Shown here: in pieces, positions 1 through 64,000 of the stretch
Layout: every line of letters starts with the position of its first letter
Numbering within the stretch: the stretch's first letter is position 1
DNA from: an uncultured virus (IMG/VR IMGVR_UViG_3300029319_005559)
Lineage: Duplodnaviria; Heunggongvirae; Uroviricota; Caudoviricetes
DNA: 64,000 nt
Reading direction: 5' to 3' (one strand)
Virus record (IMG/VR): IMGVR_UViG_3300029319_005559
The notes under the pieces: generated by a model
The model's input: the letters and a program-made list of their open reading frames with translations, nothing else
Database searches by the model: none
Told to the model about the DNA's origin: nothing
Position numbers and translations under genes: made by a program

Positions 1-1
1 A

Positions 2-694
2 GTTCTAGGTTACGATCTGAAGAAAGCAGCAAGCGTAGTAAAAAGAGAAAACACAAGGGTAGCAAAACTGATTGGGATTAATCCAGCAGCTAGATGTACA
101 ACCGTAAAGCCTGCAGGGACGACCTCTCTTGCATTAGGAACTTCATCGGGTATTCATGCATGGCACAACGATTATTACATCCGTAGAATCAGAGTTGGTA
201 AGAACGAAAGTATGTATAAATACTTAAACAAGTTTCACCCTGAGTTAGTTGAAGATGATTATTTTAGAGCTCACGACACTGCTGTAATTAGCATACCACA
301 GAAAGCACCTGAAGGATCTATACTTAGAGATGAATCACCATTTGACTTACTTGAACGTATAAAAAAAGTAGCTACTGAATGGGTTAAACCAGGTCATAGA
401 CGTGGGTCTAATACACATAATGTTTCTGCTACAGTTAGTTTAAAACAAGATGAATGGAAATATGCAGGTGAATGGATGTGGGAAAACAGAGATCATTATA
501 ATGGCTTATCTGTATTACCATATGATGGCGGAACTTATACTCAAGCACCGTTTGAAGATATAAGTAAAGTTAAATATGATTATATGATGAAGTCATTAAC
601 TGAAATAGATTTGTCAAACATATATGAAGGTGAAGATAACACAGATCTTTCTGGTGAGTTAGCTTGTGCAGGAGGCGCATGTGAAATAACATGA
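2..694 (+). CDS. nrdJ: Class II (B12-dependent) ribonucleotide reductase, C-terminal part (5' truncated)
   Basis: Frame is open from base 2: ...RCTTVKPAGTTSLALGTSSGIHAWH...; also HNVSATVS, GLSVLP and a C-terminal redox pair CAGGACEIT typical of monomeric RTPR. Confidence 0.9.
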   Translation, partial: VLGYDLKKAASVVKRENTRVAKLIGINPAARCTTVKPAGTTSLALGTSSGIHAWHNDYYIRRIRVGKNESMYKYLNKFHPELVEDDYFRAHDTAVISIPQKAPEGSILRDESPFDLLERIKKVATEWVKPGHRRGSNTHNVSATVSLKQDEWKYAGEWMWENRDHYNGLSVLPYDGGTYTQAPFEDISKVKYDYMMKSLTEIDLSNIYEGEDNTDLSGELACAGGACEIT

Positions 695-1410
695 AAGGAT
701 TATTATATACATTCTTAATAGGTGATCATGATAATTTACTCCCACCTCCAAATCAAAAGGGGTGGGATTTTATTTGTGTTACAGATAAACCAAGAAATGT
801 AAGTGGTTGGAAGTTTGTTAATTTAAAAGAAGAAGATATAGGTTCTGAAAATAAAAGAACAGCAATGACATGTATGTTTAACGTGTTTAATTATATAGAA
901 AAAGAATATGATATAATAATAACCATGGGTGCTAACATGTATGTTACTAAAGACCTTAACAAATTAGTTAAAAAAAATAATATATTAGAAAATGATATTG
1001 TATTTTTATCTCATCCTAATCGTAAATGTGTTTATCAAGAGATAAAAGAATTAGTAAAAAATCATAAAGAAAAAATAAATATAAACAATGTAGAAAAAGC
1101 TAAAGATTTTTTATTAAAAAATAATTATCCAGCAAACAATGGTTTATTTGCTACAGGAGTTATGTTTATAAATGGTAAAAAAAATATTGTTAAAGAATAT
1201 TTTAATGAGTTTAAAAAAGATTATAAAAAAGCTTTTTCTAAAAGAGATCAATTAATTATTAATTACAGTTTATACAAAAATTCAAAACGTTTACCAAAGT
1301 TAAAGTATAAAACAATTCCTTTTAAAGAAATAATAGCTTATCAACACAGGTTAAAATACGCAGGTAATGTAAGTTTTATTTGTGCACCACATACAGAAGG
1401 TTTTAAATAA
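691..1410 (+). CDS. DUF616-like (TOD1/MUCI70) glycosyltransferase-domain protein
   Basis: YTFLIGDHD, DFICVTD, HPNRKCVYQE and RDQL motifs; very AT-rich. Confidence 0.65.
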   Translation: MKGLLYTFLIGDHDNLLPPPNQKGWDFICVTDKPRNVSGWKFVNLKEEDIGSENKRTAMTCMFNVFNYIEKEYDIIITMGANMYVTKDLNKLVKKNNILENDIVFLSHPNRKCVYQEIKELVKNHKEKININNVEKAKDFLLKNNYPANNGLFATGVMFINGKKNIVKEYFNEFKKDYKKAFSKRDQLIINYSLYKNSKRLPKLKYKTIPFKEIIAYQHRLKYAGNVSFICAPHTEGFK

Positions 1411-1414
1411 AAAA

Positions 1415-1439
1415 AGGTGATTACTTATCGTAGTCACCT
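1415..1439. terminator. Bidirectional intrinsic terminator at convergent genes
   Basis: AGGTGATTAC-TTATC-GTAGTCACCT hairpin with an A-tract on the left and a T-rich tract on the right. Confidence 0.75.
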
Positions 1440-1509
1440 CTTCTCATTTTTAAATAATGTCTGTACAATATAAGTACGTAACTAAATTCTATACCTCCAC
1501 AAAGATATA

Positions 1510-2490
1510 TTAATAATTTTTGTAATATGTCCAATCAAATACACTTTCGTTTATAACTGCTAACGTATCAACTACTACGTTAGTACCAGGTTCTGCTACA
1601 ATATTCACATTACCTGTGTATGTAACATTACCATTTGCTTCACCTCTAAAATGCATGCGATTATTCTCGTGATATTCTATTTTGCAGTTTGTTATACTAA
1701 ACGTAGGATTATAAGATCCTTCACCTCCATCTAACTCTAAAACATTATTAGCAACGTAATCAGGTACAAGTAATACATTATTGATATTACCTCCATAGCC
1801 TTGATCCACGTCTACAAAATCATCTGCACATCCCCATACTAATAAGTTCTCTACATTTACACTTCCTCCAAATAATTCAATGCCATCATCTGCATTACCC
1901 ATTATTTCTATATTGTTAACTATTGTTCCGTCACCAATACATCCTAATGTTAAAGCATTAATTTCATTTCCTTCTCCTATATCAGATCCTCCATGTCTTA
2001 TAGATACGTAACTTAATATACCTGCATCATGATGTGGGTTATTACCTCCGTATAAACCTACTGTATCGTTAGCTGGTATACCTTCTATTTGCACGCGATC
2101 TACTTCACCTGGAAAACTACCAATTGCATCACCCAAAATAATAAGCCCACCCCACAAACCTCTTACAGATCTAGGTAAGTCATCACCGTCTGCTGTAAAT
2201 ATAATAGGTTGTTGTGGTGTACCAACTGCATTTATCTTAGCTCCGTTAGTTATTATTAAGCAACTTGCATTAGCACCAGTACCTGATCTACCTTTAATTA
2301 CTGTTCCAGGTTCTATGGTTAACGTGTAACCTGGCATTATACTTACTCGTCCACGTAGCATCCAATCTCTGTCTGCAGTTAACGTAGTATCATTATATAT
2401 TCTACCTGTTAAATCGTCAGTAATTATTTCTATTGGTTCTGGCTTAGTGCAACTACCTAGTAACAACAAAGCAATTAGTAATTTCTTCAT
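1510..2490 (-). CDS. Bacteroidota-type lipoprotein with predicted parallel beta-helix
   Basis: Lipobox signal MKKLLIALLLLGSC; GLWGGLIILG, GNEINALTLG, DDGIELFGG and DDFVDVDQGY motifs. Confidence 0.7.
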   Translation of the reverse strand: MKKLLIALLLLGSCTKPEPIEIITDDLTGRIYNDTTLTADRDWMLRGRVSIMPGYTLTIEPGTVIKGRSGTGANASCLIITNGAKINAVGTPQQPIIFTADGDDLPRSVRGLWGGLIILGDAIGSFPGEVDRVQIEGIPANDTVGLYGGNNPHHDAGILSYVSIRHGGSDIGEGNEINALTLGCIGDGTIVNNIEIMGNADDGIELFGGSVNVENLLVWGCADDFVDVDQGYGGNINNVLLVPDYVANNVLELDGGEGSYNPTFSITNCKIEYHENNRMHFRGEANGNVTYTGNVNIVAEPGTNVVVDTLAVINESVFDWTYYKNY

Positions 2491-2551
2491 ACAACAGTTA
2501 TCACACTATTGTCACTATGTTTCCTTAAGATAACATTAAGTAATTGTTAAT

Positions 2552-2578
2552 AAAAAGGGGATCGCTATGGATCCCCTT
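2552..2578 (-). terminator. Intrinsic terminator
   Basis: AAGGGGATC/GATCCCCTT stem followed by a U-run on the minus strand. Confidence 0.8.
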
Positions 2579-2611
2579 GGGTTACAGGAACTTTGGGTAT
2601 GGTGCCCAGTA

Positions 2612-3259
2612 TTAATTGTTCCCTATGTTGTTATAAAATTCTTTATCTATACAATGTTTATTAAACCATTCAAAGCTACCTGTTTTCTTCATATGAGGAT
2701 GTGGTTTATGTCCACCACCACCGTTTAAACCTATACCATGTTTAATACCTATAGCTAACACTTCATTTGGTGGAAAAAATAATCCACCTTTTTTCTGCTT
2801 ACCTTTTATTTTAAATATATGTATATCAAACCATGGATCCTCGTCTTTTGGATAAGTGTTATTGTAAGGTAACTTTACTAAAGAACAAAAAGCCGAAGCT
2901 CTTCCTGGGTGTCTCATGTATAATTTACCTTTACTAAATATATTATAATAGTAAGTTTCAAACACTCCAAACACGTCTGGTTTTAACTGTGCTTCCCATG
3001 CGCTAGTTAACCACTGTATATACTTAGGATGATACCAATCATCGTCTTCCCACAATAAAGCATATTCATGTCCTTTTTTTGTAGCTTCTTGTATTCCATG
3101 TTTATACCTCTGAGTTAAATCTTTATTATTAGATTTAGGTTCATAGTCTACAACTATAACTTCATCAGGTTGTTTTGTTTGAGATTTAATTATATTCCAA
3201 TATTGATCTTTGAAAACAGGTCTATCTCCTCTAGTTGGTGTTATTAAACAAAAACTCAT
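2612..3259 (-). CDS. GT2/GT-A fold glycosyltransferase
   Basis: LITPTRGDRP, QTKQPDEVIVVD and acidic WEDDDWY motif. Confidence 0.75.
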   Translation of the reverse strand: MSFCLITPTRGDRPVFKDQYWNIIKSQTKQPDEVIVVDYEPKSNNKDLTQRYKHGIQEATKKGHEYALLWEDDDWYHPKYIQWLTSAWEAQLKPDVFGVFETYYYNIFSKGKLYMRHPGRASAFCSLVKLPYNNTYPKDEDPWFDIHIFKIKGKQKKGGLFFPPNEVLAIGIKHGIGLNGGGGHKPHPHMKKTGSFEWFNKHCIDKEFYNNIGNN

Positions 3260-6200
3260 TAATCAATTACTATTATAGGTTTACTAGTAGATGTCTTAGA
3301 AGATGTAGCACTCACACCTCCGTCATCTATTATTATAGATTTATTTTTCTTGTCTCTTTTTTTATCTTTAGGTTTTATCTGCCACTCAGGCCAACCAGCT
3401 AACATAGCTACAGTCTGCCACCAATCTGTGTCTTCAGCAAAGGCTGCTTCTATATTATTAAATTTTTGCAACGCTCTATCAAGTGGTATGTTTGCCGCCG
3501 CTGATACAACTTTAGCAAAAGCTTCATAAGCAGGATTGTCTAAACCAAAACCTCCTTCAAATATTTTTTCTCTACGTTTCTTAGAATCAAACTGCCAAGC
3601 AGCTTGACGTAGCTTAGATATTTTACTACTTACTGGTGGACTAAATTGTAGCAACTTCCACATTGAATCCACATATTCTGGTCTTGATCTTCCTGATCTT
3701 TCGTATATATCTAATAAAAAGTTTTTAACTACAGATACTGCTTGACCTCCAATACCTAAACCTCTTAATGTAGAATCAAGCATTCCATTTAGTGTATCGT
3801 AATACTTTTCATTTTTCTTTTCATCATCTTCTTCATCATCTCCAAAACCTAAAGCAAATACAGCTTGTTGCATTGCGTTAAATATCAGATTCTGTACAAA
3901 ACCATAATATATAATTTTGCTTATATGTTCTCTAGCGTCACCCCTACCATTGACTAAATCTTGAAAAGCTCTTTTCTGTATACGAGCATACTGCATTGGT
4001 GTATTAGCAAATGCTAAAACAATACGACCTAAATCACTAGCTTGTTGTTGTGATATTTTATCTACTCTACTTGACTGTTGATTTTCCTCAGCAAGCTCTG
4101 CCCACTCTCTTAAAGCTATTTCTTCTGCTTGTTTTTTAGTATAAACTTTATTTCCTTCAGCGTCTGTTTCTTTTAATAAGTTGTTAATTCTATTTCTATA
4201 AAACGTAGCACCACCAGAAGCTATAGCAAAGCTATCCATAAACTGAGTAGGTAAATAACCTTTAGAAAGTATATAGTTTATAGCACTCTTAGCTTTATTT
4301 CTACTAGTTTTTGCAGCATCTAATATCTCTGACTCACTGATATTTATTCTTTGTCCATTACGTCTATCACGTAAGTAATCAGAGTTCATTAACATCATAA
4401 AGTCTTTCCAATACTGTGGTTGATTAGCAAATGCTTTACCCGCTTGTATAGGATTATTAAAACTCCAGTTAACATAGTTAATAGCAGATATAGTTTGTAA
4501 CACAGCTGATCTAGTATTGAAGAACATTATAGTACCAATAGAGCCATTTATATAATCCAATACTCTATTGCTTAATCTATTACCACCAGTTACTCTATTC
4601 TTACCAGACTTCATTCTACCTAGCATATTCTCTAAAGCTTCTCTATATTTAGCTCCATATATAGCTTCTAATTTATTTAAGTTTTCTTCACTAAAAATAA
4701 TGTCTGCATTTTCTTGCCATTCTTGCAAATACTTCTGGCGTTTAGTAGTATCAAGTAAATCTATAAGATCTGTAGTTATAGTACCAGCTAACCAGCTTTG
4801 ACCAGGTTTAGGGTATCCATCTCCTTTTGTTATAAGTAAAACTTGTTCCGCAAACAACTTTAAATCAGGATCATTAGCTACAATATCGTTTAGTTCTTTT
4901 AAATCTGTTTTAGACAAACCTGGAATATCATGACCCATAGCTGTGTACATATATACTCTTACAGCTTGCTCATTACTAAATCCAGTAGAATTAGTTTGTC
5001 TTAACTTCTTAGGTACATTTAAAGATTTTTTAAGTGCTTTAAAATCTTGCATTAAGTTTAATCTATCTTGTTGTAAGTTAGCCATACCTTTAGCCCATGG
5101 ATCTAATAAATTATCTTTAATCCATTTCATTTGCTGTTCACCTTTTTTACCTTTACCCAATATTGGATACATTAAACCTACAAAATCTTCAGCTGATGGT
5201 GGAATCCAGAACTTATATTTACCTTTCTTTTCACCTAGTATTTTAGCTTTAGCTTTTGAAAAAGTTTTTTCAGATCCAATTCCAGATTTATCTTCAAGTA
5301 TATTATTAAAGTCTGTACTAAGTTTTTTAGACTTTAACACTTTAGCTTGTTGTACTTTTGATTTAACATCTACTACGTCTAATACATCTTTAACAGCTTT
5401 AACATTTTTCATTGCGTCATCAGCAAAATAAAAATCATTGTAACCTTCAGCTGCTTTATCTACTATCCAATTAGCTTTAGCTTCAGGTGTAGAATTACCA
5501 AGTCCAACTATATTATCTATTTTAAACTCTAATCCTTCTGATTTCAAAAACTCATATATAGCTTGTTGAGATTCTGGAGCACGAGCTGTTAATACGAATA
5601 AATCTTCATTACCTCTAGCTGCTTTAATTTTTTCAGCAACTTCAAATAAAGGTCCACGTTTACCATCTCTAACTATATTAAAGTCACTAAAATCCATTAC
5701 TGCTCCTTCTTCTACTAGTCTTGCTCCATCTTTAGCAAACTCTTCAGCGGTAAGTTGAGCTCTTGTTCCGTCGGGCATTTCATAAAATACCAAACTATTT
5801 GTTTGAGCTAATGTATCATCAAAATCAAATACCCTAATTTTTTTAACAGGCGCGTTAGGATCTCTTGCTATACGTAGTGCTTCATCTAATGTAACAGCTT
5901 TACTTAATAAAGTTTCCATGTCCATTTTCTTGCTATGCAATACAACACCAGATTCACCTACTAAATTATCATTTAAGTTATTAGCTTGCTGTTGTTCGTT
6001 AGCTAAATCAGCAGCATACTTCTTAGCTATTTTAGTTGCTTCGGCTTTACTAATTTTATTAGAACCTATATCATATAAAAGCTTTTGTTGTAAAGATATT
6101 ACATTAGGAAAAGTTAATTGTTTAGTATTAAATACATTAGAACCTATATTATTTAGATCTGATATAGTTTTTGTTTTACCATCTAAGTTTACAAATAACT

Positions 6201-9200
6201 CATTAGGGTTTATACCTACTTGTCCATCAGGTCCTACTTTATTATTTACATCAGGATGAAAATACCTAACTAAAAATGTTTGAGGTGGAGTATCTTTGTC
6301 TATAGCATCTAACCAACTTTCAAAAAATCCATCAGGCATTACACTTTGAAAACCAGCTGCTTTAATCTTGTCGTCAGTATCTTTATTTATAAGTATTTGA
6401 AAATAGTTATCATTAACTAACTCCATAGCTTTATCAAGTGGAACTCCTTTCATCATAGCTTTAAATAAGAATTCTCCTATTTGATTAGCAGGTATAACAT
6501 GCTCTCTTTCTGGTTTTCTTTTGCCTTTCCATTTTGTTTCAAAGCCTACAGGATATCCTGCCATACGCATTATATGACCACTATTAGCTGACGATGTCTG
6601 TATTATTGCTGCAATGTATTTCGCGTTCTCAGGATCAGCCTTATACATTTTATTAAACTGTCTCCACAGTACTTCAAGACCTTCGTTCTTTAACTTCTTA
6701 GCTTCTTTCCATTTCTCGTTGTTAAATAATCTAGTGCCAATGTCCATGATTTTATTCCACCAGTTATTTACATTTTTACCTAACTCTTGTAAGGCTTGTA
6801 ATTCTCTGTTAGTTAAACCTAGATTTTTTAAATCTTGCTTAGCATTTACTTCACTTTGTATTTCACCTCTTCTTTGTGAAGTTAAGAACTGGCTTTTACC
6901 TTTACGATTATTAGCAAAAGTACCAGAGTTAATTAAAAATCCAGGTAAATAATTTGGAAAAGTTTCAAGCATGAAGTTTTCAAACGCTGCTATATCTTCA
7001 GGCACGGTTACCACACCTTTAGAATTAATAGACTTTAGTGGTTGTATACCAACGTCTTTTAATAACTTATCAATACCTTTTTTAGCAAACAAAGTATTAG
7101 GATCTCTTTGTACTTTCTCACTTATCTTTCCAATTTTATCTTTTACTTTAGAAACTCTTTTAACTACTGATGGTGTTACGTCTTTACTTACTACATCTAC
7201 AACACCTTCAGCTAATCCAGTTTTTCTTGTACCACGTAATCCACTACGCTTACCAGTTGTCGGACTAATAGGTGGAGCTAATAAATAGTCTATAAGTTCT
7301 TTAGTATCAAAATCTTTAAACGTATATAAGTTTACTCCTTGTGCAGTATTCTCTACATACACATCGTCTCTTCTCATGGCTGCGTCAATCTCTGCTTGAG
7401 TAGTTAATCTTCTAGGTGGATTAGTAAATATCCTGTTTTCAGGTTTTGTTTGACCTTCCATCCTAACAAACCATTGTATAGGAAAATACTCACGCATTTT
7501 TGGAGCTAACTTCTTAACAGCAAACTCATAGTTTTTACCTGTGCCTAATTTCTTTTTAGTAGCATCTGTCATCTTAGCCCTCTGTACATCAGTCATAAAG
7601 CCTTTATAATCTTTTTCGTTTACTTCAGGCATTTCACTTTCAAACATTTCAAATGCAGAAGTTTCAAACTCATCTTTTAATTGCTCATCAAATATTTCAG
7701 GAAAGTCTCTAGTTATTTTAGATCTAGGTGCAGGTTTAGCTTTTGTTTCAGGACCTGATACATCTTGAGGCTCAGCTGCTATCTCTCTAACTGCTTCATC
7801 ATCTTGTCTTACCTCTTGCTTTTTCTTAGCCGCCTCTTGTGCTAGCTTTTTTCTAGCATCCATAGATGCAAATCTAGTATCAGCAAATATTCTTTCACCA
7901 AATCCTTGTGGACCTACTACAGTTCCATCAGCTCTAGTTTCTTCAGGATTAAAATTAAATAATCTAAACAAAGTGTTTTCAATCATCTGATTACCTTCTT
8001 CTTGACTCACTTGTTTAGATCTTATATAATTATTTATAGCACCACCTGGTTGATTTAAAGCATCTATAATAGGTTTAGCTTTTCTTTCATCTCTAATAAA
8101 CGCATCATATTTTTCTTTAGTATCGATGTCGTCAGGTAATAAATTATTTATAGCTTCAAGAAGTGTAACGTCCTCAATACTCTTAGCTTTAAGTTGTGTT
8201 GCTGGTTCAACTGTTGTATCTACAGTCTCTTCTACTGCTACTTCTTCTGTTACTTGAGGTGCAACTGTTTGATCAGGCTTTGTTTGTGGTAACACAACTT
8301 CTCCTCTAGCAAATCTTTCCTGAGCCTTTGTTAAACCTTTACCTGATTCTAAAGCAAATATATAATCATCAATAAAAGTTTTTACATTTTTTCTATTTAG
8401 CTTAACATCTCTTAGCCCGACGTTTTGTAACATCCTTCTTATAGGCCTAACTAAATCTGATAATGAAGAACCTTTAAATCTATTGTTACCAGATTTTAAT
8501 TGAACATAGTAAGCCATAATTTCCTCAGCTCTATCAGCATCAGTATAACTTTCATCAGTATCGTACTTCTCTTGGATTTGTTTGCTAATTACACCAGCTG
8601 CTTCAGGATCTAGTCTTGCTATCTTTTCTAATAAAGAATTTGCAACTTGCCTTGCTATACCTGCGTTTTCTGGCTTACGCAAACCGTGGTGAGTATATAC
8701 GTGGAAACCCTCGTGTTGTTTAACTCCTTTTGCCGCTTCACTACTCATTAAAACTACACCTCTGCTAGGTATAAACTGACCTTCAGAAGCTTCGTTAAGA
8801 TCTTCAGGAGTAGTATTATAATCTTTAGCTACTTCATCTATATTAGACTCATCGTATACTATAACTTTAAAGTTTTCTGAATTAACTTCACTTAGTTTAT
8901 ACTGGCTTGGATCAAGTGTAAAGTTTTCTTGACCAGGTATTTTACGCATTTCCTCTTCTATCTTAGCTGCTTCTGCGTCTAATGTTTTTTGATCTGCACC
9001 ATCTAACATTAGATTACCTATTTGATCTAATGTAACATCTATGTTAGCGTTCTTTATAGCTTCATTATCTCTAGCTATTTTTTCATTTCTAGCTTTATTT
9101 ATTTGCTCATTAACAAGCCAGGTTTTCATACCACCATTAGCTAAATCTTCTTCAATAACTCTTTCTATAGCTTGCTCTCTGTTCTGTATTTCAATTCTTT

Positions 9201-12200
9201 GCTGTTTAGAAGTAGATTGATCTTCAGACATATTCTTCTTTAAGTTGTTTATTTCTAATTGTAATAAAGCAACTTTTTGTTGGGCATCTGGAGATATAGT
9301 TATTTCACCATTAGCATCGGTAGGTAAATTATTTATTATGCCTTCTACTTCTTCTAAATTTTTTAAACTATTATTATATGCTTCTATAGTTATTTTATTA
9401 TTAGCATATTCTGTTTTTAGTCTTTCCTTGTAAAGCTTATTTAAAGTTTTATTTTTTATTAAGTTAAAAGATGTTGCTAAATAATCTGAGTTTCTTTTAT
9501 TATATCTAGTCTCACTAATACCATTAGCAGTAGCACCTATCAAAGTTAAAGGAAGTGTTGCTATTGAAGTTACTTTAGCTATTTGAGTAACTCTGTCTGT
9601 CATTTCCTTACTAAAGTAATCAGGTGTTTCAAAAAACTTCTTTTGTTTTATATCTCTTAATCCGTTAGTAGCGTCTTGACCTAGTACTTGCCAATACTCT
9701 TGAGCAACTTCAGTAGTAACCTCACCACCAACACCAACTGTTACTTTAAATATACCTTTAGAAATCATATCTTCTATTTCTCTATAAGCAAGATTTCTAA
9801 ACTCTACACCACTTAATCTATTAGCGCCAGGTATTTTACTTAAAATTCTACCAGTTAAACTTTGCGAGACAAGTGACTTTTGAAAAGCTGATTTAAACTC
9901 GCCAAGACCTACCTTTTCTAATATAGCTGTACCTGCTCCTACAAAAGTTTTATAAAATAATTTTTCTTCATCAGATAATATAACATCGTCATAGTTAGGA
10001 TTTAAAACTTTATTACCTTCCTCATCTTTAACTATACTTCCATCTGGATTACGTTTGTACATTAGTTGTTCTTTCATATGCTCAACTTCTGTATCAATAC
10101 CAGTCATTACCTTACCAGACGCTGATAAACCAAAACCAATACCAGGTGCAAATGGTAATGCAGCTGTTCCTAATATGAAGTCACTAGCCATATCTATTAT
10201 TACACCAGCTCCTTGTCCCCACTCGCTTTCTTCAAATCTAGCTGCATATGTAGGATCTATATTATGTTTTCTATACTTTTGATTAAAGTTTATATTAGCA
10301 GCGTTTCTGGTTCGTTCTATTATGTCATTCCACTCTTCTTCATTATCCATTTTAAGAACGTTCTTATCAAAAGCTTTCATTAATTCATTGCCATAAATTT
10401 TTAATCCAACCATTGAATCCTTAAACCCTTCAAAAAATCTATTATGAACCCAGTCAGTAAATGAACCTCTACCAGCGTTGTTAACTGCCCACTCTTCATA
10501 TGTAATTATAGAAGCATCTATAGCAGCTTCTGCTTTATCAACTGATTGATTTAATCTAATATTGGTAGATACAAGATTATTATACTTATTAGTTATATCA
10601 GTATATTGGTCAGCATAAGAATTAAATTCTTCTAAAAATGTTTTACCACCTCTGTTCTCGTATTTTTTATAAGCTTTTTTATAATCCTTTTCTTTGTCTT
10701 TAAGATACTCTTCATTATCTTTTACAATTTGTTGATTTCTAATTATATCTTTTCTAAGTTGATTAGATAATCTAACTATAGGTTGTATCCTATTTAAAGT
10801 TTGTTGATCTTCAATAACACCATCTCCATCAGGATCAGCTTTTTCTATAGCTACTTGTAAGTCCTCATATTGAGTATATACTTTATTTATTTTATCTATA
10901 GCTTGGTCAGTTTCTTTTCTAACCTTTTGATAATCTTCATCACCTTGTAAAGTTTGAAAAGCTTCATTTAAATTTTTAATTATCGGAGAATTCTTTTTAA
11001 AGTAAGATTGTATCTCTTTTATCTCTCCTTCTAACTGACCTTGTATTTTTGTGTTTTGATTTATTTGTATAACACTTTCATCTGCTTCTTTTATTTGTGC
11101 TTCTACAAAAGCAGGTGTAGGTGATTTAACTACATTTAAAGCATCGGTATTAAAATAAGGTATACCTTGATTACCATCTGCATCTGCTTGTGCTTTGCCT
11201 TGCATCCAAGTAAAAGCTTCTTTTAAATTATCAGTATATTTATTTAATTGCCATCCATCAGTGTCTTGTGTCCAGTTATTCCACGTATTATCTATATAAG
11301 TTTTTTCGTCTCTAAATAAACCTATTGGCCCTCTTTTAATAAAACCTCTTAAACCTACATTTCTATCTTCTGTATAATCTATAGGATTTCTATTTGTAAC
11401 TGGTAGCAATACAAAATCAGAACCTTCTTTTGGCTTAGCTTGTCCACTTATCTTATCTAAAACGTTTATATCTTTTATCTTACCATCTTTGTCTGTTAAT
11501 TCTTCAAACTCTGGTCTATAATAAACTCTTATGTTGTTAGCAAAGGAAGTGGCATCACTTCCTCTCATAGCTTGATTTTCACTTTCTAAATCTTCATCAT
11601 ACATGAAGTAAAAACCAAACGGGCCGAATGTTTCGTTTAATAACTCAGCTGATTCATAAGGTCTTTCAGCTTCTGAAAATGTACCTTTAGCTCCTTCATA
11701 TCTATATCCTGTAGGCATATTTACAAAGTCAAATAAAGCTTGAGCTGGAGCATTAGCAAAGTTACTAGTTATTTCTAAAGGAGCATTGTTAAAGTCATCT
11801 ATCTTTAATAAATTATCATATTTATAACTACCATCATTAGTCTCTTGATCAAGTATGTTAAAGTTATAGTTAGCTAACTCTGCTGTGATCTTATCTTGAT
11901 ATAAATCTGTAGCTTTTCTTTTTTCATTTTCAACTTCTTCTGGATCAACTAAAGTTTGAAATGGTTGAACATAGTCAATACCAAATCCTGTTTCAGCTGA
12001 TGCTAGTTTAGTTTGTTGATCAAACTCACTAAGTAAAACAGTAGGTCTATAGCCTTGTAGCTTACCTTTTTTATCATACACTTCTTTCGCTACTACTAGT
12101 TGTCTTTTAACAGTTAGTTCTGCTTCTGGATCTATATCTTCTTCTGTTAATAATATTTCTTTTTGCAGATCTTTGCAAGCTTCTAAAGATTGATCTTGCA

Positions 12201-13002
12201 TTTTGTTAATATCATTAAGTAACTGTGTTTGATTTTCAGTAGTTAAATTTTGATCTGATAATTTATTAACGTTGTCAGCTATATTATTATCTATATCGCT
12301 AACTTGTTTTTCTAATTTTTTATAAGCATCTGATTGCTCTCGTCTCTGTTGAGATTCATTTAAATTTTTTCTTTGTTCTTGGTCTAAGCCAGCTATATAA
12401 TCTGAATTTTTACCCGGTGTAGATCTAGGTGTGTATATATTTTTAGTAGCAGTACCTATAACTCTTACTCTTCCTGTTGCTGGAGAATTAAAAAACACTT
12501 CTCCGCTTTCATCAACTTCAATACCTTCTATATTATTTGATAATTCTTTTATACCAGCTTCATCATAATCACTTATACTTGTAGCTACATCAAACTCATT
12601 ATAAGCCCTTAAGTTATTAAAGTTTTTACTTTTAGTTAACCAGTCTTCGGCTGTAGTTTCACTAATTTTTTTCTTTCTATTATTTCTAAATCTCCACTTC
12701 TTATCATCACTTTCTGTTACTTCAATAAGATCTTCCTCTTGCTCAGCCTTCGGTGACTCCAATGAAATATCTTCCAAATCTAAATCCCCATTCTCGTCTC
12801 CTGCCGCAGTTGGGGTAGTCTCGACAGGCGGATTCTTTTCCACGGTAACAATATCTTCTATCTTTTCTTCTTCAGGTCCACCGTCTTCTACAGTAGTTAT
12901 ATTGTTAACACTTAAGTAATTATCTAATGTAGTATTACTAGCTTTTACAGCTTCATCTATTTGATCTTGAGTATACTCGTTGTCGTTCCAGATATATTTC
13001 AT
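3259..13002 (-). CDS. Giant (3247 aa) putative internal/ejected virion polyprotein with HExxH and HAD-like domains
   Basis: Last large gene of the structural block; HEGFH motif; VFDFDDTL...VLTAR...FADD HAD motifs. Confidence 0.7.
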   Translation of the reverse strand: MKYIWNDNEYTQDQIDEAVKASNTTLDNYLSVNNITTVEDGGPEEEKIEDIVTVEKNPPVETTPTAAGDENGDLDLEDISLESPKAEQEEDLIEVTESDDKKWRFRNNRKKKISETTAEDWLTKSKNFNNLRAYNEFDVATSISDYDEAGIKELSNNIEGIEVDESGEVFFNSPATGRVRVIGTATKNIYTPRSTPGKNSDYIAGLDQEQRKNLNESQQRREQSDAYKKLEKQVSDIDNNIADNVNKLSDQNLTTENQTQLLNDINKMQDQSLEACKDLQKEILLTEEDIDPEAELTVKRQLVVAKEVYDKKGKLQGYRPTVLLSEFDQQTKLASAETGFGIDYVQPFQTLVDPEEVENEKRKATDLYQDKITAELANYNFNILDQETNDGSYKYDNLLKIDDFNNAPLEITSNFANAPAQALFDFVNMPTGYRYEGAKGTFSEAERPYESAELLNETFGPFGFYFMYDEDLESENQAMRGSDATSFANNIRVYYRPEFEELTDKDGKIKDINVLDKISGQAKPKEGSDFVLLPVTNRNPIDYTEDRNVGLRGFIKRGPIGLFRDEKTYIDNTWNNWTQDTDGWQLNKYTDNLKEAFTWMQGKAQADADGNQGIPYFNTDALNVVKSPTPAFVEAQIKEADESVIQINQNTKIQGQLEGEIKEIQSYFKKNSPIIKNLNEAFQTLQGDEDYQKVRKETDQAIDKINKVYTQYEDLQVAIEKADPDGDGVIEDQQTLNRIQPIVRLSNQLRKDIIRNQQIVKDNEEYLKDKEKDYKKAYKKYENRGGKTFLEEFNSYADQYTDITNKYNNLVSTNIRLNQSVDKAEAAIDASIITYEEWAVNNAGRGSFTDWVHNRFFEGFKDSMVGLKIYGNELMKAFDKNVLKMDNEEEWNDIIERTRNAANINFNQKYRKHNIDPTYAARFEESEWGQGAGVIIDMASDFILGTAALPFAPGIGFGLSASGKVMTGIDTEVEHMKEQLMYKRNPDGSIVKDEEGNKVLNPNYDDVILSDEEKLFYKTFVGAGTAILEKVGLGEFKSAFQKSLVSQSLTGRILSKIPGANRLSGVEFRNLAYREIEDMISKGIFKVTVGVGGEVTTEVAQEYWQVLGQDATNGLRDIKQKKFFETPDYFSKEMTDRVTQIAKVTSIATLPLTLIGATANGISETRYNKRNSDYLATSFNLIKNKTLNKLYKERLKTEYANNKITIEAYNNSLKNLEEVEGIINNLPTDANGEITISPDAQQKVALLQLEINNLKKNMSEDQSTSKQQRIEIQNREQAIERVIEEDLANGGMKTWLVNEQINKARNEKIARDNEAIKNANIDVTLDQIGNLMLDGADQKTLDAEAAKIEEEMRKIPGQENFTLDPSQYKLSEVNSENFKVIVYDESNIDEVAKDYNTTPEDLNEASEGQFIPSRGVVLMSSEAAKGVKQHEGFHVYTHHGLRKPENAGIARQVANSLLEKIARLDPEAAGVISKQIQEKYDTDESYTDADRAEEIMAYYVQLKSGNNRFKGSSLSDLVRPIRRMLQNVGLRDVKLNRKNVKTFIDDYIFALESGKGLTKAQERFARGEVVLPQTKPDQTVAPQVTEEVAVEETVDTTVEPATQLKAKSIEDVTLLEAINNLLPDDIDTKEKYDAFIRDERKAKPIIDALNQPGGAINNYIRSKQVSQEEGNQMIENTLFRLFNFNPEETRADGTVVGPQGFGERIFADTRFASMDARKKLAQEAAKKKQEVRQDDEAVREIAAEPQDVSGPETKAKPAPRSKITRDFPEIFDEQLKDEFETSAFEMFESEMPEVNEKDYKGFMTDVQRAKMTDATKKKLGTGKNYEFAVKKLAPKMREYFPIQWFVRMEGQTKPENRIFTNPPRRLTTQAEIDAAMRRDDVYVENTAQGVNLYTFKDFDTKELIDYLLAPPISPTTGKRSGLRGTRKTGLAEGVVDVVSKDVTPSVVKRVSKVKDKIGKISEKVQRDPNTLFAKKGIDKLLKDVGIQPLKSINSKGVVTVPEDIAAFENFMLETFPNYLPGFLINSGTFANNRKGKSQFLTSQRRGEIQSEVNAKQDLKNLGLTNRELQALQELGKNVNNWWNKIMDIGTRLFNNEKWKEAKKLKNEGLEVLWRQFNKMYKADPENAKYIAAIIQTSSANSGHIMRMAGYPVGFETKWKGKRKPEREHVIPANQIGEFLFKAMMKGVPLDKAMELVNDNYFQILINKDTDDKIKAAGFQSVMPDGFFESWLDAIDKDTPPQTFLVRYFHPDVNNKVGPDGQVGINPNELFVNLDGKTKTISDLNNIGSNVFNTKQLTFPNVISLQQKLLYDIGSNKISKAEATKIAKKYAADLANEQQQANNLNDNLVGESGVVLHSKKMDMETLLSKAVTLDEALRIARDPNAPVKKIRVFDFDDTLAQTNSLVFYEMPDGTRAQLTAEEFAKDGARLVEEGAVMDFSDFNIVRDGKRGPLFEVAEKIKAARGNEDLFVLTARAPESQQAIYEFLKSEGLEFKIDNIVGLGNSTPEAKANWIVDKAAEGYNDFYFADDAMKNVKAVKDVLDVVDVKSKVQQAKVLKSKKLSTDFNNILEDKSGIGSEKTFSKAKAKILGEKKGKYKFWIPPSAEDFVGLMYPILGKGKKGEQQMKWIKDNLLDPWAKGMANLQQDRLNLMQDFKALKKSLNVPKKLRQTNSTGFSNEQAVRVYMYTAMGHDIPGLSKTDLKELNDIVANDPDLKLFAEQVLLITKGDGYPKPGQSWLAGTITTDLIDLLDTTKRQKYLQEWQENADIIFSEENLNKLEAIYGAKYREALENMLGRMKSGKNRVTGGNRLSNRVLDYINGSIGTIMFFNTRSAVLQTISAINYVNWSFNNPIQAGKAFANQPQYWKDFMMLMNSDYLRDRRNGQRINISESEILDAAKTSRNKAKSAINYILSKGYLPTQFMDSFAIASGGATFYRNRINNLLKETDAEGNKVYTKKQAEEIALREWAELAEENQQSSRVDKISQQQASDLGRIVLAFANTPMQYARIQKRAFQDLVNGRGDAREHISKIIYYGFVQNLIFNAMQQAVFALGFGDDEEDDEKKNEKYYDTLNGMLDSTLRGLGIGGQAVSVVKNFLLDIYERSGRSRPEYVDSMWKLLQFSPPVSSKISKLRQAAWQFDSKKRREKIFEGGFGLDNPAYEAFAKVVSAAANIPLDRALQKFNNIEAAFAEDTDWWQTVAMLAGWPEWQIKPKDKKRDKKNKSIIIDDGGVSATSSKTSTSKPIIVID

Positions 13003-13008
13003 ATTTAA

Positions 13009-14886
13009 TTAAGCTTGATTTATTATAGGTAATGCTGGAGCAGTGTTGTCCATTGATGTTTCGTTTTCTTCGTCTGCTTTTATAGAGTTTATTACTTTAC
13101 GCATTGTAGATTTTGTAATTCCTTGATACAAACCTATCTGTTGTAAAAAATTGCTAGGTTGTTCTAAAGCATCACGCCTGGTATATACTTCACTTCCGTC
13201 CCTGTTTTTAACTCTAATATATATACCATCTTTAACAGCGTCAACTTTTTCACCTTGAGCATTAACAACTGTTTGACCACCACTAAGTTCTTTTCCTGTT
13301 TTAAATTTAACACTTGATTGGCCTACACTAGCCATGTAGTTTAACATGTCTACGGCGCCTTTGTAGCCATCCTTTTTTAGTTTATCAAAATCAGTATAAA
13401 CATCTGTAGCTGTAATGGAATATTCTCCAAGTCCTTGATCTTTAGATCCACTAAAGTACGTAGACATACCTTTGTTTATACTAAAAGCATTTTCATTTTT
13501 ATATTGACTAACTACAGCGTCTTCAGTTTCTTTTTTCTCTTTGTTACTAGAATATGTAATACCAGGATCTTCTGCTATAAACTGAGCTTCTAAATCTTTA
13601 TATAATTCATCCGCTGCTTTATCATTTTGTTCTGGCGTTCCAGTATATTGCCAAGTAGTTCTATTTTTTGGATCAGGTCCACCTACCATTTGCCAATTGT
13701 TCTGTGCGTTTATTCTACTATTTTCATCATACAAACCATTAGTTGCTATTTGATCTTGAACAAATACTTCAAGTCTTGCTTTTCTGGCAGAATAATCTAC
13801 AAATTTTTGTTTAACACTAGTCGTTCCACCATCACCTGTAGTTGTTGAAGTATTGTAAGATACAGCGCCTTTTACTTTAGCAGCGCCTGAAGCTTTGTAT
13901 AAATCTGATTTATAAGTTTCATATTTCTTACCATCAGTTAATGCCAATAATTCTCCGTTTTCTAATAATAATCTTTCTAACTCTTTGTTATTTAAAGTAT
14001 ACGTTTGTTTACCATTTTTTGTAGGATAAGTATACTCAACACTAAAATGTCCTTCATCGTCATATTTAGATTTAAACCTACCTTTATTAATGCCTAAAGT
14101 ATAATCTCTTACGAAACTAGAAAATGCTGGAAAATCAGGATCATTTACAAAATATAATGGAACTCCTTTTTGTCCTTTGTTAACAGCTTTATATTGACCG
14201 TCAACATTAAGACCACCAACGTTACCTTGACCAGGTTTTAAAATATTTGTAGCAGCATTAAGTCTACTCATCATTTCTATATATTCACGTTTTTCAGTAG
14301 CTATTTTTTTTAACATTACATTTCTTTCTTCGCCAGTTAAGTCGCTTAACGCAGTAAAGTCATTGGCTATTGCTTCTACACCTTGCTCTTCAAGAGGTTT
14401 ACCAAATTCATCTTGAGCATGATAATAAATTTTAGGATCTAAGCCATCCTCCTCTAGTGCTTCATTTAATTCATCTTCTGATAAATTAAGACCAGAATAT
14501 TTTTCTACAGCTATTTTATACTTAGCTAAATCTTCGTTAGGTATTTTTACACCTTCTCCAACTTCTGCATCTGCTTCAGCTATTCCTATTGTTATATTCT
14601 TTGGATCGTAATCTGTAATGCCAAACTTTTTAGGAACTTTTTCATCTATGGTTTCTTCAAATTCAATTTGAGCTTTAGTACTTTCTTCTTTTCTTTCAGC
14701 TTGCTCTTTCTTTTGTTTTTCTAATTCTGCTTGTTGTTTTTTAACTTTGTCAAGCTCTTCTTTAGCCTGTAATTTACGCTGTGCTTCAACACTTTTTATA
14801 GCGCTATTGACAGACTGCGTTAATGTAGCTGTTGACTTTGAAAGACTTTCGTCTAATATTCTACTTGGTTGACTGTATGTTCCCAT
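13009..14886 (-). CDS. Putative internal virion protein (625 aa)
   Basis: Lies between the tail nozzle genes and the giant protein; N-terminal coiled coil. Confidence 0.5.
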   Translation of the reverse strand: MGTYSQPSRILDESLSKSTATLTQSVNSAIKSVEAQRKLQAKEELDKVKKQQAELEKQKKEQAERKEESTKAQIEFEETIDEKVPKKFGITDYDPKNITIGIAEADAEVGEGVKIPNEDLAKYKIAVEKYSGLNLSEDELNEALEEDGLDPKIYYHAQDEFGKPLEEQGVEAIANDFTALSDLTGEERNVMLKKIATEKREYIEMMSRLNAATNILKPGQGNVGGLNVDGQYKAVNKGQKGVPLYFVNDPDFPAFSSFVRDYTLGINKGRFKSKYDDEGHFSVEYTYPTKNGKQTYTLNNKELERLLLENGELLALTDGKKYETYKSDLYKASGAAKVKGAVSYNTSTTTGDGGTTSVKQKFVDYSARKARLEVFVQDQIATNGLYDENSRINAQNNWQMVGGPDPKNRTTWQYTGTPEQNDKAADELYKDLEAQFIAEDPGITYSSNKEKKETEDAVVSQYKNENAFSINKGMSTYFSGSKDQGLGEYSITATDVYTDFDKLKKDGYKGAVDMLNYMASVGQSSVKFKTGKELSGGQTVVNAQGEKVDAVKDGIYIRVKNRDGSEVYTRRDALEQPSNFLQQIGLYQGITKSTMRKVINSIKADEENETSMDNTAPALPIINQA

Positions 14887-14942
14887 ATTCTATTATTAAT
14901 AACTCATTCGACTGTTCGATCTTGCCGCGGCGTCACCGCTGT

Positions 14943-15596
14943 TTAGTTTCCCTCAAGCACGCCTCCTAATTGTGTTAAACTTCCAGCCATACCAGTTAAA
15001 GCTCCTATAGCAGCTTGTTGATATTCTGTTTGTTGTGCTAAAGCATTATCATACAAGGCTTGTGCTCTATCAAGTTCTTGCATTTCTCTAGTTTCTTGAG
15101 CTTGGAAAGCAAATTGATCTGCAGCCATTTCCCCTTGTTGTATTCTTATTTTCTCTTGCATTACTTGTTGTTGCAATTGCTGCTCGCCTTGTGCTCTTAG
15201 TTTTTGATTTTGAGCTTCTTGTTGTTCTATATTTGCAGCTACATTTTGCTTGCTTCTGGCTGCTTCTCTTGCTAAAGCTGTAGCACCACCTGCACTAGCG
15301 CCTGTAGCTCTTAATGTGTCTAATGTATTAGCTAAAGCTAAATCAGTTTGTTCCATTTGTATTTCAGCTGACTTCATTGCTACACCTAAATTAGCAAATG
15401 GATTACTTAAAGTACCTGATAAGTCAGTTAAGTTATCAGCAAGGTTAGGAATTTCTTGTCTATTATTGGCTAAATTAGTTATATTAGTTTCTAATGTTTC
15501 TAATTGACTGTTCATGGAGTTTGCTTTTCCATTTGCTAATAAAGCTGTTGCCGCATTAGCAGCTACTCCTACGGCTATTAAGGCTGGTACTGGCAT
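14943..15596 (-). CDS. Putative DNA-ejection/internal virion protein (A/Q-rich)
   Basis: Hydrophobic Ala-rich N-terminus, Gln-rich helices, Gly-rich C-terminus; synteny. Confidence 0.55.
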   Translation of the reverse strand: MPVPALIAVGVAANAATALLANGKANSMNSQLETLETNITNLANNRQEIPNLADNLTDLSGTLSNPFANLGVAMKSAEIQMEQTDLALANTLDTLRATGASAGGATALAREAARSKQNVAANIEQQEAQNQKLRAQGEQQLQQQVMQEKIRIQQGEMAADQFAFQAQETREMQELDRAQALYDNALAQQTEYQQAAIGALTGMAGSLTQLGGVLEGN

Positions 15597-15605
15597 AGTA
15601 TTGTG

Positions 15606-17306
15606 TTAAGATGATTGTACAAATTTAGTTCCAACAGACCATATTTCTTTTAAACCTCCTACGTCTGTAGAATCATCTGTTGATATAGTTACTGTAGCAA
15701 AATAAGCTTTTATACCACTCATTTGTGCTCCAAATAATATACCATCTGGTCTTTGAACTGAGTTGTTTATTAAATTAGCTACGTATAAGTTTTCTTTTCT
15801 ATCAAATCCTGCTCTTAATATATAACCTTGACTATCAGCGTATCTACCTTCATCATAGCTTTTTACTGATGTAGTTGTATCTCTATAAGAATTAGAACTA
15901 TTATATGTAAGTGGATTTGATATAGGAATATCTGGATCTATTTGTTGAAAATCTGAAACAAATGAATTTATTTGATAACCATTGTCTCCTTCATAGCTTA
16001 TAGTTTGAAAAACTTTTTTAGTTGATGGATTGTCATTAACAACAAATTCCACTGATGACCCAACATAATTGTTATAAAAATTACCTCTATTATTATTACT
16101 TATTTCATCATGATGTTTCCATAATTTACCATTAAAAGTAGTAAAATATGTATCTTTTAAACTAAATATATTTGTTGGATTATAAGTATATCTACTAGGC
16201 CAACCTCTAACTGATTCATCAAATGCTGTTGTTTCATATTCTTGTAATTGAGATGGAGTTAGTTTAGCTTGTTGTAAAGATATAACATATTGTTTATCAA
16301 ATATATCCCAACCGCCTACTACTTTATCCATTACTGGTTTACTAAAAACTAATTCATCAGGAGAAGTTCCACATGTAAGAGTTATTGCTTGTGATAACGT
16401 AACTTCATTTATAGCGTAGTCAACATCTGTAACATAAGCGTTAGTTTGTAATCCGTTTATAGTAACAGACATTCCTATTTCAATATCGTCAGCAGAGTTA
16501 TCAAGTATTATTACTGTACTAGGATTTGGCGTAGGACAATCAGATGTAGTAGCACTTACATTATACGTTTTAAAATTAGAAGATATTTTTTTAAGTTCAT
16601 CTCTAAAATAATCAGACATTCCATATTCAGATATCTCAGTTAATCCATCACGTGATAATCTCATTATAGACCCTCTAAATGCATCAGCAAAGTATCTTCT
16701 ATATCCATATCTAGCAAAACTTTCTGGATTATCTGATATTCCAAAATCACCTACGTAAGGTACAACTTGACCAATAACTAAATTAGTAGAAGTTACAGAA
16801 CCTCCTCCTTCAGCCGTATACAATGCATCTTTATCAATTAAAGCTCTACTTACCTTATTTTGTTGTAATATAGTTAAGTCATTATCACTAGCGTAAGTTC
16901 TTTGTATCGGACCATATGATGGGTCTAATGATTTAGTAATGTCTTCACCTACAGAAAATACATTTGTTTGATTAAATCCTGTTCTACTGTTGTAAACACC
17001 TGAGTATATTATACTATTAAACCTATGTTGTTGATTAATGTTTTCTTCATTAGCATAAGCTTTAACGCCAAAATCAACACTGGTATTATTAAATCCACCT
17101 AATATCCTAGATTCTTCAATCATCCACTGTAAAACATCGTAAGCTGGGTCTATATTAACATTGTTAGGATAAGCAGGATAACCGGGTGGATCCCATACTA
17201 AACCAGGCCACGATGCAACATTAGTTACGGGTGGACCTAAATCAGTATCTACAATTCTTTTATTCCAAAACGCGTTAAAATATTTTATTTTTATTGTACT
17301 TGACAT
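15606..17306 (-). CDS. Tail nozzle/stabilisation protein, C-terminal-type subunit
   Basis: IIYSGVYNS, DPSYGPIQ, FGISDNPESFA and RLSRDGLTEIS beta-propeller-like motifs of podoviral tail tubular B-like proteins. Confidence 0.6.
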   Translation of the reverse strand: MSSTIKIKYFNAFWNKRIVDTDLGPPVTNVASWPGLVWDPPGYPAYPNNVNIDPAYDVLQWMIEESRILGGFNNTSVDFGVKAYANEENINQQHRFNSIIYSGVYNSRTGFNQTNVFSVGEDITKSLDPSYGPIQRTYASDNDLTILQQNKVSRALIDKDALYTAEGGGSVTSTNLVIGQVVPYVGDFGISDNPESFARYGYRRYFADAFRGSIMRLSRDGLTEISEYGMSDYFRDELKKISSNFKTYNVSATTSDCPTPNPSTVIILDNSADDIEIGMSVTINGLQTNAYVTDVDYAINEVTLSQAITLTCGTSPDELVFSKPVMDKVVGGWDIFDKQYVISLQQAKLTPSQLQEYETTAFDESVRGWPSRYTYNPTNIFSLKDTYFTTFNGKLWKHHDEISNNNRGNFYNNYVGSSVEFVVNDNPSTKKVFQTISYEGDNGYQINSFVSDFQQIDPDIPISNPLTYNSSNSYRDTTTSVKSYDEGRYADSQGYILRAGFDRKENLYVANLINNSVQRPDGILFGAQMSGIKAYFATVTISTDDSTDVGGLKEIWSVGTKFVQSS

Positions 17307-17308
17307 AT

Positions 17309-20300
17309 TTAAAATGTTGGATCTACATAATATCTTAAAATTACATCTTCATCGACTACTTGTAATCTTATTCCACTGCCATTAGCATCTACTAAATCGT
17401 AAGATATATGCCAGTTTGTTTGAGCCATACCTCCTGATTGTCCTATACCAGGTACTAATCCGTCCCATCCAGGCGTTGCAGTTGCAGGATTACTAATGAA
17501 TAGTCCTAATCCAGTTACACTATCGTCTGTTGTATCTAGTTGACCTTCTGTAGGATTGCTTGGATCATTTATTCTAGCTTGACCTAATTGTATAGTAACT
17601 CCTGAGCCATCATATCCTGTAGGTAAGTTTGTGCCTCCAGTATAACTTATTGTTAAGTTTTCAACTTTTAACTCTGCATATACATTATCATTTTGAGCAT
17701 TTGTAGAACTACCATTTGTCGTTACAGCGCCTCCGCCTGTGTAATCATCCTCTTCATATAGTTGACTTCCAGTTGCAAAACTACCTAAATAAATAAGATT
17801 ATTATATATTGGTCCACGATCTGGAACAGGTCCTATTTCTGGTGGTGGTCCCCAATTCCAGTAAACGCCCCCAGGACCAGGTGGTAGAGTTGTTGATGGA
17901 GATAAATTAGACATAGCTCCAGTAAAACTTAAGTCAACAGTTTGAAAAAGTACTACACATCTAACTGTAAATGTATAGTTTCTTATTTGACTATTTTGAC
18001 CAAAATAATTATCATAGTTTGAAACATCGTAAGTTAATCTTATATAAAACGTACCATTATTATTATCTACTAATTCAAATATATCTACTGGATCACCTAA
18101 GGCATCTTCTACACTAATTAAATTAAAACTAGCATTTGGATCATTTATTTCAACACCATCATTATTTACCGTTTGCATGTCAATTGTAACTCCATTACCA
18201 GGTGGTTCATTTTCAAAAAACGCAAATTGAGGATTTGTAAAAGCTACAGGAGTTGTAGTATCTCCATCTATAACATCTGCATTTAATACTGATATCAAAC
18301 CAGAAGAAGTAGTTTCATAAAATATATCTAAGTTAGATTCAAAAGGTTGTGTTTCTCCTATTGCTAAATATGGAAGAAATCCAGTTTCTTCTGCTACACC
18401 TACAGCTTCTGTTGTAGATAATATACCTATTAGTGGATTGTTATTAGAATTAAACACTACACCTGGAGGACCAAAGGTCCACGTTGAAGCGTCAGCTATA
18501 GCAACGGTGGAATCTTGATTTAAAACTACAGTTGATCCTGAAGCAGTAGCATAGTAAGCTTTTACATAATAATTTTCTGAAGCATTAATTTTTTCTGTAC
18601 CACCCTCAAACACACTTATAACAGAAGAACCAGGTTGTATATCTTCGTCAAAAGAAGAAAAATCAAAAGTATCTTGATTAGCAAGTTCACTTCCACTTTG
18701 CTCTAGAGATTTTTTACCTATAGAAATACCAAGATTACTTAACTCTGATATCTGCGTCACTCTTTGGTCTATAGGACCACCATAAAACTGAACGCTGTTA
18801 TGATATGATGGAACTTTCTCATTTACAACTCTTAAATTTAAACTTTCTGTAGATCTATATATAGTTTGACTAGGTCCTACTTGAGATATATCTTTAGGAA
18901 CTTTATTTATATTATCAGAATACAAACTTATAGTTGCTTCTGTGTTACTAGAACTGCCATCTTTATTAATAGCTCCGTTAACTATACCTGGTAGATAAGC
19001 GTTATAATATTCTTGTTGTTGTTGTTTTACGACAATTTTATAACTATACCAACCTAAGGGATTTGTTGTGCTATATAAACCTGGGTAACCAGGTGCATTA
19101 ATACTTGATGGTATTTGTGACTTAAAAATAACTTCGGCTAAATCACCTGGCCAACTTGCGTTTGAAGGCGTAGTAGTATCTAATACTATGCTGCTTGCGT
19201 TTCTATAAGCTTTATACAATGTAGAACCTTTAAAAGCATCTGCTAAACCAGCAATGACACCATCATCTACTTCAGAAAGTATAACATCTGAAGATCTTCC
19301 ATATCTATCACTTAATACTATACCTATTTGATATGTTCTATTGTCTTTTAAAGTGTGGTTTTGATACTCTATAGCTACTGTATTATCGCTTTGACTATCT
19401 TTTTCATTTATGTTGGTATTGTAGTTTAACGTTGTAGGGCTAGTGTGCTTATCGTAAAAATTAGAATACAATATTCTATTACCTACAGCTGTTAATGTTT
19501 TAGCTCTTATTGGTGATTTATCATAAACCCTAACAGTTTCTGAATCAGGTAAAGTTCTTATTGGTTTTCTTGATTGATACACATATTGCAACTTGTCTAT
19601 AGTTGTACTAACTAAAGTACTATTATCTATAGTATCTAAAACTTTTATTGATGTTTCGCTAGCGTCTTTACTTATTATGTCTAATTGTTTTATTTTTAAT
19701 TCACTAACAGCATCTGCCCAGCTAGAAAAACCAAGTGGAGCAGGCAATATTAAACCTACTTCATCAATTTTATTTCTCATCAATCTATTTTCTGTACTAG
19801 ACAAAGCCCAATACTCATCATTATCATCTGCAATAAAATCACCTGTTGATGGATTATATGTTTCATTTAAAAAATAACCATCATTTCTTGGAACAAAAGC
19901 TATTTGAGTAAATGGTGCTATTAGAGAATATTCATCATCATCAAATTTAAACCTATAGCTAAATCTTATAAATCGTTCTTTTAAATACTCAGGATCTCCT
20001 GGCCAAAGAGAATTGTAGTCAGGATTTAGATTAGTAGTTCCGTCTGGTTGAGGTGGTAGATATTCATCAGATCTATTTCTCATTGTAGATATACCTGTGA
20101 CAGAAAGTTGAAATTCACCTCCGGAACCAGGAACAGCAAGTCTTACTAAAAGATCTACGACGTCACCATTAGTATAACCAGTACCAGGTTCTGTTATTTC
20201 TATTCCAGTTATTTCACCAGTGACTGGGGATACACTTGTTATAGTTAGTATCAAACCTTCTCCTGTTCCACCAACTAAACCGTTTGCTGGTATCTGATAT

Positions 20301-20926
20301 GGTAAAGTTAAAGCTTGATAATTTTGCCCACCGTCTATAATAGAAACACTCTGAACTTCTTCTTTATATAAATCTATTGGTTGAAAAGGATAATACTTTG
20401 TAACAGATATATGATCTTCATTAGTGTAATAACTTGAGTTAGCCAGAGCTGTAGTTATATTTATTTTACGAGGTTGATTTCTATTGTCAGTAAAAAATAA
20501 AAGATCTTCAATAACATCTACACCACCTATTGGATGTGTTTTTGAAAAGTTTAAAAAATTACCAGATACTAATTGATTAACTGTATTAGTATCAGCATTA
20601 TAAGCATATATATAATGAGCTGAATTAGATGGAGCAAAGTTAGATAAATAATCTACAGATGTATCAGTATAGTTAGTTATAAAAAAATATATTAAATCTT
20701 TTTGTTCATCTACATAATAACCTATAATTTCTAAATGTTTATCAGTTAGTCCAAAATCAGATACTTGTATATTACCTTTTATATTTTGAACAGTACCTAC
20801 ATCTTCTCCTTCAGATCTACTTACAGTTATATTTATAGCATCTCTATACTCTCCTTTAGCAATTAACCTAGCGTCTATGTCTTTATTCATTTTAGACGCT
20901 GTAAAAGTATTTTTACTTTCAGCCAT
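17309..20926 (-). CDS. Tail nozzle/stabilisation protein, N-terminal-type subunit
   Basis: N-terminal KMNKDIDARL..GEYRDA.N; LLFFTDNRNQPRKINI; RFSYRFKFDD; YQIGIVLSDRYGR. Confidence 0.65.
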   Translation of the reverse strand: MAESKNTFTASKMNKDIDARLIAKGEYRDAINITVSRSEGEDVGTVQNIKGNIQVSDFGLTDKHLEIIGYYVDEQKDLIYFFITNYTDTSVDYLSNFAPSNSAHYIYAYNADTNTVNQLVSGNFLNFSKTHPIGGVDVIEDLLFFTDNRNQPRKINITTALANSSYYTNEDHISVTKYYPFQPIDLYKEEVQSVSIIDGGQNYQALTLPYQIPANGLVGGTGEGLILTITSVSPVTGEITGIEITEPGTGYTNGDVVDLLVRLAVPGSGGEFQLSVTGISTMRNRSDEYLPPQPDGTTNLNPDYNSLWPGDPEYLKERFIRFSYRFKFDDDEYSLIAPFTQIAFVPRNDGYFLNETYNPSTGDFIADDNDEYWALSSTENRLMRNKIDEVGLILPAPLGFSSWADAVSELKIKQLDIISKDASETSIKVLDTIDNSTLVSTTIDKLQYVYQSRKPIRTLPDSETVRVYDKSPIRAKTLTAVGNRILYSNFYDKHTSPTTLNYNTNINEKDSQSDNTVAIEYQNHTLKDNRTYQIGIVLSDRYGRSSDVILSEVDDGVIAGLADAFKGSTLYKAYRNASSIVLDTTTPSNASWPGDLAEVIFKSQIPSSINAPGYPGLYSTTNPLGWYSYKIVVKQQQQEYYNAYLPGIVNGAINKDGSSSNTEATISLYSDNINKVPKDISQVGPSQTIYRSTESLNLRVVNEKVPSYHNSVQFYGGPIDQRVTQISELSNLGISIGKKSLEQSGSELANQDTFDFSSFDEDIQPGSSVISVFEGGTEKINASENYYVKAYYATASGSTVVLNQDSTVAIADASTWTFGPPGVVFNSNNNPLIGILSTTEAVGVAEETGFLPYLAIGETQPFESNLDIFYETTSSGLISVLNADVIDGDTTTPVAFTNPQFAFFENEPPGNGVTIDMQTVNNDGVEINDPNASFNLISVEDALGDPVDIFELVDNNNGTFYIRLTYDVSNYDNYFGQNSQIRNYTFTVRCVVLFQTVDLSFTGAMSNLSPSTTLPPGPGGVYWNWGPPPEIGPVPDRGPIYNNLIYLGSFATGSQLYEEDDYTGGGAVTTNGSSTNAQNDNVYAELKVENLTISYTGGTNLPTGYDGSGVTIQLGQARINDPSNPTEGQLDTTDDSVTGLGLFISNPATATPGWDGLVPGIGQSGGMAQTNWHISYDLVDANGSGIRLQVVDEDVILRYYVDPTF

Positions 20927-20928
20927 AC

Positions 20929-22092
20929 TTAATGTTTAATCCATTTAGATTTACCTCTGAATACTTGTGTAAATTCTCCAGACTTAATATTTTGTAATCT
21001 TATTTTAGCATTTCTTAAAGCAGCTCTTCTATCTTTTTTATATCTTTGAACTATGTACTCTGGGATGTTTCTACGTCCAGCCAATATAGAGTACATGATG
21101 TGAAGATACATTGCTTCCTCGGCCATCTTAGGTACCTTAGTGTCAGCACTAGAGGCTAATCCATCTGAGACATATTCTAATACTATAAGTTTGCTAGCTA
21201 AGCTACTTGAAAAACTAAACTTACCTTCTCTTTCGTTTATAGTAAACCAACCGTTTACCTGTGCAGTTTCTTGATTTTGACCATATAATCTACCATACCA
21301 ATTCATAGTTGGATAGTACTGATACCAATCTTCCCATGGAAAGTTTTGCCAGTTTTCATTAAACTTCCACTTAATATCTTTCCATCTTTCTTCAGTAAGT
21401 GACTGAGCAGCTTCTAAATTAGTTTCATACCAGTTTTGAGTAGGTATACCTTCATCATCTTGTATAGGTAATTCAGTAGGATTAGAAGTTAAAGTTGTAG
21501 GATATATGATGCGTCTAACACCTGAGTCATCAATCCATGATACTCTTACGTAGTTTACGTAATCTTGTGGTATAGGTACAGATAAGCTTGGCGGTATTGT
21601 AAGTTCTTGAGATTTAATACTTTTTAACGTATCATAACTAAATTCTTGTAAACCTCTTTTAGCATGAAATACTACATCTGTTCTTTTAACTTTAGGTATA
21701 AGTTTGTCTTCACCTACGTATGTTATTAAGAAGTTATTTATAATATCGTTTAATGAAACATATTCATAACTACCGTAATTAGACTGTATAGCTGAATTTT
21801 TTAATTGACATAATATCCAACCATCTGTATACGCACTTGTAGTTTTAACTTTAGTACCTTCAGGATTTATAACAGTAACCTCATCTTCTGATATTAAAGT
21901 TGGAGCAGAGCCAGGTATTGGCTTAATTCTGTATAATTCAAAATTAGAAGCTGTCGCAACTTGAACACCTGCAGCATTAAAAGCACTGACAAGTTTAGTA
22001 TTAAAGTTAAGAAAAGTAAACTCATCTGTTGCAACTGCTGGAACAGTTACTAAATGTTGACCTGAATAATATTGAGCGTTAGATTCTGCCAT
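20929..22092 (-). CDS. Tail ring/adaptor protein
   Basis: PQDYVNYVRVSW and VLEYVSDG motifs; synteny after the capsid genes. Confidence 0.55.
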   Translation of the reverse strand: MAESNAQYYSGQHLVTVPAVATDEFTFLNFNTKLVSAFNAAGVQVATASNFELYRIKPIPGSAPTLISEDEVTVINPEGTKVKTTSAYTDGWILCQLKNSAIQSNYGSYEYVSLNDIINNFLITYVGEDKLIPKVKRTDVVFHAKRGLQEFSYDTLKSIKSQELTIPPSLSVPIPQDYVNYVRVSWIDDSGVRRIIYPTTLTSNPTELPIQDDEGIPTQNWYETNLEAAQSLTEERWKDIKWKFNENWQNFPWEDWYQYYPTMNWYGRLYGQNQETAQVNGWFTINEREGKFSFSSSLASKLIVLEYVSDGLASSADTKVPKMAEEAMYLHIMYSILAGRRNIPEYIVQRYKKDRRAALRNAKIRLQNIKSGEFTQVFRGKSKWIKH

Positions 22093-22095
22093 TGG

Positions 22096-22872
22096 TTATG
22101 ATTTTTCGTTTACTTCTTCTTGTTGTATTTTCTGCGATGCAACCTGTACGATTTGTGGATCTCTTATAACTACACCAGCATAAAACAATATGTTAACTAT
22201 AACTTCAGTTCTTTCTGAAAATTCTAATTCAAAATCTACACTACCACTAGTAGGAACTACTGGACCAGTAGTACCAGGTGGAGCATAGTTGTATTGGCCT
22301 AGTGTACCTACTTCATAAGCCCATACAGGGTCTTCAGGTTTTTTTATGTAGTCTATTATTATGGAATTGTTTTTTGTTATAGATGAAGGTAATATTTTTA
22401 ATGAATCACCTTCGTATAAATATTGAGGATAAGTTAGATCGGCAGATATCATATTAGAATTTCTAAGTAAATTAAACTCGTGTCTGTTTACTTTTTCTAC
22501 TTCAACATAACCATCGCCAAAATCATCTATGCTTGGACTTATAGAATTGTCTATATAATAATCTCTAAATGTAACATTGCCTAACTTATACAAATTGCTA
22601 GGCAAATCAAAACCGCTACCATTATAAGACAATGACGCGGTTGTTCTAAAATACTCTAGTTTTTCTTCAGTTGCAAATACACGATCAGCATAATCAACGT
22701 CGCTTTGAGCTATTCTTACTTGCTGGTTAAGATCTTCAAAATATTTTTCAAATATTTCTAGTTGAACTTGAGCAGATATTTTATTAAACTCAAAAGGCGT
22801 CATATACCCTCTTTGTTCTTTGTTCAGTATAGTTAATACCGTTTGATATACATCGTTTACGCTTATCGCCAT
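22096..22872 (-). CDS. Tail ring (tubular A-like) protein
   Basis: LNKEQRGYMTPFEFN, LPSNLYKL and DYIKKP motifs; synteny. Confidence 0.55.
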   Translation of the reverse strand: MAISVNDVYQTVLTILNKEQRGYMTPFEFNKISAQVQLEIFEKYFEDLNQQVRIAQSDVDYADRVFATEEKLEYFRTTASLSYNGSGFDLPSNLYKLGNVTFRDYYIDNSISPSIDDFGDGYVEVEKVNRHEFNLLRNSNMISADLTYPQYLYEGDSLKILPSSITKNNSIIIDYIKKPEDPVWAYEVGTLGQYNYAPPGTTGPVVPTSGSVDFELEFSERTEVIVNILFYAGVVIRDPQIVQVASQKIQQEEVNEKS

Positions 22873-22884
22873 TATAAATATTTT

Positions 22885-22912
22885 AAAAAAGAGGCCGCCA
22901 ATCGCGACCTCT
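22885..22912 (-). terminator. Intrinsic terminator
   Basis: AGAGGTCGC/GCGGCCTCT stem followed by a U-run on the minus strand. Confidence 0.75.
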
Positions 22913-22930
22913 AATGATTATAATCACTTG

Positions 22931-23692
22931 TTATTTCATTTTTTTCTCTAAAGATCTATAAACTTCTAGACCCTCATCAGTTTGAAACCAAGATGCTAAA
23001 GCCGAGTATGGGTTTTCTTCAAAAGGAATTGTCATTATTTTTCTTCCTGTATTACCCCAAGTAAAAGATCTATTATCTTTAGATAATTTTATAAATCTTT
23101 GCTCAACAGCTTTTATTCCAAAGTTTCTAAGTTGTACATTATCATCTCTAACTAATTCTAAGAACAGTTTAGGATTTTTCTTAGATAACAATAGTATATC
23201 TCTTTTAATCTCCTTAGAACTCATGTCAGATACCTTAGAACCTATTTCTACTCTTAATATACCTTCTGCATGTTCTACGTCTAAATCTCTAGCCATCATC
23301 ATTGCATCAACTTGAGCTTCTAAAAAGTCAACTTCATTTGAAGCTTGTACCTGTGGCTTTAATTCACTATAAGTAGTATCTCTTTTTGGATGATATAATG
23401 ATAAAAGTTTTTGTAAGTTTTGTTGCTCTTTAGGTACAATTAATACTCCACTTTTAAAAACTATATGGCCTAATGTTGCTTCACCTTTTTGTTCATCTTT
23501 AAATGGTGAAGGCATGTTAGTAGCATATCTTAATTCTCTTTGCATACCTTTTTCTTCATCAAAATAAAGTAAAGGGTTTCTTGCAGAATGCTTTGATTGT
23601 AACCTTAATGTTAAAGGTTTTTTATTTAAAAGTCTATAAACTCTATCTTTTATTTCCCACTTTGTTTCAGTAGGAAGTTCTGTTGTTTCCAT
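22931..23692 (-). CDS. Capsid-module protein downstream of the major capsid gene
   Basis: Start reassigned to METTELP (23692), because the upstream ORF-track extension crosses a terminator. Confidence 0.6.
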   Translation of the reverse strand: METTELPTETKWEIKDRVYRLLNKKPLTLRLQSKHSARNPLLYFDEEKGMQRELRYATNMPSPFKDEQKGEATLGHIVFKSGVLIVPKEQQNLQKLLSLYHPKRDTTYSELKPQVQASNEVDFLEAQVDAMMMARDLDVEHAEGILRVEIGSKVSDMSSKEIKRDILLLSKKNPKLFLELVRDDNVQLRNFGIKAVEQRFIKLSKDNRSFTWGNTGRKIMTIPFEENPYSALASWFQTDEGLEVYRSLEKKMK

Positions 23693-23715
23693 AATATAAT
23701 ATAATAATAATAAAT

Positions 23716-23744
23716 AAAAAGCTAGAGCACCGAAGTGCCCTAGC
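23716..23744 (-). terminator. Terminator after the major capsid gene
   Basis: GCTAGGGCAC-TTCG-GTGCTCTAGC (cUUCGg tetraloop) plus U5. Confidence 0.85.
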
Positions 23745-23755
23745 AATTATAATGT

Positions 23756-25312
23756 TTAGCTGTTTGTAAACAACATGAAGTTGTTAGCAGCTTGAGTTAC
23801 TAAACATCTTTCAGATAAGAAGTGAACTCTCATTGCGTCAACGCCACTAGTATAAGCACCGCCAACAGAACCAGTTACCCAGTTTTTGTATCGTCTGTCA
23901 TCTGCTTCAGAAGCTCTATATCTTACGTGTAAGAAAGGACGTCTGATGTTAGATCCTAACATTTGATCATAAACTGTAGATGTACCAGCTGGTATTAAAA
24001 CACCTTCGATATCTGTAGCTAAACCTCTAGTAGAAGCATCGTTAAGATATTTCCAATCAGTTTTGTAGAAGTCATAAGAACCTCTTCTAAAACCGTTGAA
24101 CCCGAAGTTTAATGCCATGCTTGAATCATTATCAAATAATCCATAAGAAGCACCATCATTACTGTTCTGAGCTGAACCGTTAACGTTTGCCATCATATTA
24201 TCAATAGCTAAAGCTAAAGATCTATTACAGAAAATCATGTTTTCTTCAATAGCACCTTCAAAATCTAGCTGAGCTAATATTTCGTCAAACTCTGTTAAAG
24301 CAGCATTACCACCACCAGTTCCAGCAAAGTCTTGATACTCATGACCTCTTTCTTTGATAGCAGCAAATAAACCTTGCGTACCTTTTCTACCACCATAAGA
24401 TGATACAGTAGCTGGATCTGACCAAAGTGATCTTCCTTCTACAGCAGAACCTGAAGTAGCAAGCTCACCTTCAACCATTGACATTTCTAAGTAATCATCA
24501 AATCTTAATCTTGTTTCAGACTCAGACTTTAAATACCATAAGTATCCTGATGTTCCATCTTCAGTAATAACTTCAACCCAACCAATTTGAGCAGTGTCAG
24601 AACCGTTGATTTCAAATACATCTCTAATGATAATTGGAGAGTTAGCATACTGAGTAAACTCTGGCTCAATAGAAGAAAGACCTGAATCATCAGAACCTTT
24701 TTGCCATTCAGCACCATATACGAATATAGAAACACCAGAGTTAGCAGCTGCAGTAGAACCAGTACCTGTGAAAATACCACCACTAGCAGTTGTTAAACCA
24801 GCAGCTGTATAAGGAGCTACAGTAATTTCAGCAAATCGACCAGCACCAGCTGAACCACCACCATAAGCAGCACCAACAGCAGTTACTAATACTTTCATAG
24901 TCTGACCAGCACCAGCAGCAGATGTTCCAAAAACTACTAATGTTTGGTTTACTTTAATAGCACACTCTTTAGTAGCAGGTACAACACCACCATTAGTTGA
25001 TGTGTCAGGATCGATTTGAACAATAATAGTATCGTCATCTAATACCTCACAAATTTCATAAGAAACATGTAATCTGTTTTGCTCAGACCAAATAACTTGG
25101 TCAGAAGTCATAGGCATTTCAGCTCCAACCATTCTCAAGAAACCAGATAAAGTTCTGTTTCCGTATCTTTCTACCTCTTGCTCATAAAGCTCAGGTAGAT
25201 ATTGTTGAGCAAAATCATTTTCACCTTGATTAAATGATAAATAATTTTGCGCCAACGCCATTTTGTTTTGTGCGGGTTCCAAATTTGGACCCAGCGCAGG
25301 ACTTAAAGCCAT
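23756..25312 (-). CDS. Major capsid protein
   Basis: Follows portal and scaffold and is followed by a strong terminator; 518 aa; YGNRTLSGFL, SDQVIWSEQ, GTQGLFAAI and HFLSERCL motifs. Confidence 0.8.
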   Translation of the reverse strand: MALSPALGPNLEPAQNKMALAQNYLSFNQGENDFAQQYLPELYEQEVERYGNRTLSGFLRMVGAEMPMTSDQVIWSEQNRLHVSYEICEVLDDDTIIVQIDPDTSTNGGVVPATKECAIKVNQTLVVFGTSAAGAGQTMKVLVTAVGAAYGGGSAGAGRFAEITVAPYTAAGLTTASGGIFTGTGSTAAANSGVSIFVYGAEWQKGSDDSGLSSIEPEFTQYANSPIIIRDVFEINGSDTAQIGWVEVITEDGTSGYLWYLKSESETRLRFDDYLEMSMVEGELATSGSAVEGRSLWSDPATVSSYGGRKGTQGLFAAIKERGHEYQDFAGTGGGNAALTEFDEILAQLDFEGAIEENMIFCNRSLALAIDNMMANVNGSAQNSNDGASYGLFDNDSSMALNFGFNGFRRGSYDFYKTDWKYLNDASTRGLATDIEGVLIPAGTSTVYDQMLGSNIRRPFLHVRYRASEADDRRYKNWVTGSVGGAYTSGVDAMRVHFLSERCLVTQAANNFMLFTNS

Positions 25313-25329
25313 AATTTCTAAATTTTAAT

Positions 25330-26463
25330 TTATGTTCGTTTTTTAAATTTTAATTTTGAACCATCAGCTCCAGATATAGCCTTTACTTTTAACCCGTTAA
25401 TAAACACATCGCCGTTAGACGTAGCTCTCGGCTTGTTGTCTAAATTATTCGACTTAGCAATTATATCTTTAGTCGCGTCTGCTTTACCTTGCTCATAGAA
25501 ATGATTAGCAATCTTATCCATGTTATTAGCAGAGTAAATAGCTTTGTGATAACCTTCCACATCTTTTACAGAACCATCTTTGTTTAGAAACTTTCCTACA
25601 AAATTATTCATGTTTGATTGTGAACTAGCTAAGTTTTCTGGGTTAGAAACGTTATACCTAAATCTTTTTTCTCCTAAATTAAATTCAAAACCTTTGAACT
25701 TTTCACCGAAAAAGTCTTTAGTCTTAGCTTTAAAAAAGCTATGTTGCTCTTCTGCTTTTTGCTGGTTCTCCTTGTATGTATTGAAAAAGTTCATTGCTTC
25801 TTTCTGTTCTTGAGTAACGCCCGGTCTCAACTTGATCTCGTCGTAATATTTACTCTTTAAACCTTCTAAGAAGTTACGAGCTTTAGCAATTTCTTCTTTA
25901 GCTGCAAGTTTCTTTTTCTTAATGTCTCTTTCTTCATCGACTTCTTCGTCAAAAGAAAATTGATCTTGCATCAAAAATATTATTTCCTCATCGTTTAAAT
26001 GAGGTTTAGTTTGTTTATAATATGTTTTAAGTAATGTGTCATGATCGACATTACTATAATCAGCATTGATTCTTACGTAATCCTCCACTGTTCCACCAGT
26101 TTCTTCCATGAAGCTAACTAGCTTCTCTATGTTTTCTGGTAGTGGCTTTTGTTCTACTACTGGTTCTGGTGTTTTTACTTCTTCTTTAATTTCTTCTTTT
26201 ACTTCTTCAGTAATCTCTGAAATTACTTCTTCAACTTTTTCTTCGTGTGTTTCTCCCACTTCTTGCAATTCCACTTTGGTTTCTGTCCCTTCTTCCTTGC
26301 TTCCTTCTCCATCTTGTAACACAACCTTCGTTGTCTCTGATTCTTGAACGGCATCTTCTTTAGGTTTACTTAAATCAACTTTTGTGTTTTCTGTTTTTTC
26401 AGACGTTAGTTTTTTAGGCCGTTTAATTTTAAACTCACCTTCCGTCTTTACTTCTTCTGACAT
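25330..26463 (-). CDS. Capsid scaffolding/assembly protein
   Basis: Acidic low-complexity N-terminus and helical core; lies between portal and major capsid genes. Confidence 0.65.
   Translation of the reverse strand: MSEEVKTEGEFKIKRPKKLTSEKTENTKVDLSKPKEDAVQESETTKVVLQDGEGSKEEGTETKVELQEVGETHEEKVEEVISEITEEVKEEIKEEVKTPEPVVEQKPLPENIEKLVSFMEETGGTVEDYVRINADYSNVDHDTLLKTYYKQTKPHLNDEEIIFLMQDQFSFDEEVDEERDIKKKKLAAKEEIAKARNFLEGLKSKYYDEIKLRPGVTQEQKEAMNFFNTYKENQQKAEEQHSFFKAKTKDFFGEKFKGFEFNLGEKRFRYNVSNPENLASSQSNMNNFVGKFLNKDGSVKDVEGYHKAIYSANNMDKIANHFYEQGKADATKDIIAKSNNLDNKPRATSNGDVFINGLKVKAISGADGSKLKFKKRT
26223..26354 (-). CDS. Nested alternative-frame small basic protein (43 aa)
   Basis: MPFKNQRQRRLCYKMEKEARKKGQKPKWNCKKWEKHTKKKLKK in a different frame within the scaffold gene. 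Confidence 0.5.
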   Translation of the reverse strand: MPFKNQRQRRLCYKMEKEARKKGQKPKWNCKKWEKHTKKKLKK

Positions 26464-26493
26464 AATATAATAATATATAATTAATAAAAATTA

Positions 26494-28881
26494 CTATAGG
26501 CTTTGTTGTTCTAGACCATTAAATGGATTCATAAAATCAATAGCCCCACCATTTGTTTGTCTCTGACTAATCATTTGGCTTTGTTGTGAACCTTCTAATT
26601 TGGTTCTTTGATCTTTTCTATCTTCGATCATATTTTCTTTTTGCTGCTTAGCTTGTACTTCCATTTGCTTTAACTGCATGTCATATTGATATCTCATTTG
26701 TAATAATTGCTTATCAATTTCACCTTGTTGTTGTATTCTGCTAAGTTCTAATTGGGATTTAGCTTGTTCAACTTGTACAGTAGTTTCTGCTAACGCTTGT
26801 TGTTTTTGCATTTCAGCTTGTATAGCTTCTTGAGCTTGCTTGCTGTTGGCTTGAGCTTGAGCTTGTATCATTTGCTGTTGTTGCTCTTGCTTTTGCTTTT
26901 CTCTTTTAGCTTGCCTTTGTTTTAGCATTTGATTAGCAAGCTTTAAATTGTTTATATTTCTTAAATCAATAGCATCGGATAAAGTTATACTTTGAGTTTT
27001 TAAAGCTATTTGAATATTTTGTTCAAGCATCTGCTTTTCTTCCTCATCAGGTTCTAGTTCTAAAAATATTCCAAACTCATGTATGCTAAAGTCAACTAAT
27101 TCTTCTAATGTACCAACATTAAATCTTGATATACTATTTTCTAATGTTTGACGTGTTAAAGGAAACATTAGTGAATCATTAACTCTTAGACTTATGTTCT
27201 CACAAGCTCTAATTGTTAAGTACATCATTGCTTGTAATAAGTGTCTAGTTGCTACATTTGAATTAGCTGCAGCTAATTTTTGTAAGCCTACAAGAGCATG
27301 CCTGTCAGGATTACTTCCATCTCTAGCTTCATTTAATCCGGTTACATCTCTTATCATTTGTAAGTAATACTGATAAGTTTGTATTAGTGAAGCTATCTTA
27401 GCTTGACTTGCCGAAGTTTGTAATTCTTGTATAGGTATTTTACCTCTATTAGGATCACCATCTTGTGTTAAAGATCTACCTACAATACTACCAGTTTGGA
27501 AGTACATATTTAAAGCTTCAGCTGGATTATAGTTTGTACCGTTTCCAAGATCAACCTCTGCCAAACCGTCCATATCTAAAAATACACCATCAGGTACCAT
27601 ACGTGACATAACTTGTTGTAACTTCAAGTGTGTTAATTGTATCATATCTGCAAATCCAGTTATTCTACTAACTAAACTTTCTATTCTACCTTTATAAATG
27701 CTTGGCGCGCATATCGTGTAATTAAGATTTACTTTATTAGTATTAGCATATGGTCTAGTTATATTCTCTGCCATTTCCCACTTAAGCATCATAGGATGTC
27801 CTAATATTTTAGCACCGCTATATAAAGTTTCTATTGATCTAGATACTCTTTCAAAATTATCATTTGGATCTGGGTTAAAAGTATCAGGCTTTTCTAATGC
27901 TTTTTCTAAACCTGTAAATGTTTGTTTTATTTTCCAAACTTGATCACTATAAGTTTTGTATTCAAAATACAACACTTGTATAGTGTTTTCATCTTTTCTA
28001 CCATTCCAGTTTCTAGTATAATCTTGATTTCCAGGATATTTTTGTATCTCTTCTAATTGAGAGTCTGTTAAATCAGGAAATTGTTTTTTAAGATCTGCTA
28101 AGTTAATACCTTTAACTTCACCAACATACCATATGTCTTCAAAGTTTGGATCCTCAGTGTATGAATATACTAAGTTAGCAGGGTCTACATATTCAACTCT
28201 TATTCCTTCAGCTTTGTTCCAATTAGTTTTTACTGCACCAATACCTAATACCATTAAATCTTCAGCAACTCTTTTTCTAGTCTGCTCGTACTTATTTCTT
28301 TCTAATACATCTTTAATTAACTCCTCTTCAGCTATTTCTATAGATTGTTTATAATCTAATTGCAAATGCAATTTAGCTTCTTCTTCTGTTTCTAATCCAT
28401 ATTCTTTAACAGGATCTGATATTATACTAACACCTAGCTCTGCTTCTAGCTCTTTTGCTAATTCTAGATCTCTCACGTCTCTTAATAAATCAGCAGCGTA
28501 TTTAGTTCTTTGTTTTATAGAAAAAGGATCTGTAGCAAAAGCTTTTATTTGAAAATTTCTTTGAGACATACCATTTACTACAATATCTACAAACTTAGGT
28601 ATAACAGGAACTGGTTTCCAGTCTAAGTTAAGATAAGATAAATCACCGTTAATAGCTAATTCATCTTTGTATTTTTGTACTGATTGTTCACCTCTAGCAT
28701 ATAATCTTAATCTATGGTAATCCCAATAATTTTGATTAAATCTATCTCTATTTCTACCTGCCCAAAACCATTCTCCTTCAATTGCTCTACCAACTTTTAA
28801 ACCATATTCTTCACTAGCTTTTACTACGTCTGGTACTACCTGATCTGGAAATGAACTATTTGTATTAGTGTAAACTTGCAT
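26494..28881 (-). CDS. Portal protein
   Basis: Directly after the terminase; 795 aa; PVIPKFVDIVVNG and IRDVTGLNEARDG motifs; Q-rich coiled-coil barrel at the C-terminus. Confidence 0.85.
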   Translation of the reverse strand: MQVYTNTNSSFPDQVVPDVVKASEEYGLKVGRAIEGEWFWAGRNRDRFNQNYWDYHRLRLYARGEQSVQKYKDELAINGDLSYLNLDWKPVPVIPKFVDIVVNGMSQRNFQIKAFATDPFSIKQRTKYAADLLRDVRDLELAKELEAELGVSIISDPVKEYGLETEEEAKLHLQLDYKQSIEIAEEELIKDVLERNKYEQTRKRVAEDLMVLGIGAVKTNWNKAEGIRVEYVDPANLVYSYTEDPNFEDIWYVGEVKGINLADLKKQFPDLTDSQLEEIQKYPGNQDYTRNWNGRKDENTIQVLYFEYKTYSDQVWKIKQTFTGLEKALEKPDTFNPDPNDNFERVSRSIETLYSGAKILGHPMMLKWEMAENITRPYANTNKVNLNYTICAPSIYKGRIESLVSRITGFADMIQLTHLKLQQVMSRMVPDGVFLDMDGLAEVDLGNGTNYNPAEALNMYFQTGSIVGRSLTQDGDPNRGKIPIQELQTSASQAKIASLIQTYQYYLQMIRDVTGLNEARDGSNPDRHALVGLQKLAAANSNVATRHLLQAMMYLTIRACENISLRVNDSLMFPLTRQTLENSISRFNVGTLEELVDFSIHEFGIFLELEPDEEEKQMLEQNIQIALKTQSITLSDAIDLRNINNLKLANQMLKQRQAKREKQKQEQQQQMIQAQAQANSKQAQEAIQAEMQKQQALAETTVQVEQAKSQLELSRIQQQGEIDKQLLQMRYQYDMQLKQMEVQAKQQKENMIEDRKDQRTKLEGSQQSQMISQRQTNGGAIDFMNPFNGLEQQSL

Positions 28882-31107
28882 TTATTTTATTATTTTTGAA
28901 ATTACTCCAGTATTGTCATATCTTTTAAAACCTAAATCTATAGAGATCTTTTGTCTATCAGGTATGGGTTTATACTTATTTTTGTTACAAGCCATTATGG
29001 CTAAACCAGAACTAATGGTAGCATCATGCTTTGTTCTGTTATTTATATTGAATCTGCCCCAGTCTTCTAATGTACTTTGTAAATACATATCGCCATAACT
29101 TCCTCCTAAATCTCCTACATATTCTTCTATGTAAGCCTCAATTGCAGCCGCATGAGCTTGTTTAATGTCTTCACTTGTGTTTGGTATACCACCTATTTCT
29201 TTTTCTGTTGTAGAAAGTTTGTTCCATATTTTATCTGGACGATTCATAGAATAACCTCTATATCCTCTACGTTTTAAATAGTATAATAACCTTGGTTTAT
29301 TATTTTCAGCTAGTATTGGCATACCATAAAATACTAAAGCTTTTAAAACATCTTCAAAGAATATCTCAGCTGTCTGAGGTCTAGCTATGTATTCTAAAAA
29401 GAAATGATTAGGAGGCGCATCTTCCATGCTAAACTTAGTTAATCCGTGTAGCGATCCTTTAGAACCTTTACCATCCACAGTACCACTAATGTCGTAGCTA
29501 TCACATCCAAATGCTCCAATATGTTCGTTTGCTGGATACTTAACTCCATTTTTTACTATTACTCGATTTTGTATATTTTTAGGTGGAACCCAAGTAATTA
29601 AAAATCTGCCATCTTTATTAGGCATAAATATTACTTCTGTATCTTGTACTCCATTAACCCACATAAAAGAACCTCGTGTTACATTAAAACTATTTGCTAG
29701 TTCTTCGTTGTAATCTATTTGTTGATATATTTTAGTTAAATTAAATAAACTATTTTTAGCTTCATCTCTAAATGCATGAGCTTCAGTTCTTGGAAACTGA
29801 CGATAGTATTCATTTAAACTGTCAGTATCGTTTCTTAATCCTTCAACTTCGTTTTCCCAGTGTTCAATGACTCCTGAGTCAATTGGGATATTGTCGATAG
29901 AGAGGACTGGATTTTCTGGTGTTGTAAATACAGGAAGTCCAAAAGAATCCATGAATCCTTCGTAGTTCCACTCCATAGGTATGAATAAGCTATAGAGTCC
30001 AGAAGCTGTTTGTCCGTTTCTATTTCGTTTCGTAACGTCTGAATTGTAGTAGAGTTTTTTGAAGTTGTCGCCACCTTTATCTAAAGCATTTGATGTTGAG
30101 CCCATCATACATTTACCTACGATCCTACGTCCTAGTCTTAATGTAGTTTTTGTAACTCTCCAGTTATTTAATATATTATCAGGTCGTTCCCATTTACCAC
30201 TTTCATCATGCGCTAGTAGTTTTAGCTTTTCACCATCATAAGAGTTATCACCTGTGTTTTTCCAGTCTATCGTGGTATCCAACCCTTGTAACTCACGTAC
30301 TTGTTCATTTGTTTCAAGTTTCCTTCTTGTAAGCTTAGACGCTGGTACTCTATAGGCGAGTTCGGTTTTAGGACGATCCATTCCGTCTTGTATTGGTTTG
30401 AAGAAGAACGGATAATTAACACTAATGGGTACGACTTTGTCTGTGAACATTTTCTTAGCGTCTGCACCAGTTTTAGATAAGATCCCAAATCTCGAGTCGG
30501 AACTAATCGTGGCCAAGTTGACAAGTTCTGCAGATGCCATGAACGAAAAACCACTCCTTCTATTTTTAAGATAACACATACCGTAACACCTGTTATCTGC
30601 TTTACATGCTTCCCAGAAGATGAAAAATAATCTGTTTGCTTCTCTATATTCTGGTGCTCCAACATCGATCTTGGACCACTGCAAGTACATGTAATGAGTA
30701 CCAGTAATATATATAGGGTTGCCATTATTGTAGAAATGAAAACCTTCTTCTCGACGTTTAAACTCTTCATCTATGTAATCGTACCACTTTTCTTTAAAAT
30801 CAATTGGATATTCTTCCCAATCAAATCTAGTTTTTATTCTTTGTAATTCTTTTGGGTACTCAAATCTTTCCCAATATTGTTGCGCTTTATCTTCGCTTCG
30901 TTTATACGGTTCATCTGCTGCTGGTAAAGCAATGCGTAAGTTTTGTATTTCAATGATCGATCCAATCTTACCTGTTTTACCTATATAAATAAAATCATAT
31001 TCAGCGTTATAACCATACTCCCATTTCTTATACCTATTATTTTTTTTAAGTATTTTAGGATTTATAACGTCTGTAACTTCTTGACATAGTGTTTGTTTAT
31101 AACTCAC
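28882..31107 (-). CDS. terL: Terminase large subunit
   Basis: LKNRRSGFS (Walker A), LAHDESGK (Walker B), GSTSN coupling motif, FGCDSYD and HDATISSG nuclease motifs. Confidence 0.9.
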   Translation of the reverse strand: MSYKQTLCQEVTDVINPKILKKNNRYKKWEYGYNAEYDFIYIGKTGKIGSIIEIQNLRIALPAADEPYKRSEDKAQQYWERFEYPKELQRIKTRFDWEEYPIDFKEKWYDYIDEEFKRREEGFHFYNNGNPIYITGTHYMYLQWSKIDVGAPEYREANRLFFIFWEACKADNRCYGMCYLKNRRSGFSFMASAELVNLATISSDSRFGILSKTGADAKKMFTDKVVPISVNYPFFFKPIQDGMDRPKTELAYRVPASKLTRRKLETNEQVRELQGLDTTIDWKNTGDNSYDGEKLKLLAHDESGKWERPDNILNNWRVTKTTLRLGRRIVGKCMMGSTSNALDKGGDNFKKLYYNSDVTKRNRNGQTASGLYSLFIPMEWNYEGFMDSFGLPVFTTPENPVLSIDNIPIDSGVIEHWENEVEGLRNDTDSLNEYYRQFPRTEAHAFRDEAKNSLFNLTKIYQQIDYNEELANSFNVTRGSFMWVNGVQDTEVIFMPNKDGRFLITWVPPKNIQNRVIVKNGVKYPANEHIGAFGCDSYDISGTVDGKGSKGSLHGLTKFSMEDAPPNHFFLEYIARPQTAEIFFEDVLKALVFYGMPILAENNKPRLLYYLKRRGYRGYSMNRPDKIWNKLSTTEKEIGGIPNTSEDIKQAHAAAIEAYIEEYVGDLGGSYGDMYLQSTLEDWGRFNINNRTKHDATISSGLAIMACNKNKYKPIPDRQKISIDLGFKRYDNTGVISKIIK

Positions 31108-31382
31108 TTGCTCCTCCCTTCAGCAAAACCTCTAAAACTTCTTTCTTCTTTTTTTTCCTCTGTCTTGCCTAATAATATATTTTCTTCTTCTTCAATACGT
31201 TGCAATATTTCAAAAGCATCCATAATACAAAGCTTTTTAGTTGCTGCTGCATTCTTAAGTCTATCAGCTGATACATCATCTTCAGTGTGTGTAATTATTT
31301 TCTCTTCAGCTACTTTAATTAACTCTTTAACTGCTTTACGCCCAGCTTGGATTATATTCTTTCTCGTTTCTTTGCTGTCCAT
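31104..31382 (-). CDS. Putative terminase small subunit
   Basis: Small helical protein immediately upstream of and overlapping terL. Confidence 0.5.
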   Translation of the reverse strand: MDSKETRKNIIQAGRKAVKELIKVAEEKIITHTEDDVSADRLKNAAATKKLCIMDAFEILQRIEEEENILLGKTEEKKEERSFRGFAEGRSK

Positions 31383-31929
31383 GGTTTATTAATATATCAT
31401 TAGATTTCATACAATAAAGAAGTTGCTCGCTTATTAAAAACTCAAACTCTCTTTTGTTTTTATAATTCACTATATCACCCTCACTTACATTTAATTTATT
31501 TAATTCTTCGTTACCATAAATTAGTACACCATAATTCTTTTTTCTAGAATCTGTTAAAAATGTATTATCACTTTGTAATGGTTTAACAAAACATCTATTA
31601 CCAAATGCTTTCCAACCATTATCATTATACATAAATATTTGATCTAGAGAAACAAAGTACTTATTATCTTTAAAGTAGGACCTAGAGTTTTTTTCAGTGC
31701 CTCTAATGTCATAAAAACGTCTAAATACATTATGATGTACTAGTAATAGATTACCAGCTTTTATATTTGTATCTAGGTTTACGGGAGTTGATATTACTTT
31801 TGCTATAACATTTACAAACTTGTGGTTTTCAATATTAGCATTTAATACCAACTCACTATCACCTATTTTAATTTTATTAGCGTATCTATCACCAACTGGT
31901 TCTACTATAAAATCATATAATGCTTTCAT
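31336..31929 (-). CDS. Protein with tandem GroES-like repeats
   Basis: MKALYDFIVEP...IKAGNLLLV and KAFGNRCFVKP...VSEGDIV...MKSNDIL each resemble Cpn10 strands. Confidence 0.5.
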   Translation of the reverse strand: MKALYDFIVEPVGDRYANKIKIGDSELVLNANIENHKFVNVIAKVISTPVNLDTNIKAGNLLLVHHNVFRRFYDIRGTEKNSRSYFKDNKYFVSLDQIFMYNDNGWKAFGNRCFVKPLQSDNTFLTDSRKKNYGVLIYGNEELNKLNVSEGDIVNYKNKREFEFLISEQLLYCMKSNDILINHGQQRNEKEYNPSWA

Positions 31930-32156
31930 GAATATGTCAAATCATATTCAACCGATATAGCCATATTCTTATTAAACTTTTTCCAAGGCAAAACTTCCTT
32001 GTTTTTAGTTATGTAAATATTATATGACTGATCATTATCTTCAAAAAGTATATCACATATATTGTGACCACCATAAACTTCTTGACCTATTGAATAATGC
32101 ATTGCATCGTTCTTATAATCAGAGCCAATACTAATTTTTCTAATTATACTTGACAT
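31926..32156 (-). CDS. Hypothetical protein
   Basis: ORF translationally coupled in the operon. Confidence 0.6.
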   Translation of the reverse strand: MSSIIRKISIGSDYKNDAMHYSIGQEVYGGHNICDILFEDNDQSYNIYITKNKEVLPWKKFNKNMAISVEYDLTYS

Positions 32157-32401
32157 TATACAGCAGCTACTGGAATTTCTTCTTCTATTTCTGTATATGT
32201 ACCATCTTCTAAATTAATATTAACAGCTCCATATTCTTTCTCAAGCTCTTGTTTAAACTCTTCTATATCTTGATTTACTCCTGCTATTTCGTGTAGTAAT
32301 CCGTGCTTGTTGGCTTCTAATACACCTATTTTATTTAGTAAATCGTTAAGGTTAGTTTGTTGTTCTTGAATTTTTTTTAATTGTTCTTCTTTTATTTTCA
32401 T
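32156..32401 (-). CDS. Small coiled-coil protein
   Basis: Heptad pattern; coupled ORF. Confidence 0.6.
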   Translation of the reverse strand: MKIKEEQLKKIQEQQTNLNDLLNKIGVLEANKHGLLHEIAGVNQDIEEFKQELEKEYGAVNINLEDGTYTEIEEEIPVAAV

Positions 32402-32425
32402 TTGATTAAATTTAATTGTTTTTTT

Positions 32426-33316
32426 TTATATCACTCTTGTGAATGTTATTTCAGGTGGTCTATTATCCCATGGAGCGCTAGCAGCAGCTCCACCTGGAAA
32501 CGGTCCGTTTCCACCTGCACCATCAATTCTTAATTGAACTTTAACAACGTCATTACCACTAAAGTTTTGAGTTAAACTTCCAGCCATAGATTGAACAAAG
32601 TTTGGATCACTGCCATATGCTGTAGTATAATCATGGCTATATAAAGGTATTATTGTTCCATTAATATCTAATGATAGTCTTGCTTGAACAAAGTTTATAA
32701 GATTAAATGAAGGGTATAAGACGTCAACTCTCCATATGCCTCCACCATTGTTACCTAATGTAAATGCAGATTCATTCGCAGGTGCAGGTGGTGTTAAGCC
32801 TGAAGGTGTAGTAGATATAACCCATTTTGTAGCTCCAGCAGTGTTGTTACTTTGATCTATAATAGGAGTACTATTAAATGGTAGAACTACATCTGTAGCA
32901 TTAGGTATATTATTATAAGCAGTTGAAGTTCCTTCCCATACAAACTGTTGAACAGCTTTCCACGTATTAGCTGATCCAGTACCACCATTAGTTATAGCTA
33001 ATACATTACTAACATCACTACCACTTAAATCAATACTACTTTGAACTCCAAAATTAGAAGTTCCACTTGCTTTAACAAACCCAGTTGCAAAACTTGTATT
33101 TCCTGTTCCACCTCTACTCACGGGTAATGTTCCAGTAGTGAAGTTACTTAAGCTTAAATTGTTTAATAAATCCGTATAAAAATTTGCTTTAGTAATATAA
33201 TAATTATCATTAGCTCCACCACTAAAAGGTGCACCAGTAGATTCAAAACCTACTAATCCCGAAAAATCATCTAAATTAGTTTTTGCAGTAAATTGTGAGA
33301 ATTTTTTATTTGCCAT
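32426..33316 (-). CDS. Fibre-like structural protein
   Basis: LPVSRGGTG and LAITNGGTG fibre repeats; beta-rich C-terminus. Confidence 0.6.
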   Translation of the reverse strand: MANKKFSQFTAKTNLDDFSGLVGFESTGAPFSGGANDNYYITKANFYTDLLNNLSLSNFTTGTLPVSRGGTGNTSFATGFVKASGTSNFGVQSSIDLSGSDVSNVLAITNGGTGSANTWKAVQQFVWEGTSTAYNNIPNATDVVLPFNSTPIIDQSNNTAGATKWVISTTPSGLTPPAPANESAFTLGNNGGGIWRVDVLYPSFNLINFVQARLSLDINGTIIPLYSHDYTTAYGSDPNFVQSMAGSLTQNFSGNDVVKVQLRIDGAGGNGPFPGGAAASAPWDNRPPEITFTRVI

Positions 33317-33326
33317 ATTGTTTTAT

Positions 33327-33491
33327 TTAAGGAGCTGTTTCTATCTCCATTTTATTTGAATTTTTTTGAAGTTCCAAGTCATCTCCATTTTCAGCTAATA
33401 TCAAATATGTAGCTGGTGGTGCGGGCGTACCGTTTGTTTGCCCTGGTAAATTTGATACCGATGGTAATATATAAGTATTTCCTATAAACAT
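33327..33491 (-). CDS. 54-aa protein not in the ORF track; possible fibre adaptor
   Basis: MFIGNTYILPSVSNLPGQTNG...; N-terminus is paralogous to that of 33813-35993. Confidence 0.7.
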   Translation of the reverse strand: MFIGNTYILPSVSNLPGQTNGTPAPPATYLILAENGDDLELQKNSNKMEIETAP

Positions 33492-33500
33492 ATTTTTATT

Positions 33501-33809
33501 TTAATCTGGTACTACTATAATTTCAGGATATAATCCAGAAGGTCCTGCTGTATAACCTGTAGCAGCTTCCATTTGTTCTTTATAAAAATTATCTTCTCCT
33601 ACAAACTCGTTAACTCTTTCTTCTAACTCTGTTTCATAATAAAATTTTTCAACTATAAAATCATTGTTACTAAAACAGAATTGTTTTCTATGATCTAAAA
33701 AACCAAACATTTGTATATATTGTTTGTTATTAGTAAACGCTTTCTGTAAAAAACTTTGTTGGTCATACACAAAAAACCATATATCTACATGATCACTTAC
33801 TACTCTCAT
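33501..33809 (-). CDS. Hypothetical protein
   Basis: ORF in the operon after the fibre gene. Confidence 0.55.
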   Translation of the reverse strand: MRVVSDHVDIWFFVYDQQSFLQKAFTNNKQYIQMFGFLDHRKQFCFSNNDFIVEKFYYETELEERVNEFVGEDNFYKEQMEAATGYTAGPSGLYPEIIVVPD

Positions 33810-33812
33810 AAT

Positions 33813-35993
33813 TTACGTTATTATTGGTCCACCATCGGCTATGACTCTAAATTTACCACCATTTTGAATCATATTAGCTGCGTAGTCTTTAGCAACTTGA
33901 GTTGTAAATATATTATAAAAACTTTGACTATCTGTTGTAGGATACGCTAAAGTTAATTGAGTTTCACTATCAACTGATTGTATTATATAATAACTTATAT
34001 TTGCATTGCTACTTGATTGCATCCTATAAATATCTCCTGCTACTACACCATCTGTTTGAAATGTTGCACTAGCATCTGTTATAGTTGTACTTCCTACAGG
34101 TACGCTGATAGCGCCTTGTCTAGTTGCGTATATATTTCCAGCATCCCATCTAGCGTTAACACCCATGTCTTGAACCATACCACCTGACGCGGGAAGTCCA
34201 GGCTGCGTAAGAGTTTTCATTCTATCTAATAATATAGCATAGTTAGCTTGTGAGATCTGAGGATTTCTGTCCCAAGTAAGTCTTGAGTTATCATCATTAG
34301 TTGTGGTTATGTAAGAAAAATCTATTGTACTCCAATCTATTTCGTTGAGATCATCATTATTATCAAACATCCTTTCTGCATAATACATACCTCCTGGAAA
34401 TGAACTCATTTTTATTTTACCAAACTCAGTTAACTGAAACATTTGACGAGTTTGAATGGTACTACTAGCAACATTAGGCCATGTTACACCTGTTAGGTCT
34501 ATATAATTGTCTGTTCCACCTATAGCTTCTGAATCAAAGAACATTGCATAAAATTGTGAACCACCAGTGCAATTAGATAAATCCCAATTTAAAGTTACAT
34601 TTTCTTTAAAAAATACTCTATAAAAACAAGCATTTATAGTTGTAACCGAAGACGTGTCCCAGTCTGAAAAATTAGGAGATGTTTCACCTGGATAGTTAGT
34701 ACCATGTATTTGAAACATATTACCAAAGTTACTTCCGCTTGTAACACCTGCATGCATAAAATCCGATGCCCAATTTTTACTAGGATCGTCATCTGGAAAT
34801 GTTAATTCTTGCGCGTACCTAGAAAATCTAAACGCGTTCAAAGGATAACCACTAGCAGCTTTCCATAAATTTAATCCTTTTATAAATCTAAAACCATTAT
34901 TTCTAGTTGCAACACTTTCTTGATTATGAAAATAATTAATATTTTCAACATTTATTCTTCCGCTTGGCCCAAGTTCTGCAGCTGTGAAATCTATTAACGT
35001 TGGATTACCTAAAATTTGTTGACACGCAAAACCAAAATCTATTCTGTGATCACCTATTTTCATACCCCAAGGTACCTCCATATTAGGAGTAGTAAATTCT
35101 GTTCCATTAAACCAATAGGATGCTATTAATTCTTTACTACTATCTATTGAACTTACATCATTATTGCTAAAGTCTAAAGATTTTATTTTCATCTTACGCA
35201 TGCAACCTTGTAGACTTATATCTCTTTGCAAGGCACCTGCTGTAGCTGTCCAAACATTATCTTTAAATATAATATCAGTACCTTCAGGACTTTGGAAACC
35301 TGCATAGTAAAACATGTTACTAGATGTACTTAAATAATTTATATGTCCATGTATGTTACCTGTGACTTCTAAATATTCTAAAGTTAAAACTCCTCTTAAT
35401 AAATCTGTAAAACTTTCAAACTTAGTATCTTTTAAAACAAATCTTTTTAACTTAGGACCTGAAGCAGTTGCACCTCCACCAGTGATGCTTGTAGCTGCAA
35501 AAGCTCTATAAAAACTATAGTTTAAAACACTACCACCTCTTGCTGGTACAGGACCTAAAGAACTTTCTTCCCATGGATAATTTATTATATCAGGTACCTT
35601 AGTTAATCTATCATGATCATTGAACATAGCATAAAAGGAATAAAAACCAGTTTTACCCCAGTTTAATACTTCAGTTATTTTTCTAGTAGTATAAGCTATA
35701 TTGTCGCTTCTCCATCCACCATACTGACCACTAATTCTTATTATATGATCACCAGCATCTGCATATGTATGTTCTTTTGTTTGAAGATTAACAACAGTTT
35801 CTACATTGCCATCACCCCAGTCAACCTCATAATTATACCAACTTGCTGGAGCTCCATTACCTCTTAACTTTATAGTTTCATTAGGAGCGTCTGTTTGCAT
35901 AATGAAAGCAAAGTCATCTCCATAATCTATGCCTCCGGATTGTCCAGGTAAGTTTACTATATTAGGTATAGTATAAGTATTACCTAATAACAT
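33813..35993 (-). CDS. PKD plus BspA/DUF285-like repeat fibre protein
   Basis: VDWGDG...HTYADAG (PKD); degenerate WDTSSVTTINACF-type repeats. Confidence 0.65.
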   Translation of the reverse strand: MLLGNTYTIPNIVNLPGQSGGIDYGDDFAFIMQTDAPNETIKLRGNGAPASWYNYEVDWGDGNVETVVNLQTKEHTYADAGDHIIRISGQYGGWRSDNIAYTTRKITEVLNWGKTGFYSFYAMFNDHDRLTKVPDIINYPWEESSLGPVPARGGSVLNYSFYRAFAATSITGGGATASGPKLKRFVLKDTKFESFTDLLRGVLTLEYLEVTGNIHGHINYLSTSSNMFYYAGFQSPEGTDIIFKDNVWTATAGALQRDISLQGCMRKMKIKSLDFSNNDVSSIDSSKELIASYWFNGTEFTTPNMEVPWGMKIGDHRIDFGFACQQILGNPTLIDFTAAELGPSGRINVENINYFHNQESVATRNNGFRFIKGLNLWKAASGYPLNAFRFSRYAQELTFPDDDPSKNWASDFMHAGVTSGSNFGNMFQIHGTNYPGETSPNFSDWDTSSVTTINACFYRVFFKENVTLNWDLSNCTGGSQFYAMFFDSEAIGGTDNYIDLTGVTWPNVASSTIQTRQMFQLTEFGKIKMSSFPGGMYYAERMFDNNDDLNEIDWSTIDFSYITTTNDDNSRLTWDRNPQISQANYAILLDRMKTLTQPGLPASGGMVQDMGVNARWDAGNIYATRQGAISVPVGSTTITDASATFQTDGVVAGDIYRMQSSSNANISYYIIQSVDSETQLTLAYPTTDSQSFYNIFTTQVAKDYAANMIQNGGKFRVIADGGPIIT

Positions 35994-35997
35994 AGTG

Positions 35998-36318
35998 TTA
36001 CAATAATGCTATAAGCTCACCTTCAGCTGAAACCCCTGTTACACTATTAACATTAGTTACCAATATAGGTAAAAATGATCCGGCTGCAATACCTTTAAAT
36101 GTTTGAGTATTACCACTCTCCATAGTTACATTAATTTCACTAATTGCTACACCAGCGAATAAACAAGCTCCTCTAGCTGGAGTTTCTGTTCCTGGTATTT
36201 GTGTAGTAATAAGAGCAGCACCATCCCACAAATCATATGTGTCATGAGCAAAAACCCTTACTTGTGAAGCGAAATCACCTTGTACATTTCTTTTAGGTGA
36301 AAATCTATTATCTGCCAT
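35998..36318 (-). CDS. Head spike base protein-like (Rcc01079 family)
   Basis: About 100 aa with VTMESG..TFKGIAAGSFLPILV..V..TG...LIAL pattern. Confidence 0.55.
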   Translation of the reverse strand: MADNRFSPKRNVQGDFASQVRVFAHDTYDLWDGAALITTQIPGTETPARGACLFAGVAISEINVTMESGNTQTFKGIAAGSFLPILVTNVNSVTGVSAEGELIALL

Positions 36319-36320
36319 TT

Positions 36321-36782
36321 TTATATTTTTTTACTTTTATGAAATACTTTTTCTGCGCCTCTAGATCCAAAGTACGCTACGTATACTGTTACTAACAATG
36401 TTTTCAGTAAATCTACCCAAGCAGTATCTACATCAAACAAAGTGTGAAAAGAATCTATAACTATTAATATGGTACAAGCTAATGTAAGAAAAACTAAAGT
36501 CATAGGTCTTACGTTTTTACTTAACCAAGAGTCAGCAGTCATGTCTGCTTTCCATCTTTCTGATACAGCTATAGCTTCGTACATATCTAGTTCAAGAAGC
36601 TTCATAGCTTCTTCCCTATCTTTTGGATGCATAGAAACATCTTTCTCCAGTAGGTTTTTTAATACACCTAATCCACCTTGATCAGGTAATATTCCACTAA
36701 CTCTATTGAGTAAGTCAGGTGCTCTTTCTTTTAAGAATACACCTACCTTAGTTTCTTTAAAAGCCTTTTTTTGTTTTTTCAT
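36321..36782 (-). CDS. Holin (3TM/GTA-type)
   Basis: RWKADM..DSWLSKNVRP followed by TM helices and AYFGSRG.EK. Confidence 0.7.
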   Translation of the reverse strand: MKKQKKAFKETKVGVFLKERAPDLLNRVSGILPDQGGLGVLKNLLEKDVSMHPKDREEAMKLLELDMYEAIAVSERWKADMTADSWLSKNVRPMTLVFLTLACTILIVIDSFHTLFDVDTAWVDLLKTLLVTVYVAYFGSRGAEKVFHKSKKI

Positions 36783-36811
36783 TAAATTAAATTTGATTTT
36801 ATTTTTATCTA

Positions 36812-37426
36812 CTAACCTCTATCAGCTTTTTTATCTACGCTTTCGTATTTCGTAAGACGTCCTTTTCTTTTTTGAGCTTTGTAAGCTTCTTTAGCGCTAT
36901 CTGATGAAACAGACTTATAACCTGGTAAAAATTTTCTTTTAACATAAGTACCAGCATATTGTTTACTAGGCTCTGCTTCTTCTACTACACTTGTCTTAGG
37001 TTTAGGAACGTCTAAAGCCATTACAGTAGATCTTACATTACCTTTTGTTTTTATAGATTCTGTTTTATAACCTTCTGATAAAGCATCTGCTTTTGACTTT
37101 CTTGCTGCTTCTGACGGTGATCCAACACTTGAAGCTGGTTTTAAAGGTTTTCCTTCTTCTGTTACTTGTGGCATAGCTATATGCTTACCAACTTGCTTAA
37201 CAGCTTTCTCACTCATACCATATTGCATTAGCATAGGATTTTGTGGTAACTTACCATCCATACGATCTTGATAAAGACCTGTTTTCATTTGCTTAGTTCC
37301 TGCTCTATCATCTACTGGCATATATTTAAGATCATCAGCTCTTTGCGTTTTTGCCGACTCTTGGTGCATGCCATACTTTTGTTGAGGTCCTAATTTTACC
37401 ATTTTTGTTTTACCTGGTTTTCCCAT
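36812..37426 (-). CDS. Basic low-complexity hypothetical protein
   Basis: K/Q/M-rich ORF. Confidence 0.5.
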   Translation of the reverse strand: MGKPGKTKMVKLGPQQKYGMHQESAKTQRADDLKYMPVDDRAGTKQMKTGLYQDRMDGKLPQNPMLMQYGMSEKAVKQVGKHIAMPQVTEEGKPLKPASSVGSPSEAARKSKADALSEGYKTESIKTKGNVRSTVMALDVPKPKTSVVEEAEPSKQYAGTYVKRKFLPGYKSVSSDSAKEAYKAQKRKGRLTKYESVDKKADRG

Positions 37427-37745
37427 TTTTTTTAATTTTTATTTCTTTTTTATATGCTTCTTGTTCCCATTGTAAACGTGGATTACCATCTTTTTTACCT
37501 CTGGGATATTTTTTACCCTTCCAATAAAAGAACTTATTGTCATAAGCTAGATCACCTCTTTTAATTTGATTAACGTGAACCATCTCATGACTCAAAGTGT
37601 TTAACTTTTGTTTTGGATCTGTTATATCTTTATTTAATATGATGTTACCACTATTAGTTGTAGCACCATTAATATTGCCTGACTCTCCAAAGTGAAATAC
37701 TGAAGTCCAATTAATTTTATACGGAGGGTCTAATTTAAAAGCCAT
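37410..37745 (-). CDS. Small HExxH metallopeptidase-like protein
   Basis: TLSHEMVHVNQ...WEQEAY. Confidence 0.6.
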   Translation of the reverse strand: MAFKLDPPYKINWTSVFHFGESGNINGATTNSGNIILNKDITDPKQKLNTLSHEMVHVNQIKRGDLAYDNKFFYWKGKKYPRGKKDGNPRLQWEQEAYKKEIKIKKNGKTR

Positions 37746-37927
37746 TACTTATTACAAACCTCGCAAGTAGGTCTTAACATAAATAAAAATTCTCTAACTG
37801 CAAAACCAAAGGCAATACCAGAATAAAATACATGACCTTCAGAAACCATGACAACTCCTATAGCAGCTACAGCAGCTGACTTAGCCCATGAAGAATTAAT
37901 AATTTTTTTTAATTGTTCCATATACAT
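37745..37927 (-). CDS. Small membrane protein
   Basis: Two hydrophobic segments; C-terminal CxxC. Confidence 0.55.
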   Translation of the reverse strand: MYMEQLKKIINSSWAKSAAVAAIGVVMVSEGHVFYSGIAFGFAVREFLFMLRPTCEVCNK

Positions 37928-38103
37928 TAGTGTTTATGTGAATGTCTTAATACTTTATGAACAGAAGAAAAATATCCTTCACCTGCTGCTACTTCTAAAG
38001 CTTTTTTCTTTTCGTAATTACCAGCTTTCTTGTGGCCAGTCTTATAATCGTGTATAGCGTTTCTTGCGTAGTCCTGCTCTACTCTTTGTTTAGATTTTTT
38101 CAT
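37927..38103 (-). CDS. 58-aa basic protein not in the ORF track
   Basis: MKKSKQRVEQDYARNAIHDYKTGH...HSHKH; abuts both neighbours. Confidence 0.6.
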   Translation of the reverse strand: MKKSKQRVEQDYARNAIHDYKTGHKKAGNYEKKKALEVAAGEGYFSSVHKVLRHSHKH

Positions 38104-38105
38104 AA

Positions 38106-38297
38106 TTATTTATTTGCTTGATATGCTGCCAATATTTCTTGACAATGTTCTTTGCTTTTACATTTTCTCCAAATGCCACCTTTTTTATTATTAAGTACAA
38201 CCCATTGGCCACCTCTTTGTACTATACAACCAGAACCACCTTCTGATTTTGCGCAGCCTTTTCCTTCTTGTCTTAATGCGTATCTTTTACTTGCCAT
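38106..38297 (-). CDS. Small basic Cys-containing protein
   Basis: Start reassigned to MASKRY; four Cys. Confidence 0.55.
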   Translation of the reverse strand: MASKRYALRQEGKGCAKSEGGSGCIVQRGGQWVVLNNKKGGIWRKCKSKEHCQEILAAYQANK

Positions 38298-38451
38298 TGT
38301 TATTATTTTTATATGGAAACCAGTCATTTAATACTGCTTGTCTATCTTTACAACCACATCCACCTGGTATCATATCAGCCATTTGCTTTATACCTGTAGC
38401 TTGTGTAAATCTAGCAACTGTGTCTCCTAGTCCTTTATCTTTTTTAAACAT
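38287..38451 (-). CDS. Small protein with GCGC motif
   Basis: KGLGDTVA...GCGCKDRQAVLN, a recurrent small phage protein pattern. Confidence 0.6.
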   Translation of the reverse strand: MFKKDKGLGDTVARFTQATGIKQMADMIPGGCGCKDRQAVLNDWFPYKNNNNGK

Positions 38452-38453
38452 AG

Positions 38454-38717
38454 TTAAAATCTTGAACAGCACCATCTCTTACGTGCAGCTTTTCCTCTTT
38501 CGCCTTTCCAACTTCTTGATCTACTACAAAAAGCTTTTTGTCTTTTATAAGCTTTAGTGCCTGGTTTAACATCACACTTAGTAACAGCTGTTTTAAGTTT
38601 ACTACCTGGATTTTTACGTCTATACTCAGCAACACCTTTCTTAGTCATGCCAGCACCTTCTTCTACCGTTCTAAAATTACGGCCTTTACCTTTAGTAGTT
38701 TTTCTAGGCTCTGACAT
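38454..38717 (-). CDS. Small highly basic protein (DUF6321-like)
   Basis: GAGMTKKGVAEYRRKNPGSKLKTAVT...FCSRS...RKRWCC. Confidence 0.6.
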   Translation of the reverse strand: MSEPRKTTKGKGRNFRTVEEGAGMTKKGVAEYRRKNPGSKLKTAVTKCDVKPGTKAYKRQKAFCSRSRSWKGERGKAARKRWCCSRF

Positions 38718-38839
38718 TACTTTTTCTTTTTCTTTTTCTTAGGTACACAGTTAGGAACTTTTTTACCGTTCTTTTTCTTCATGCCTATAGCTTCGTAACC
38801 TTTCCAGCAAGGATTTTTCATTTTCTTTTTTCTAGCCAT
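38717..38839 (-). CDS. 40-aa basic protein not in the ORF track
   Basis: MARKKKMKNPCWKGYEAIGMKKKNGKKVPNCVPKKKKKKK. Confidence 0.65.
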   Translation of the reverse strand: MARKKKMKNPCWKGYEAIGMKKKNGKKVPNCVPKKKKKKK

Positions 38840-39114
38840 TACTTGTCTTTTTTCTTATGTAATTCTTGATCTACTTCTCTACACCAGAAAAGTATTTCAT
38901 CAACTTTTTCTTCTAAGTCGTTAATATGTTCAGTCTGCCACTGCTGCTTTAAATCATATTCAATACGATCTATAACAGCTGGTGGTAACTTTCTAGCTTC
39001 TTCAATGTCTGATTGTAATGAATAATACATACCAACAAACATTGATGTTACAACGATTAAACTAATCACGGTTTTAAGATCTATCTTAAATTCAGTTCCT
39101 TCAGATATTTTCAT
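38839..39114 (-). CDS. Single-TM coiled-coil protein in the lysis region
   Basis: Start reassigned to MKISEG; TM helix followed by a coiled coil. Confidence 0.5.
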   Translation of the reverse strand: MKISEGTEFKIDLKTVISLIVVTSMFVGMYYSLQSDIEEARKLPPAVIDRIEYDLKQQWQTEHINDLEEKVDEILFWCREVDQELHKKKDK

Positions 39115-39511
39115 ATTCATTAGTAGCATCAAATGATGGACAGGCTTTATTAGCAAAGTCCTTATGTGAATGTATAACAGCATTAGGGTACATAGCTTTT
39201 AAAGTTCTAAGTACACATAGTAATGCTTCCTTTTGGCAATCGTATCTAGTATCTTTCGGAGTCTTACCATCTGCTTCAACGCCTCCGCAGTAGCATATCC
39301 CTATCGAATTACGATTGTGCCCCTTGCAGTGAGCTCCGATTTTACTTATATCTCTACCTTTGTGTATTTCTCCATACAGGTCGATATAGAAATGGTAACC
39401 AATATCATTAAAGCCTCTGGCTAAATGCCACTTTCTGATTTCAGCTACTTCAAAGTTTTCTCCTTCTCTTGTTGCAGAGCAATGTACAATGATTTTATTT
39501 ATTTCCCTCAT
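39101..39511 (-). CDS. Endolysin, N-acetylmuramoyl-L-alanine amidase (T7 lysozyme type)
   Basis: IIVHCSAT, IGYHFYI, GAHCKGHN, SIGICY and H...KACPSF Zn-ligand motifs. Confidence 0.9.
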   Translation of the reverse strand: MREINKIIVHCSATREGENFEVAEIRKWHLARGFNDIGYHFYIDLYGEIHKGRDISKIGAHCKGHNRNSIGICYCGGVEADGKTPKDTRYDCQKEALLCVLRTLKAMYPNAVIHSHKDFANKACPSFDATNEYENI

Positions 39512-39656
39512 GTTTTAGTTTCCACCATTTATGAACAGTATAGCCAAGCGTAGTGACTAATAATAATACTTTTAATATAGGTTCTAACCAATCAAGACTT
39601 GCTATAGTGAATGAAGTTATGTTCAGACAATATAACTTAAGATCATCAAGACCCAT
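39495..39656 (-). CDS. 53-aa holin-like membrane protein not in the ORF track
   Basis: MGLDDLKLYCLNITSFTIASLDWLEPILKVLLLVTTLGYTVHKWWKLKHEGNK; overlaps the amidase start. Confidence 0.55.
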   Translation of the reverse strand: MGLDDLKLYCLNITSFTIASLDWLEPILKVLLLVTTLGYTVHKWWKLKHEGNK

Positions 39657-39805
39657 TATTTCTGAGCGTTGAATACAGGGTTACCTTTATAAGTCGGTGA
39701 CTCAATTTCAAAATTCTTTGAAATTTCTTTTCTCATATATTTATCTTTTGGAAAAGGTGGGCAATTATGTATTGACACTTTTCCAGGGTGAATCTTTTTT
39801 TCCAT
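39656..39805 (-). CDS. 49-aa hypothetical protein not in the ORF track
   Basis: MEKKIHPGKVSIHNCPPFP...YKGNPVFNAQK; coupled to the next gene. Confidence 0.5.
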   Translation of the reverse strand: MEKKIHPGKVSIHNCPPFPKDKYMRKEISKNFEIESPTYKGNPVFNAQK

Positions 39806-39810
39806 TGTTA

Positions 39811-40281
39811 TTATTTTGTAAATGATTTTACTGATGCTTTTTCCCAGTCTTCAACTACTCCGTTATTATTTTTATCTGCTTTAACTGGGTCAAATTCTTC
39901 TTTTTGCATTAATCCATGTTGAGCTACACCAGCAATCATAGGATTACTCTTCATAGCTTTCTGCATAGAACCTTGTGCATAGTTAGGTCCAGACACTTGA
40001 TATAAGCTAGCAGATCTTGATTGAGTAAGTCCAGGTGTAATAGTAGGTGAACCAGTTACTGGATCTTCTTTCATAGGTTCCATAGTCTTGTTATTAGCTA
40101 TTGTTGTTAATGTATTGTTTATTTCATCTAGCTTTGCGTTTGTTTGATCTTCAGGATTTGCATATTCATTTATAGAGTCTATAGCTCCACCAAGTCCATC
40201 TTCTTTAAAACCTTCTATACCAGCTTTTATTGTACCGCCAGCATCAGCTAAATTCTTAATTGTATCAATAATTCCAAACAT
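39811..40281 (-). CDS. Hypothetical protein with C-terminal EF-hand-like loop
   Basis: DKNNNGVVEDWE; start likely MFGIID. Confidence 0.5.
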   Translation of the reverse strand: MFGIIDTIKNLADAGGTIKAGIEGFKEDGLGGAIDSINEYANPEDQTNAKLDEINNTLTTIANNKTMEPMKEDPVTGSPTITPGLTQSRSASLYQVSGPNYAQGSMQKAMKSNPMIAGVAQHGLMQKEEFDPVKADKNNNGVVEDWEKASVKSFTK

Positions 40282-40282
40282 A

Positions 40283-40714
40283 TTATCTTGTTTTATCTTG
40301 ATTAACATAGTCAATAGCCTTTTTCGTTACTTTATAAATATATCGACTATTGTTTTCAAATTGTTTTGTAGGCATATCTTCTTCACCTAGCATAATACGG
40401 TACATACGTGCAATCAGCTGTTTACACTTTACGGATACTTTGTATATGTTATACTTTTGGGTTGTGCGGTTTCTTTCTCTCCACACGTATATCCACCCTT
40501 CCTTTAACAACCTGTTCCAGCGTCTATTGTCCCAGCTATACGAGTACGTACCTTTTTTAAAATCATCCTTTGTAAAAAAATCTATAGCATCAAGATAGAT
40601 TAATAACTCAAGGTCTGCTTCTTTAATATTACAGGTTTTGCATGCCCATTTACGTATAATACGATAATGTTTTAATAAACCTCTTTCTTTTAAGTCTGTA
40701 GAATCTATTCTCAC
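40283..40714 (-). CDS. Putative winged-helix protein
   Basis: EADLELLIYLD...NRLLKEGWI...YKVSVKCK pattern. Confidence 0.45.
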   Translation of the reverse strand: MRIDSTDLKERGLLKHYRIIRKWACKTCNIKEADLELLIYLDAIDFFTKDDFKKGTYSYSWDNRRWNRLLKEGWIYVWRERNRTTQKYNIYKVSVKCKQLIARMYRIMLGEEDMPTKQFENNSRYIYKVTKKAIDYVNQDKTR

Positions 40715-41586
40715 TACATTTTAAACTTTATAGTAGGTAAATTAACTATACCAGATTCTTCTATTTCTCTTAAATTATCCATATCTACAAATGGTTTAGC
40801 CAACATTGGTAGATCGTCAGGAGTTGATGCTCTTTGTTCAAATATTAATTCTTCATTTTCGTTAATGTATATTCTAGGAGGTCTATTGCTACTTTCCTCA
40901 CCATACATTCCGCCACTTATCATTTCACTTATATATTCTGGAAAAACATTATAATTACCTGATTGTGCTAAAGCGGCTTGTAAATCCTCTATTTCAATTT
41001 CACCTTTTTTACTATTTTCTTTAATATATTTTTTTACTCCATATATTTCTTTACTAGTTAAGTTAGGCAAAGCTTTAGGTTTCCAACCATACTCAGTTTG
41101 TGTATACAATCTTTTTTCTTCTGGTATGTCATCATATAAATTTAAAGCTATTGAAGCTCTTTGTTTTTCTCTTTCGTTACGGTCAGTATCATATCCTAAA
41201 CTATTCAATTTAACACCATATTCTACTTCTGTATTTTCTTCTTGTACATTTTTTTCAAGATTAGGTATTATATCTTTTTCTACTATTTCACCACGCGATA
41301 AAGCAGCGCTTGGATATGCTTCTGAACTACTAATAGCTTTTAGTACATCTCTCCTATACTCTCTTTCTTCAGGAGTCATTACATTTGGATTAGGTCTTTT
41401 ATTATAAAAATCTATCAACGTATTAACGCTGCCTATCATTTTATCTGCATTTTCTTCACCATACTCATAGTTCATAGCCCATTTTGCAATTCTGGGTGTT
41501 TTAAAATGTGGAACCTCTTCTCTAGGTGGGTTATTAGGTCCTCCTGTAAAAGGATTTTTACTATTAAATTTATCTTTAAAACTCAT
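40714..41586 (-). CDS. Hypothetical protein
   Basis: 290-aa coupled ORF. Confidence 0.55.
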   Translation of the reverse strand: MSFKDKFNSKNPFTGGPNNPPREEVPHFKTPRIAKWAMNYEYGEENADKMIGSVNTLIDFYNKRPNPNVMTPEEREYRRDVLKAISSSEAYPSAALSRGEIVEKDIIPNLEKNVQEENTEVEYGVKLNSLGYDTDRNEREKQRASIALNLYDDIPEEKRLYTQTEYGWKPKALPNLTSKEIYGVKKYIKENSKKGEIEIEDLQAALAQSGNYNVFPEYISEMISGGMYGEESSNRPPRIYINENEELIFEQRASTPDDLPMLAKPFVDMDNLREIEESGIVNLPTIKFKM

Positions 41587-41843
41587 AATACTATAACTAC
41601 ATCTTGTTCTTTAATAACTTGATATTGCTGTTTATCTATCTCTATTTTAGTACCAGCTACTTTGTCATAGTATATTTCATTACCGGCTTTTACGCCGTTA
41701 ACATCGGTACCTACAGATTTTACTTTAGCAATTCTATATCTAATATCTTCTCGTTGCTTTTCAGTTAAGATTAAACCACCTTTGGTTTTTACATTTTCTT
41801 CTTTAACTGGATCAATAACTATATACTTACCTACTGCTTTCAT
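41583..41843 (-). CDS. groES: Co-chaperonin GroES
   Basis: KTKGGLIL mobile loop, VKSVG, VKAG and IKEQDVV motifs. Confidence 0.85.
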   Translation of the reverse strand: MKAVGKYIVIDPVKEENVKTKGGLILTEKQREDIRYRIAKVKSVGTDVNGVKAGNEIYYDKVAGTKIEIDKQQYQVIKEQDVVIVL

Positions 41844-43387
41844 GCTCTAATATTATTGATTACACAATCTGTACTCATAATAGTAGTAGCTACTGAAGCC
41901 GCATTTTGTAAGGCACTTTTAGTTACTAGCAAAGGATCTATTATTCCGGTCTTAACCATATCTACCGTTTTTCCTGTAACCACGTCTAAACCTCTGCCTT
42001 GTGTTATTGGAGTTTCATATTCATCAACGCCTGCGTTCTTTAATATTATTTCATATGGCTTTTGTATAGCACAATATAAAACTTCTTCACCTATGTTTTT
42101 TGGTTGTAGCTTTTGCGAAGCATTTAACAAAGCTATACCACCTCCAGGAACTATACCTTCCTTTATTGCGGCTTTAGTAGCGCATATAGCATCTTCAACT
42201 CTATCTCTTTTTTCTTTCAACTCTACTTCAGAGTTAGCACCTACTTTTACAATAGCAACTTTAGCTTTTAGTTTTGCTAATCTGCTTTCTAATCTTGTTA
42301 TTACGGCGGGGCTTTTTGTACTAGCTATTTGCTCTTCAAGTCTACTTATTATTTCTTTTACTTCTTCATTGTTGGTTAAGTCGACTTTTAATATAGTATT
42401 TTCTTTATTAGTTATAGATCTTTCACATGAACCTAAATAGTCGATGCTGATTAAATCCATATCATCTCCGAGATCTTCGTTAATCAGTGTTGCACCTGTT
42501 ACAGCGCACAAGTCTTCTAATGTTTCTTTTCGATTAACTCCATAGCTCGGTGCATCAATGATGTTGACTTTAATATTGCCTTTCATTTTGTTCATGGCAA
42601 GCGCGTTCATTACTTGTGGATCAACATCTGCTATTATTAATAAGCTTTTCTTTTCTTTTATAACATGTTCTAATACTGTTTGTATTTTACGTATATTAGA
42701 CACTTCTGATTCTACTATAAGAACTAATGGTTGTTCTAACTCTGCAGCACCGTTCTGCTTATTAGTTATAAAATGAGGATTTTTAATAGCTTGGTTATAT
42801 TCAACACCTTCCACTAATTCAACCTCCGTTCTAGGTTGATCATTAGTCTCCATCATTACTATACCTGTTTCATCTACTAATTTAAAAGCTTGTGCTATTA
42901 TTTGCCCTAACTCTTTATCATTGTTAGCGGATATAGTAGCTACTTGATCTATTTTTTTACCACTAATTTTCTTACTATTCTTTTGTAAGTATTTAATGAC
43001 ATTAGTTACAGCTGTATTAATTCCATCTTTTATACTTCTTAAATCATCTAGCTGATCATGCTTGCTATACTCATCTAGTATTGCGTGTGCTAATACTGTA
43101 GCTGTAGTAGTTCCATCACCTGCATCTTTAACAGTTCTTTGTGCTGCCTCTTTTATAAGTGTAGCACCAATATTTTCTAATGGTTTACGTAACGTTATGC
43201 TATTTGCTACTGTTACTCCGTCTTTGGTTATAATTGGTTTACCGTGTTTATCTTCTAATATAACACATTTTCCGCTGGCGCCTAACGTAGATGATACTGC
43301 GTTAGTTAGTTTATTTACACCAGCTAGTATCTGGCTTCTAGCATCATCGCCAAAAGCCAGATCTTTTACTAGCATTAGTTCTTCCAT
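41840..43387 (-). CDS. groEL: Chaperonin GroEL
   Basis: ITKDGVTVA, AGDGTTTATVLA, KVGANSEVELKEKRDRVEDA, GIVPGGG and GIIDP motifs. Confidence 0.95.
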   Translation of the reverse strand: MEELMLVKDLAFGDDARSQILAGVNKLTNAVSSTLGASGKCVILEDKHGKPIITKDGVTVANSITLRKPLENIGATLIKEAAQRTVKDAGDGTTTATVLAHAILDEYSKHDQLDDLRSIKDGINTAVTNVIKYLQKNSKKISGKKIDQVATISANNDKELGQIIAQAFKLVDETGIVMMETNDQPRTEVELVEGVEYNQAIKNPHFITNKQNGAAELEQPLVLIVESEVSNIRKIQTVLEHVIKEKKSLLIIADVDPQVMNALAMNKMKGNIKVNIIDAPSYGVNRKETLEDLCAVTGATLINEDLGDDMDLISIDYLGSCERSITNKENTILKVDLTNNEEVKEIISRLEEQIASTKSPAVITRLESRLAKLKAKVAIVKVGANSEVELKEKRDRVEDAICATKAAIKEGIVPGGGIALLNASQKLQPKNIGEEVLYCAIQKPYEIILKNAGVDEYETPITQGRGLDVVTGKTVDMVKTGIIDPLLVTKSALQNAASVATTIMSTDCVINNIRA

Positions 43388-43415
43388 ATTAAATTAAATT
43401 AAATTTGATTTGTTT

Positions 43416-43700
43416 TTATTCAAATGTTTTTACAACTTTTGGTCCGTTAGCAAACTCAAGTTTCTTGCTATAATGTTCTATTGAACTGTCAATAGCAGCT
43501 TCAGCGCCATCCATGGTTTCTCTCCTTGTTACATCGACCCATTTATCTTCTAAGTCTTTGTACTCGGTTTGATAGTATCCATTTGGTAGTTGTACAATTC
43601 TCCAATTGCTTTTGGTTGCTACATGCTTCCATAATTCAATGGTTTGTTCATTTGGTTGTGGTGCATTACTCCACGATTTATGCGCGTAATAAAACGTCAT
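43416..43700 (-). CDS. Hypothetical protein
   Basis: NWRIVQLPNGYYQTE; first gene of the groEL operon. Confidence 0.6.
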   Translation of the reverse strand: MTFYYAHKSWSNAPQPNEQTIELWKHVATKSNWRIVQLPNGYYQTEYKDLEDKWVDVTRRETMDGAEAAIDSSIEHYSKKLEFANGPKVVKTFE

Positions 43701-43733
43701 GGTTATTTGTTTTTATTGGTTGTTATTATATAC

Positions 43734-43759
43734 TATCACTTAAGATAGTTGGTTTCTAC
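43734..43759 (-). promoter_or_regulatory. Candidate promoter GTAGA-N15-GTGATA
   Basis: Same spacing as the copies at 49338-49363 and 60173-60198; upstream of the groEL operon. Confidence 0.5.
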
Positions 43760-43773
43760 ATGGTAGAAATATT

Positions 43774-45312
43774 TTAAACTAACACAGGGTTAATGTCATG
43801 TTTGTCAGTGTCTAATAGATAAACATCTACTTTCGCTGGACCTGCTGCATACATACTATCTTCTGAAGTGGTAGATAAATTAGCTTTCCACCAAGCTCCA
43901 AACAATACTTGAGCGTCTGTTGTGTTAACTGAATCAAAAGCACCTTTTAGGTAGAAATAACAATTATCTCCTGCAGTAGCAGGCTCTCCGTCAGATGTTT
44001 TTAAATCAGAAACAAGTATGTCCCAGAAAAATTCATATCTAAATATTGGATTGCCAGCTTCAAATTCATCTGCATCTTCATATCCCATCATTTGCCATCC
44101 ATATTCTATAGATCCTGGCGATGTATTACTAGAGTCATTATGCATTCCAAAGAACAATCTAGTGTTTTCAGGTGTACCATCTGTGTCTTCGTGTTTGACA
44201 AACATAGAAGCTACTACTCTTACGTAGTCATCATCATTTGATGGTCTTCTGCAAAAACCAAACATGTCGGTTCCTGTACCTGTACCCGTTGTTATAGGGC
44301 TAAATTCTATTTGACTCCAAGCACCGCTCGTAGATGATATTTCTGTTAAATTATGAGCAGGAGGATCTTCTTGATCTAATCCAGCTCCTGTTGCTTGAAA
44401 AATATTACTATGTAATAACTCTCCATTACTAGTTGTTGCAGTTCCATTGCTAGCGGCCGTTAATCTACCTTGATCATCAACAGTTATATTTGTATTTGTA
44501 TAAGATCCAGCTGTTACTGCAGTATTATCTAGATTTATTGTAACCGTATCTGAAGCACTTACTGCACTGCTTAATCCTGTTCCACCAGCAATTGTTATTA
44601 TGTCTCCGTCAAGTATAGTTTCAGCTGCGCCACTGTCAGCTCTTAATTCTAAACTAGTAAATCTAGCCTCATTTGTAATTGTTATAGTTCCTACAGCGTT
44701 AGATGTAGCTATACCTGTTCCACCAGCAATATCTATAGTGTCTCCATCTGTAATATTGGTAGCTCCACCCGCGTCTGCTTCAATTTCAAACTCACTCATT
44801 GTGCCACCTGTTGGTATTCTAACAGCTAGTCTAGATTGATCTTCTTCTGTGTGATCTACAGGATACCATGTTCCAGTAAGTGATTGTGTAGGTATACTAG
44901 CTGGTCCAACTAATGCAGTAACACCGCCTTTTTTAACAGCTGTTGGAGGTAACAATGTGTATGTTAATTCATCAGCGCCATTACCTACTATAGTAAAATT
45001 GGTATCAGCATTAACACTAAACACAGCAGTTGATGATGGAGCAGACGCTATTATACTACTAGTAGTACCAGTTATAGTAGTCCAAGTGTTTTGTTCACTA
45101 ACGCTTATAGTTACATCACCCACGCCAGCAGTAGGGCTAAGTGTTACATTAGGAGTTCCAGCTATAATGCTACTAACACCTGAAACTGTTGCTCCTCTTA
45201 TATCATGTATAGTAACTTGCTTAGTTTTATTACCATCTTCTGTATCTGATATTAAAATTGTATCCGAACTAGCAGGATCACTTTTTATTGGATATGTATA
45301 TATTATTGCCAT
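43774..45312 (-). CDS. Tail fibre protein
   Basis: IAGGTG repeats and AGSYTNTNITVDDQGRLTAA fibre motif. Confidence 0.7.
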   Translation of the reverse strand: MAIIYTYPIKSDPASSDTILISDTEDGNKTKQVTIHDIRGATVSGVSSIIAGTPNVTLSPTAGVGDVTISVSEQNTWTTITGTTSSIIASAPSSTAVFSVNADTNFTIVGNGADELTYTLLPPTAVKKGGVTALVGPASIPTQSLTGTWYPVDHTEEDQSRLAVRIPTGGTMSEFEIEADAGGATNITDGDTIDIAGGTGIATSNAVGTITITNEARFTSLELRADSGAAETILDGDIITIAGGTGLSSAVSASDTVTINLDNTAVTAGSYTNTNITVDDQGRLTAASNGTATTSNGELLHSNIFQATGAGLDQEDPPAHNLTEISSTSGAWSQIEFSPITTGTGTGTDMFGFCRRPSNDDDYVRVVASMFVKHEDTDGTPENTRLFFGMHNDSSNTSPGSIEYGWQMMGYEDADEFEAGNPIFRYEFFWDILVSDLKTSDGEPATAGDNCYFYLKGAFDSVNTTDAQVLFGAWWKANLSTTSEDSMYAAGPAKVDVYLLDTDKHDINPVLV

Positions 45313-45317
45313 TTTTT

Positions 45318-46406
45318 TTATTTTTCTATAAATTGATAAGTTACATAAACGTCTATTCCACCACCACCGGCAACTACTGCACCACTAGCACCTGAAAGCT
45401 TTGCAGTTAAATTAGAACAATTAAGACCAAATGATTCTGAATTATTAGCTCTACCTGCATATATTCCAGTATTTGGTTGTTGACCTGTAATGAGATCTGC
45501 TGCATATATTTTATTAAATTCACCACCACCTGCGCTGCAACCATCTAAATAGAAATTTAAATTTTGTGAATTAGTAAATTGAGTTTTTGTAAATACCATT
45601 ATGTTAAGTACGTTTAAAAATTTATTAGTAGGTATACCTCCTCCAGGTCCAGCAAGTAATACATCAATACCTGTAGTGTGTAATATTTGTACATCAGCAT
45701 CACTAATAGTTAGTTTTGCTTGTCTAAGGCCTGGCTGTCTACCTATTTCACAACTTGCTCCATTTGTTCCTACACCTGGTTGAATAGCTTTAATAGTTAA
45801 GTTATCACCAGTTTCTGCGTTTTGCCAAGGTGAAGCATTACTATCTATTACAATACTACCTTGATTAACTTCTAATCTTGCATAAGGTACTGTAGGAAAA
45901 GAATTTGTATTTTGTGCGTGTAATTTAATAAACCCTGCATCTGCGCTTCCACTAGTTGCTATTACTAAATTTTCACCAGTATTTGTTCCTGTACTATTTC
46001 CATCTATTAATATGCCAGTAGTGTTTGACGTAGGATCAGATGGGTCACTAGTAACGCCTGAATAATTTATACTTAACACTCCACCTGTATATCCGTTTGG
46101 TTTTGCGAATTGACTACCGCCTTCTAACACTGATTGTAAATCACTCGCACCACTGCCACCAGAAAATAAAACCCAGTCTGCGTTTGTAACACCGTCTTGT
46201 AGTATGTACATTTCATTAGTGTCATTTTGAAATACAGCCATACCTTGTTTTCTACGTTCTGTAGTAATAGCCTCACGCTCTGTTTGATCAGCAACTGTCA
46301 TATATCCACCTTCACCATATATGTCTACATGCGTTGCAAATGTATCTGTCGTATCTGTCGGCGCTACTTTTCCTGTTAAGGGTACTGACCCTGGTATTTG
46401 TGCCAT
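45318..46406 (-). CDS. Fibre/structural protein
   Basis: ERRKQGMAVF knob-like motif; DLQSVL; G/T/N-rich. Confidence 0.55.
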   Translation of the reverse strand: MAQIPGSVPLTGKVAPTDTTDTFATHVDIYGEGGYMTVADQTEREAITTERRKQGMAVFQNDTNEMYILQDGVTNADWVLFSGGSGASDLQSVLEGGSQFAKPNGYTGGVLSINYSGVTSDPSDPTSNTTGILIDGNSTGTNTGENLVIATSGSADAGFIKLHAQNTNSFPTVPYARLEVNQGSIVIDSNASPWQNAETGDNLTIKAIQPGVGTNGASCEIGRQPGLRQAKLTISDADVQILHTTGIDVLLAGPGGGIPTNKFLNVLNIMVFTKTQFTNSQNLNFYLDGCSAGGGEFNKIYAADLITGQQPNTGIYAGRANNSESFGLNCSNLTAKLSGASGAVVAGGGGIDVYVTYQFIEK

Positions 46407-46407
46407 A

Positions 46408-47778
46408 TTAACTTACTATAAATGTTGCAGAACCGTTTAACTGGTTCAATGATCTATAAACTCTATAATTAATAGTTTGGAAATATGTATTCTGTACACT
46501 AACTGTTTGATAATTATATGTACCAGTACCATCGCTATATCCTTCTGCTGGACCTGCCATTGCTACTGGGAAACCAGCAGATACTATTGAGCTAGGTTCT
46601 GGAAAACTTATTGGTATACATAAGTACTTATAACCACCACCTGGAAATACATAAGAACCGTTTAAACTACTAGCTAAACTACTATTAACTGATAATGCTT
46701 TTATATCTCCTTCTCCTATAGCTGTCAATGCGTTATTACCTACATACCTGCGCCACAACCATGTTATAGTATATATAGATGGTGATATTGCACCGCCTTG
46801 TGTGTTATCACCTAATATCTCCCACTTATGTGTTGCACTGCCAGTTGTCTTTTGTATACTACTTGGTAGTGTAACTGAAGTAGTGTTTAGTGTAGATATA
46901 TCAATGCCAGTTGCTAGTGGATTATTATTTGGATCAGTTACATCGTTTATAACACCTGAATTAGGTTGTATATTGCCAGCATTGGATTTACCCCAATTAA
47001 ATGTAGCTGGACCTGATGGTACTGTATAACCAACTTCTACAGTAGGTCCTTGTCCTGTTATATTTAAACCAGATAATGTAGGAAATTGATATGGATATAA
47101 AAGTTTATCCCACATTTCTTGCATTGTATATCCTCCACCTCCTGGTTTTTCTGGAAATGTAGTACCTACACTTATACCACCTATTGTTTGTGTAACTGGA
47201 TCTGGATTAATATATTCTGAGCTTGCGCCGCTAGATGGATTACTTGTATGTAATTGGAATATATTACCATTCCATGTTAAGAAATATTCTACACCTGCTA
47301 CTATAAAGTCAACAGGTATATCTTCTAAACCGTTTAAAGTACCTCTTTGTATATCATAACCACCATAACCATTTATATTTAAGTTTATGGGTGATATAGT
47401 ATTTGTAGCATCAAATGTAGTTTTGTATACTACTTCTTGGTCTAAGTTGCTAATGTCACTTACGGTAGCTACGTAATTGTTAGCTACCGTTGTTGCTGTG
47501 ACATTTATTATTTCTGTTTTAGCTGTACCAGCAGGACCTGGAACCCACTCCGTTCCATTGTAACTTATAGTATCGCCTGGTTGAGGTACTGAACCTATAT
47601 TGCCAAACGACTGGCCGTATAAAGGAAAATCATCTAAGTCTAAAACAGTAGGTACTAAAGTAATAACATCAGTTATCCTGGTATTCATAGTGTTATTTTG
47701 TTGATTCTTCTTAGACATCAACAAAAGATCACTAACACTGGGCTGTGTTGTTACCGGATAAGTGTATACTATTGCCAT
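46408..47778 (-). CDS. Fibre/structural protein
   Basis: MAIVYTYP N-terminus shared with 43774-45312; beta-rich. Confidence 0.55.
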   Translation of the reverse strand: MAIVYTYPVTTQPSVSDLLLMSKKNQQNNTMNTRITDVITLVPTVLDLDDFPLYGQSFGNIGSVPQPGDTISYNGTEWVPGPAGTAKTEIINVTATTVANNYVATVSDISNLDQEVVYKTTFDATNTISPINLNINGYGGYDIQRGTLNGLEDIPVDFIVAGVEYFLTWNGNIFQLHTSNPSSGASSEYINPDPVTQTIGGISVGTTFPEKPGGGGYTMQEMWDKLLYPYQFPTLSGLNITGQGPTVEVGYTVPSGPATFNWGKSNAGNIQPNSGVINDVTDPNNNPLATGIDISTLNTTSVTLPSSIQKTTGSATHKWEILGDNTQGGAISPSIYTITWLWRRYVGNNALTAIGEGDIKALSVNSSLASSLNGSYVFPGGGYKYLCIPISFPEPSSIVSAGFPVAMAGPAEGYSDGTGTYNYQTVSVQNTYFQTINYRVYRSLNQLNGSATFIVS

Positions 47779-47787
47779 ATAAGTTTA

Positions 47788-49284
47788 TTAAGACTGCCCT
47801 TCAGGTTGAAATCCCCAATCAATTTTAAATTTTGTAATTGATCCATCTTTATAAAGAGCTGGAGTAGATTTATCTCCTTCTACATTGTAATGAGTTATCA
47901 TATAACCTAACTCAGATAAAGCCAGTAATTGTAAACCTGTTATATCTTTTTCTCCTAAAATTATATGTGTTCCTCCTTTGCTAGCTACTTCGTGTATTTT
48001 CTCATTAATACCTGTTAAGTTAAGATCTACAAGAGATCGTCTTGCTATAATAAAAGCATCTTCAGCGCTTAGTATAGCTTTAGCTTTAGACTTATCTGCT
48101 TGCTCTTGTGATTCATCTCTTACTTCTCGTATTAAACTTCTCATGCTGTCAGCACCATTTTGATCTAAGTTTAATGACTCAATAATGCTTTCTTTAAATA
48201 CATTAGTATCTTTTTTTGCTTCATCAGATTTCTCTTGTACACTGTCGTTTGAAACTTCAAGTAATACTTTTATTCTTTCTTTATTAACTATAGTGTTATT
48301 AACATGTGATGATCTTATTTGAGACTGCTCATTATATTTCCTTATTAACTCACCACTTCTTAATACCTCTAATTCACTTTCTATTGATTTGATCTTTTCT
48401 TTTTCTTCTTTAAGATTTAAATCTAATTCTTCTAATTCTTTTGTTTCTTTAGCTTGATCAGCTGTTTTTCTATCAATGTCTTCTTGTACATCTGCAAGTC
48501 TATTTGTCATTTCACTCACTTCGTCTTTAGCAGCGTCTATATCAGATAATTTTTCCTCTCTATTAGTTATCTTTCCGTCTTTTTGTTCTTCATTATTATC
48601 TAATGACTCTGTTAATGACTTGTGAGCGTCTTCTAATGCAGCCATTTCAGACTCAAAGGTTGCAAGTTCTGTTTTACAGTATGCTAGTTCGTTAGCTTTA
48701 GTAGTTTTATTTGCTGTTTCAGCAGCTTTTTTATCTTCTGTAGCTTGTCTTGATTTTGTTGTGTCGTCAATTTCTGCTTGTATTTTATCTTTTACCTCCT
48801 GATCTTCTTCATTTGCTTTGTCAGCTTCTAGTTTTGTTATTCTTTCTGTGTATTTAGTTATATCTTGGTCTAGTTCTGCTATACTTGCAGTTAAATCTGT
48901 TACTTCAGCATCTAATTTTTCTATTTCACTTTGCTTTGCCTTGATACTACTTGCTTTATCTTTCCTATCTTGCTCATTCTTCGACCTGTTTGTTTCGATG
49001 CCGTCTATAGCTTCAGTTAAAGCTTTTATTTCATCTTCAAGTGTTGCTACTTCAGCTGTAAAAGTTTCAATATCTTTTTCAGCTTTACTTTTGTCTGTTA
49101 AAATCTTAGATTTTTGTTCATTATTGTCTTTTATATCAAGACCTACTTTTTCTATAAACTCTTTTTTCTCTTGTTGAGCGACTAATATAGACTCTTCTTT
49201 CTTTTTCTTTGAATCTAAATCTGTTTCTTTAGCTTTTATGTCGGCATTTATGTTTTCTAAATCCGATTTTGTGATTAATCCCAT
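47788..49284 (-). CDS. Long coiled-coil protein
   Basis: About 330 aa of E/K heptads and a small globular C-terminus. Confidence 0.6.
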   Translation of the reverse strand: MGLITKSDLENINADIKAKETDLDSKKKKEESILVAQQEKKEFIEKVGLDIKDNNEQKSKILTDKSKAEKDIETFTAEVATLEDEIKALTEAIDGIETNRSKNEQDRKDKASSIKAKQSEIEKLDAEVTDLTASIAELDQDITKYTERITKLEADKANEEDQEVKDKIQAEIDDTTKSRQATEDKKAAETANKTTKANELAYCKTELATFESEMAALEDAHKSLTESLDNNEEQKDGKITNREEKLSDIDAAKDEVSEMTNRLADVQEDIDRKTADQAKETKELEELDLNLKEEKEKIKSIESELEVLRSGELIRKYNEQSQIRSSHVNNTIVNKERIKVLLEVSNDSVQEKSDEAKKDTNVFKESIIESLNLDQNGADSMRSLIREVRDESQEQADKSKAKAILSAEDAFIIARRSLVDLNLTGINEKIHEVASKGGTHIILGEKDITGLQLLALSELGYMITHYNVEGDKSTPALYKDGSITKFKIDWGFQPEGQS

Positions 49285-49337
49285 GATTTTTTATGTTTTG
49301 CTAGTTTAATATTTTTTATTTGTACCTTATTTTAGTT

Positions 49338-49363
49338 TATTACAGGTAAATTACTCTTTTTAC
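49338..49363 (-). promoter_or_regulatory. Candidate promoter GTAAA-N15-GTAATA at the head of the structural arm
   Basis: Motif shared with the 43.7 kb and 60.2 kb sites. Confidence 0.5.
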
Positions 49364-49374
49364 CTACAAAAAGT

Positions 49375-49419
49375 GTGACAGTTGCCCCTTATTCTACTAA
49401 TCTAGCTAGCTATTGTCAC
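49375..49419. repeat. Inverted repeat GTGACA-N33-TGTCAC
   Basis: Arms GTGACAGTTGC and GCTATTGTCAC. Confidence 0.6.
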
Positions 49420-49561
49420 TATTTTATTAGAAATATAGGGAATTTTATCTATACCCCTATCTTGTTGATTATCAATCAGTTACAAAACGGATTTTGCTTT
49501 GCCGGGTTCCCCTACTTTTTCTTATATTTTTGCAAAATGTTTTACATTTTTTATATATATG

Positions 49562-49593
49562 CACAAACCTTTTACGATTCTGTGTAGATAATA
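49562..49593 (+). promoter_or_regulatory. Early promoter motif copy 1
   Basis: CACAAACCTTTTACGATTCTGTGTAGATAATA. Confidence 0.7.
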
Positions 49594-49691
49594 ACTATAA
49601 ACCTAATAAAATAAATAACAATGCTAATATTCTTTACAATACCACCAATAATAATTTCACTAGTCGTTCTTTATGATTTTATAAATGAATA

Positions 49692-49723
49692 CACAAACTA
49701 ATTACGACTATCAACAGATAATA
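49692..49723 (+). promoter_or_regulatory. Early promoter motif copy 2
   Basis: CACAAACTAATTACGACTATCAACAGATAATA. Confidence 0.75.
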
Positions 49724-49756
49724 TAAACAAATGTTAAACTAATAAATATAATAACT

Positions 49757-49999
49757 ATGAAAAATTCAACTAATAACTTAACTACTAAAAGATTTGTAAT
49801 AAGAAAATCTTTAATCGGTGAAAACAAAGTAATAACTTTCACTAACAAAAAAGACATTACATTCACTTATGATCACGATGTAATTTACTCAACATTTCAA
49901 GAAAAGTTTGAAAGTATGCCATGTTTTCAAGAGTATGGTTCTTACACAAACTCTAATACAGTACCAAAATTCTGTAGAGAATTAAGTGAAATATCTTAA
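49757..49999 (+). CDS. Early hypothetical protein
   Basis: ORF downstream of promoter copy 2. Confidence 0.6.
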   Translation: MKNSTNNLTTKRFVIRKSLIGENKVITFTNKKDITFTYDHDVIYSTFQEKFESMPCFQEYGSYTNSNTVPKFCRELSEIS

Positions 50000-50017
50000 T
50001 TCACATGTAGTAAACTA

Positions 50018-50060
50018 TGACAATAGGTAGTTACTAACTATATCTAACTACCTAATGTCA
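50018..50060. repeat. Inverted repeat TGACA-N33-TGTCA with 16-nt arms
   Basis: TGACAATAGGTAGTTA and TAACTACCTAATGTCA, 15/16 complementary. Confidence 0.75.
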
Positions 50061-50153
50061 CATTACACTCAGAATAGTAATTATCATTACATACTTTGAA
50101 GTAATGCATTATACCTAACAACTAATTTTAACTAACAAACTAATATACACCTT

Positions 50154-50381
50154 ATGAAAAAACTATTTTTATCAATATCAGCATTGTCACTCATGTCATT
50201 CAGTTCAGTAACTATTTACCAAAACTATTTAATAAGTGAATCAATTAATAACATTCAAGACATGAAAGAGTGGATGCAACAAGATATACTATCAGGTAAT
50301 ATCGATGTGGAATTAGGCGAAAACTATGTATATTGGTTAGAGCAAACTGAAGATCAGTTGATCGAGTATGTCACAAACTAA
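50154..50381 (+). CDS. Early protein with signal peptide
   Basis: MKKLFLSISALSLMSFS; resembles 51877-52119 (NxxxMxxWxQQD..xG.I). Confidence 0.6.
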   Translation: MKKLFLSISALSLMSFSSVTIYQNYLISESINNIQDMKEWMQQDILSGNIDVELGENYVYWLEQTEDQLIEYVTN

Positions 50382-50403
50382 TCACGATCACTTGTAGATA
50401 ATA
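50372..50403 (+). promoter_or_regulatory. Early promoter motif copy 3
   Basis: CACAAACTAATCACGATCACTTGTAGATAATA. Confidence 0.75.
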
Positions 50404-50409
50404 TAATAA

Positions 50410-50468
50410 AGTCGGTGTTGATCATCATACCTTAACGACTATAAATAATACGAGCATATGATGCCACC
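50410..50468 (+). ncRNA. Candidate pseudoknotted leader or small RNA
   Basis: AGTCG/CGACT stem; its loop CATCATA is complementary to downstream TATGATG. Confidence 0.35.
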
Positions 50469-50501
50469 AAACTAATTTATTAACTTTTAAAAATAACGCT
50501 T

Positions 50502-51880
50502 ATGTATAATATAAATAATCCTTCAAACTGGTCGTGGTCAAAAGCATTTGCTGAAGTAAATAACACGATCAGAAAAGCTGAACTCGAACAGCAAATTATG
50601 AATCACTTAGATAACTATTCTGGTAATCCAAAGTGGACTACATTCACTGACGATCAAAAAGACGATCACTATACAATCTTAACTGAATTACTATGATTAA
50701 CGATTTTATATACGAGTTTGAAATTACTCTGCCTGATGGTGAAGTATGCTATCAAGTGAACAATTCACCAAAGTTAACTAAAGAATTTGTTGACTTTTTA
50801 GAAGAAATAGATATTGATATTTACCAATGTATCTATAAAGTATTTAACACTCAAAGTGAACTATATGAATGAGAAAGAAGTAATAGAAAAGATCTGTGAT
50901 CGTTTAGTCACAGTACTTTATAACGAGCTAGACTATTATATGTTTGAAGAATTAGGTTATACCGAAACTAATGACAAGTATGTCGAAGACGCAGACAAGT
51001 TAATAGTAAAAATAATAAAAGAATTAAACAAATGATATTTATAGCATTTCCAATCGCGGCTGCACTAATCGTTAGTGTGACCATACTACTTGACACAGTA
51101 GTAGAACTATTTAATAATAAGTAATAATAATAATATGACAAAAGCAATTAAACTATTTTTAACAAAAGCAGTACAATGGAAATTACTAAAGATCTATGCT
51201 ACAATAATGACAAGTGCGTTAGCAGTAGTGTGGTTAATAGCAATGGTTAACGTAGTAAAAGAAATTGTAAGAACATTCTTTTAAATGAAAGTAACGACTA
51301 CATACCCTCACAAACAAATCAAGTTAACTCAGATAACTGAATATACTTTAGATGAAAAAGCCTTCTTCATCAACGAGTGTGAGGGTCGAGAAGTGTGGTC
51401 AACAGTAGAAGGAAAATATCAACGAGTAATAGAGATAAAAGACTATGATTAAAATAATTGACACTAAATTCAGTGTATACAGCGAAGTAAAACTAGTCGG
51501 TATGGCAGATATCGAACAAGATGGTGAAGACTTCAGAACTTATTTATCACTAAGATATCCACCTGATGAAGAGTATCGTAGATACAAAGGTGCGTTCTTT
51601 AGTGATCTCGACAGTGCTATGAAGTGGTGTCGTGAACAATTAACGCAAGAAAACTTGCAACACATATATGAAAGAGAGCAAATAGCTAATCAAGCTATGG
51701 CAGAGTTTTACTCACAAGAAAATAGATCTAAATATTTATACAATGAATGAAGAAGTATGGAGATCAATAGAAAAAGTTAGATGGTTGCAAACAAGAGAAC
51801 TAGCTAACAAATACCCTAATGACGCAGAGTTAGGTGCTGCAGTAAGAGATCTAATAAGAAAAACACCTGAAACGATATGA
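50502..51880 (+). other. Run of short early hypothetical ORFs (incl. 50502-50696, 50865-51035, 51445-51750)
   Basis: Closely packed plus-strand ORFs with no recognisable motifs. Confidence 0.55.
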
Positions 51881-52119
51881 AAAAGTTAATATTATTACTA
51901 GCATTAACTAGTTGCACTACTAAAAATAAGATATATTATTCTACTAACGTAGATAAGTGTATTCACAATTTAAATGAAATGCAAAGATGGTTACAGCAAG
52001 ACTATGCGAATGGTGACATACCTGAACATGTAGCTAATAACTATATGATAGTAATTATAAATACTAAATGTTCTTTATCTAAAAAGTATGGCAAGAAGAC
52101 GGAAGATTGTGTTGACTAA
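51877..52119 (+). CDS. Small lipoprotein
   Basis: Lipobox MKKLILLLALTSC. Confidence 0.6.
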   Translation: MKKLILLLALTSCTTKNKIYYSTNVDKCIHNLNEMQRWLQQDYANGDIPEHVANNYMIVIINTKCSLSKKYGKKTEDCVD

Positions 52120-52711
52120 AAAATGGAGTGACTACATAGATCTTCATAAAAATAGAGATTTTATAATATGTGGCAGAGGTAGGTCATTACAACTTTTAAA
52201 AGACACTAATTCTATACTTATTGGTGTAAATGACATAGAGAAATATAGATCTGTAGATTATTTAGTTGTAGTTGATAGAATAGCTCAATTTACAAGAGAA
52301 AATAGACACGAAGAAATATTAAACACTAAATCAAACACTTTCTTTACTCAAATAGATGAGTATGCAGTCGGTTATTCTAATTTCAATTACGATAAAGTAT
52401 GTAAAATAAACATAAAGAATATTAGACAAGATCATCAAATAGATAAAAATATTTGCTACGCAAGTAATAACTCAACATTTATAGCATGTAGCATAGCAAT
52501 AAATATGGGTGCTAGAAATATAGGTATTATAGGTGTAGACATAACAGGTCACAAGAGTTTAGCAAGTGAAAACTCTTTAAAAAAGATAAATAGAGATTAT
52601 AGTATATTAAATAACTTACATAAAATATACAATTTATCACCAATAAGTAAAATAGAAGCATTAGAAAGTATTAGTATTGACGACTTTCACAAATTAAATA
52701 CGAATGAGTAA
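52088..52711 (+). CDS. DUF115/MptE/Maf-like glycosyltransferase-related protein
   Basis: IICGRGRSL, IGVND, DYLVVVD and NST..A..IAINMGARNIGIIGVD motifs. Confidence 0.6.
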   Translation: MARRRKIVLTKKWSDYIDLHKNRDFIICGRGRSLQLLKDTNSILIGVNDIEKYRSVDYLVVVDRIAQFTRENRHEEILNTKSNTFFTQIDEYAVGYSNFNYDKVCKINIKNIRQDHQIDKNICYASNNSTFIACSIAINMGARNIGIIGVDITGHKSLASENSLKKINRDYSILNNLHKIYNLSPISKIEALESISIDDFHKLNTNE

Positions 52712-52719
52712 AGATAATA
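52688..52719 (+). promoter_or_regulatory. Early promoter motif copy 4
   Basis: CACAAATTAAATACGAATGAGTAAAGATAATA. Confidence 0.75.
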
Positions 52720-52724
52720 ATAAC

Positions 52725-52868
52725 ATGAAAACAATTAAATTTTACCCAAGCGATAGGTCACTAATAAGATTAGATGGCAAAATGATTAAAGGTTACAAGT
52801 TAAACGATGTACCATACGAGAGAAATAGTTGGTTCAATTATAAAGGTTTAACATTTGTAATCGACTAA
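52725..52868 (+). CDS. 47-aa early protein not in the ORF track
   Basis: MKTIKFYPSDRSLIRLDG...FNYKGLTFVID, directly after promoter copy 4. Confidence 0.55.
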   Translation: MKTIKFYPSDRSLIRLDGKMIKGYKLNDVPYERNSWFNYKGLTFVID

Positions 52869-52930
52869 TCCACGATCGCAGGCTTTTATGGCGGACGCGA
52901 GTGGAGGCTGAGTGACGGCTCAGCTTGGAT

Positions 52931-53006
52931 AGCGAGGTTCGGTGTCATATGTAAAAGTGATGAACTGTTCTAGACATGAGAGGTTCGACTCCTCTCTCTC
53001 GCTCTA
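52931..53006 (+). ncRNA. tRNA-like element 1 (acceptor and T arm only)
   Basis: AGCGAGG/TCTCGCT stem stacked on GAGAGG-TTCGACT-CCTCTC; no canonical D or anticodon arm. Confidence 0.55.
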
Positions 53007-53009
53007 AAT

Positions 53010-53086
53010 GGGCACGAAAGTTGGAAGGGTGCAACCGCGGCGTAAGCAAAGGTGCACAAACGGTGGTTCGATCCCACCCGTGTCCA
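53010..53086 (+). ncRNA. tRNA-like element 2 with alanine identity elements
   Basis: GGGCACG/CGTGTCC acceptor with G3-U70 and A73; T arm GGTGG-TTCGATC-CCACC; non-canonical interior. Confidence 0.65.
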
Positions 53087-53090
53087 CTAA

Positions 53091-53122
53091 CACAAATTAA
53101 ATACGAATACTAATAGATAATA
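53091..53122 (+). promoter_or_regulatory. Early promoter motif copy 5
   Basis: CACAAATTAAATACGAATACTAATAGATAATA. Confidence 0.75.
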
Positions 53123-53127
53123 CATAC

Positions 53128-53568
53128 ATGAAATGTACACATCACATACCAAAAGCAAGACTAGCACTAGGTTATACTACCTGTGTTCAATGCTCAACAG
53201 AGCAAAAGCTTGGCTGTATCGATACTATTAACCACAAAACAGGCAATAGTATACAAGTTATGTCACGTGAAGATGCCGATCAGGCAAGTAAATTACTTCA
53301 GCGTGCAGGTTATTCTACGTTACGTGCGTTATCAGGTAAATCTGCAATGCCAAAACGTAAAATACTTCATGGTTGTAGGCTAACTGACGTAGGCAGTGAC
53401 GAGCTTTATCAACAAGTCGGCAAGCAGTACATGGATTATCTTGACGTAGACAAAGACATTGCGCAGCGCTATCTCGATCGAGCGCTCAACAATTTTGAAA
53501 TATCTCAGTTGCAGTACAACAAGATCAAGCAAATTTGTTACAGACTAAATACGATCACTAGTAGATAA
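53128..53568 (+). CDS. Protein with DksA/TraR-like zinc-finger N-terminus
   Basis: C...IPKARL....TTCVQC. Confidence 0.5.
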   Translation: MKCTHHIPKARLALGYTTCVQCSTEQKLGCIDTINHKTGNSIQVMSREDADQASKLLQRAGYSTLRALSGKSAMPKRKILHGCRLTDVGSDELYQQVGKQYMDYLDVDKDIAQRYLDRALNNFEISQLQYNKIKQICYRLNTITSR

Positions 53569-53570
53569 TA
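53539..53570 (+). promoter_or_regulatory. Early promoter motif copy 6
   Basis: TACAGACTAAATACGATCACTAGTAGATAATA. Confidence 0.75.
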
Positions 53571-53583
53571 TATAAAAAAATAT

Positions 53584-55925
53584 ATGCAACAACATATAGA
53601 AGAAATAGCCAAAGATATAATGGCGGGTTTGTACGGCACCCAACAACATGCCGGTACTGAGTGGCAAAAGTGGACCTTCGCTCTTTTGCAAGCACGAAAG
53701 ATCTATGACGGAGAATTACTAATCGATACTAATCACACACCAACAATATGAGTGTTAAGCAATTAGAAATTACCAAAAAACTACAAAACTTGTACTCTTG
53801 GACACAATTCTATCAAGAAACTGGTAATAAAGAACAAATAAGAAAGTGTCAAACTGAGATCGCCCAGTTGAAAAAGGCGTATAACGAAACTAAAAAGAAA
53901 TAACATGAGCGACAAAGAAGCATTAGATGAGATAGTATTCATGGTAAATGACTTTGTAAACAATGCAGAATATGAATTACCTTGGAACTTTATATATGAT
54001 TTAATAAGGTTTATAGAACAAAATGTGATACATTGCGCTATGGATAATAACTATAAATAATATGGGAAATATGAGTTACTGCAGGTTTGAAAACACTGCA
54101 AATGATTTAGCAGACTGTGTGTCTGCACTAATGAGAAACGAAACTGAAGATCTAAACCATTATGAATTAAACGGATTAGCAAGAATATTAGAATATGCTA
54201 ATGACATTGTAGATATGGAAGATTATATAAACGATATACTAGATGCAAATGAAGACTAGAACAATGAACGAACTTAGGCAAGAGAAAACTTATGGTTATA
54301 AAGCACCATTTGGTATGACTCACAAAGAAGAAAAACCAAAAGGTTATTCAGAGATTGATATAGAAACTACTAAGGACCTGATATTCAACAGCTTAAAGAA
54401 TAAGTTTTACGATATGATATTTCAAGCAGTATGCGATGAAATGTCAAAGCATGAAGTGTTTCAAGAAGAAACTTATTTTACACCGCAAGGTATGGATGAG
54501 TTTGAAGATCAATGGTTTGAGTTTTATCACGAGCATCATGGTGATATACTAGGTTCTATAATGAAAGATTTTACAAACTAAATACGAACACTAATAGATA
54601 ATAATATTATGAAAAAATTTAATAAAATGGAGTCTAATCTTATATGTGATGCACTTGACTATTACGTTATACAATTAGAAGCTGACATAAAAGCTCTAGA
54701 AGAAAGCGGCAAAACATCTATATTTGCACCTGGGTTTTACCCAATGATAAAAGATGAACTAGTAGCCAAGATCAAAAAAGATATGACTAAAAAACAAACC
54801 TTTTAATACCTTAACCAAATGGCAATATGGAATGAAATACAAGAGCAGTTGAAAGAGTTGCAACAGCTACTTGATGAAAGAAAACAACTCGACCAAATAT
54901 ATAACCAATTAAAAAACCAACATGACGGAATCACAGATCCTAAGTAATCTACAAGCACTAGGTGCTAAAGATACAACAAGCGATGTACAAAAGAAAAACG
55001 GTACAACTTGCTTTACATTACCAACAGGTGACTGTATATCTGAACACAAAACAGGATATATCAGGAAAAATCTACTAAACAGCAATGGCGGTATATATAC
55101 GTGCTATCAATTAAATCCAACTTACAAAAGCGTTCATAAGTATATACTAGAAGATGGCAAGGTAAGAGTATTTGATAGAAATAACAGAATGTTAATATGG
55201 TCAAGAAAGCAAAGATTATACAAACTATTATTATACACTATAAAACAAATTAACAATGCTAGAAATTAGAAACGAAAGACTCGTAGAACTAGTTAAAAAT
55301 CATTTAAGTATATCTATATCTACTAGTTTAGACGACTGGTCTAACGTAGATTGTAGAGTATATAGTGAATGTACTGCAGACGGTTATGACTTATATGTTG
55401 TAACTAATGAAAAAGATCATCCTATTATATGTGAAGATTGCTATCAATATGATCATGATATTGCTGATGCAGTAAGAGAACAAATAAGATATGGAGATGA
55501 AACTTTTTATATTGATCTAGATTTATACAATGATTGCTACATACAAGATATGTTAATAGAATTATTTGTAGATCACGTAGAAGATATAGTTGAAGATGAT
55601 GACTTAGATATAACATTAGAAGAAATTAACTACTTAAAAGAAGAATATGGCCTCACAGAAGAAGTCGAAGACTGAACAAAAATTACCTAAATGGTTCAAA
55701 GGCATGGTATACAGAGAAGGTGCAGAAGTAACTAATCCTTTTTCAGGTGAATCATATGAACTAACAGGTGTAGAACTATCATTGTATGACTTTATAATGG
55801 GTTGTAATATGGTGTTTGAATCTGTACCTAACTCAATGACTAGCAAGAGAATAAAAGAATTTCAACAAGCATTAAACTGGTTTAGAGTAAATAATCCAGA
55901 AGCATATTATGTCTTGCTAGACTAA
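53584..55925 (+). other. Run of short early hypothetical ORFs (incl. 54062-54259, 54243-54581, 54609-54806, 54922-55269, 55256-55675, 55647-55925)
   Basis: Overlapping plus-strand ORFs; 54062 begins with MSYCRFENT..DL.DC, a recurrent phage pattern. Confidence 0.6.
54572..54603 (+). promoter_or_regulatory. Early promoter motif copy 7
   Basis: TACAAACTAAATACGAACACTAATAGATAATA. Confidence 0.75.
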
Positions 55926-55928
55926 TAA

Positions 55929-56197
55929 CGCGAATAAGCGCGTGAGAAGTGTAGGATGTGTGTAGTGTTGACATGAGCTACATTACGGAAGTGTATTCCA
56001 TCTTACTCACTTGGCAAGCTCGTACTTTCCCTTCGGCGTAAGCCCACAGGTGACGGTACGGGCTATTCGTGGTAGCACGTATGTGCTCACGAAATATATA
56101 AGGCGACCAGGCATCCTTTGAGTGCTCGTACCTAAGATACCCCAGTCATGGCTGTATAGCTATATGAAGCGGGTGACGGTACGGGCTTTTCGTGGTA
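55929..56197 (+). ncRNA. Tandem duplicated structured RNA candidate
   Basis: GC-rich intergenic island; 26-nt direct repeat (56049-56074, 56172-56197), each copy pairing with upstream partners. Confidence 0.6.
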
Positions 56198-56394
56198 TGA
56201 AACGATTTATAAAATTTACTACAATCTGGATAAGTCAAAACCTGGCAATACCATTTTGGATGGTAGGTCACATCCACTTATCAACCAATGTATACCAAGA
56301 TTTGTATGAAATAATAACTTCCATAGGATTAAATCTTGTAGTTTTTGCAGGTTTTATCATGGATTACAAACTAAATACGAAAGACAATGGATAA
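56197..56394 (+). CDS. Small membrane protein (65 aa)
   Basis: Start reassigned to MKRFIKF; two hydrophobic segments. Confidence 0.6.
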   Translation: MKRFIKFTTIWISQNLAIPFWMVGHIHLSTNVYQDLYEIITSIGLNLVVFAGFIMDYKLNTKDNG

Positions 56395-56396
56395 TA
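56365..56396 (+). promoter_or_regulatory. Early promoter motif copy 8
   Basis: TACAAACTAAATACGAAAGACAATGGATAATA. Confidence 0.75.
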
Positions 56397-56404
56397 ATAT
56401 TAAA

Positions 56405-56677
56405 ATGACAAACAAAGAGTTAGAAATACTAGCAGAATTGTTGTTCGATAAGCTAATGGAACGACAAGAAGAATACGACAGAGAGTTTGAAGAGTCTGTA
56501 CAAGACATGTTTAAAGCAGGTTTTACAGCTGAACTTAAATTAACTGAAGAAGAATTAATGATCGGTGAACTAGCAAGACTACAGACATTAATGATGTTAT
56601 ATGAAAACAAAGAAGAATATGAGAAAGCAGCAGTGCTTCTTAAAAAAGTAAATGACATTAAAAAGAGATTACGATAA
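56405..56677 (+). CDS. Helical protein with UVR-like C-terminus
   Basis: EEYEKAAVLLKKV; start likely MTNKEL, downstream of the promoter. Confidence 0.5.
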   Translation: MTNKELEILAELLFDKLMERQEEYDREFEESVQDMFKAGFTAELKLTEEELMIGELARLQTLMMLYENKEEYEKAAVLLKKVNDIKKRLR

Positions 56678-57531
56678 TGGAAATAAAACCAATGTTAGCC
56701 CATAAATACAACCCTGATAAAATCCAATATCCTGCTTACATTCAACCAAAGCTTGATGGTGTAAGGTGTGTATTTACAAAAGATGGTGCATTCAGCAGAA
56801 CAGGTAAGCAGTTTAAAAATGTAGATCACATTCAACTTGCACTAAAACCTACGTTTGCTAAATACCCTAATCTAATGCTTGACGGCGAACTATATAACCA
56901 CAAACTAAAAGATGACTTCGAAAAAATTATTTCATTAGTCAGAAAAACTAAACCAACTGATGAACATAGAGCTGATGCAGCTCAACTTGTACAATATCAC
57001 GTGTACGATCTATATACTGATCACAACACCGCATTTATATTTAAAACATACAGTGCAAGAAGAAACTTTATTATAGACATAAGCATGTCTTGGCTAGATA
57101 AACCAAGTTTAAAAGTCATTGATACTTATGCAGTTACAGATGAAGATCACGCAAGAGAATGGCATCAAGACTTTCTAAAAGATGGTTACGAAGGCTCTAT
57201 ATTACGTGATCCTACATCACATTACAAAAATGGCAGATCATATGGTTTAATGAAGTTTAAAGATTTTGATGATTCAGAAGCTACAATTGTAGGCTATGAA
57301 TTAGGTAAAGGTAAAAGAACAGGTACGCTTGGTAAGTTTATTATGTTAGATGACGAAGGTGTAGAGTTCGGTTGTCCACCGGGCAAAGGCTACAACTACA
57401 AAGATCTAGCAGCAATGCTCGATAACATTAATGACTATATAGGTCAGCGTGCTACCTTTACTTATTTTCAACGAACTAAAGCAGGTAGTTACAGACATCC
57501 GCTATACAAATGTATAAGAAATTATGAATAA
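56677..57531 (+). CDS. lig: ATP-dependent DNA ligase
   Basis: QPKLDGVRC (motif I), LDGELY, YHVYD, EGSILR and LMKFK. Confidence 0.92.
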   Translation: MEIKPMLAHKYNPDKIQYPAYIQPKLDGVRCVFTKDGAFSRTGKQFKNVDHIQLALKPTFAKYPNLMLDGELYNHKLKDDFEKIISLVRKTKPTDEHRADAAQLVQYHVYDLYTDHNTAFIFKTYSARRNFIIDISMSWLDKPSLKVIDTYAVTDEDHAREWHQDFLKDGYEGSILRDPTSHYKNGRSYGLMKFKDFDDSEATIVGYELGKGKRTGTLGKFIMLDDEGVEFGCPPGKGYNYKDLAAMLDNINDYIGQRATFTYFQRTKAGSYRHPLYKCIRNYE

Positions 57532-57663
57532 ATGTGAATTTTGTGGCAAGTTTATGACAGAAGAAGAATATAACTTCTGTGATATTTGTCCCGACTGTAG
57601 AGATAAAAACTATGAGTGGGAACAAAAAGCAGAAAACTTTATAAAAACAGGAAGTTATTACAA

Positions 57664-57927
57664 ATGAAGACTATAATACACGTAAATCAACACAAGATAC
57701 GTAGTAATTGTAAAAACAATGCTAATGAAGCAGTGTTGACTTGCAAGACATATAAATCTAATACTTACGCGCATGAAGCTGTTATATACGGCAAAGATGG
57801 TTTAGAGGCAGCTAGAATTATATACTCACCTAGTAAACCATTATCATGTGGTGCTAAAGTATGGATACAAACTGATAACAAAGTAGAAACATTAGATTAT
57901 GAGAAAATTGATATGGAAGTTGTATAA
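57664..57927 (+). CDS. Hypothetical protein
   Basis: MKTIIHVNQHKIRSN...KPLSCGAKVWI. Confidence 0.6.
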   Translation: MKTIIHVNQHKIRSNCKNNANEAVLTCKTYKSNTYAHEAVIYGKDGLEAARIIYSPSKPLSCGAKVWIQTDNKVETLDYEKIDMEVV

Positions 57928-58060
57928 TGAAAACATGATTAGTTTAGAAGTAGCTAATCTATTATTAGATAAATATTATGAATGATAAAGCAGACTGGTT
58001 TATTATATTACTTGCTTCGGCATGTTTACTGTGGACTATTATGTTTACAATATCTATACT

Positions 58061-58546
58061 ATGAATATATTTTATTTACATAGAGATCCTGTAAAAGCTG
58101 CACAGTACCAATACAACAAACATGTTGTTAAGATGATCTTAGAATCAGCCCAAATGCTTTGTACAGCACATCATGAAATAATGGGAGAAGATGCAAATGT
58201 ACCTTACAAACGTGCACATGTAAATCACCCATCAACTATATGGTGTAGAAGCTCAGCTGAAAATTATACTTGGCTTTATGATCACTTTTGTGCTTTATCT
58301 GAAGAATATACTAAACGTTACGGTAAAGTACATTTGTCATATACAAAGTGTGATCCTTATTTAAGATATTTACCTGGTGGATTGCCATACACAGGATTTA
58401 CACAACCACCTCAGGCTATGCCTGATGAATATAAAGATACATGTAGTGTTCAAGCATATTGGAATTATTACATAGGTGATAAGTTTAACATAGCTCACAA
58501 AGATGAAACAATTTATAAAACTAGGCCGTTGTGTGCGGCATCGTAG
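58061..58546 (+). CDS. Pyrimidine-dimer DNA glycosylase/endonuclease V-like protein
   Basis: MNIFYL, KHVVKMILESAQMLCTAH, HVNHPSTIW, EYTKRYGKVH and PPQAMPDEYK. Confidence 0.75.
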   Translation: MNIFYLHRDPVKAAQYQYNKHVVKMILESAQMLCTAHHEIMGEDANVPYKRAHVNHPSTIWCRSSAENYTWLYDHFCALSEEYTKRYGKVHLSYTKCDPYLRYLPGGLPYTGFTQPPQAMPDEYKDTCSVQAYWNYYIGDKFNIAHKDETIYKTRPLCAAS

Positions 58547-58782
58547 ATGTGTGCAAGATAGAGTGTTAGAATTACGAAAGAAAATATTTCATGATGCTAT
58601 GCATCGAGGTATTATAAATACAACAACAAAAGCATTATTGCTTAAATACAATAACTATTTAATTAAACTATATGGGAGCAAGTAAAAGAGATTATATGGA
58701 CTATTATAGCCATGCTACATTAGAAGAACTTATACGTATGTATAACTTAGACGCTGAAGAGCAAATGTGGTATGAAACATTA

Positions 58783-58827
58783 TGTGACAATAAGCCTAAA
58801 GATATAGAGTAGACAGCTAATGTCACA
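58783..58827. repeat. Inverted repeat TGTGACA-N31-TGTCACA overlapping the HTH gene start
   Basis: Right arm contains the ATG at 58820. Confidence 0.6.
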
Positions 58828-59440
58828 AAGAGCTATGAAATATCTACACGACAAACGCATCGTATATCGTCGGTATTCACCAGATCAAGCAACTGAAGAG
58901 TATGATTGGGGTTGGTATTATGCTGAAGGTACTTATGGGTACTATAGTCTGTTTCGTAGTAATGCAAAAATTAATACTTATAAATCTTTAAAATGGCATT
59001 TATTAACTTTGTGGTATTTAAATCCACGACTTGATTTAAAGCAATTTAAAGAATTAGCAAGTGTAATATCATATAAACCAAATGGTTTTGTTACATTCAA
59101 TGTAAATAAATGGCAACTTAATGATATGGTTAAAGATATATTTAATGAAGATCTTGAACGTCCACCTAAAAATAGGTTACGTAAAGTAGTATTTAAAGAT
59201 GGCACAGGTCTTGATACTTCAGAAAAACTAAGTATTGTTGGTAGTATTGTAGGTAGAAAGCGTATACAAGAAGAAGATATATACGACGCCATGCTTCATA
59301 TAAATGAGCAAGGTCAAAAAATTACAATATCAAAATTAGCTAAAGCCTTAAAATGCACATCACGTACAATACACAGAAACATGGGTGAAGAACTCAAAAA
59401 AGAAAAAGACAAACTAAATATTGACAATGAAAAAATATAA
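58820..59440 (+). CDS. DNA-binding protein with C-terminal HTH
   Basis: ITISKLAKALKCTSRTIHRNM. Confidence 0.7.
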   Translation: MSQRAMKYLHDKRIVYRRYSPDQATEEYDWGWYYAEGTYGYYSLFRSNAKINTYKSLKWHLLTLWYLNPRLDLKQFKELASVISYKPNGFVTFNVNKWQLNDMVKDIFNEDLERPPKNRLRKVVFKDGTGLDTSEKLSIVGSIVGRKRIQEEDIYDAMLHINEQGQKITISKLAKALKCTSRTIHRNMGEELKKEKDKLNIDNEKI

Positions 59441-60176
59441 TGTAAAGAATTATATTAGGTATAAAGAAGATGTCAAGCAAGCTATTGCAAATGTAGAATT
59501 AAAAGATTTTGTTGATTATACTAATGAAGAATTAAAAGTTATATTCTTACCGTTAGTTGAAAACATAGGTCGTAAGTTTGCTACATCGCAAGAAGCTTCA
59601 GGTGTTATGTCTATTATGGATATAATCCAAGAAGGTAGTTTACAGTTGTGTAAAGCTGTAGATAAAATAGATAAAGACAAATTAATTGAATCTGATGACG
59701 TAGAGAAAACATTAAAGTCTTTTCTAGCTAAACGTATTCGTGGCGGTATTAGACGCGAGATAGATCGTAATAGAGGCACGATGCGTATACCTGAACATAA
59801 GTTAAATGAAATGCGTAGTACTAAAGATGAAAAGATGGTACGTATGTTTTTTAACTCTATATTTCTATCTTATGACGCTAAGCAAGAAGATGAAGATATG
59901 ATATACCAAATACCAGATAAAGCAGATCCATACAATGAAACTTTATTAAATGCTTATATAATGAGTTTACTTAACAAACATCTTGAATGGAATGAAATGT
60001 TTGTATTAAGCAAAAGCTATGGTCTTGATGGTCCTAAATGGAATGCTAAAGAAATAGCTAAAGCTTTAGACATACAAGGAGTGTCTGCATATGTAAGAGT
60101 TTCAGAGCTTAAAAAGCAAGCTGTTGAAAAATTAATTGCTAATGTAGACCACTCACAAGTGCTTGATTATCTGTAA
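59427..60176 (+). CDS. Phage sigma-70-family RNA polymerase sigma factor
   Basis: Region 2: LPLVENIGRKF...DIIQEGSLQLCKAVDK...RIRGGIRREI..MRIP; region 4: YGLDG..NAKEIAKAL...RVSELKKQAVEKL. Confidence 0.85.
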   Translation: MKKYNVKNYIRYKEDVKQAIANVELKDFVDYTNEELKVIFLPLVENIGRKFATSQEASGVMSIMDIIQEGSLQLCKAVDKIDKDKLIESDDVEKTLKSFLAKRIRGGIRREIDRNRGTMRIPEHKLNEMRSTKDEKMVRMFFNSIFLSYDAKQEDEDMIYQIPDKADPYNETLLNAYIMSLLNKHLEWNEMFVLSKSYGLDGPKWNAKEIAKALDIQGVSAYVRVSELKKQAVEKLIANVDHSQVLDYL

Positions 60177-60198
60177 ATTAAACCAAAAACCTGTAATA
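60173..60198 (+). promoter_or_regulatory. Candidate promoter GTAAA-N15-GTAATA
   Basis: Overlaps the sigma gene stop; 8 nt before the ERF ATG. Confidence 0.5.
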
Positions 60199-60206
60199 AT
60201 AATTAT

Positions 60207-60728
60207 ATGACGTTAACCAAAAAATTAACCAAAATTCAAACAGAGTTTAAGTCGAAGAAAAGTAGATACAACTCATTTGGCAAGTATTATTTCCGATCTG
60301 CCGAAGACATCCTAGAAGCTACAAAACCCTTTTTAAAGGAGCTAAATGTTACAGTTACTGTTAACGAGGATTTAATTAGTTTTGATCCACCAGTTATGCA
60401 GGTCACTGCGTCTATATCTGATGGCAATGAAACAATTGAATCTAAAGCTGTAGTTGGTGTTGACTTAGATCAGAAAGGTATGCAAATGCCACAGCGATAT
60501 GGTGCAGCAAGTTCTTACGGCAAGAAGTATGCACTAGGTAATTTGTTCTTGATTGATGATACACAAGATGCAGATGCCACTAATAATCATGGTAAAGCAA
60601 AAGCTACAATAACAAACGCAGACTTTGCTAAAGCTAAAAAATATGTTAAGTCAGGCGGTAAAGTGGATGCTATAAAATCAAAATATAGTTTAACACAAGC
60701 GCAAGAGACTGAGCTACAATCGTTATGA
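60207..60728 (+). CDS. ERF-family single-strand annealing protein
   Basis: YFRSAEDILE and GAASSYGKKYALGNLFLIDD..DAD. Confidence 0.85.
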   Translation: MTLTKKLTKIQTEFKSKKSRYNSFGKYYFRSAEDILEATKPFLKELNVTVTVNEDLISFDPPVMQVTASISDGNETIESKAVVGVDLDQKGMQMPQRYGAASSYGKKYALGNLFLIDDTQDADATNNHGKAKATITNADFAKAKKYVKSGGKVDAIKSKYSLTQAQETELQSL

Positions 60729-61456
60729 CAACAGGTCAAATCATAGATAAATTAAGAGAAGATGAACATTACTATGGCGAATTTGGCTCTAAATTTCTCA
60801 GCAACAGTGATATCAAAACATTACTCAAGAATCCGCTGGGACTTAGAGAACCAAGTAAGACAACAGTACCCTTCCTAGTAGGCGGCTACTTTCATACTGC
60901 TATACTTGAACCAGATAAGTTGAAAAACTTTAAGGTTGTACAAGCTAGCACTAGAAATACTAAAGCTTACAAAGAAATATCTAATGGTGAATTATGTTTG
61001 TTAGAACATGAGGTTGATATGATTGAAACTCTTGTAGATAAGATTATGCAAAACAATGTATGTAGAGATCTTATACATGGTGACAATATAGATCATGAAG
61101 AACCAAGCATAACAGAATTATGTGGATTACAATGGAAAGGTAAAGCTGACATAGTTAATCATAATGAAAAGCTTATAATAGATTTAAAGACAACTAATGA
61201 TTTAGACGGCTTTAGATGGAACTCTAAGAAATATAATTATGATAGTCAAGCTTACATATACAAAGAGTTATTTGGTTATGAATTTGTATTCATAGCAATA
61301 GATAAAAATGACGGGCGTATAGGTTTGTTTGACTGCTCATCAGACTTTTATTTGTCTGGAAAAAACAAAGTCGAAAAAGCTGCTGAAGCTTACGACTTAT
61401 TTTACAACACGGAGGAGTTTGATCCTCAGCAATATTTTATAAACCAAACATTATAA
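60725..61456 (+). CDS. PD-(D/E)XK exonuclease (RecE/DUF3799-like)
   Basis: LSNS, FHTAILEP, KGKAD..IIDLKTT and YDSQAYIY. Confidence 0.8.
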   Translation: MTTGQIIDKLREDEHYYGEFGSKFLSNSDIKTLLKNPLGLREPSKTTVPFLVGGYFHTAILEPDKLKNFKVVQASTRNTKAYKEISNGELCLLEHEVDMIETLVDKIMQNNVCRDLIHGDNIDHEEPSITELCGLQWKGKADIVNHNEKLIIDLKTTNDLDGFRWNSKKYNYDSQAYIYKELFGYEFVFIAIDKNDGRIGLFDCSSDFYLSGKNKVEKAAEAYDLFYNTEEFDPQQYFINQTL

Positions 61457-61458
61457 CA

Positions 61459-61770
61459 ATGGCAGGAATAATAAAGGCTAGTATCAATTTAAATGCAATT
61501 GATAAAAGTAAGATAATAGAAGGTAAAAAAGGTAAATACTTGCCCATTACAATAACAGTTAATGATGAACCAGATCAGTTCGGTAATCAAGGACCTGTTT
61601 GTGTAGAACAAAGTAAGGAAGAAAGAGAAGCTAAAGTTCCAAAGACTTACTTAGGCAACGTTAAAGTTGTATGGACAAACGGTACGTTTCCCGAGAGAGT
61701 ACCATATGAAGGTGGAGCACCACAAGCAAAACCACAAACACAAAAAGTAGAAGAAGATCTACCATTTTAA
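61459..61770 (+). CDS. Putative single-stranded DNA-binding protein
   Basis: Small beta-rich protein with acidic EEDLPF tail, between the exonuclease and primase genes. Confidence 0.7.
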   Translation: MAGIIKASINLNAIDKSKIIEGKKGKYLPITITVNDEPDQFGNQGPVCVEQSKEEREAKVPKTYLGNVKVVWTNGTFPERVPYEGGAPQAKPQTQKVEEDLPF

Positions 61771-61783
61771 TTAAATAAAATAA

Positions 61784-63508
61784 ATGCAAGTCGAAGAAAT
61801 AGAAATAAATGGTTTTCAAATAGACCAATTTAATCAGCACGGCTTAGACGTAGGTAAATCGCAGGGGACTTGTCCCCTGTGTTCTTCTTCTAGGAAACCT
61901 GAGAATAGAAAAGCAAAGTGTGCTAGCTATGATTGGGAACGTGGTCTTGGTACTTGCCATAACTGTGATAGTACTTTTCAACTACACACATACAAACGTA
62001 AAGGTAAAGCTGAACGTGAGTATGTTATACCACCTGAGCTTAATTCTCAGAAAATTAGTAATAAGCCAAAAGACAAAACATTAGATTGGTTTAAAACTAG
62101 AGGTATATCTAAAGATACGTTAGATGAACTAAAAGTTAGTGTAGGTAAAGAATATATGCCACAGACCGGTAAAACCGAGAATACTATTCAGTTCAACTAT
62201 TATGTTGGTGGACAACTTACTAATATAAAATACCGTGATGCGCGTAAAAACTTTAAGTTATATAAAGGCGCTGAAAAAGTATTTTATAACATAGATAACA
62301 TTGTAGGTCACGATACTTGTATTATAGTTGAAGGCGAAATGGATGTGTTAGCTTTACATGAAGCTAATATACCTAACGCTATATCAGTACCTAATGGTGC
62401 TACATTAAACAGTAACAACTTAGATTATTTAGATAATTGCATTGACTACTTTGAAGATAAGAAAAAGATAATCATTGCAGTTGATAATGATCCACCAGGT
62501 CAAGCGCTACAAGCAGAACTTGTACGTAGACTAGGTGCTGAAACCTGTTACTTAGCTACATTTGATGATTGTAAAGATGCTAATGAGTATCTATTAAAGT
62601 ACTCAGCTAAAGAGCTATTGTCACGTATAACAAATGCAAAACCAGTACCTCTTGAAAATGTTACAACGTTTAGAGATATTGAAGATGAGGTTACTGACTT
62701 TGTACGTAATGGTTTTAAGAAAGGTTTTCAAATAGGTTTATCTAACTTTGACAACATATTCTCTACATACACAGGACAATTTATAACAGTAACTGGTATA
62801 CCTAGTTCAGGTAAATCGGACTTTGTAGATCAAATGGTTGTAGGTTATAATAAAGAGTATGGTTGGAAAACAGCATTTGCTTCACCTGAAAATGCTCCTA
62901 CATATTTACACGCACATAAGTTAATGCGTAAAGTATGGGGTGACATGCCTAACAAAGGCGATATCGGCGGTGACAAATGGAATAAAGTTGCAGATCATGT
63001 TAACAACAACTTTTTCTTTATTGATATGGAACGTTATACACTTGAGTCTGTACTACGTAAGGGTGCAGAGCTTGTAAAGCGTAAAGGTATTAAATGCCTT
63101 GTTATAGATCCATTTAATAAAGTTAGAGATGTTGACTGCTCTACTGAAGATGTAAACCGTTACACAATGGAATACTTAACAAAGATAGAAACGTTTGCAA
63201 AGAAATATGATGTGTTAGTATTTATAGTGGCTCATCCAACTAAAATGTATAAAAACAGTGAAGGCCAAATTGAAGAGCCTACAATGTACAATATTAAAGG
63301 TGGTGGTGAATGGTACGATGCTAGTTATCATGGCTTGTTAGTACATAGAGACTATGAAGCTAAAACAACAAAGGTTAAAGTTCTTAAAGTTAAGTTTCAA
63401 AACTTAGGTGAGAACGGAGCCGAAGCTTTCTTTACATGGGAACCTAGATCAGGTTGCTTTGTACCTCATGTCATGCCTGACTTAGAGGAAAAGATGCCAT
63501 GGGAATAA
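61784..63508 (+). CDS. Primase-helicase (T7 gp4/Twinkle-like)
   Basis: Zn finger CPLC...CHNC; TOPRIM VEGEMD and DND; SF4 helicase GIPSSGKS, VIDP and VAHP. Confidence 0.92.
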   Translation: MQVEEIEINGFQIDQFNQHGLDVGKSQGTCPLCSSSRKPENRKAKCASYDWERGLGTCHNCDSTFQLHTYKRKGKAEREYVIPPELNSQKISNKPKDKTLDWFKTRGISKDTLDELKVSVGKEYMPQTGKTENTIQFNYYVGGQLTNIKYRDARKNFKLYKGAEKVFYNIDNIVGHDTCIIVEGEMDVLALHEANIPNAISVPNGATLNSNNLDYLDNCIDYFEDKKKIIIAVDNDPPGQALQAELVRRLGAETCYLATFDDCKDANEYLLKYSAKELLSRITNAKPVPLENVTTFRDIEDEVTDFVRNGFKKGFQIGLSNFDNIFSTYTGQFITVTGIPSSGKSDFVDQMVVGYNKEYGWKTAFASPENAPTYLHAHKLMRKVWGDMPNKGDIGGDKWNKVADHVNNNFFFIDMERYTLESVLRKGAELVKRKGIKCLVIDPFNKVRDVDCSTEDVNRYTMEYLTKIETFAKKYDVLVFIVAHPTKMYKNSEGQIEEPTMYNIKGGGEWYDASYHGLLVHRDYEAKTTKVKVLKVKFQNLGENGAEAFFTWEPRSGCFVPHVMPDLEEKMPWE

Positions 63509-63759
63509 AAAAGAAAGTAGAATGGAAAGCGCCATACTGGAGTAAATCAAATAGACAAGCTTATGTTTGGTGTGTTAACCATGGAATTAAAATATACGCC
63601 GTGCCTTGTTCACCAGGTTTTGAAAATAAAAACTGTTGGATAGAAGTTCAGGCAAACGGTAGAAAACAACGTAGTCCTAAGACGTATGGACCAAGTGAAC
63701 TATGGGATAAAGTCTTAGAGTTATATAAATTTTATTATGATAAAAACGTGGATAAATAA
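63499..63759 (+). CDS. Hypothetical protein
   Basis: Coupled ORF. Confidence 0.55.
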   Translation: MGIKKKVEWKAPYWSKSNRQAYVWCVNHGIKIYAVPCSPGFENKNCWIEVQANGRKQRSPKTYGPSELWDKVLELYKFYYDKNVDK

Positions 63760-64000
63760 ATTTAGAAATGCAGACTATGCTTTTGATTATTGGTATCAAA
63801 CAATAGAAAGATATGGCATAGACTTTGCAGGTACTAAAGCTTTATTTAATATTGGATTTGAAATGACACATCCAATGGAAAGATCTATATCATCTGAATA
63901 CAGAGGTTGGCGGCAAGACTATGCGTTTGCGGAGTGGGAATGGTATTTATCAGGTGATCGTAACATTAAAAAGCTAGGTGAATTATATGGTAAAGTTCCT
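63737..64000 (+). CDS. Thymidylate synthase-family protein, N-terminal part (3' truncated)
   Basis: Open frame MIKTWINKF...DYAFAEWEWYLSGDRN; the E..W...G motif is typical of ThyA and dNMP hydroxymethylases. Confidence 0.7.
   Translation, partial: MIKTWINKFRNADYAFDYWYQTIERYGIDFAGTKALFNIGFEMTHPMERSISSEYRGWRQDYAFAEWEWYLSGDRNIKKLGELYGKVP

Follow-up and report, generated by a model that had tools for sequence, protein, structure and literature searches.

The 3247-codon gene described here very probably carries, near its 5' end, a cassette for programmed -1 frameshifting by ribosomes (-1 PRF) that yields an 86-aa protein beside the giant protein. The gene lies on the minus strand of a 64,000-nucleotide stretch of DNA from an uncultured virus, henceforth referred to as the window. 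A first-pass annotation, made from the sequence of the window, had proposed a -1 frameshift at a heptamer ending in AAAG with a downstream H-type pseudoknot, and a short isoform sharing the N-terminus of the giant protein. Both proposals gain comparative support: the -1 tail, the slip site and the pseudoknot are conserved in relatives, and a conserved startless -1 tail behind an in-frame slip site argues for the short isoform. Because the window alone is insufficient, the frameshift reading rests on these homologues.

The giant gene and its setting

The ORF list and the neighbour matches place the giant gene at the end of the structural module, and the genes beside it have matches among the PHROG families for virion structural, portal and terminase proteins. 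The 14 structural genes of the window end in TAA (13 genes) or TAG (one gene), and their ORFs are intact under table 11. Together with the use of TAA or TAG as the -1 stop in half of the relatives, this supports reading TGA as a stop, and an alternative genetic code was dropped on the same grounds. There are no tRNA genes within the 64-kb window, so the phage is without a tRNA-Lys of its own. The 90% cluster of the window has three near-identical members.

We searched for relatives of the gene with its two ends. The N-terminal 500 aa of the giant protein had no match in IMG/VR or genome contigs, and only two DNA-identical copies were found in metagenome contigs. Among the matches listed, the C-terminal 713 aa are 42-72% identical to giant ORFs on IMG/VR contigs. 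blastn and tblastn searches of 50,697 phage records gave no match for the frameshift region or for the C-terminus of the giant protein. An alignment-based scan for giant-gene relatives confirmed at least 562, of which 80 were retained. Codons 1-56 encode a small N-terminal domain and an acidic linker. The features of the gene and its cassette are as follows:

3259..13002, minus strand: giant gene in the 0 frame, 3247 codons (ORF list and translation)
12835..13002, minus strand: codons 1-56, common to the giant protein and the short product (sequence)
12872..12874, minus strand: -1-frame TGA that bounds the shift window upstream (-1 ORF start at gene nt 131)
12862..12868, minus strand: second in-frame A_AAG, A_GAA_AAG, codons 46-47, inside the shift window and probably non-functional
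12835..12841, minus strand: putative slip site G_GAA_AAG, codons 55-56 (sequence; same heptamer in relatives)
12829..12834, minus strand: spacer AATCCG, 6 nt (sequence; 6 nt also commonest in relatives)
12822..12828, minus strand: stem 1, 5' arm CCUGUCG (sequence, pseudoknot scan, covariation in relatives)
12811..12815, minus strand: stem 2, 5' arm CCCCA, within the stem-1 loop (sequence, pseudoknot scan)
12800..12806, minus strand: stem 1, 3' arm CGGCAGG (sequence, pseudoknot scan, covariation in relatives)
12786..12790, minus strand: stem 2, 3' arm UGGGG, overlapping the W-G codons of the -1 motif (sequence, scan)
12746..12838, minus strand: -1 coding segment, 31 codons from the re-read AAA, C-terminal tail of the product (translation)
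12752..12790, minus strand: conserved -1 motif WGFRFGRYFIGVT (motif and profile searches, entropy by codon position)
12743..12745, minus strand: TGA closing the -1 frame (sequence)

Slip site and pseudoknot in the window

The annotated heptamer G_GAA_AAG, the 6-nt spacer, both stems and the -1 stop are all present at the coordinates listed above. Codons 54-57 read GTG GAA AAG AAT, with K56 in the A site. The heptamer is non-canonical for X_XXY_YYZ, and its fully slippery part is the A-site tetranucleotide A_AAG only: re-pairing is perfect in the A site (AAG to AAA) and partial in the P site (GAA to GGA). The cassette thus has an in-frame slippery sequence with a partial P-site slip. The giant gene contains 28 in-frame N_NNA_AAG and 25 canonical heptamers, so the heptamer alone is uninformative. 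A tRNA-Lys(CUU), if the host has one, would make A_AAG less slippery. Translated in the -1 frame, the sequence gives the 30 residues of the first-pass annotation and then TGA (12745-12743), for a product of 86 aa. Its ORF is without a start of its own, as had also been claimed, with TGA 12874-12872 upstream and zero ATG, GTG or TTG inside.

A stimulatory RNA structure is expected 5-9 nt 3' of a slip site, and here an H-type pseudoknot follows after 6 nt. Stem 1 has 7 bp including one G-U. The pseudoknot lies in the GC-rich patch noted at first pass (GC 0.53 in 12780-12839 versus 0.20-0.40 around it). GC3 is 0.47 in codons 57-73 versus 0.17 gene-wide, and the rise comes from rare codons, for example CCG, GTC, ACC, GCG and GGG. 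The minimum free energy (MFE) fold of 99 nt has a z of -1.01, with 35 of 200 shuffles as stable and stem 1 unused in the MFE structure; synonymous resampling gave an MFE z of -1.1 to -2.0. As pseudoknots lie outside what MFE folding can score, we discarded it as a test. With an H-type pseudoknot scanner, the site ranks first among 3216 in-frame positions of the gene (-17.2 versus -13.6 for the runner-up). Local dinucleotide shuffling (3000 replicates) reproduced a pseudoknot of this strength in 0.03-0.13% of cases, and synonymous resampling (also 3000) in 1.8% (p 0.018). An Rfam search returned a sub-threshold CRISPR-repeat match on the opposite strand only. Support for the signal from the window alone is thin.

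Chance could place an A_AAG beside a GC-rich Pro/Thr/Ala/Gly linker whose codons pair fortuitously. The 28 in-frame N_NNA_AAG and the MFE z of -1.01 agree with this, the amino-acid sequence in itself favours pairing (-13 is reached in 11% of the synonymous resamples), and cassette-free relatives also have P/T/A-rich linkers near the N-terminus. However, the GC3 of the patch is raised by the rare codons named above, and the comparative results reported below (conserved -1 tail, covarying stems, site-specific pseudoknot and slip-site census) are not what chance predicts. Contig redundancy is likewise disfavoured as an artefact, given 62 unique sequences and 24 unique motif blocks. We assign chance a negligible probability.

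Conservation of the -1 tail and slip site

Of 83 usable homologues of the giant gene, 28 have a match to an HMM of the -1 peptide (E 1.5e-10 to 2e-18), in each case in the -1 frame and 8-275 nt after the ATG; the best match beyond these has an E of 0.15. Over the six frames of 1.37 Mb, a motif regex gave 25 matches, of which 22 lie at the cassette position. Two further scans were seeded with database proteins carrying the tail, one with a 3-sequence alignment and one with a single protein. They found the tail in 30 of 30 and 15 of 30 loci, the other 15 being without it, and the tail loci from both scans are all in the -1 frame of a long ORF. After the three scans the census comprised 62 unique loci, zero of which have the tail in the 0 frame. 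Over all 152 sources there were 77 profile matches, one per locus, on stop-to-stop fragments of 26-63 aa. Searched against the six frames of the 64-kb window, the -1-peptide profile had a single match, this tail (E 4.8e-12).

All 62 unique loci keep the 0 frame open across the cassette. Their -1 stop lies 3-9 residues past the motif (TGA in 31 loci, TAA in 16 and TAG in 15). The conserved 13-codon block (24 unique sequences) has entropies of 0.92, 0.60 and 1.35 at the first, second and third positions of the -1 codons. The most variable position is therefore the third of the -1 codons, which is the second of the 0 frame, and this indicates that the -1 frame is under purifying selection. The -1 ORF is open from the slip site, startless and conserved at the protein level: there is no ATG, GTG or TTG before the conserved part in 61 of the 62 unique -1 ORFs, and ATG occurs in none of them.

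Overlapping genes are common in phages, and a -1 peptide clearly under selection could also belong to a separately initiated gene in the -1 frame, made with no recoding. The lack of ATG in all 62 -1 ORFs, and of GTG or TTG before the conserved part in 61, argues against such a gene. Moreover, the slip site is often preceded by a -1 stop at a distance of only a few codons, and conservation in the -1 frame starts at the slip lysine. We consider a separate gene highly improbable, and frameshifting from the 0 frame remains the preferred reading.

At the head of the -1 ORF, the heptamer conservation on which the first-pass annotation had staked its claim is found: 54 of the 62 unique loci have an in-frame N_NNA_AAG (G_GGA_AAG in 27, A_GTA_AAG in 12 and G_GAA_AAG in 8), as counted with the slip site picked by the best pseudoknot, a choice that favours the model. 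The remaining eight loci have N_GAT_TTT-type sites or G_GGA_AAA. Of the 83 homologues, 55 do without the cassette, among them almost every close relative of the window, and it is thus dispensable.

Slippage at the upstream A_GAA_AAG (12868-12862, codons 46-47), or at both sites, would give a product of the same length with the junction nine residues earlier. This heptamer is within the shift window, 3' of the -1 TGA 12874-12872, and the -1 reading from it starts K-D-R-R, like the K-D-K-R of many relatives. However, it lies 33 nt from stem 1, compared with a family spacer of 5-8 nt, mostly 6. In the MAFFT alignment K56, not K47, aligns with the slip lysine of the relatives, and the C-x5-C-G spacing then fits. 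A natural strain in run X9 (one contig, n=1) has AAG changed to AAT (K47N) at the upstream site, while 12743-12841 is identical. The family alignment, the 6-nt spacer and the X9 variant favour G_GAA_AAG at 12841-12835, and we regard a role of the upstream site as unlikely.

Covariation of the pseudoknot in relatives

We ran the H-type scanner on the relatives. In 19 of 27 distinct genes the pseudoknot of the cassette outranks all others in the gene, and in four of the 27 none was detected at the chosen site. Of the 27 true sites, 23 reach -10 or better, a score reached by 5 of 482 in-frame A_AAG sites used as controls (Mann-Whitney p 4e-35), and 19 of 25 unique sequences outscore 95% of 300 dinucleotide shuffles. 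Ten of the 62 unique loci score weaker than -10. Where a pseudoknot was scored, the spacer is 6 nt in 33 of 55 loci, within a family range of 5-8 nt. The loop arms of relatives (GGAUGC, GGAUCC, CGGGUGC and others) each pair with a matching downstream arm.

Conservation of the stems, the other point on which the first-pass reading had been made to depend, is found as well: both stems covary, with none of 500 shuffles as good. In an unguided MAFFT alignment, 79.7% of the cells of both stems are paired versus 66.9% after shuffling (0/500) and 30-47% when the stems are slid, and 12 of the 16 pairs of the two stems change on both sides. In 35 further distinct sequences, whose alignment was fitted to the structure, 88.7% of stem 1 is paired versus 71.7% after shuffling (0/500), and 8 of 8 pairs of helix 1 covary. 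Stem 2 is countable on part of the data only, because its 3' arm lies at different distances between subgroups.

These results bear on whether the ribosome or the RNA polymerase slips. In transcriptional slippage the polymerase would add a base in the A-run and the ribosome would read on unshifted. This would suit 23 database proteins that have the N-domain and the tail in one continuous ORF, most with the junction exactly at the A-run. However, the A-runs have 3-4 bases only (A_GTA_AAG, G_GAA_AAG), whereas the bacterial transcriptional slippage described in the portions of PMC5009743 consulted takes place on runs of 9 A or T. Ribosomal slippage, in addition, has its hallmark in a covarying pseudoknot placed at a constant distance, here 6 nt. 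One RNA-library contig spanning 12737-12902, the only stretch covered by RNA contigs, has no indel, which shows that the unedited sequence occurs in an RNA library; as evidence against slipped transcripts it is weak, as contigs drop rare variants and DNA may be present. We infer that the slippage is ribosomal, and consider transcriptional slippage very unlikely. The 23 continuous-ORF proteins could be cDNA-derived or indel variants.

The short product and its proposed synthesis

The tail of the product consists of a short Cys-containing stretch followed by the motif WGFRFGRYFIGVT, which in the family has the pattern [YW]G-h-x-h-G-[RKS]-[WYF]-F-h-G-h-[TS]. In relatives with the cassette, a loose alignment of the N-terminal segments outlines a small domain. 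Neither the short product nor the tail had significant matches to Pfam families or cultured-phage records: a Pfam search with 25 tails gave none below E 0.01, and tblastn of P0007 against 50,697 phage records gave zero matches. The best ESM Atlas score was 0.77, with no usable lead. The predicted structure of a full-length analogue (P0024 with 20 others) has a pLDDT of 57.7, below use for a fold search; this low-pLDDT model draws the tail as a beta-hairpin, which we take as a hint only.

We propose that ribosomes would initiate at ATG 13002 and, when E55 (GAA) occupies the P site and K56 (AAG) the A site, meet the pseudoknot 6 nt ahead. A fraction would then slip by -1, with tRNA-Lys moving from AAG to AAA and tRNA-Glu partly re-pairing with GGA. 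The slipped ribosomes would translate 30 more codons in the -1 frame and end at TGA 12745-12743, giving residues 1-56 of the giant protein plus the conserved -1 tail (86 aa), and non-slipping ribosomes would make the 3247-aa protein. One mRNA would thus give two proteins with the N-terminal domain in common, at a ratio set by the RNA signal.

The first-pass annotation also took the frameshift to limit the copy number of the giant protein, a purpose that gains no support from the present results. The selection on the -1 tail suggests that the short protein itself is the point of the frameshift. It may act with the giant protein via the common N-domain, for example as an assembly or docking partner. 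A fuller reading, which taken jointly we consider possible though rather doubtful, is that the cassettes define a near-recoding-only protein family of 59-128 aa (N-domain, Cys-rich stretch and aromatic-glycine beta-hairpin tail). In marine phages of the Flavobacteriia type, its members would be partners (chaperone, docking or membrane/portal anchor) dedicated to the giant protein of the virion module, at a ratio hard-wired by the pseudoknot, and the N-terminal module and cassette would be exchanged between giant genes. Such exchange would account for the patchy distribution on the C-terminal tree.

Comparison with known frameshifting systems

We compared the cassette with known systems. In E. 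coli copA, as described in excerpts of PMC7558416, PMC6182138 and PMC9548414, a slippery sequence and a pseudoknot direct early -1 PRF, so that the N-terminal domain is also made on its own, as a small partner of the full-length protein. The cassette would resemble copA/CopA(Z) in an early pseudoknot-driven -1 PRF in a long gene that gives a stand-alone N-terminal domain. This copA-type architecture is a likeness of mechanism only, with no homology: copA encodes a transporter, whereas the giant gene is a phage structural-module gene with no sequence relationship to it. In copA termination is almost immediate after the shift, whereas the 30 -1 codons of the phage gene encode a conserved tail of their own.

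Excerpts of PMC5009743 provide three further comparisons. In E. coli dnaX (tau/gamma), a -1 shift leads to early termination (PMC5009743). As far as described there, the giant gene is like dnaX in its lysine-codon slip site ending in AAG and in long and short products with a common N-terminus; unlike dnaX, the giant gene has a heptamer that is fully slippery only in its A-site tetranucleotide, a pseudoknot as stimulator, and a slip position at codon 56 of 3247. Z_ZZN and A_AAG sites, for example G_CGA_AAG (IS1222), are given in these excerpts as established bacterial -1 sites (PMC5009743). IS1222 G_CGA_AAG and Bacillus cdd A_CGA_AAG are, like the cassette heptamer, N_NNA_AAG sites at which only the A-site tRNA-Lys re-pairs fully. 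On the same partial account, however, IS1222 is a transposase fusion and Bacillus cdd an incidental extension, with stimulators and products unrelated to those of the cassette.

Lambda G/GT is presented in the excerpts as a conserved -1 PRF in the morphogenesis module of a dsDNA phage, with a fixed ratio and a common N-terminal part (PMC5009743). In so far as it is described there, the likeness lies in a -1 PRF within a phage morphogenesis module and in two proteins with a common N-terminal part. The lambda slip site is G_GGA_AAG, the commonest heptamer in the cassette family (27 of 62 loci). The lambda shift lengthens a small protein encoded upstream of the tape-measure gene, whereas the giant-gene shift would truncate the giant protein itself. 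A search against the Pfam and PHROG tail assembly chaperone families gave no match. A lambda-type G/GT chaperone was ruled out on these two grounds, the truncating position of the shift inside the giant ORF and the missing chaperone match.

Well-supported -1 PRF in tailed phages is mostly in tail assembly chaperones, and also in a few capsid genes, according to excerpts of the PRFect paper, and pseudoknot-stimulated cases on bacterial ribosomes are few in those of PMC5009743. We found no description of the cassette in the literature outside subscription journals. On comparative grounds, it appears to be a well-supported new case of classical -1 programmed frameshifting, and adds a covariation-backed conserved pseudoknot cassette in another gene class. 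It brings to light a predicted small protein which, having no ORF of its own, is overlooked by gene callers, and annotation of the giant gene with two products is warranted. The variation of heptamer and stems over the 62 loci constitutes a natural mutational series for A-site-only slip sites and pseudoknots. The phages with the cassette belong to an abundant, uncultured group of marine phages, and Flavobacteriia are the hosts of its closest relatives in culture. The TerL relatives are phages named vB_FspP, a naming convention that we take to denote podoviruses.

The probable frameshift cassette and tests on the window

Sequence comparison makes it very probable that the short cassette at 12743-12841 (-), near the 5′ end of the giant gene, directs −1 programmed frameshifting. 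The first-pass annotation had proposed a shift at G_GAA_AAG with an H-type pseudoknot, and the comparative evidence behind this interpretation is strong, comprising a conserved −1 peptide, a conserved slip site and a covarying pseudoknot. It would be a new case of a known mechanism, predicted from sequence comparison; our literature search found nothing published on the cassette. The heptamer, spacer, both stems and −1 stop lie exactly where they had been placed, and the −1 frame lacks its own start codon and predicts an 86-aa product, as described.

Elements of the cassette (giant ORF from its translation, others from the sequence)
3259..13002, minus: giant ORF, 3247 codons
12841-12835, minus: heptamer G_GAA_AAG
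12834-12829, minus: spacer AATCCG
12828-12822 / 12806-12800, minus: stem 1, CCTGTCG / CGGCAGG
12815-12811 / 12790-12786, minus: stem 2, loop CCCCA / TGGGG
TGA 12874-12872 to TGA 12745-12743, minus: −1 ORF without start codon, 86-aa product

From codon 54, the giant gene reads GTG GAA AAG AAT CCG CCT GTC GAG (minus strand). The GC-rich patch is also present, with a GC content of 0.53 versus ~0.3 in the surroundings and a third-position GC of 0.47 versus 0.17, via rare codons. G_GAA_AAG differs from the canonical X_XXY_YYZ. The giant gene contains 28 in-frame N_NNA_AAG and 25 canonical heptamers. A canonical A_AAA_AAG (codons 1718-1719, 7846-7852, minus) and a T_TTA_AAG (codons 2714-2715, 4858-4864, minus), both in frame, look incidental because our H-type scan of the giant gene found no pseudoknot 3′ of either.

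Minimum free energy (MFE) folding of the 99 nt gave a z of −1.01 (35 of 200 shuffles were as stable) and a structure without stem 1. Because MFE cannot score pseudoknots, we used a purpose-written H-type scanner based on Turner stacking energies from ViennaRNA, which allowed a spacer of 4-9, 5-10 bp in stem 1 and 4-7 bp in stem 2. The proposed pseudoknot scored −17.2, the best among 3216 in-frame positions of the giant gene (runner-up −13.6). Local dinucleotide shuffling (3000 shuffles) produced an equally strong one in 0.03% and 0.13% of cases, and synonymous resampling (3000 resamplings) in 1.8%. These window-only statistics are suggestive and, given the look-elsewhere effect over 64 kb, not decisive.

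Conservation of the −1 peptide

Near relatives were useless for comparison because N-terminal matches of the giant protein were DNA-identical copies only and its protein cluster was 99.97% identical. The conserved C-terminal 713 aa matched 9 IMG/VR contigs, and an alignment-based scan then supplied 80, used from at least 562 relatives confirmed among the 600 matched stretches listed. The comparison set comprised 83 usable giant genes among the matches listed; five loci that were too short or without an ATG were left out. The 0-frame N-termini of the relatives did not align to that of the window. Translating the −1 frame 3′ of candidate sites revealed the same −1 peptide (the conserved C-terminal part, or tail, of the predicted frameshift product) in four relatives; most differences in this region between the window and relative L008 fall on the third position of a −1 codon.

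A regular expression for the motif matched 23 of the 83 giant genes, always in frame 2 and never in frames 0 or 1; over 1.37 Mb in six frames it gave 25 matches, 22 of them at the cassette spot. With a peptide HMM, 28 of the 83 matched at E ≤1.5e-10, all in the −1 frame and 8-275 nt from the ATG (best score beyond these, E 0.15). Two extra scans, seeded with small database proteins carrying the tail, found it in 30/30 and 15/30 loci; relative to a long ORF, it is invariably in the −1 frame and never in frame. The remaining 15 loci of the second scan have the N-domain (the N-terminal part common to the short and giant proteins) and lack the tail. All 152 sources yielded 77 tail matches, one per locus, each within a stop-to-stop fragment 26-63 aa long; the profile matches the window once only, from 12871 downward. 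These matches collapse to 62 unique sequences, one being the window's own.

Entropy by −1 codon position was 0.92, 0.60 and 1.35 (13-codon core, 24 unique sequences), and the most variable position of the core is the second codon position of the 0 frame. This pattern points to coding in the −1 frame and is impossible under selection in the 0 frame alone. The 0-frame peptide across the cassette is a poorly conserved, acidic, Ser/Gly-rich linker. The region shows a pattern typical of −1-frame coding, and the −1 peptide is conserved as a protein segment.

Among the 62 unique loci, no −1 ORF has an ATG and 61 are without GTG or TTG upstream of the conserved part; a −1 stop is often found just a few codons 5′ of the slip site. 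In all 62, the 0 frame continues without interruption from the ATG past the cassette, and its ORF is at least 1000 aa long or reaches the locus end. We consider that the −1 segment is not a separate gene and that both frames are used. The predicted short products are 59-128 aa long (median 75), with 3-9 residues between motif and −1 stop. TGA closes the −1 ORF in the window and in 31 of the 62 loci (TAA 16, TAG 15), though none of the window's 14 structural-module genes (1510-31107, minus) uses it (TAA 13, TAG 1).

Slip site

Heptamer and stems, whose lack of conservation the first-pass annotation had named as evidence against its own proposal, are retained in pattern: an in-frame N_NNA_AAG lies within the shift window in 54 of the 62 loci, the exact heptamer in eight, and the stems covary. 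A-site-only A_AAG slip sites are established for bacteria (review PMC5009743).

Slip heptamers in the 62 unique loci
G_GGA_AAG: 27
A_GTA_AAG: 12
G_GAA_AAG (as in the window): 8
A_GCA_AAG: 2
N_NNA_AAG heptamers seen once each: 5
Without N_NNA_AAG: 8 (N_GAT_TTT-type 6, G_GGA_AAA 2)

The window's shift window holds a second A_AAG, within A_GAA_AAG at 12868-12862 (-), but slippage there is quite improbable. The 6-nt spacer favours G_GAA_AAG, and the family alignment sets K56 opposite the slip lysine of the relatives, whereupon the C-x5-C-G spacing matches. Moreover, a strain in sequencing run X9 (99% identical over 12400-13300; one contig) has the upstream AAG changed to AAT (K47N; C>A on the plus strand at 12862), which abolishes A_GAA_AAG, with 12743-12841 identical. 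A 172-nt contig over 12737-12902 from run X18, a marine metatranscriptome library in which DNA carry-over is possible, has no difference and no indel.

Pseudoknot in relatives

The pseudoknot beats 95% of 300 dinucleotide shuffles in 19 of 25 unique cassettes, usually with a 6-nt spacer, a stem 1 of 7-10 bp and a stem 2 of 5-7 bp pairing the loop to 9-15 nt downstream. Among 27 distinct genes of 1778-3676 codons, 19 have it as the strongest pseudoknot of the entire gene. Of the 27 true sites, 23 score −10 or better, as do 5 among 482 in-frame A_AAG sites elsewhere (p 4e-35); four genes score zero at the chosen site, where inspection showed that the stems contain mismatches or that loop 3 is longer.

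On an unguided MAFFT alignment of 25 cassette sequences, 79.7% of cells in both stems are paired, versus 66.9% when shuffled (0/500) and 30-47% when slid. Both sides change in 12 of 16 pairs (for example AU 9 / CG 7 / GC 6, or CG 10 / UA 9), and compensatory cells number 54 versus 23 (0/500 shuffles). We also built a covariance model from sequence and stem 1; applied to 63 sources, mostly outside its training set, it gave 44 matches, one per locus and every one at the cassette. It matched none of the 15 loci earlier found without the tail, and missed three with the cassette (L092, L142, L149). On its structure-fitted alignment (35 distinct rows), 88.7% of stem 1 cells are paired versus 71.7% (0/500), and in helix 1 both partners vary in all eight pairs.

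The window's stem 2 (CCCCA/UGGGG) is wholly unlike the common GGAUGC/GCAUCC or GGAUCC/GGAUCC in sequence, and its 3′ arm falls on W/Y-G codons, the same place as with the common stem. Placement is less uniform than for stem 1 because the 3′ arm lies elsewhere in some subgroups.

Database proteins joining both parts

Searching the tail profile against 1.84 billion representatives returned 23 proteins at E ≤0.001, all of 58-127 aa (P0004-P0026). The motif is C-terminal in 22 and near the N-terminus in P0015. Their N-termini resemble giant-protein N-domains, and the junctions fall mostly exactly at the slip site (in two, a few codons past it). These continuous ORFs show what the predicted trans-frame product would look like; they may stem from natural indels, from homopolymer errors or from cDNA, and no IMG/VR locus has this form.

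Function, distribution and phage context

Searches of Pfam and the Atlas gave no match and no lead, respectively, for the short protein. An AlphaFold model of a full-length analogue, P0024 (pLDDT 57.7), draws the N-domain as a small beta-alpha-alpha unit and hints at a beta-hairpin for the tail. Given the shared N-domain and an RNA-fixed ratio, a partner or assembly role would be the most economical inference. In its logic, such a role would be analogous to copA/CopZ or lambda G/GT. Any frameshifting would necessarily limit giant-protein copy number, as had been suggested, but selection on the tail shows that this is not the whole story.

In a FastTree phylogeny built from 82 rows (L003-L091) of the C-terminal 700 aa, the cassette requires at least 7 changes, most parsimoniously 11; it occurs in 12 of 13 rows of one deep clade versus 2 of the 35 rows in the clade that holds the window. 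This patchiness suggests repeated loss or swapping of an N-terminal module. One subgroup (L050-L053, L061 and L067-L070) has a tandem duplication of the small 0-frame N-domain 5′ of the slip site, with two repeats of the type K-L-Y-x-A-L-...-Y-T-K-S-F-x-D-F.

The window represents most of a phage genome, with terminase, portal and several PHROG "virion structural" families upstream of the giant gene on the same strand. The nearest cultured relatives of TerL (45% identity) are Flavobacterium, Cellulophaga, Tenacibaculum and Maribacter phages, which points to Flavobacteriia as the likely host. Searches of 50,697 phage records turned up no cultured phage with the giant C-terminal domain or with the tail. 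Pfam gave no match for the giant protein, which has, apart from a weak match of residues 2383-2553 to PHROG 415 (polynucleotide kinase / HAD-like, E 1.4e-4), no family match; an HExxH-like HEGFH motif lies at about residue 1430. The phage also encodes a GroEL-like chaperonin (41840-43387, minus; PHROG 5725, E 1e-139).

Follow-up and report, generated by a model that had tools for sequence, protein, structure and literature searches.

A putative tmRNA gene reduced to its tRNA-like domain in a marine crAss-like phage genome

Results

Genomic locus

We analysed a stretch of 64,000 nt from an uncultured virus (IMG/VR IMGVR_UViG_3300029319_005559), hereafter called the window. The source phage has a G+C content of about 33%, encodes a large terminase and a portal protein, and carries two ORFs that scored above the Pfam cut-off for the crAssvirus muzzle protein. 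Beside the muzzle-like proteins (15606-20926) lies a 3247-aa ORF on the minus strand (3259-13002) without a Pfam match, a candidate for the giant virion protein known from crAss-like phages, and genes for GroES-like (Cpn10) and GroEL-like chaperonins adjoin one another at 41583-43387, also on the minus strand. From about 49 kb onwards, small plus-strand genes are tightly packed. A gap of 259 nt between two of these ORFs was found to hold two G+C-rich tRNA-like elements, the second of which is the mini-tmRNA-like RNA described here. The features of the region are as follows.

52704..52868, plus strand: upstream small ORF, 54 aa, no family match
52870..53004, plus strand: element #1, a conserved structured RNA in its own right, just 5' of the mini-tmRNA and not part of it
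53010..53086, plus strand: putative mini-tmRNA gene consisting of the tRNA-like domain (TLD) only, 77 nt, ending at discriminator A73; matched by R1 (the family covariance model described below), RF00023 and RF04321
53010..53016, plus strand: acceptor 5' strand GGGCACG, with G3 of the G3.U70 pair at 53012
53017..53028, plus strand: stemless D-loop analogue AAAGTTGGAAGG, 12 nt, with A8-A10 and a GG kept
53029..53057, plus strand: P2-like hairpin predicted by folding, 7 bp with one bulged A and a 14-nt loop
53058..53061, plus strand: AAAC linker 5' of the T arm; (U/A)AAC in the family, GGAC in the bacterial tmRNAs L117 and L119
53062..53078, plus strand: T arm GGTGG/TTCGATC/CCACC with a 5-bp stem
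53079..53086, plus strand: acceptor 3' strand CGTGTCC (53079-53085) and discriminator A73 (53086)
53094..53121, plus strand: repeated intergenic motif between the RNA and the next gene, with a second copy at 54575-54602
53128..53568, plus strand: downstream ORF, 146 aa, no family match; used as a query for fetching relatives

The repeated intergenic motif, AAA(T/C)TAAATACGAA(T/C)ACTAATAGATAAT, lies about 30 nt before consecutive plus-strand genes and has many similar copies in related contigs. Its core, TAAATACGAA-AC, precedes three consecutive plus-strand genes and is also present at 53546, and the motif is probably a phage promoter or leader. No terminator-like site was found near the mini-tmRNA.

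Layout of the window RNA

The acceptor of the window copy, read directly from the sequence, is a 7-bp stem made up of the pairs G1-C72, G2-C71, G3.U70, C4-G69, A5-U68, C6-G67 and G7-C66. G3.U70 together with A73 constitutes the established identity rule for AlaRS. The place of the anticodon arm is taken by the P2-like hairpin, whose strands are GTGCA[A]CC (53029-53036, bulged A in brackets) and GGTGCAC (53051-53057) and whose loop tip reads GC-GTAA-GC (GC-GUAA-GC in RNA), a GNRA loop. The span between the D loop and the linker is 29 nt. No pseudoknots, for which there is no room, and neither a tag reading frame nor a resume codon were found in the window RNA.

The original prediction had described a 77-nt RNA with a 7-bp acceptor containing G3.U70, a discriminator A, a 5-bp T stem and a stemless D loop, and this layout proved correct. 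Its length of 77 nt held, and the span that it gave, 53010-53089, was too long at the 3' end: the RNA ends at 53086, and the last three bases are the trailing CTA. CCA is not encoded. Among the flanks of the virus-contig loci, CTA likewise follows most family copies, the exceptions being CTC (L040), CTG (L067), CAA (the first copy of L047, and L049) and TCA (L050).

Homology and covariation

Default ARAGORN called no genes in the 64-kb window, and Rfam gave no matches there at the gathering score. The folding energy was also unremarkable (z = -1.0, with 30 of 200 shuffles folding equally well, for the interval 53011-53087, which is one base off the RNA), so that the significance of the window RNA comes from homology and not from folding energy. 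An exact search with the hairpin revealed near-identical copies in other virus contigs, and an exact search of virus contigs with the 3' half gave no matches. With a gapped pattern, at least 31 family loci were found in uncultured-virus contigs. An alignment of 34 unique related copies (A1), from which the window copy, L056 and L063 were excluded, was used to construct the covariance model R1, which was thus built without the window copy. R1 matched the 64-kb window once, at exactly 53010-53086 (45 bits, E = 1.2e-8), and gave no second match in the window at E ≤ 10.

The proposed helices were paired in 95.9% of the cells of A1 compared with 85.5% in shuffled alignments, none of 500 shuffles reaching as high a value, and slid controls gave pairing of only 33-55%. 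Two-sided changes were found in all four P2 closing pairs, in two acceptor pairs and in two T-stem pairs. In the D-loop analogue, A8-A10 show no variation and conservation of the GG is 90% or higher; R1 aligned the window sequence AAAGTTGGAAGG opposite the family's GAAAU.GGUUAG. The invariance of G1-C4 and positions 69-73 in A1 is not independent evidence, because the gapped pattern had fixed them. When a second pattern left the acceptor free, all 19 loci recovered had the same G3.U70 acceptor and A73; these loci came from contigs already found and form one subfamily, and since their acceptors are identical to one another they show conservation rather than repeated evolution.

The results define a common plan, in which the 7-bp acceptor is followed by GAAAUGGUUAG(A) and a helix of any sequence and length, and then by (U/A)AAC, the T arm, the acceptor 3' strand and A73. 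Family copies total 69-103 nt, with a conserved core and a hairpin that is hypervariable yet always paired. The T stem is GCAGG/CCTGC in most copies. Relatives of the window copy differ from it as follows: L037/L063 have the same interior with the acceptor GGGCGTG/CACGTCC, so that between the window and L063 two acceptor pairs, 5:68 and 6:67, differ by compensatory changes while G3.U70 is kept; L042/L061 have the same hairpin with GAAA replacing GTAA; and L056 is predicted by folding to form the same 7-bp helix with a bulge from a different sequence. In some records (G002, with L059/L114; L047; and L112) two mini-tmRNA copies with unlike hairpins lie a few hundred bases apart.

We also scanned bacterial genomes with the 3' end of the main family. 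Six of the 25 loci were further stripped copies, all in MAG contigs, and the others were 14 Acidobacteria tRNA-Lys genes and five fragments of that 3' end; no full tmRNA was among the 25. The Acidobacteria tRNA-Lys(CTT) genes (L089-L110) have T-arm and 3' acceptor letters in common with the family, and the five genome-contig loci that hold just the 3' end look like attachment-site scars. Collectively, the comparative data indicate that the window RNA is neither a chance structure nor a decayed tRNA but belongs to a conserved phage family, within which it is divergent.

Comparison with tmRNA and tRNA models

To 19 of 20 family loci, the best match in the Rfam clan was the bacterial tmRNA model RF00023 (33.2-41.9 bits over model positions 1-374 with about 320 positions deleted; 36.9 bits for L034), every score being lower than the gathering score of 47 bits. 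RNAs of 76-77 nt from MAGs, which were taken as ordinary tRNAs, reached 25-28 bits on this model, so the margin of the family over tRNAs is modest. The window copy, given as a 96-nt query, scored 13.7 bits on RF00023 (53010-53089, model 1-374, about 320-328 positions deleted), and its 3' part scored 19.9 bits on the permuted-tmRNA model RF04321; both models outranked tRNA for this copy, and both matches were weak. L056, from the window's subgroup, had no Rfam clan match. The window copy thus has the stripped architecture of a DS6A-type TLD-only tmRNA and is, weakly, closer to tmRNA than to tRNA.

Three MAGs with stripped copies contain one full-length tmRNA each (142-174 bits). The full-length tmRNAs of two Bacteroidetes-labelled MAGs have the D loops CTGGTTTTGAC and CCGGTTTTGAC, which the family D loop (AAATGGTTAGAC or AATGGTTAGAC) resembles, and have GGAC 5' of the T arm, a place taken by (T/A)AAC in the family. 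The window copy, with AAGTTGGAAGG and AAAC, is more divergent still. The D loop of the main family and of the two bacterial tmRNAs closes with GAC, which is missing from the window copy, and predicted SmpB binding is therefore less secure for this copy than for the main family. Furthermore, its pair 4:69 is C-G, whereas G4 is present both in the Rfam consensus and in these two bacterial tmRNAs.

A tRNA interpretation was examined with ARAGORN. Neither the default settings nor the relaxed tmRNA mode called any of the 34 copies in isolation. At the relaxed 80% threshold 27 of the 34 were called as tRNAs, with 20 different 'anticodons' (four letters long in 8 of the 27 calls) and an acceptor that was often shifted, and Ala(agc) was assigned to the window copy and L063 only. 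No consistent anticodon was found across these 34 copies, and the window RNA does not form a canonical cloverleaf, in which a 5-bp anticodon stem would carry a 7-nt loop with a conserved anticodon.

Three other candidate structures were rejected. An alternative D stem, GTTG/CAAC, which underlies the tRNA-Ala(agc) call at 80%, overlaps the 5' strand of the hairpin and is absent from the main family. A tmRNA called by relaxed ARAGORN at 52893-53087 with the tag GHESWKGATAA* takes its 5' strand from inside element #1, giving A3-U70; the tag overlaps the true acceptor strand and is not conserved, its stop codon is the GTAA tetraloop and is lost in L042 (GAAA), and the closest homologues, L063 and L056, carry the RNA right after a stop codon without element #1. 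A relaxed call of an intron-containing tRNA-Thr was an artefact bridging element #1 and the mini-tmRNA.

Taken together, these comparisons suggest that the window RNA is the tRNA-like domain of a tmRNA with everything else removed and one short capped hairpin in its place. The claim of the original prediction that the locus encodes a tRNA-like domain of the tmRNA type that has alanine identity and lacks a tag frame was supported by the compensatory changes in the family, by tmRNA being the best Rfam match and by the inconsistent anticodon. Relatives carry the stripped RNA or nothing at this position; a cloverleaf tRNA, which would have spoken for simple decay, was absent from them.

The neighbouring element #1

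Element #1 has two 5' hairpins; 3' of these, a GCGAGG/CTCTCGC stem stacks on the T arm AGAGG/TTCGACT/CCTCT (52979-52995), and a hairpin insert varies between a few and about 70 nt. The first hairpin is closed by CCAC/GTGG and its interior covaries; the second has the loop (T/C)GACGG, which is conserved, and a stem with four or more compensatory variants, and is separated from the GCGAGG/CTCTCGC stem by TGGA(C/A)A. No Rfam match was obtained for the element. We found 18 element #1 loci in virus contigs (L016-L033), all of them without the mini-tmRNA, and L063 and L056 have the mini-tmRNA without element #1. In L025 the insert of element #1 is the same GNRA-capped hairpin as that of the mini-tmRNA, with GAAA in place of GTAA. 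The ATG of the next gene lies 2-3 nt past element #1 in many relatives. RNA-library contigs cover the 3' part of the element in relatives.

When compared with a Bacteroidetes-labelled MAG tmRNA, element #1 of relatives showed three colinear short blocks, GGGGCTGA, GACAGCGAGG and GGTTCGACTCC; the window's element #1 has only the third block, GGTTCGACTCC, in full, plus 7 letters of the second, GACAGCGAGG. We see a slim chance that element #1 and the mini-tmRNA are two tmRNA-derived RNAs in tandem and could form a phage toolkit for rewiring the ribosome rescue of the host. If so, they might for example provide rescue without proteolytic tagging of phage proteins, and the hypervariable hairpins would be an arms-race face toward host factors that recognise tmRNA-like RNA.

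Distribution and linked genes

The large terminase of four carrier phages was 70-78% identical to that of the window, and that of one non-carrier 81%, which places the carriers and the window phage in the same broad group. As a positive control, R1 detected the RNA in all five known carriers (six copies). It found none in five records chosen by the 146-aa neighbour protein, and none in five chosen by element #1, so that with ten related phage records lacking it the mini-tmRNA is a dispensable, accessory gene. Its position also varies: it precedes the 146-aa gene in the window, follows the homologue of that gene in L063 and L056, and sits among tRNA genes in some contigs. Main-family copies are mostly preceded by a few recurrent flanks (upstream flanks of L038-L068), for example one ending in CCAGTCCCGTCCACCTCTCAAAT. 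In L034/L042 the RNA is preceded by about 190 nt that in L034 resemble a large structured RNA in which GAGAGGT/ACCTCTC forms the closing stem and GACGGGA/TCCCGTC an inner one, and that gave no Rfam match in L034 at E ≤ 1.

Pfam analysis of 64 of the 77 window ORFs and of 38 ORFs around four other copies revealed nothing informative that was linked to the RNA. SmpB was found neither in five carrier phage records nor among those 64 window ORFs, and no integrase was found among the 64. RNA-library contigs from four runs aligned to the region and were 90-99% alike, coming from relatives that lack the mini-tmRNA; none of them covered it, and one diverges at 53006 into the downstream gene of the relatives. 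A BLAST search of 50,697 phage records with the region and one family member gave no match or matches of T-arm length only, and for this reason we name no isolate as a carrier.

Discussion

We give about an even chance to the reading that the locus is a TLD-only tmRNA gene whose product is a mimic competing with host tmRNA for SmpB and stalled ribosomes. The RNA probably competes with the host's rescue-and-tag system, and it may do so as an alanylatable, SmpB-binding mimic that modulates host trans-translation. The decoy role toward SmpB, AlaRS or EF-Tu that had been suggested at the outset could hold by analogy with phage DS6A. The further suggestion of a decoy for tRNA-targeting defence found no support, since the RNA has no anticodon loop to cut.

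In the proposed mechanism, the RNA would be co-transcribed with the small genes of the early region, cut by RNase P at G1, trimmed by a 3' nuclease and completed by CCA addition, a step that we infer because CTA and not CCA follows A73. Host AlaRS would charge it through G3.U70 and A73, and host SmpB, together with EF-Tu when the RNA is charged, would bind the elbow, the D-loop analogue and the P2 helix as on tmRNA. As the RNA has no resume codon or reading frame, trans-translation could not be completed; the predicted outcome is competition with host tmRNA for SmpB and stalled ribosomes, with tagging lowered or redirected during infection. The phage has no SmpB of its own among the 64 window ORFs scanned, and such action would therefore have to go through that of the host. 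There is precedent for inhibition of this kind: a molecule like that of phage DS6A strongly inhibits tmRNA whether it is chargeable or not (PMC4131195), and in E. coli the endogenous tmRNA is inhibited by the DS6A form itself (PMC11915505).

The same structural evidence would serve a tag-free ribosome rescuer, which we consider unlikely. Here the charged RNA and SmpB would accept the nascent chain in stalled ribosomes and other factors would resolve the complex, so that ribosomes on cleaved mRNAs would be freed and the proteins left unmarked for proteolysis, as has been proposed for organellar tmRNAs without a message. Such message-less tmRNAs, known from mitochondria and two plastids, co-occur with SmpB and are thought to aid with incomplete mRNAs (PMC11915505), and in vitro a TLD-only tmRNA can act as the acceptor of peptidyl transfer (PMC3895274). 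Against tag-free rescue, no release mechanism is known or encoded nearby, the neighbouring ORFs being without an informative family, and DS6A, the one phage form tested, inhibited tmRNA and did not replace it (PMC4131195, PMC11915505).

The RNA might instead be a processing or stability signal, that is, a site for RNase P or a 3' nuclease or a protective end within a polycistronic early transcript, its alanine identity being a relic. The mini-tmRNA and element #1 occupy exactly the space between small genes that are tightly packed, and in many relatives 2-5 nt separate the 3' end from the next start codon (CTATG); the lack of a nearby terminator-like site also agrees with such a role. We nevertheless regard it as quite improbable: G3.U70, A73 and the D-loop analogue are kept although RNase P needs none of them, while the hairpin varies freely, and ten related phages with a similar gene array manage without the RNA.

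Slightly less probable still is another use of the alanine acceptor, as a sink for AlaRS or EF-Tu, as a non-ribosomal alanyl donor, or as bait for a host factor that senses tmRNA-like RNA, in which case the hypervariable hairpin would be an arms-race surface. The hairpin does differ in nearly every copy around a fixed core, over the total lengths given above, and PMC10542128 describes fusions of SmpB-like domains with predicted RNA-targeting restriction helicases. Among the ORFs scanned, however, neither the window nor four other carriers have a linked gene for a transferase, a sensor or a partner, and a hairpin under no constraint would vary equally.

That the locus is a functionless decayed tRNA-Ala gene, or an attachment-site remnant of a tRNA or tmRNA gene, is very improbable: the Ala(agc) calls at 80% and the coincidence of the family 3' end with the 3' ends of Acidobacteria tRNA-Lys genes point that way, but neither half is missing and the two pair with each other, the acceptor, T stem and hairpin show compensatory changes, the 'anticodon' varies between copies, tmRNA models outrank tRNA, and no integrase accompanies the RNA among the ORFs scanned.

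The preferred reading, a TLD-only tmRNA that competes with host tmRNA, can be set beside four known kinds of RNA. A canonical tRNA-Ala has the same identity set, G3.U70 and A73, and the same standard T arm, whereas the window RNA has no anticodon arm or conserved D stem, is not called by default ARAGORN and is ranked higher by tmRNA models than by tRNA. With bacterial tmRNA (RF00023) it has in common the 7-bp acceptor, G3.U70, A73, the T arm, a stemless D loop with GG and a helix that replaces the anticodon arm. It differs in having no pseudoknots, resume codon or tag frame, with about 320 model positions deleted and a score below gathering, and in its C4-G69 pair, its unencoded CCA and the missing GAC/GGAC junction letters.

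The jakobid-type mitochondrial tmRNAs (RF02544) and the Mallomonadaceae plastid tmRNAs are likewise reduced to the tRNA-like part, of about 65 bp in plastids (PMC11915505). Those message-less organellar tmRNAs are vertically inherited and have a dedicated SmpB, in contrast to the dispensable accessory gene described here, which is carried by phages in which no SmpB was found. The closest likeness in kind is to the tmRNA of Mycobacterium phage DS6A, described as 'little more than the TLD' (Mao et al. 2009, as cited in PMC4131195 and PMC11915505), which is also phage-encoded and has no tag frame. The window RNA comes from another phage lineage, marine and crAss-like with a probable Bacteroidota host, and its family has a capped hairpin that is hypervariable; by BLAST its sequence is unrelated, no phage record having matched.

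In the literature searched we found DS6A and the organellar message-less forms only, and no description of the marine crAss-like mini-tmRNA family. Since such RNAs are missed by default ARAGORN and by Rfam at the gathering score, phage annotations under-report them. The dozens of natural minimal TLD variants in the family, in which the core is fixed and the hairpin free, could help to establish the requirements of AlaRS, SmpB and EF-Tu. If the RNAs of the family bind SmpB, interference with trans-translation would be a recurrent strategy in a marine crAss-like clade, beyond one mycobacteriophage. In summary, the TLD-only kind of tmRNA is already known from DS6A, and the marine family adds a member to it.
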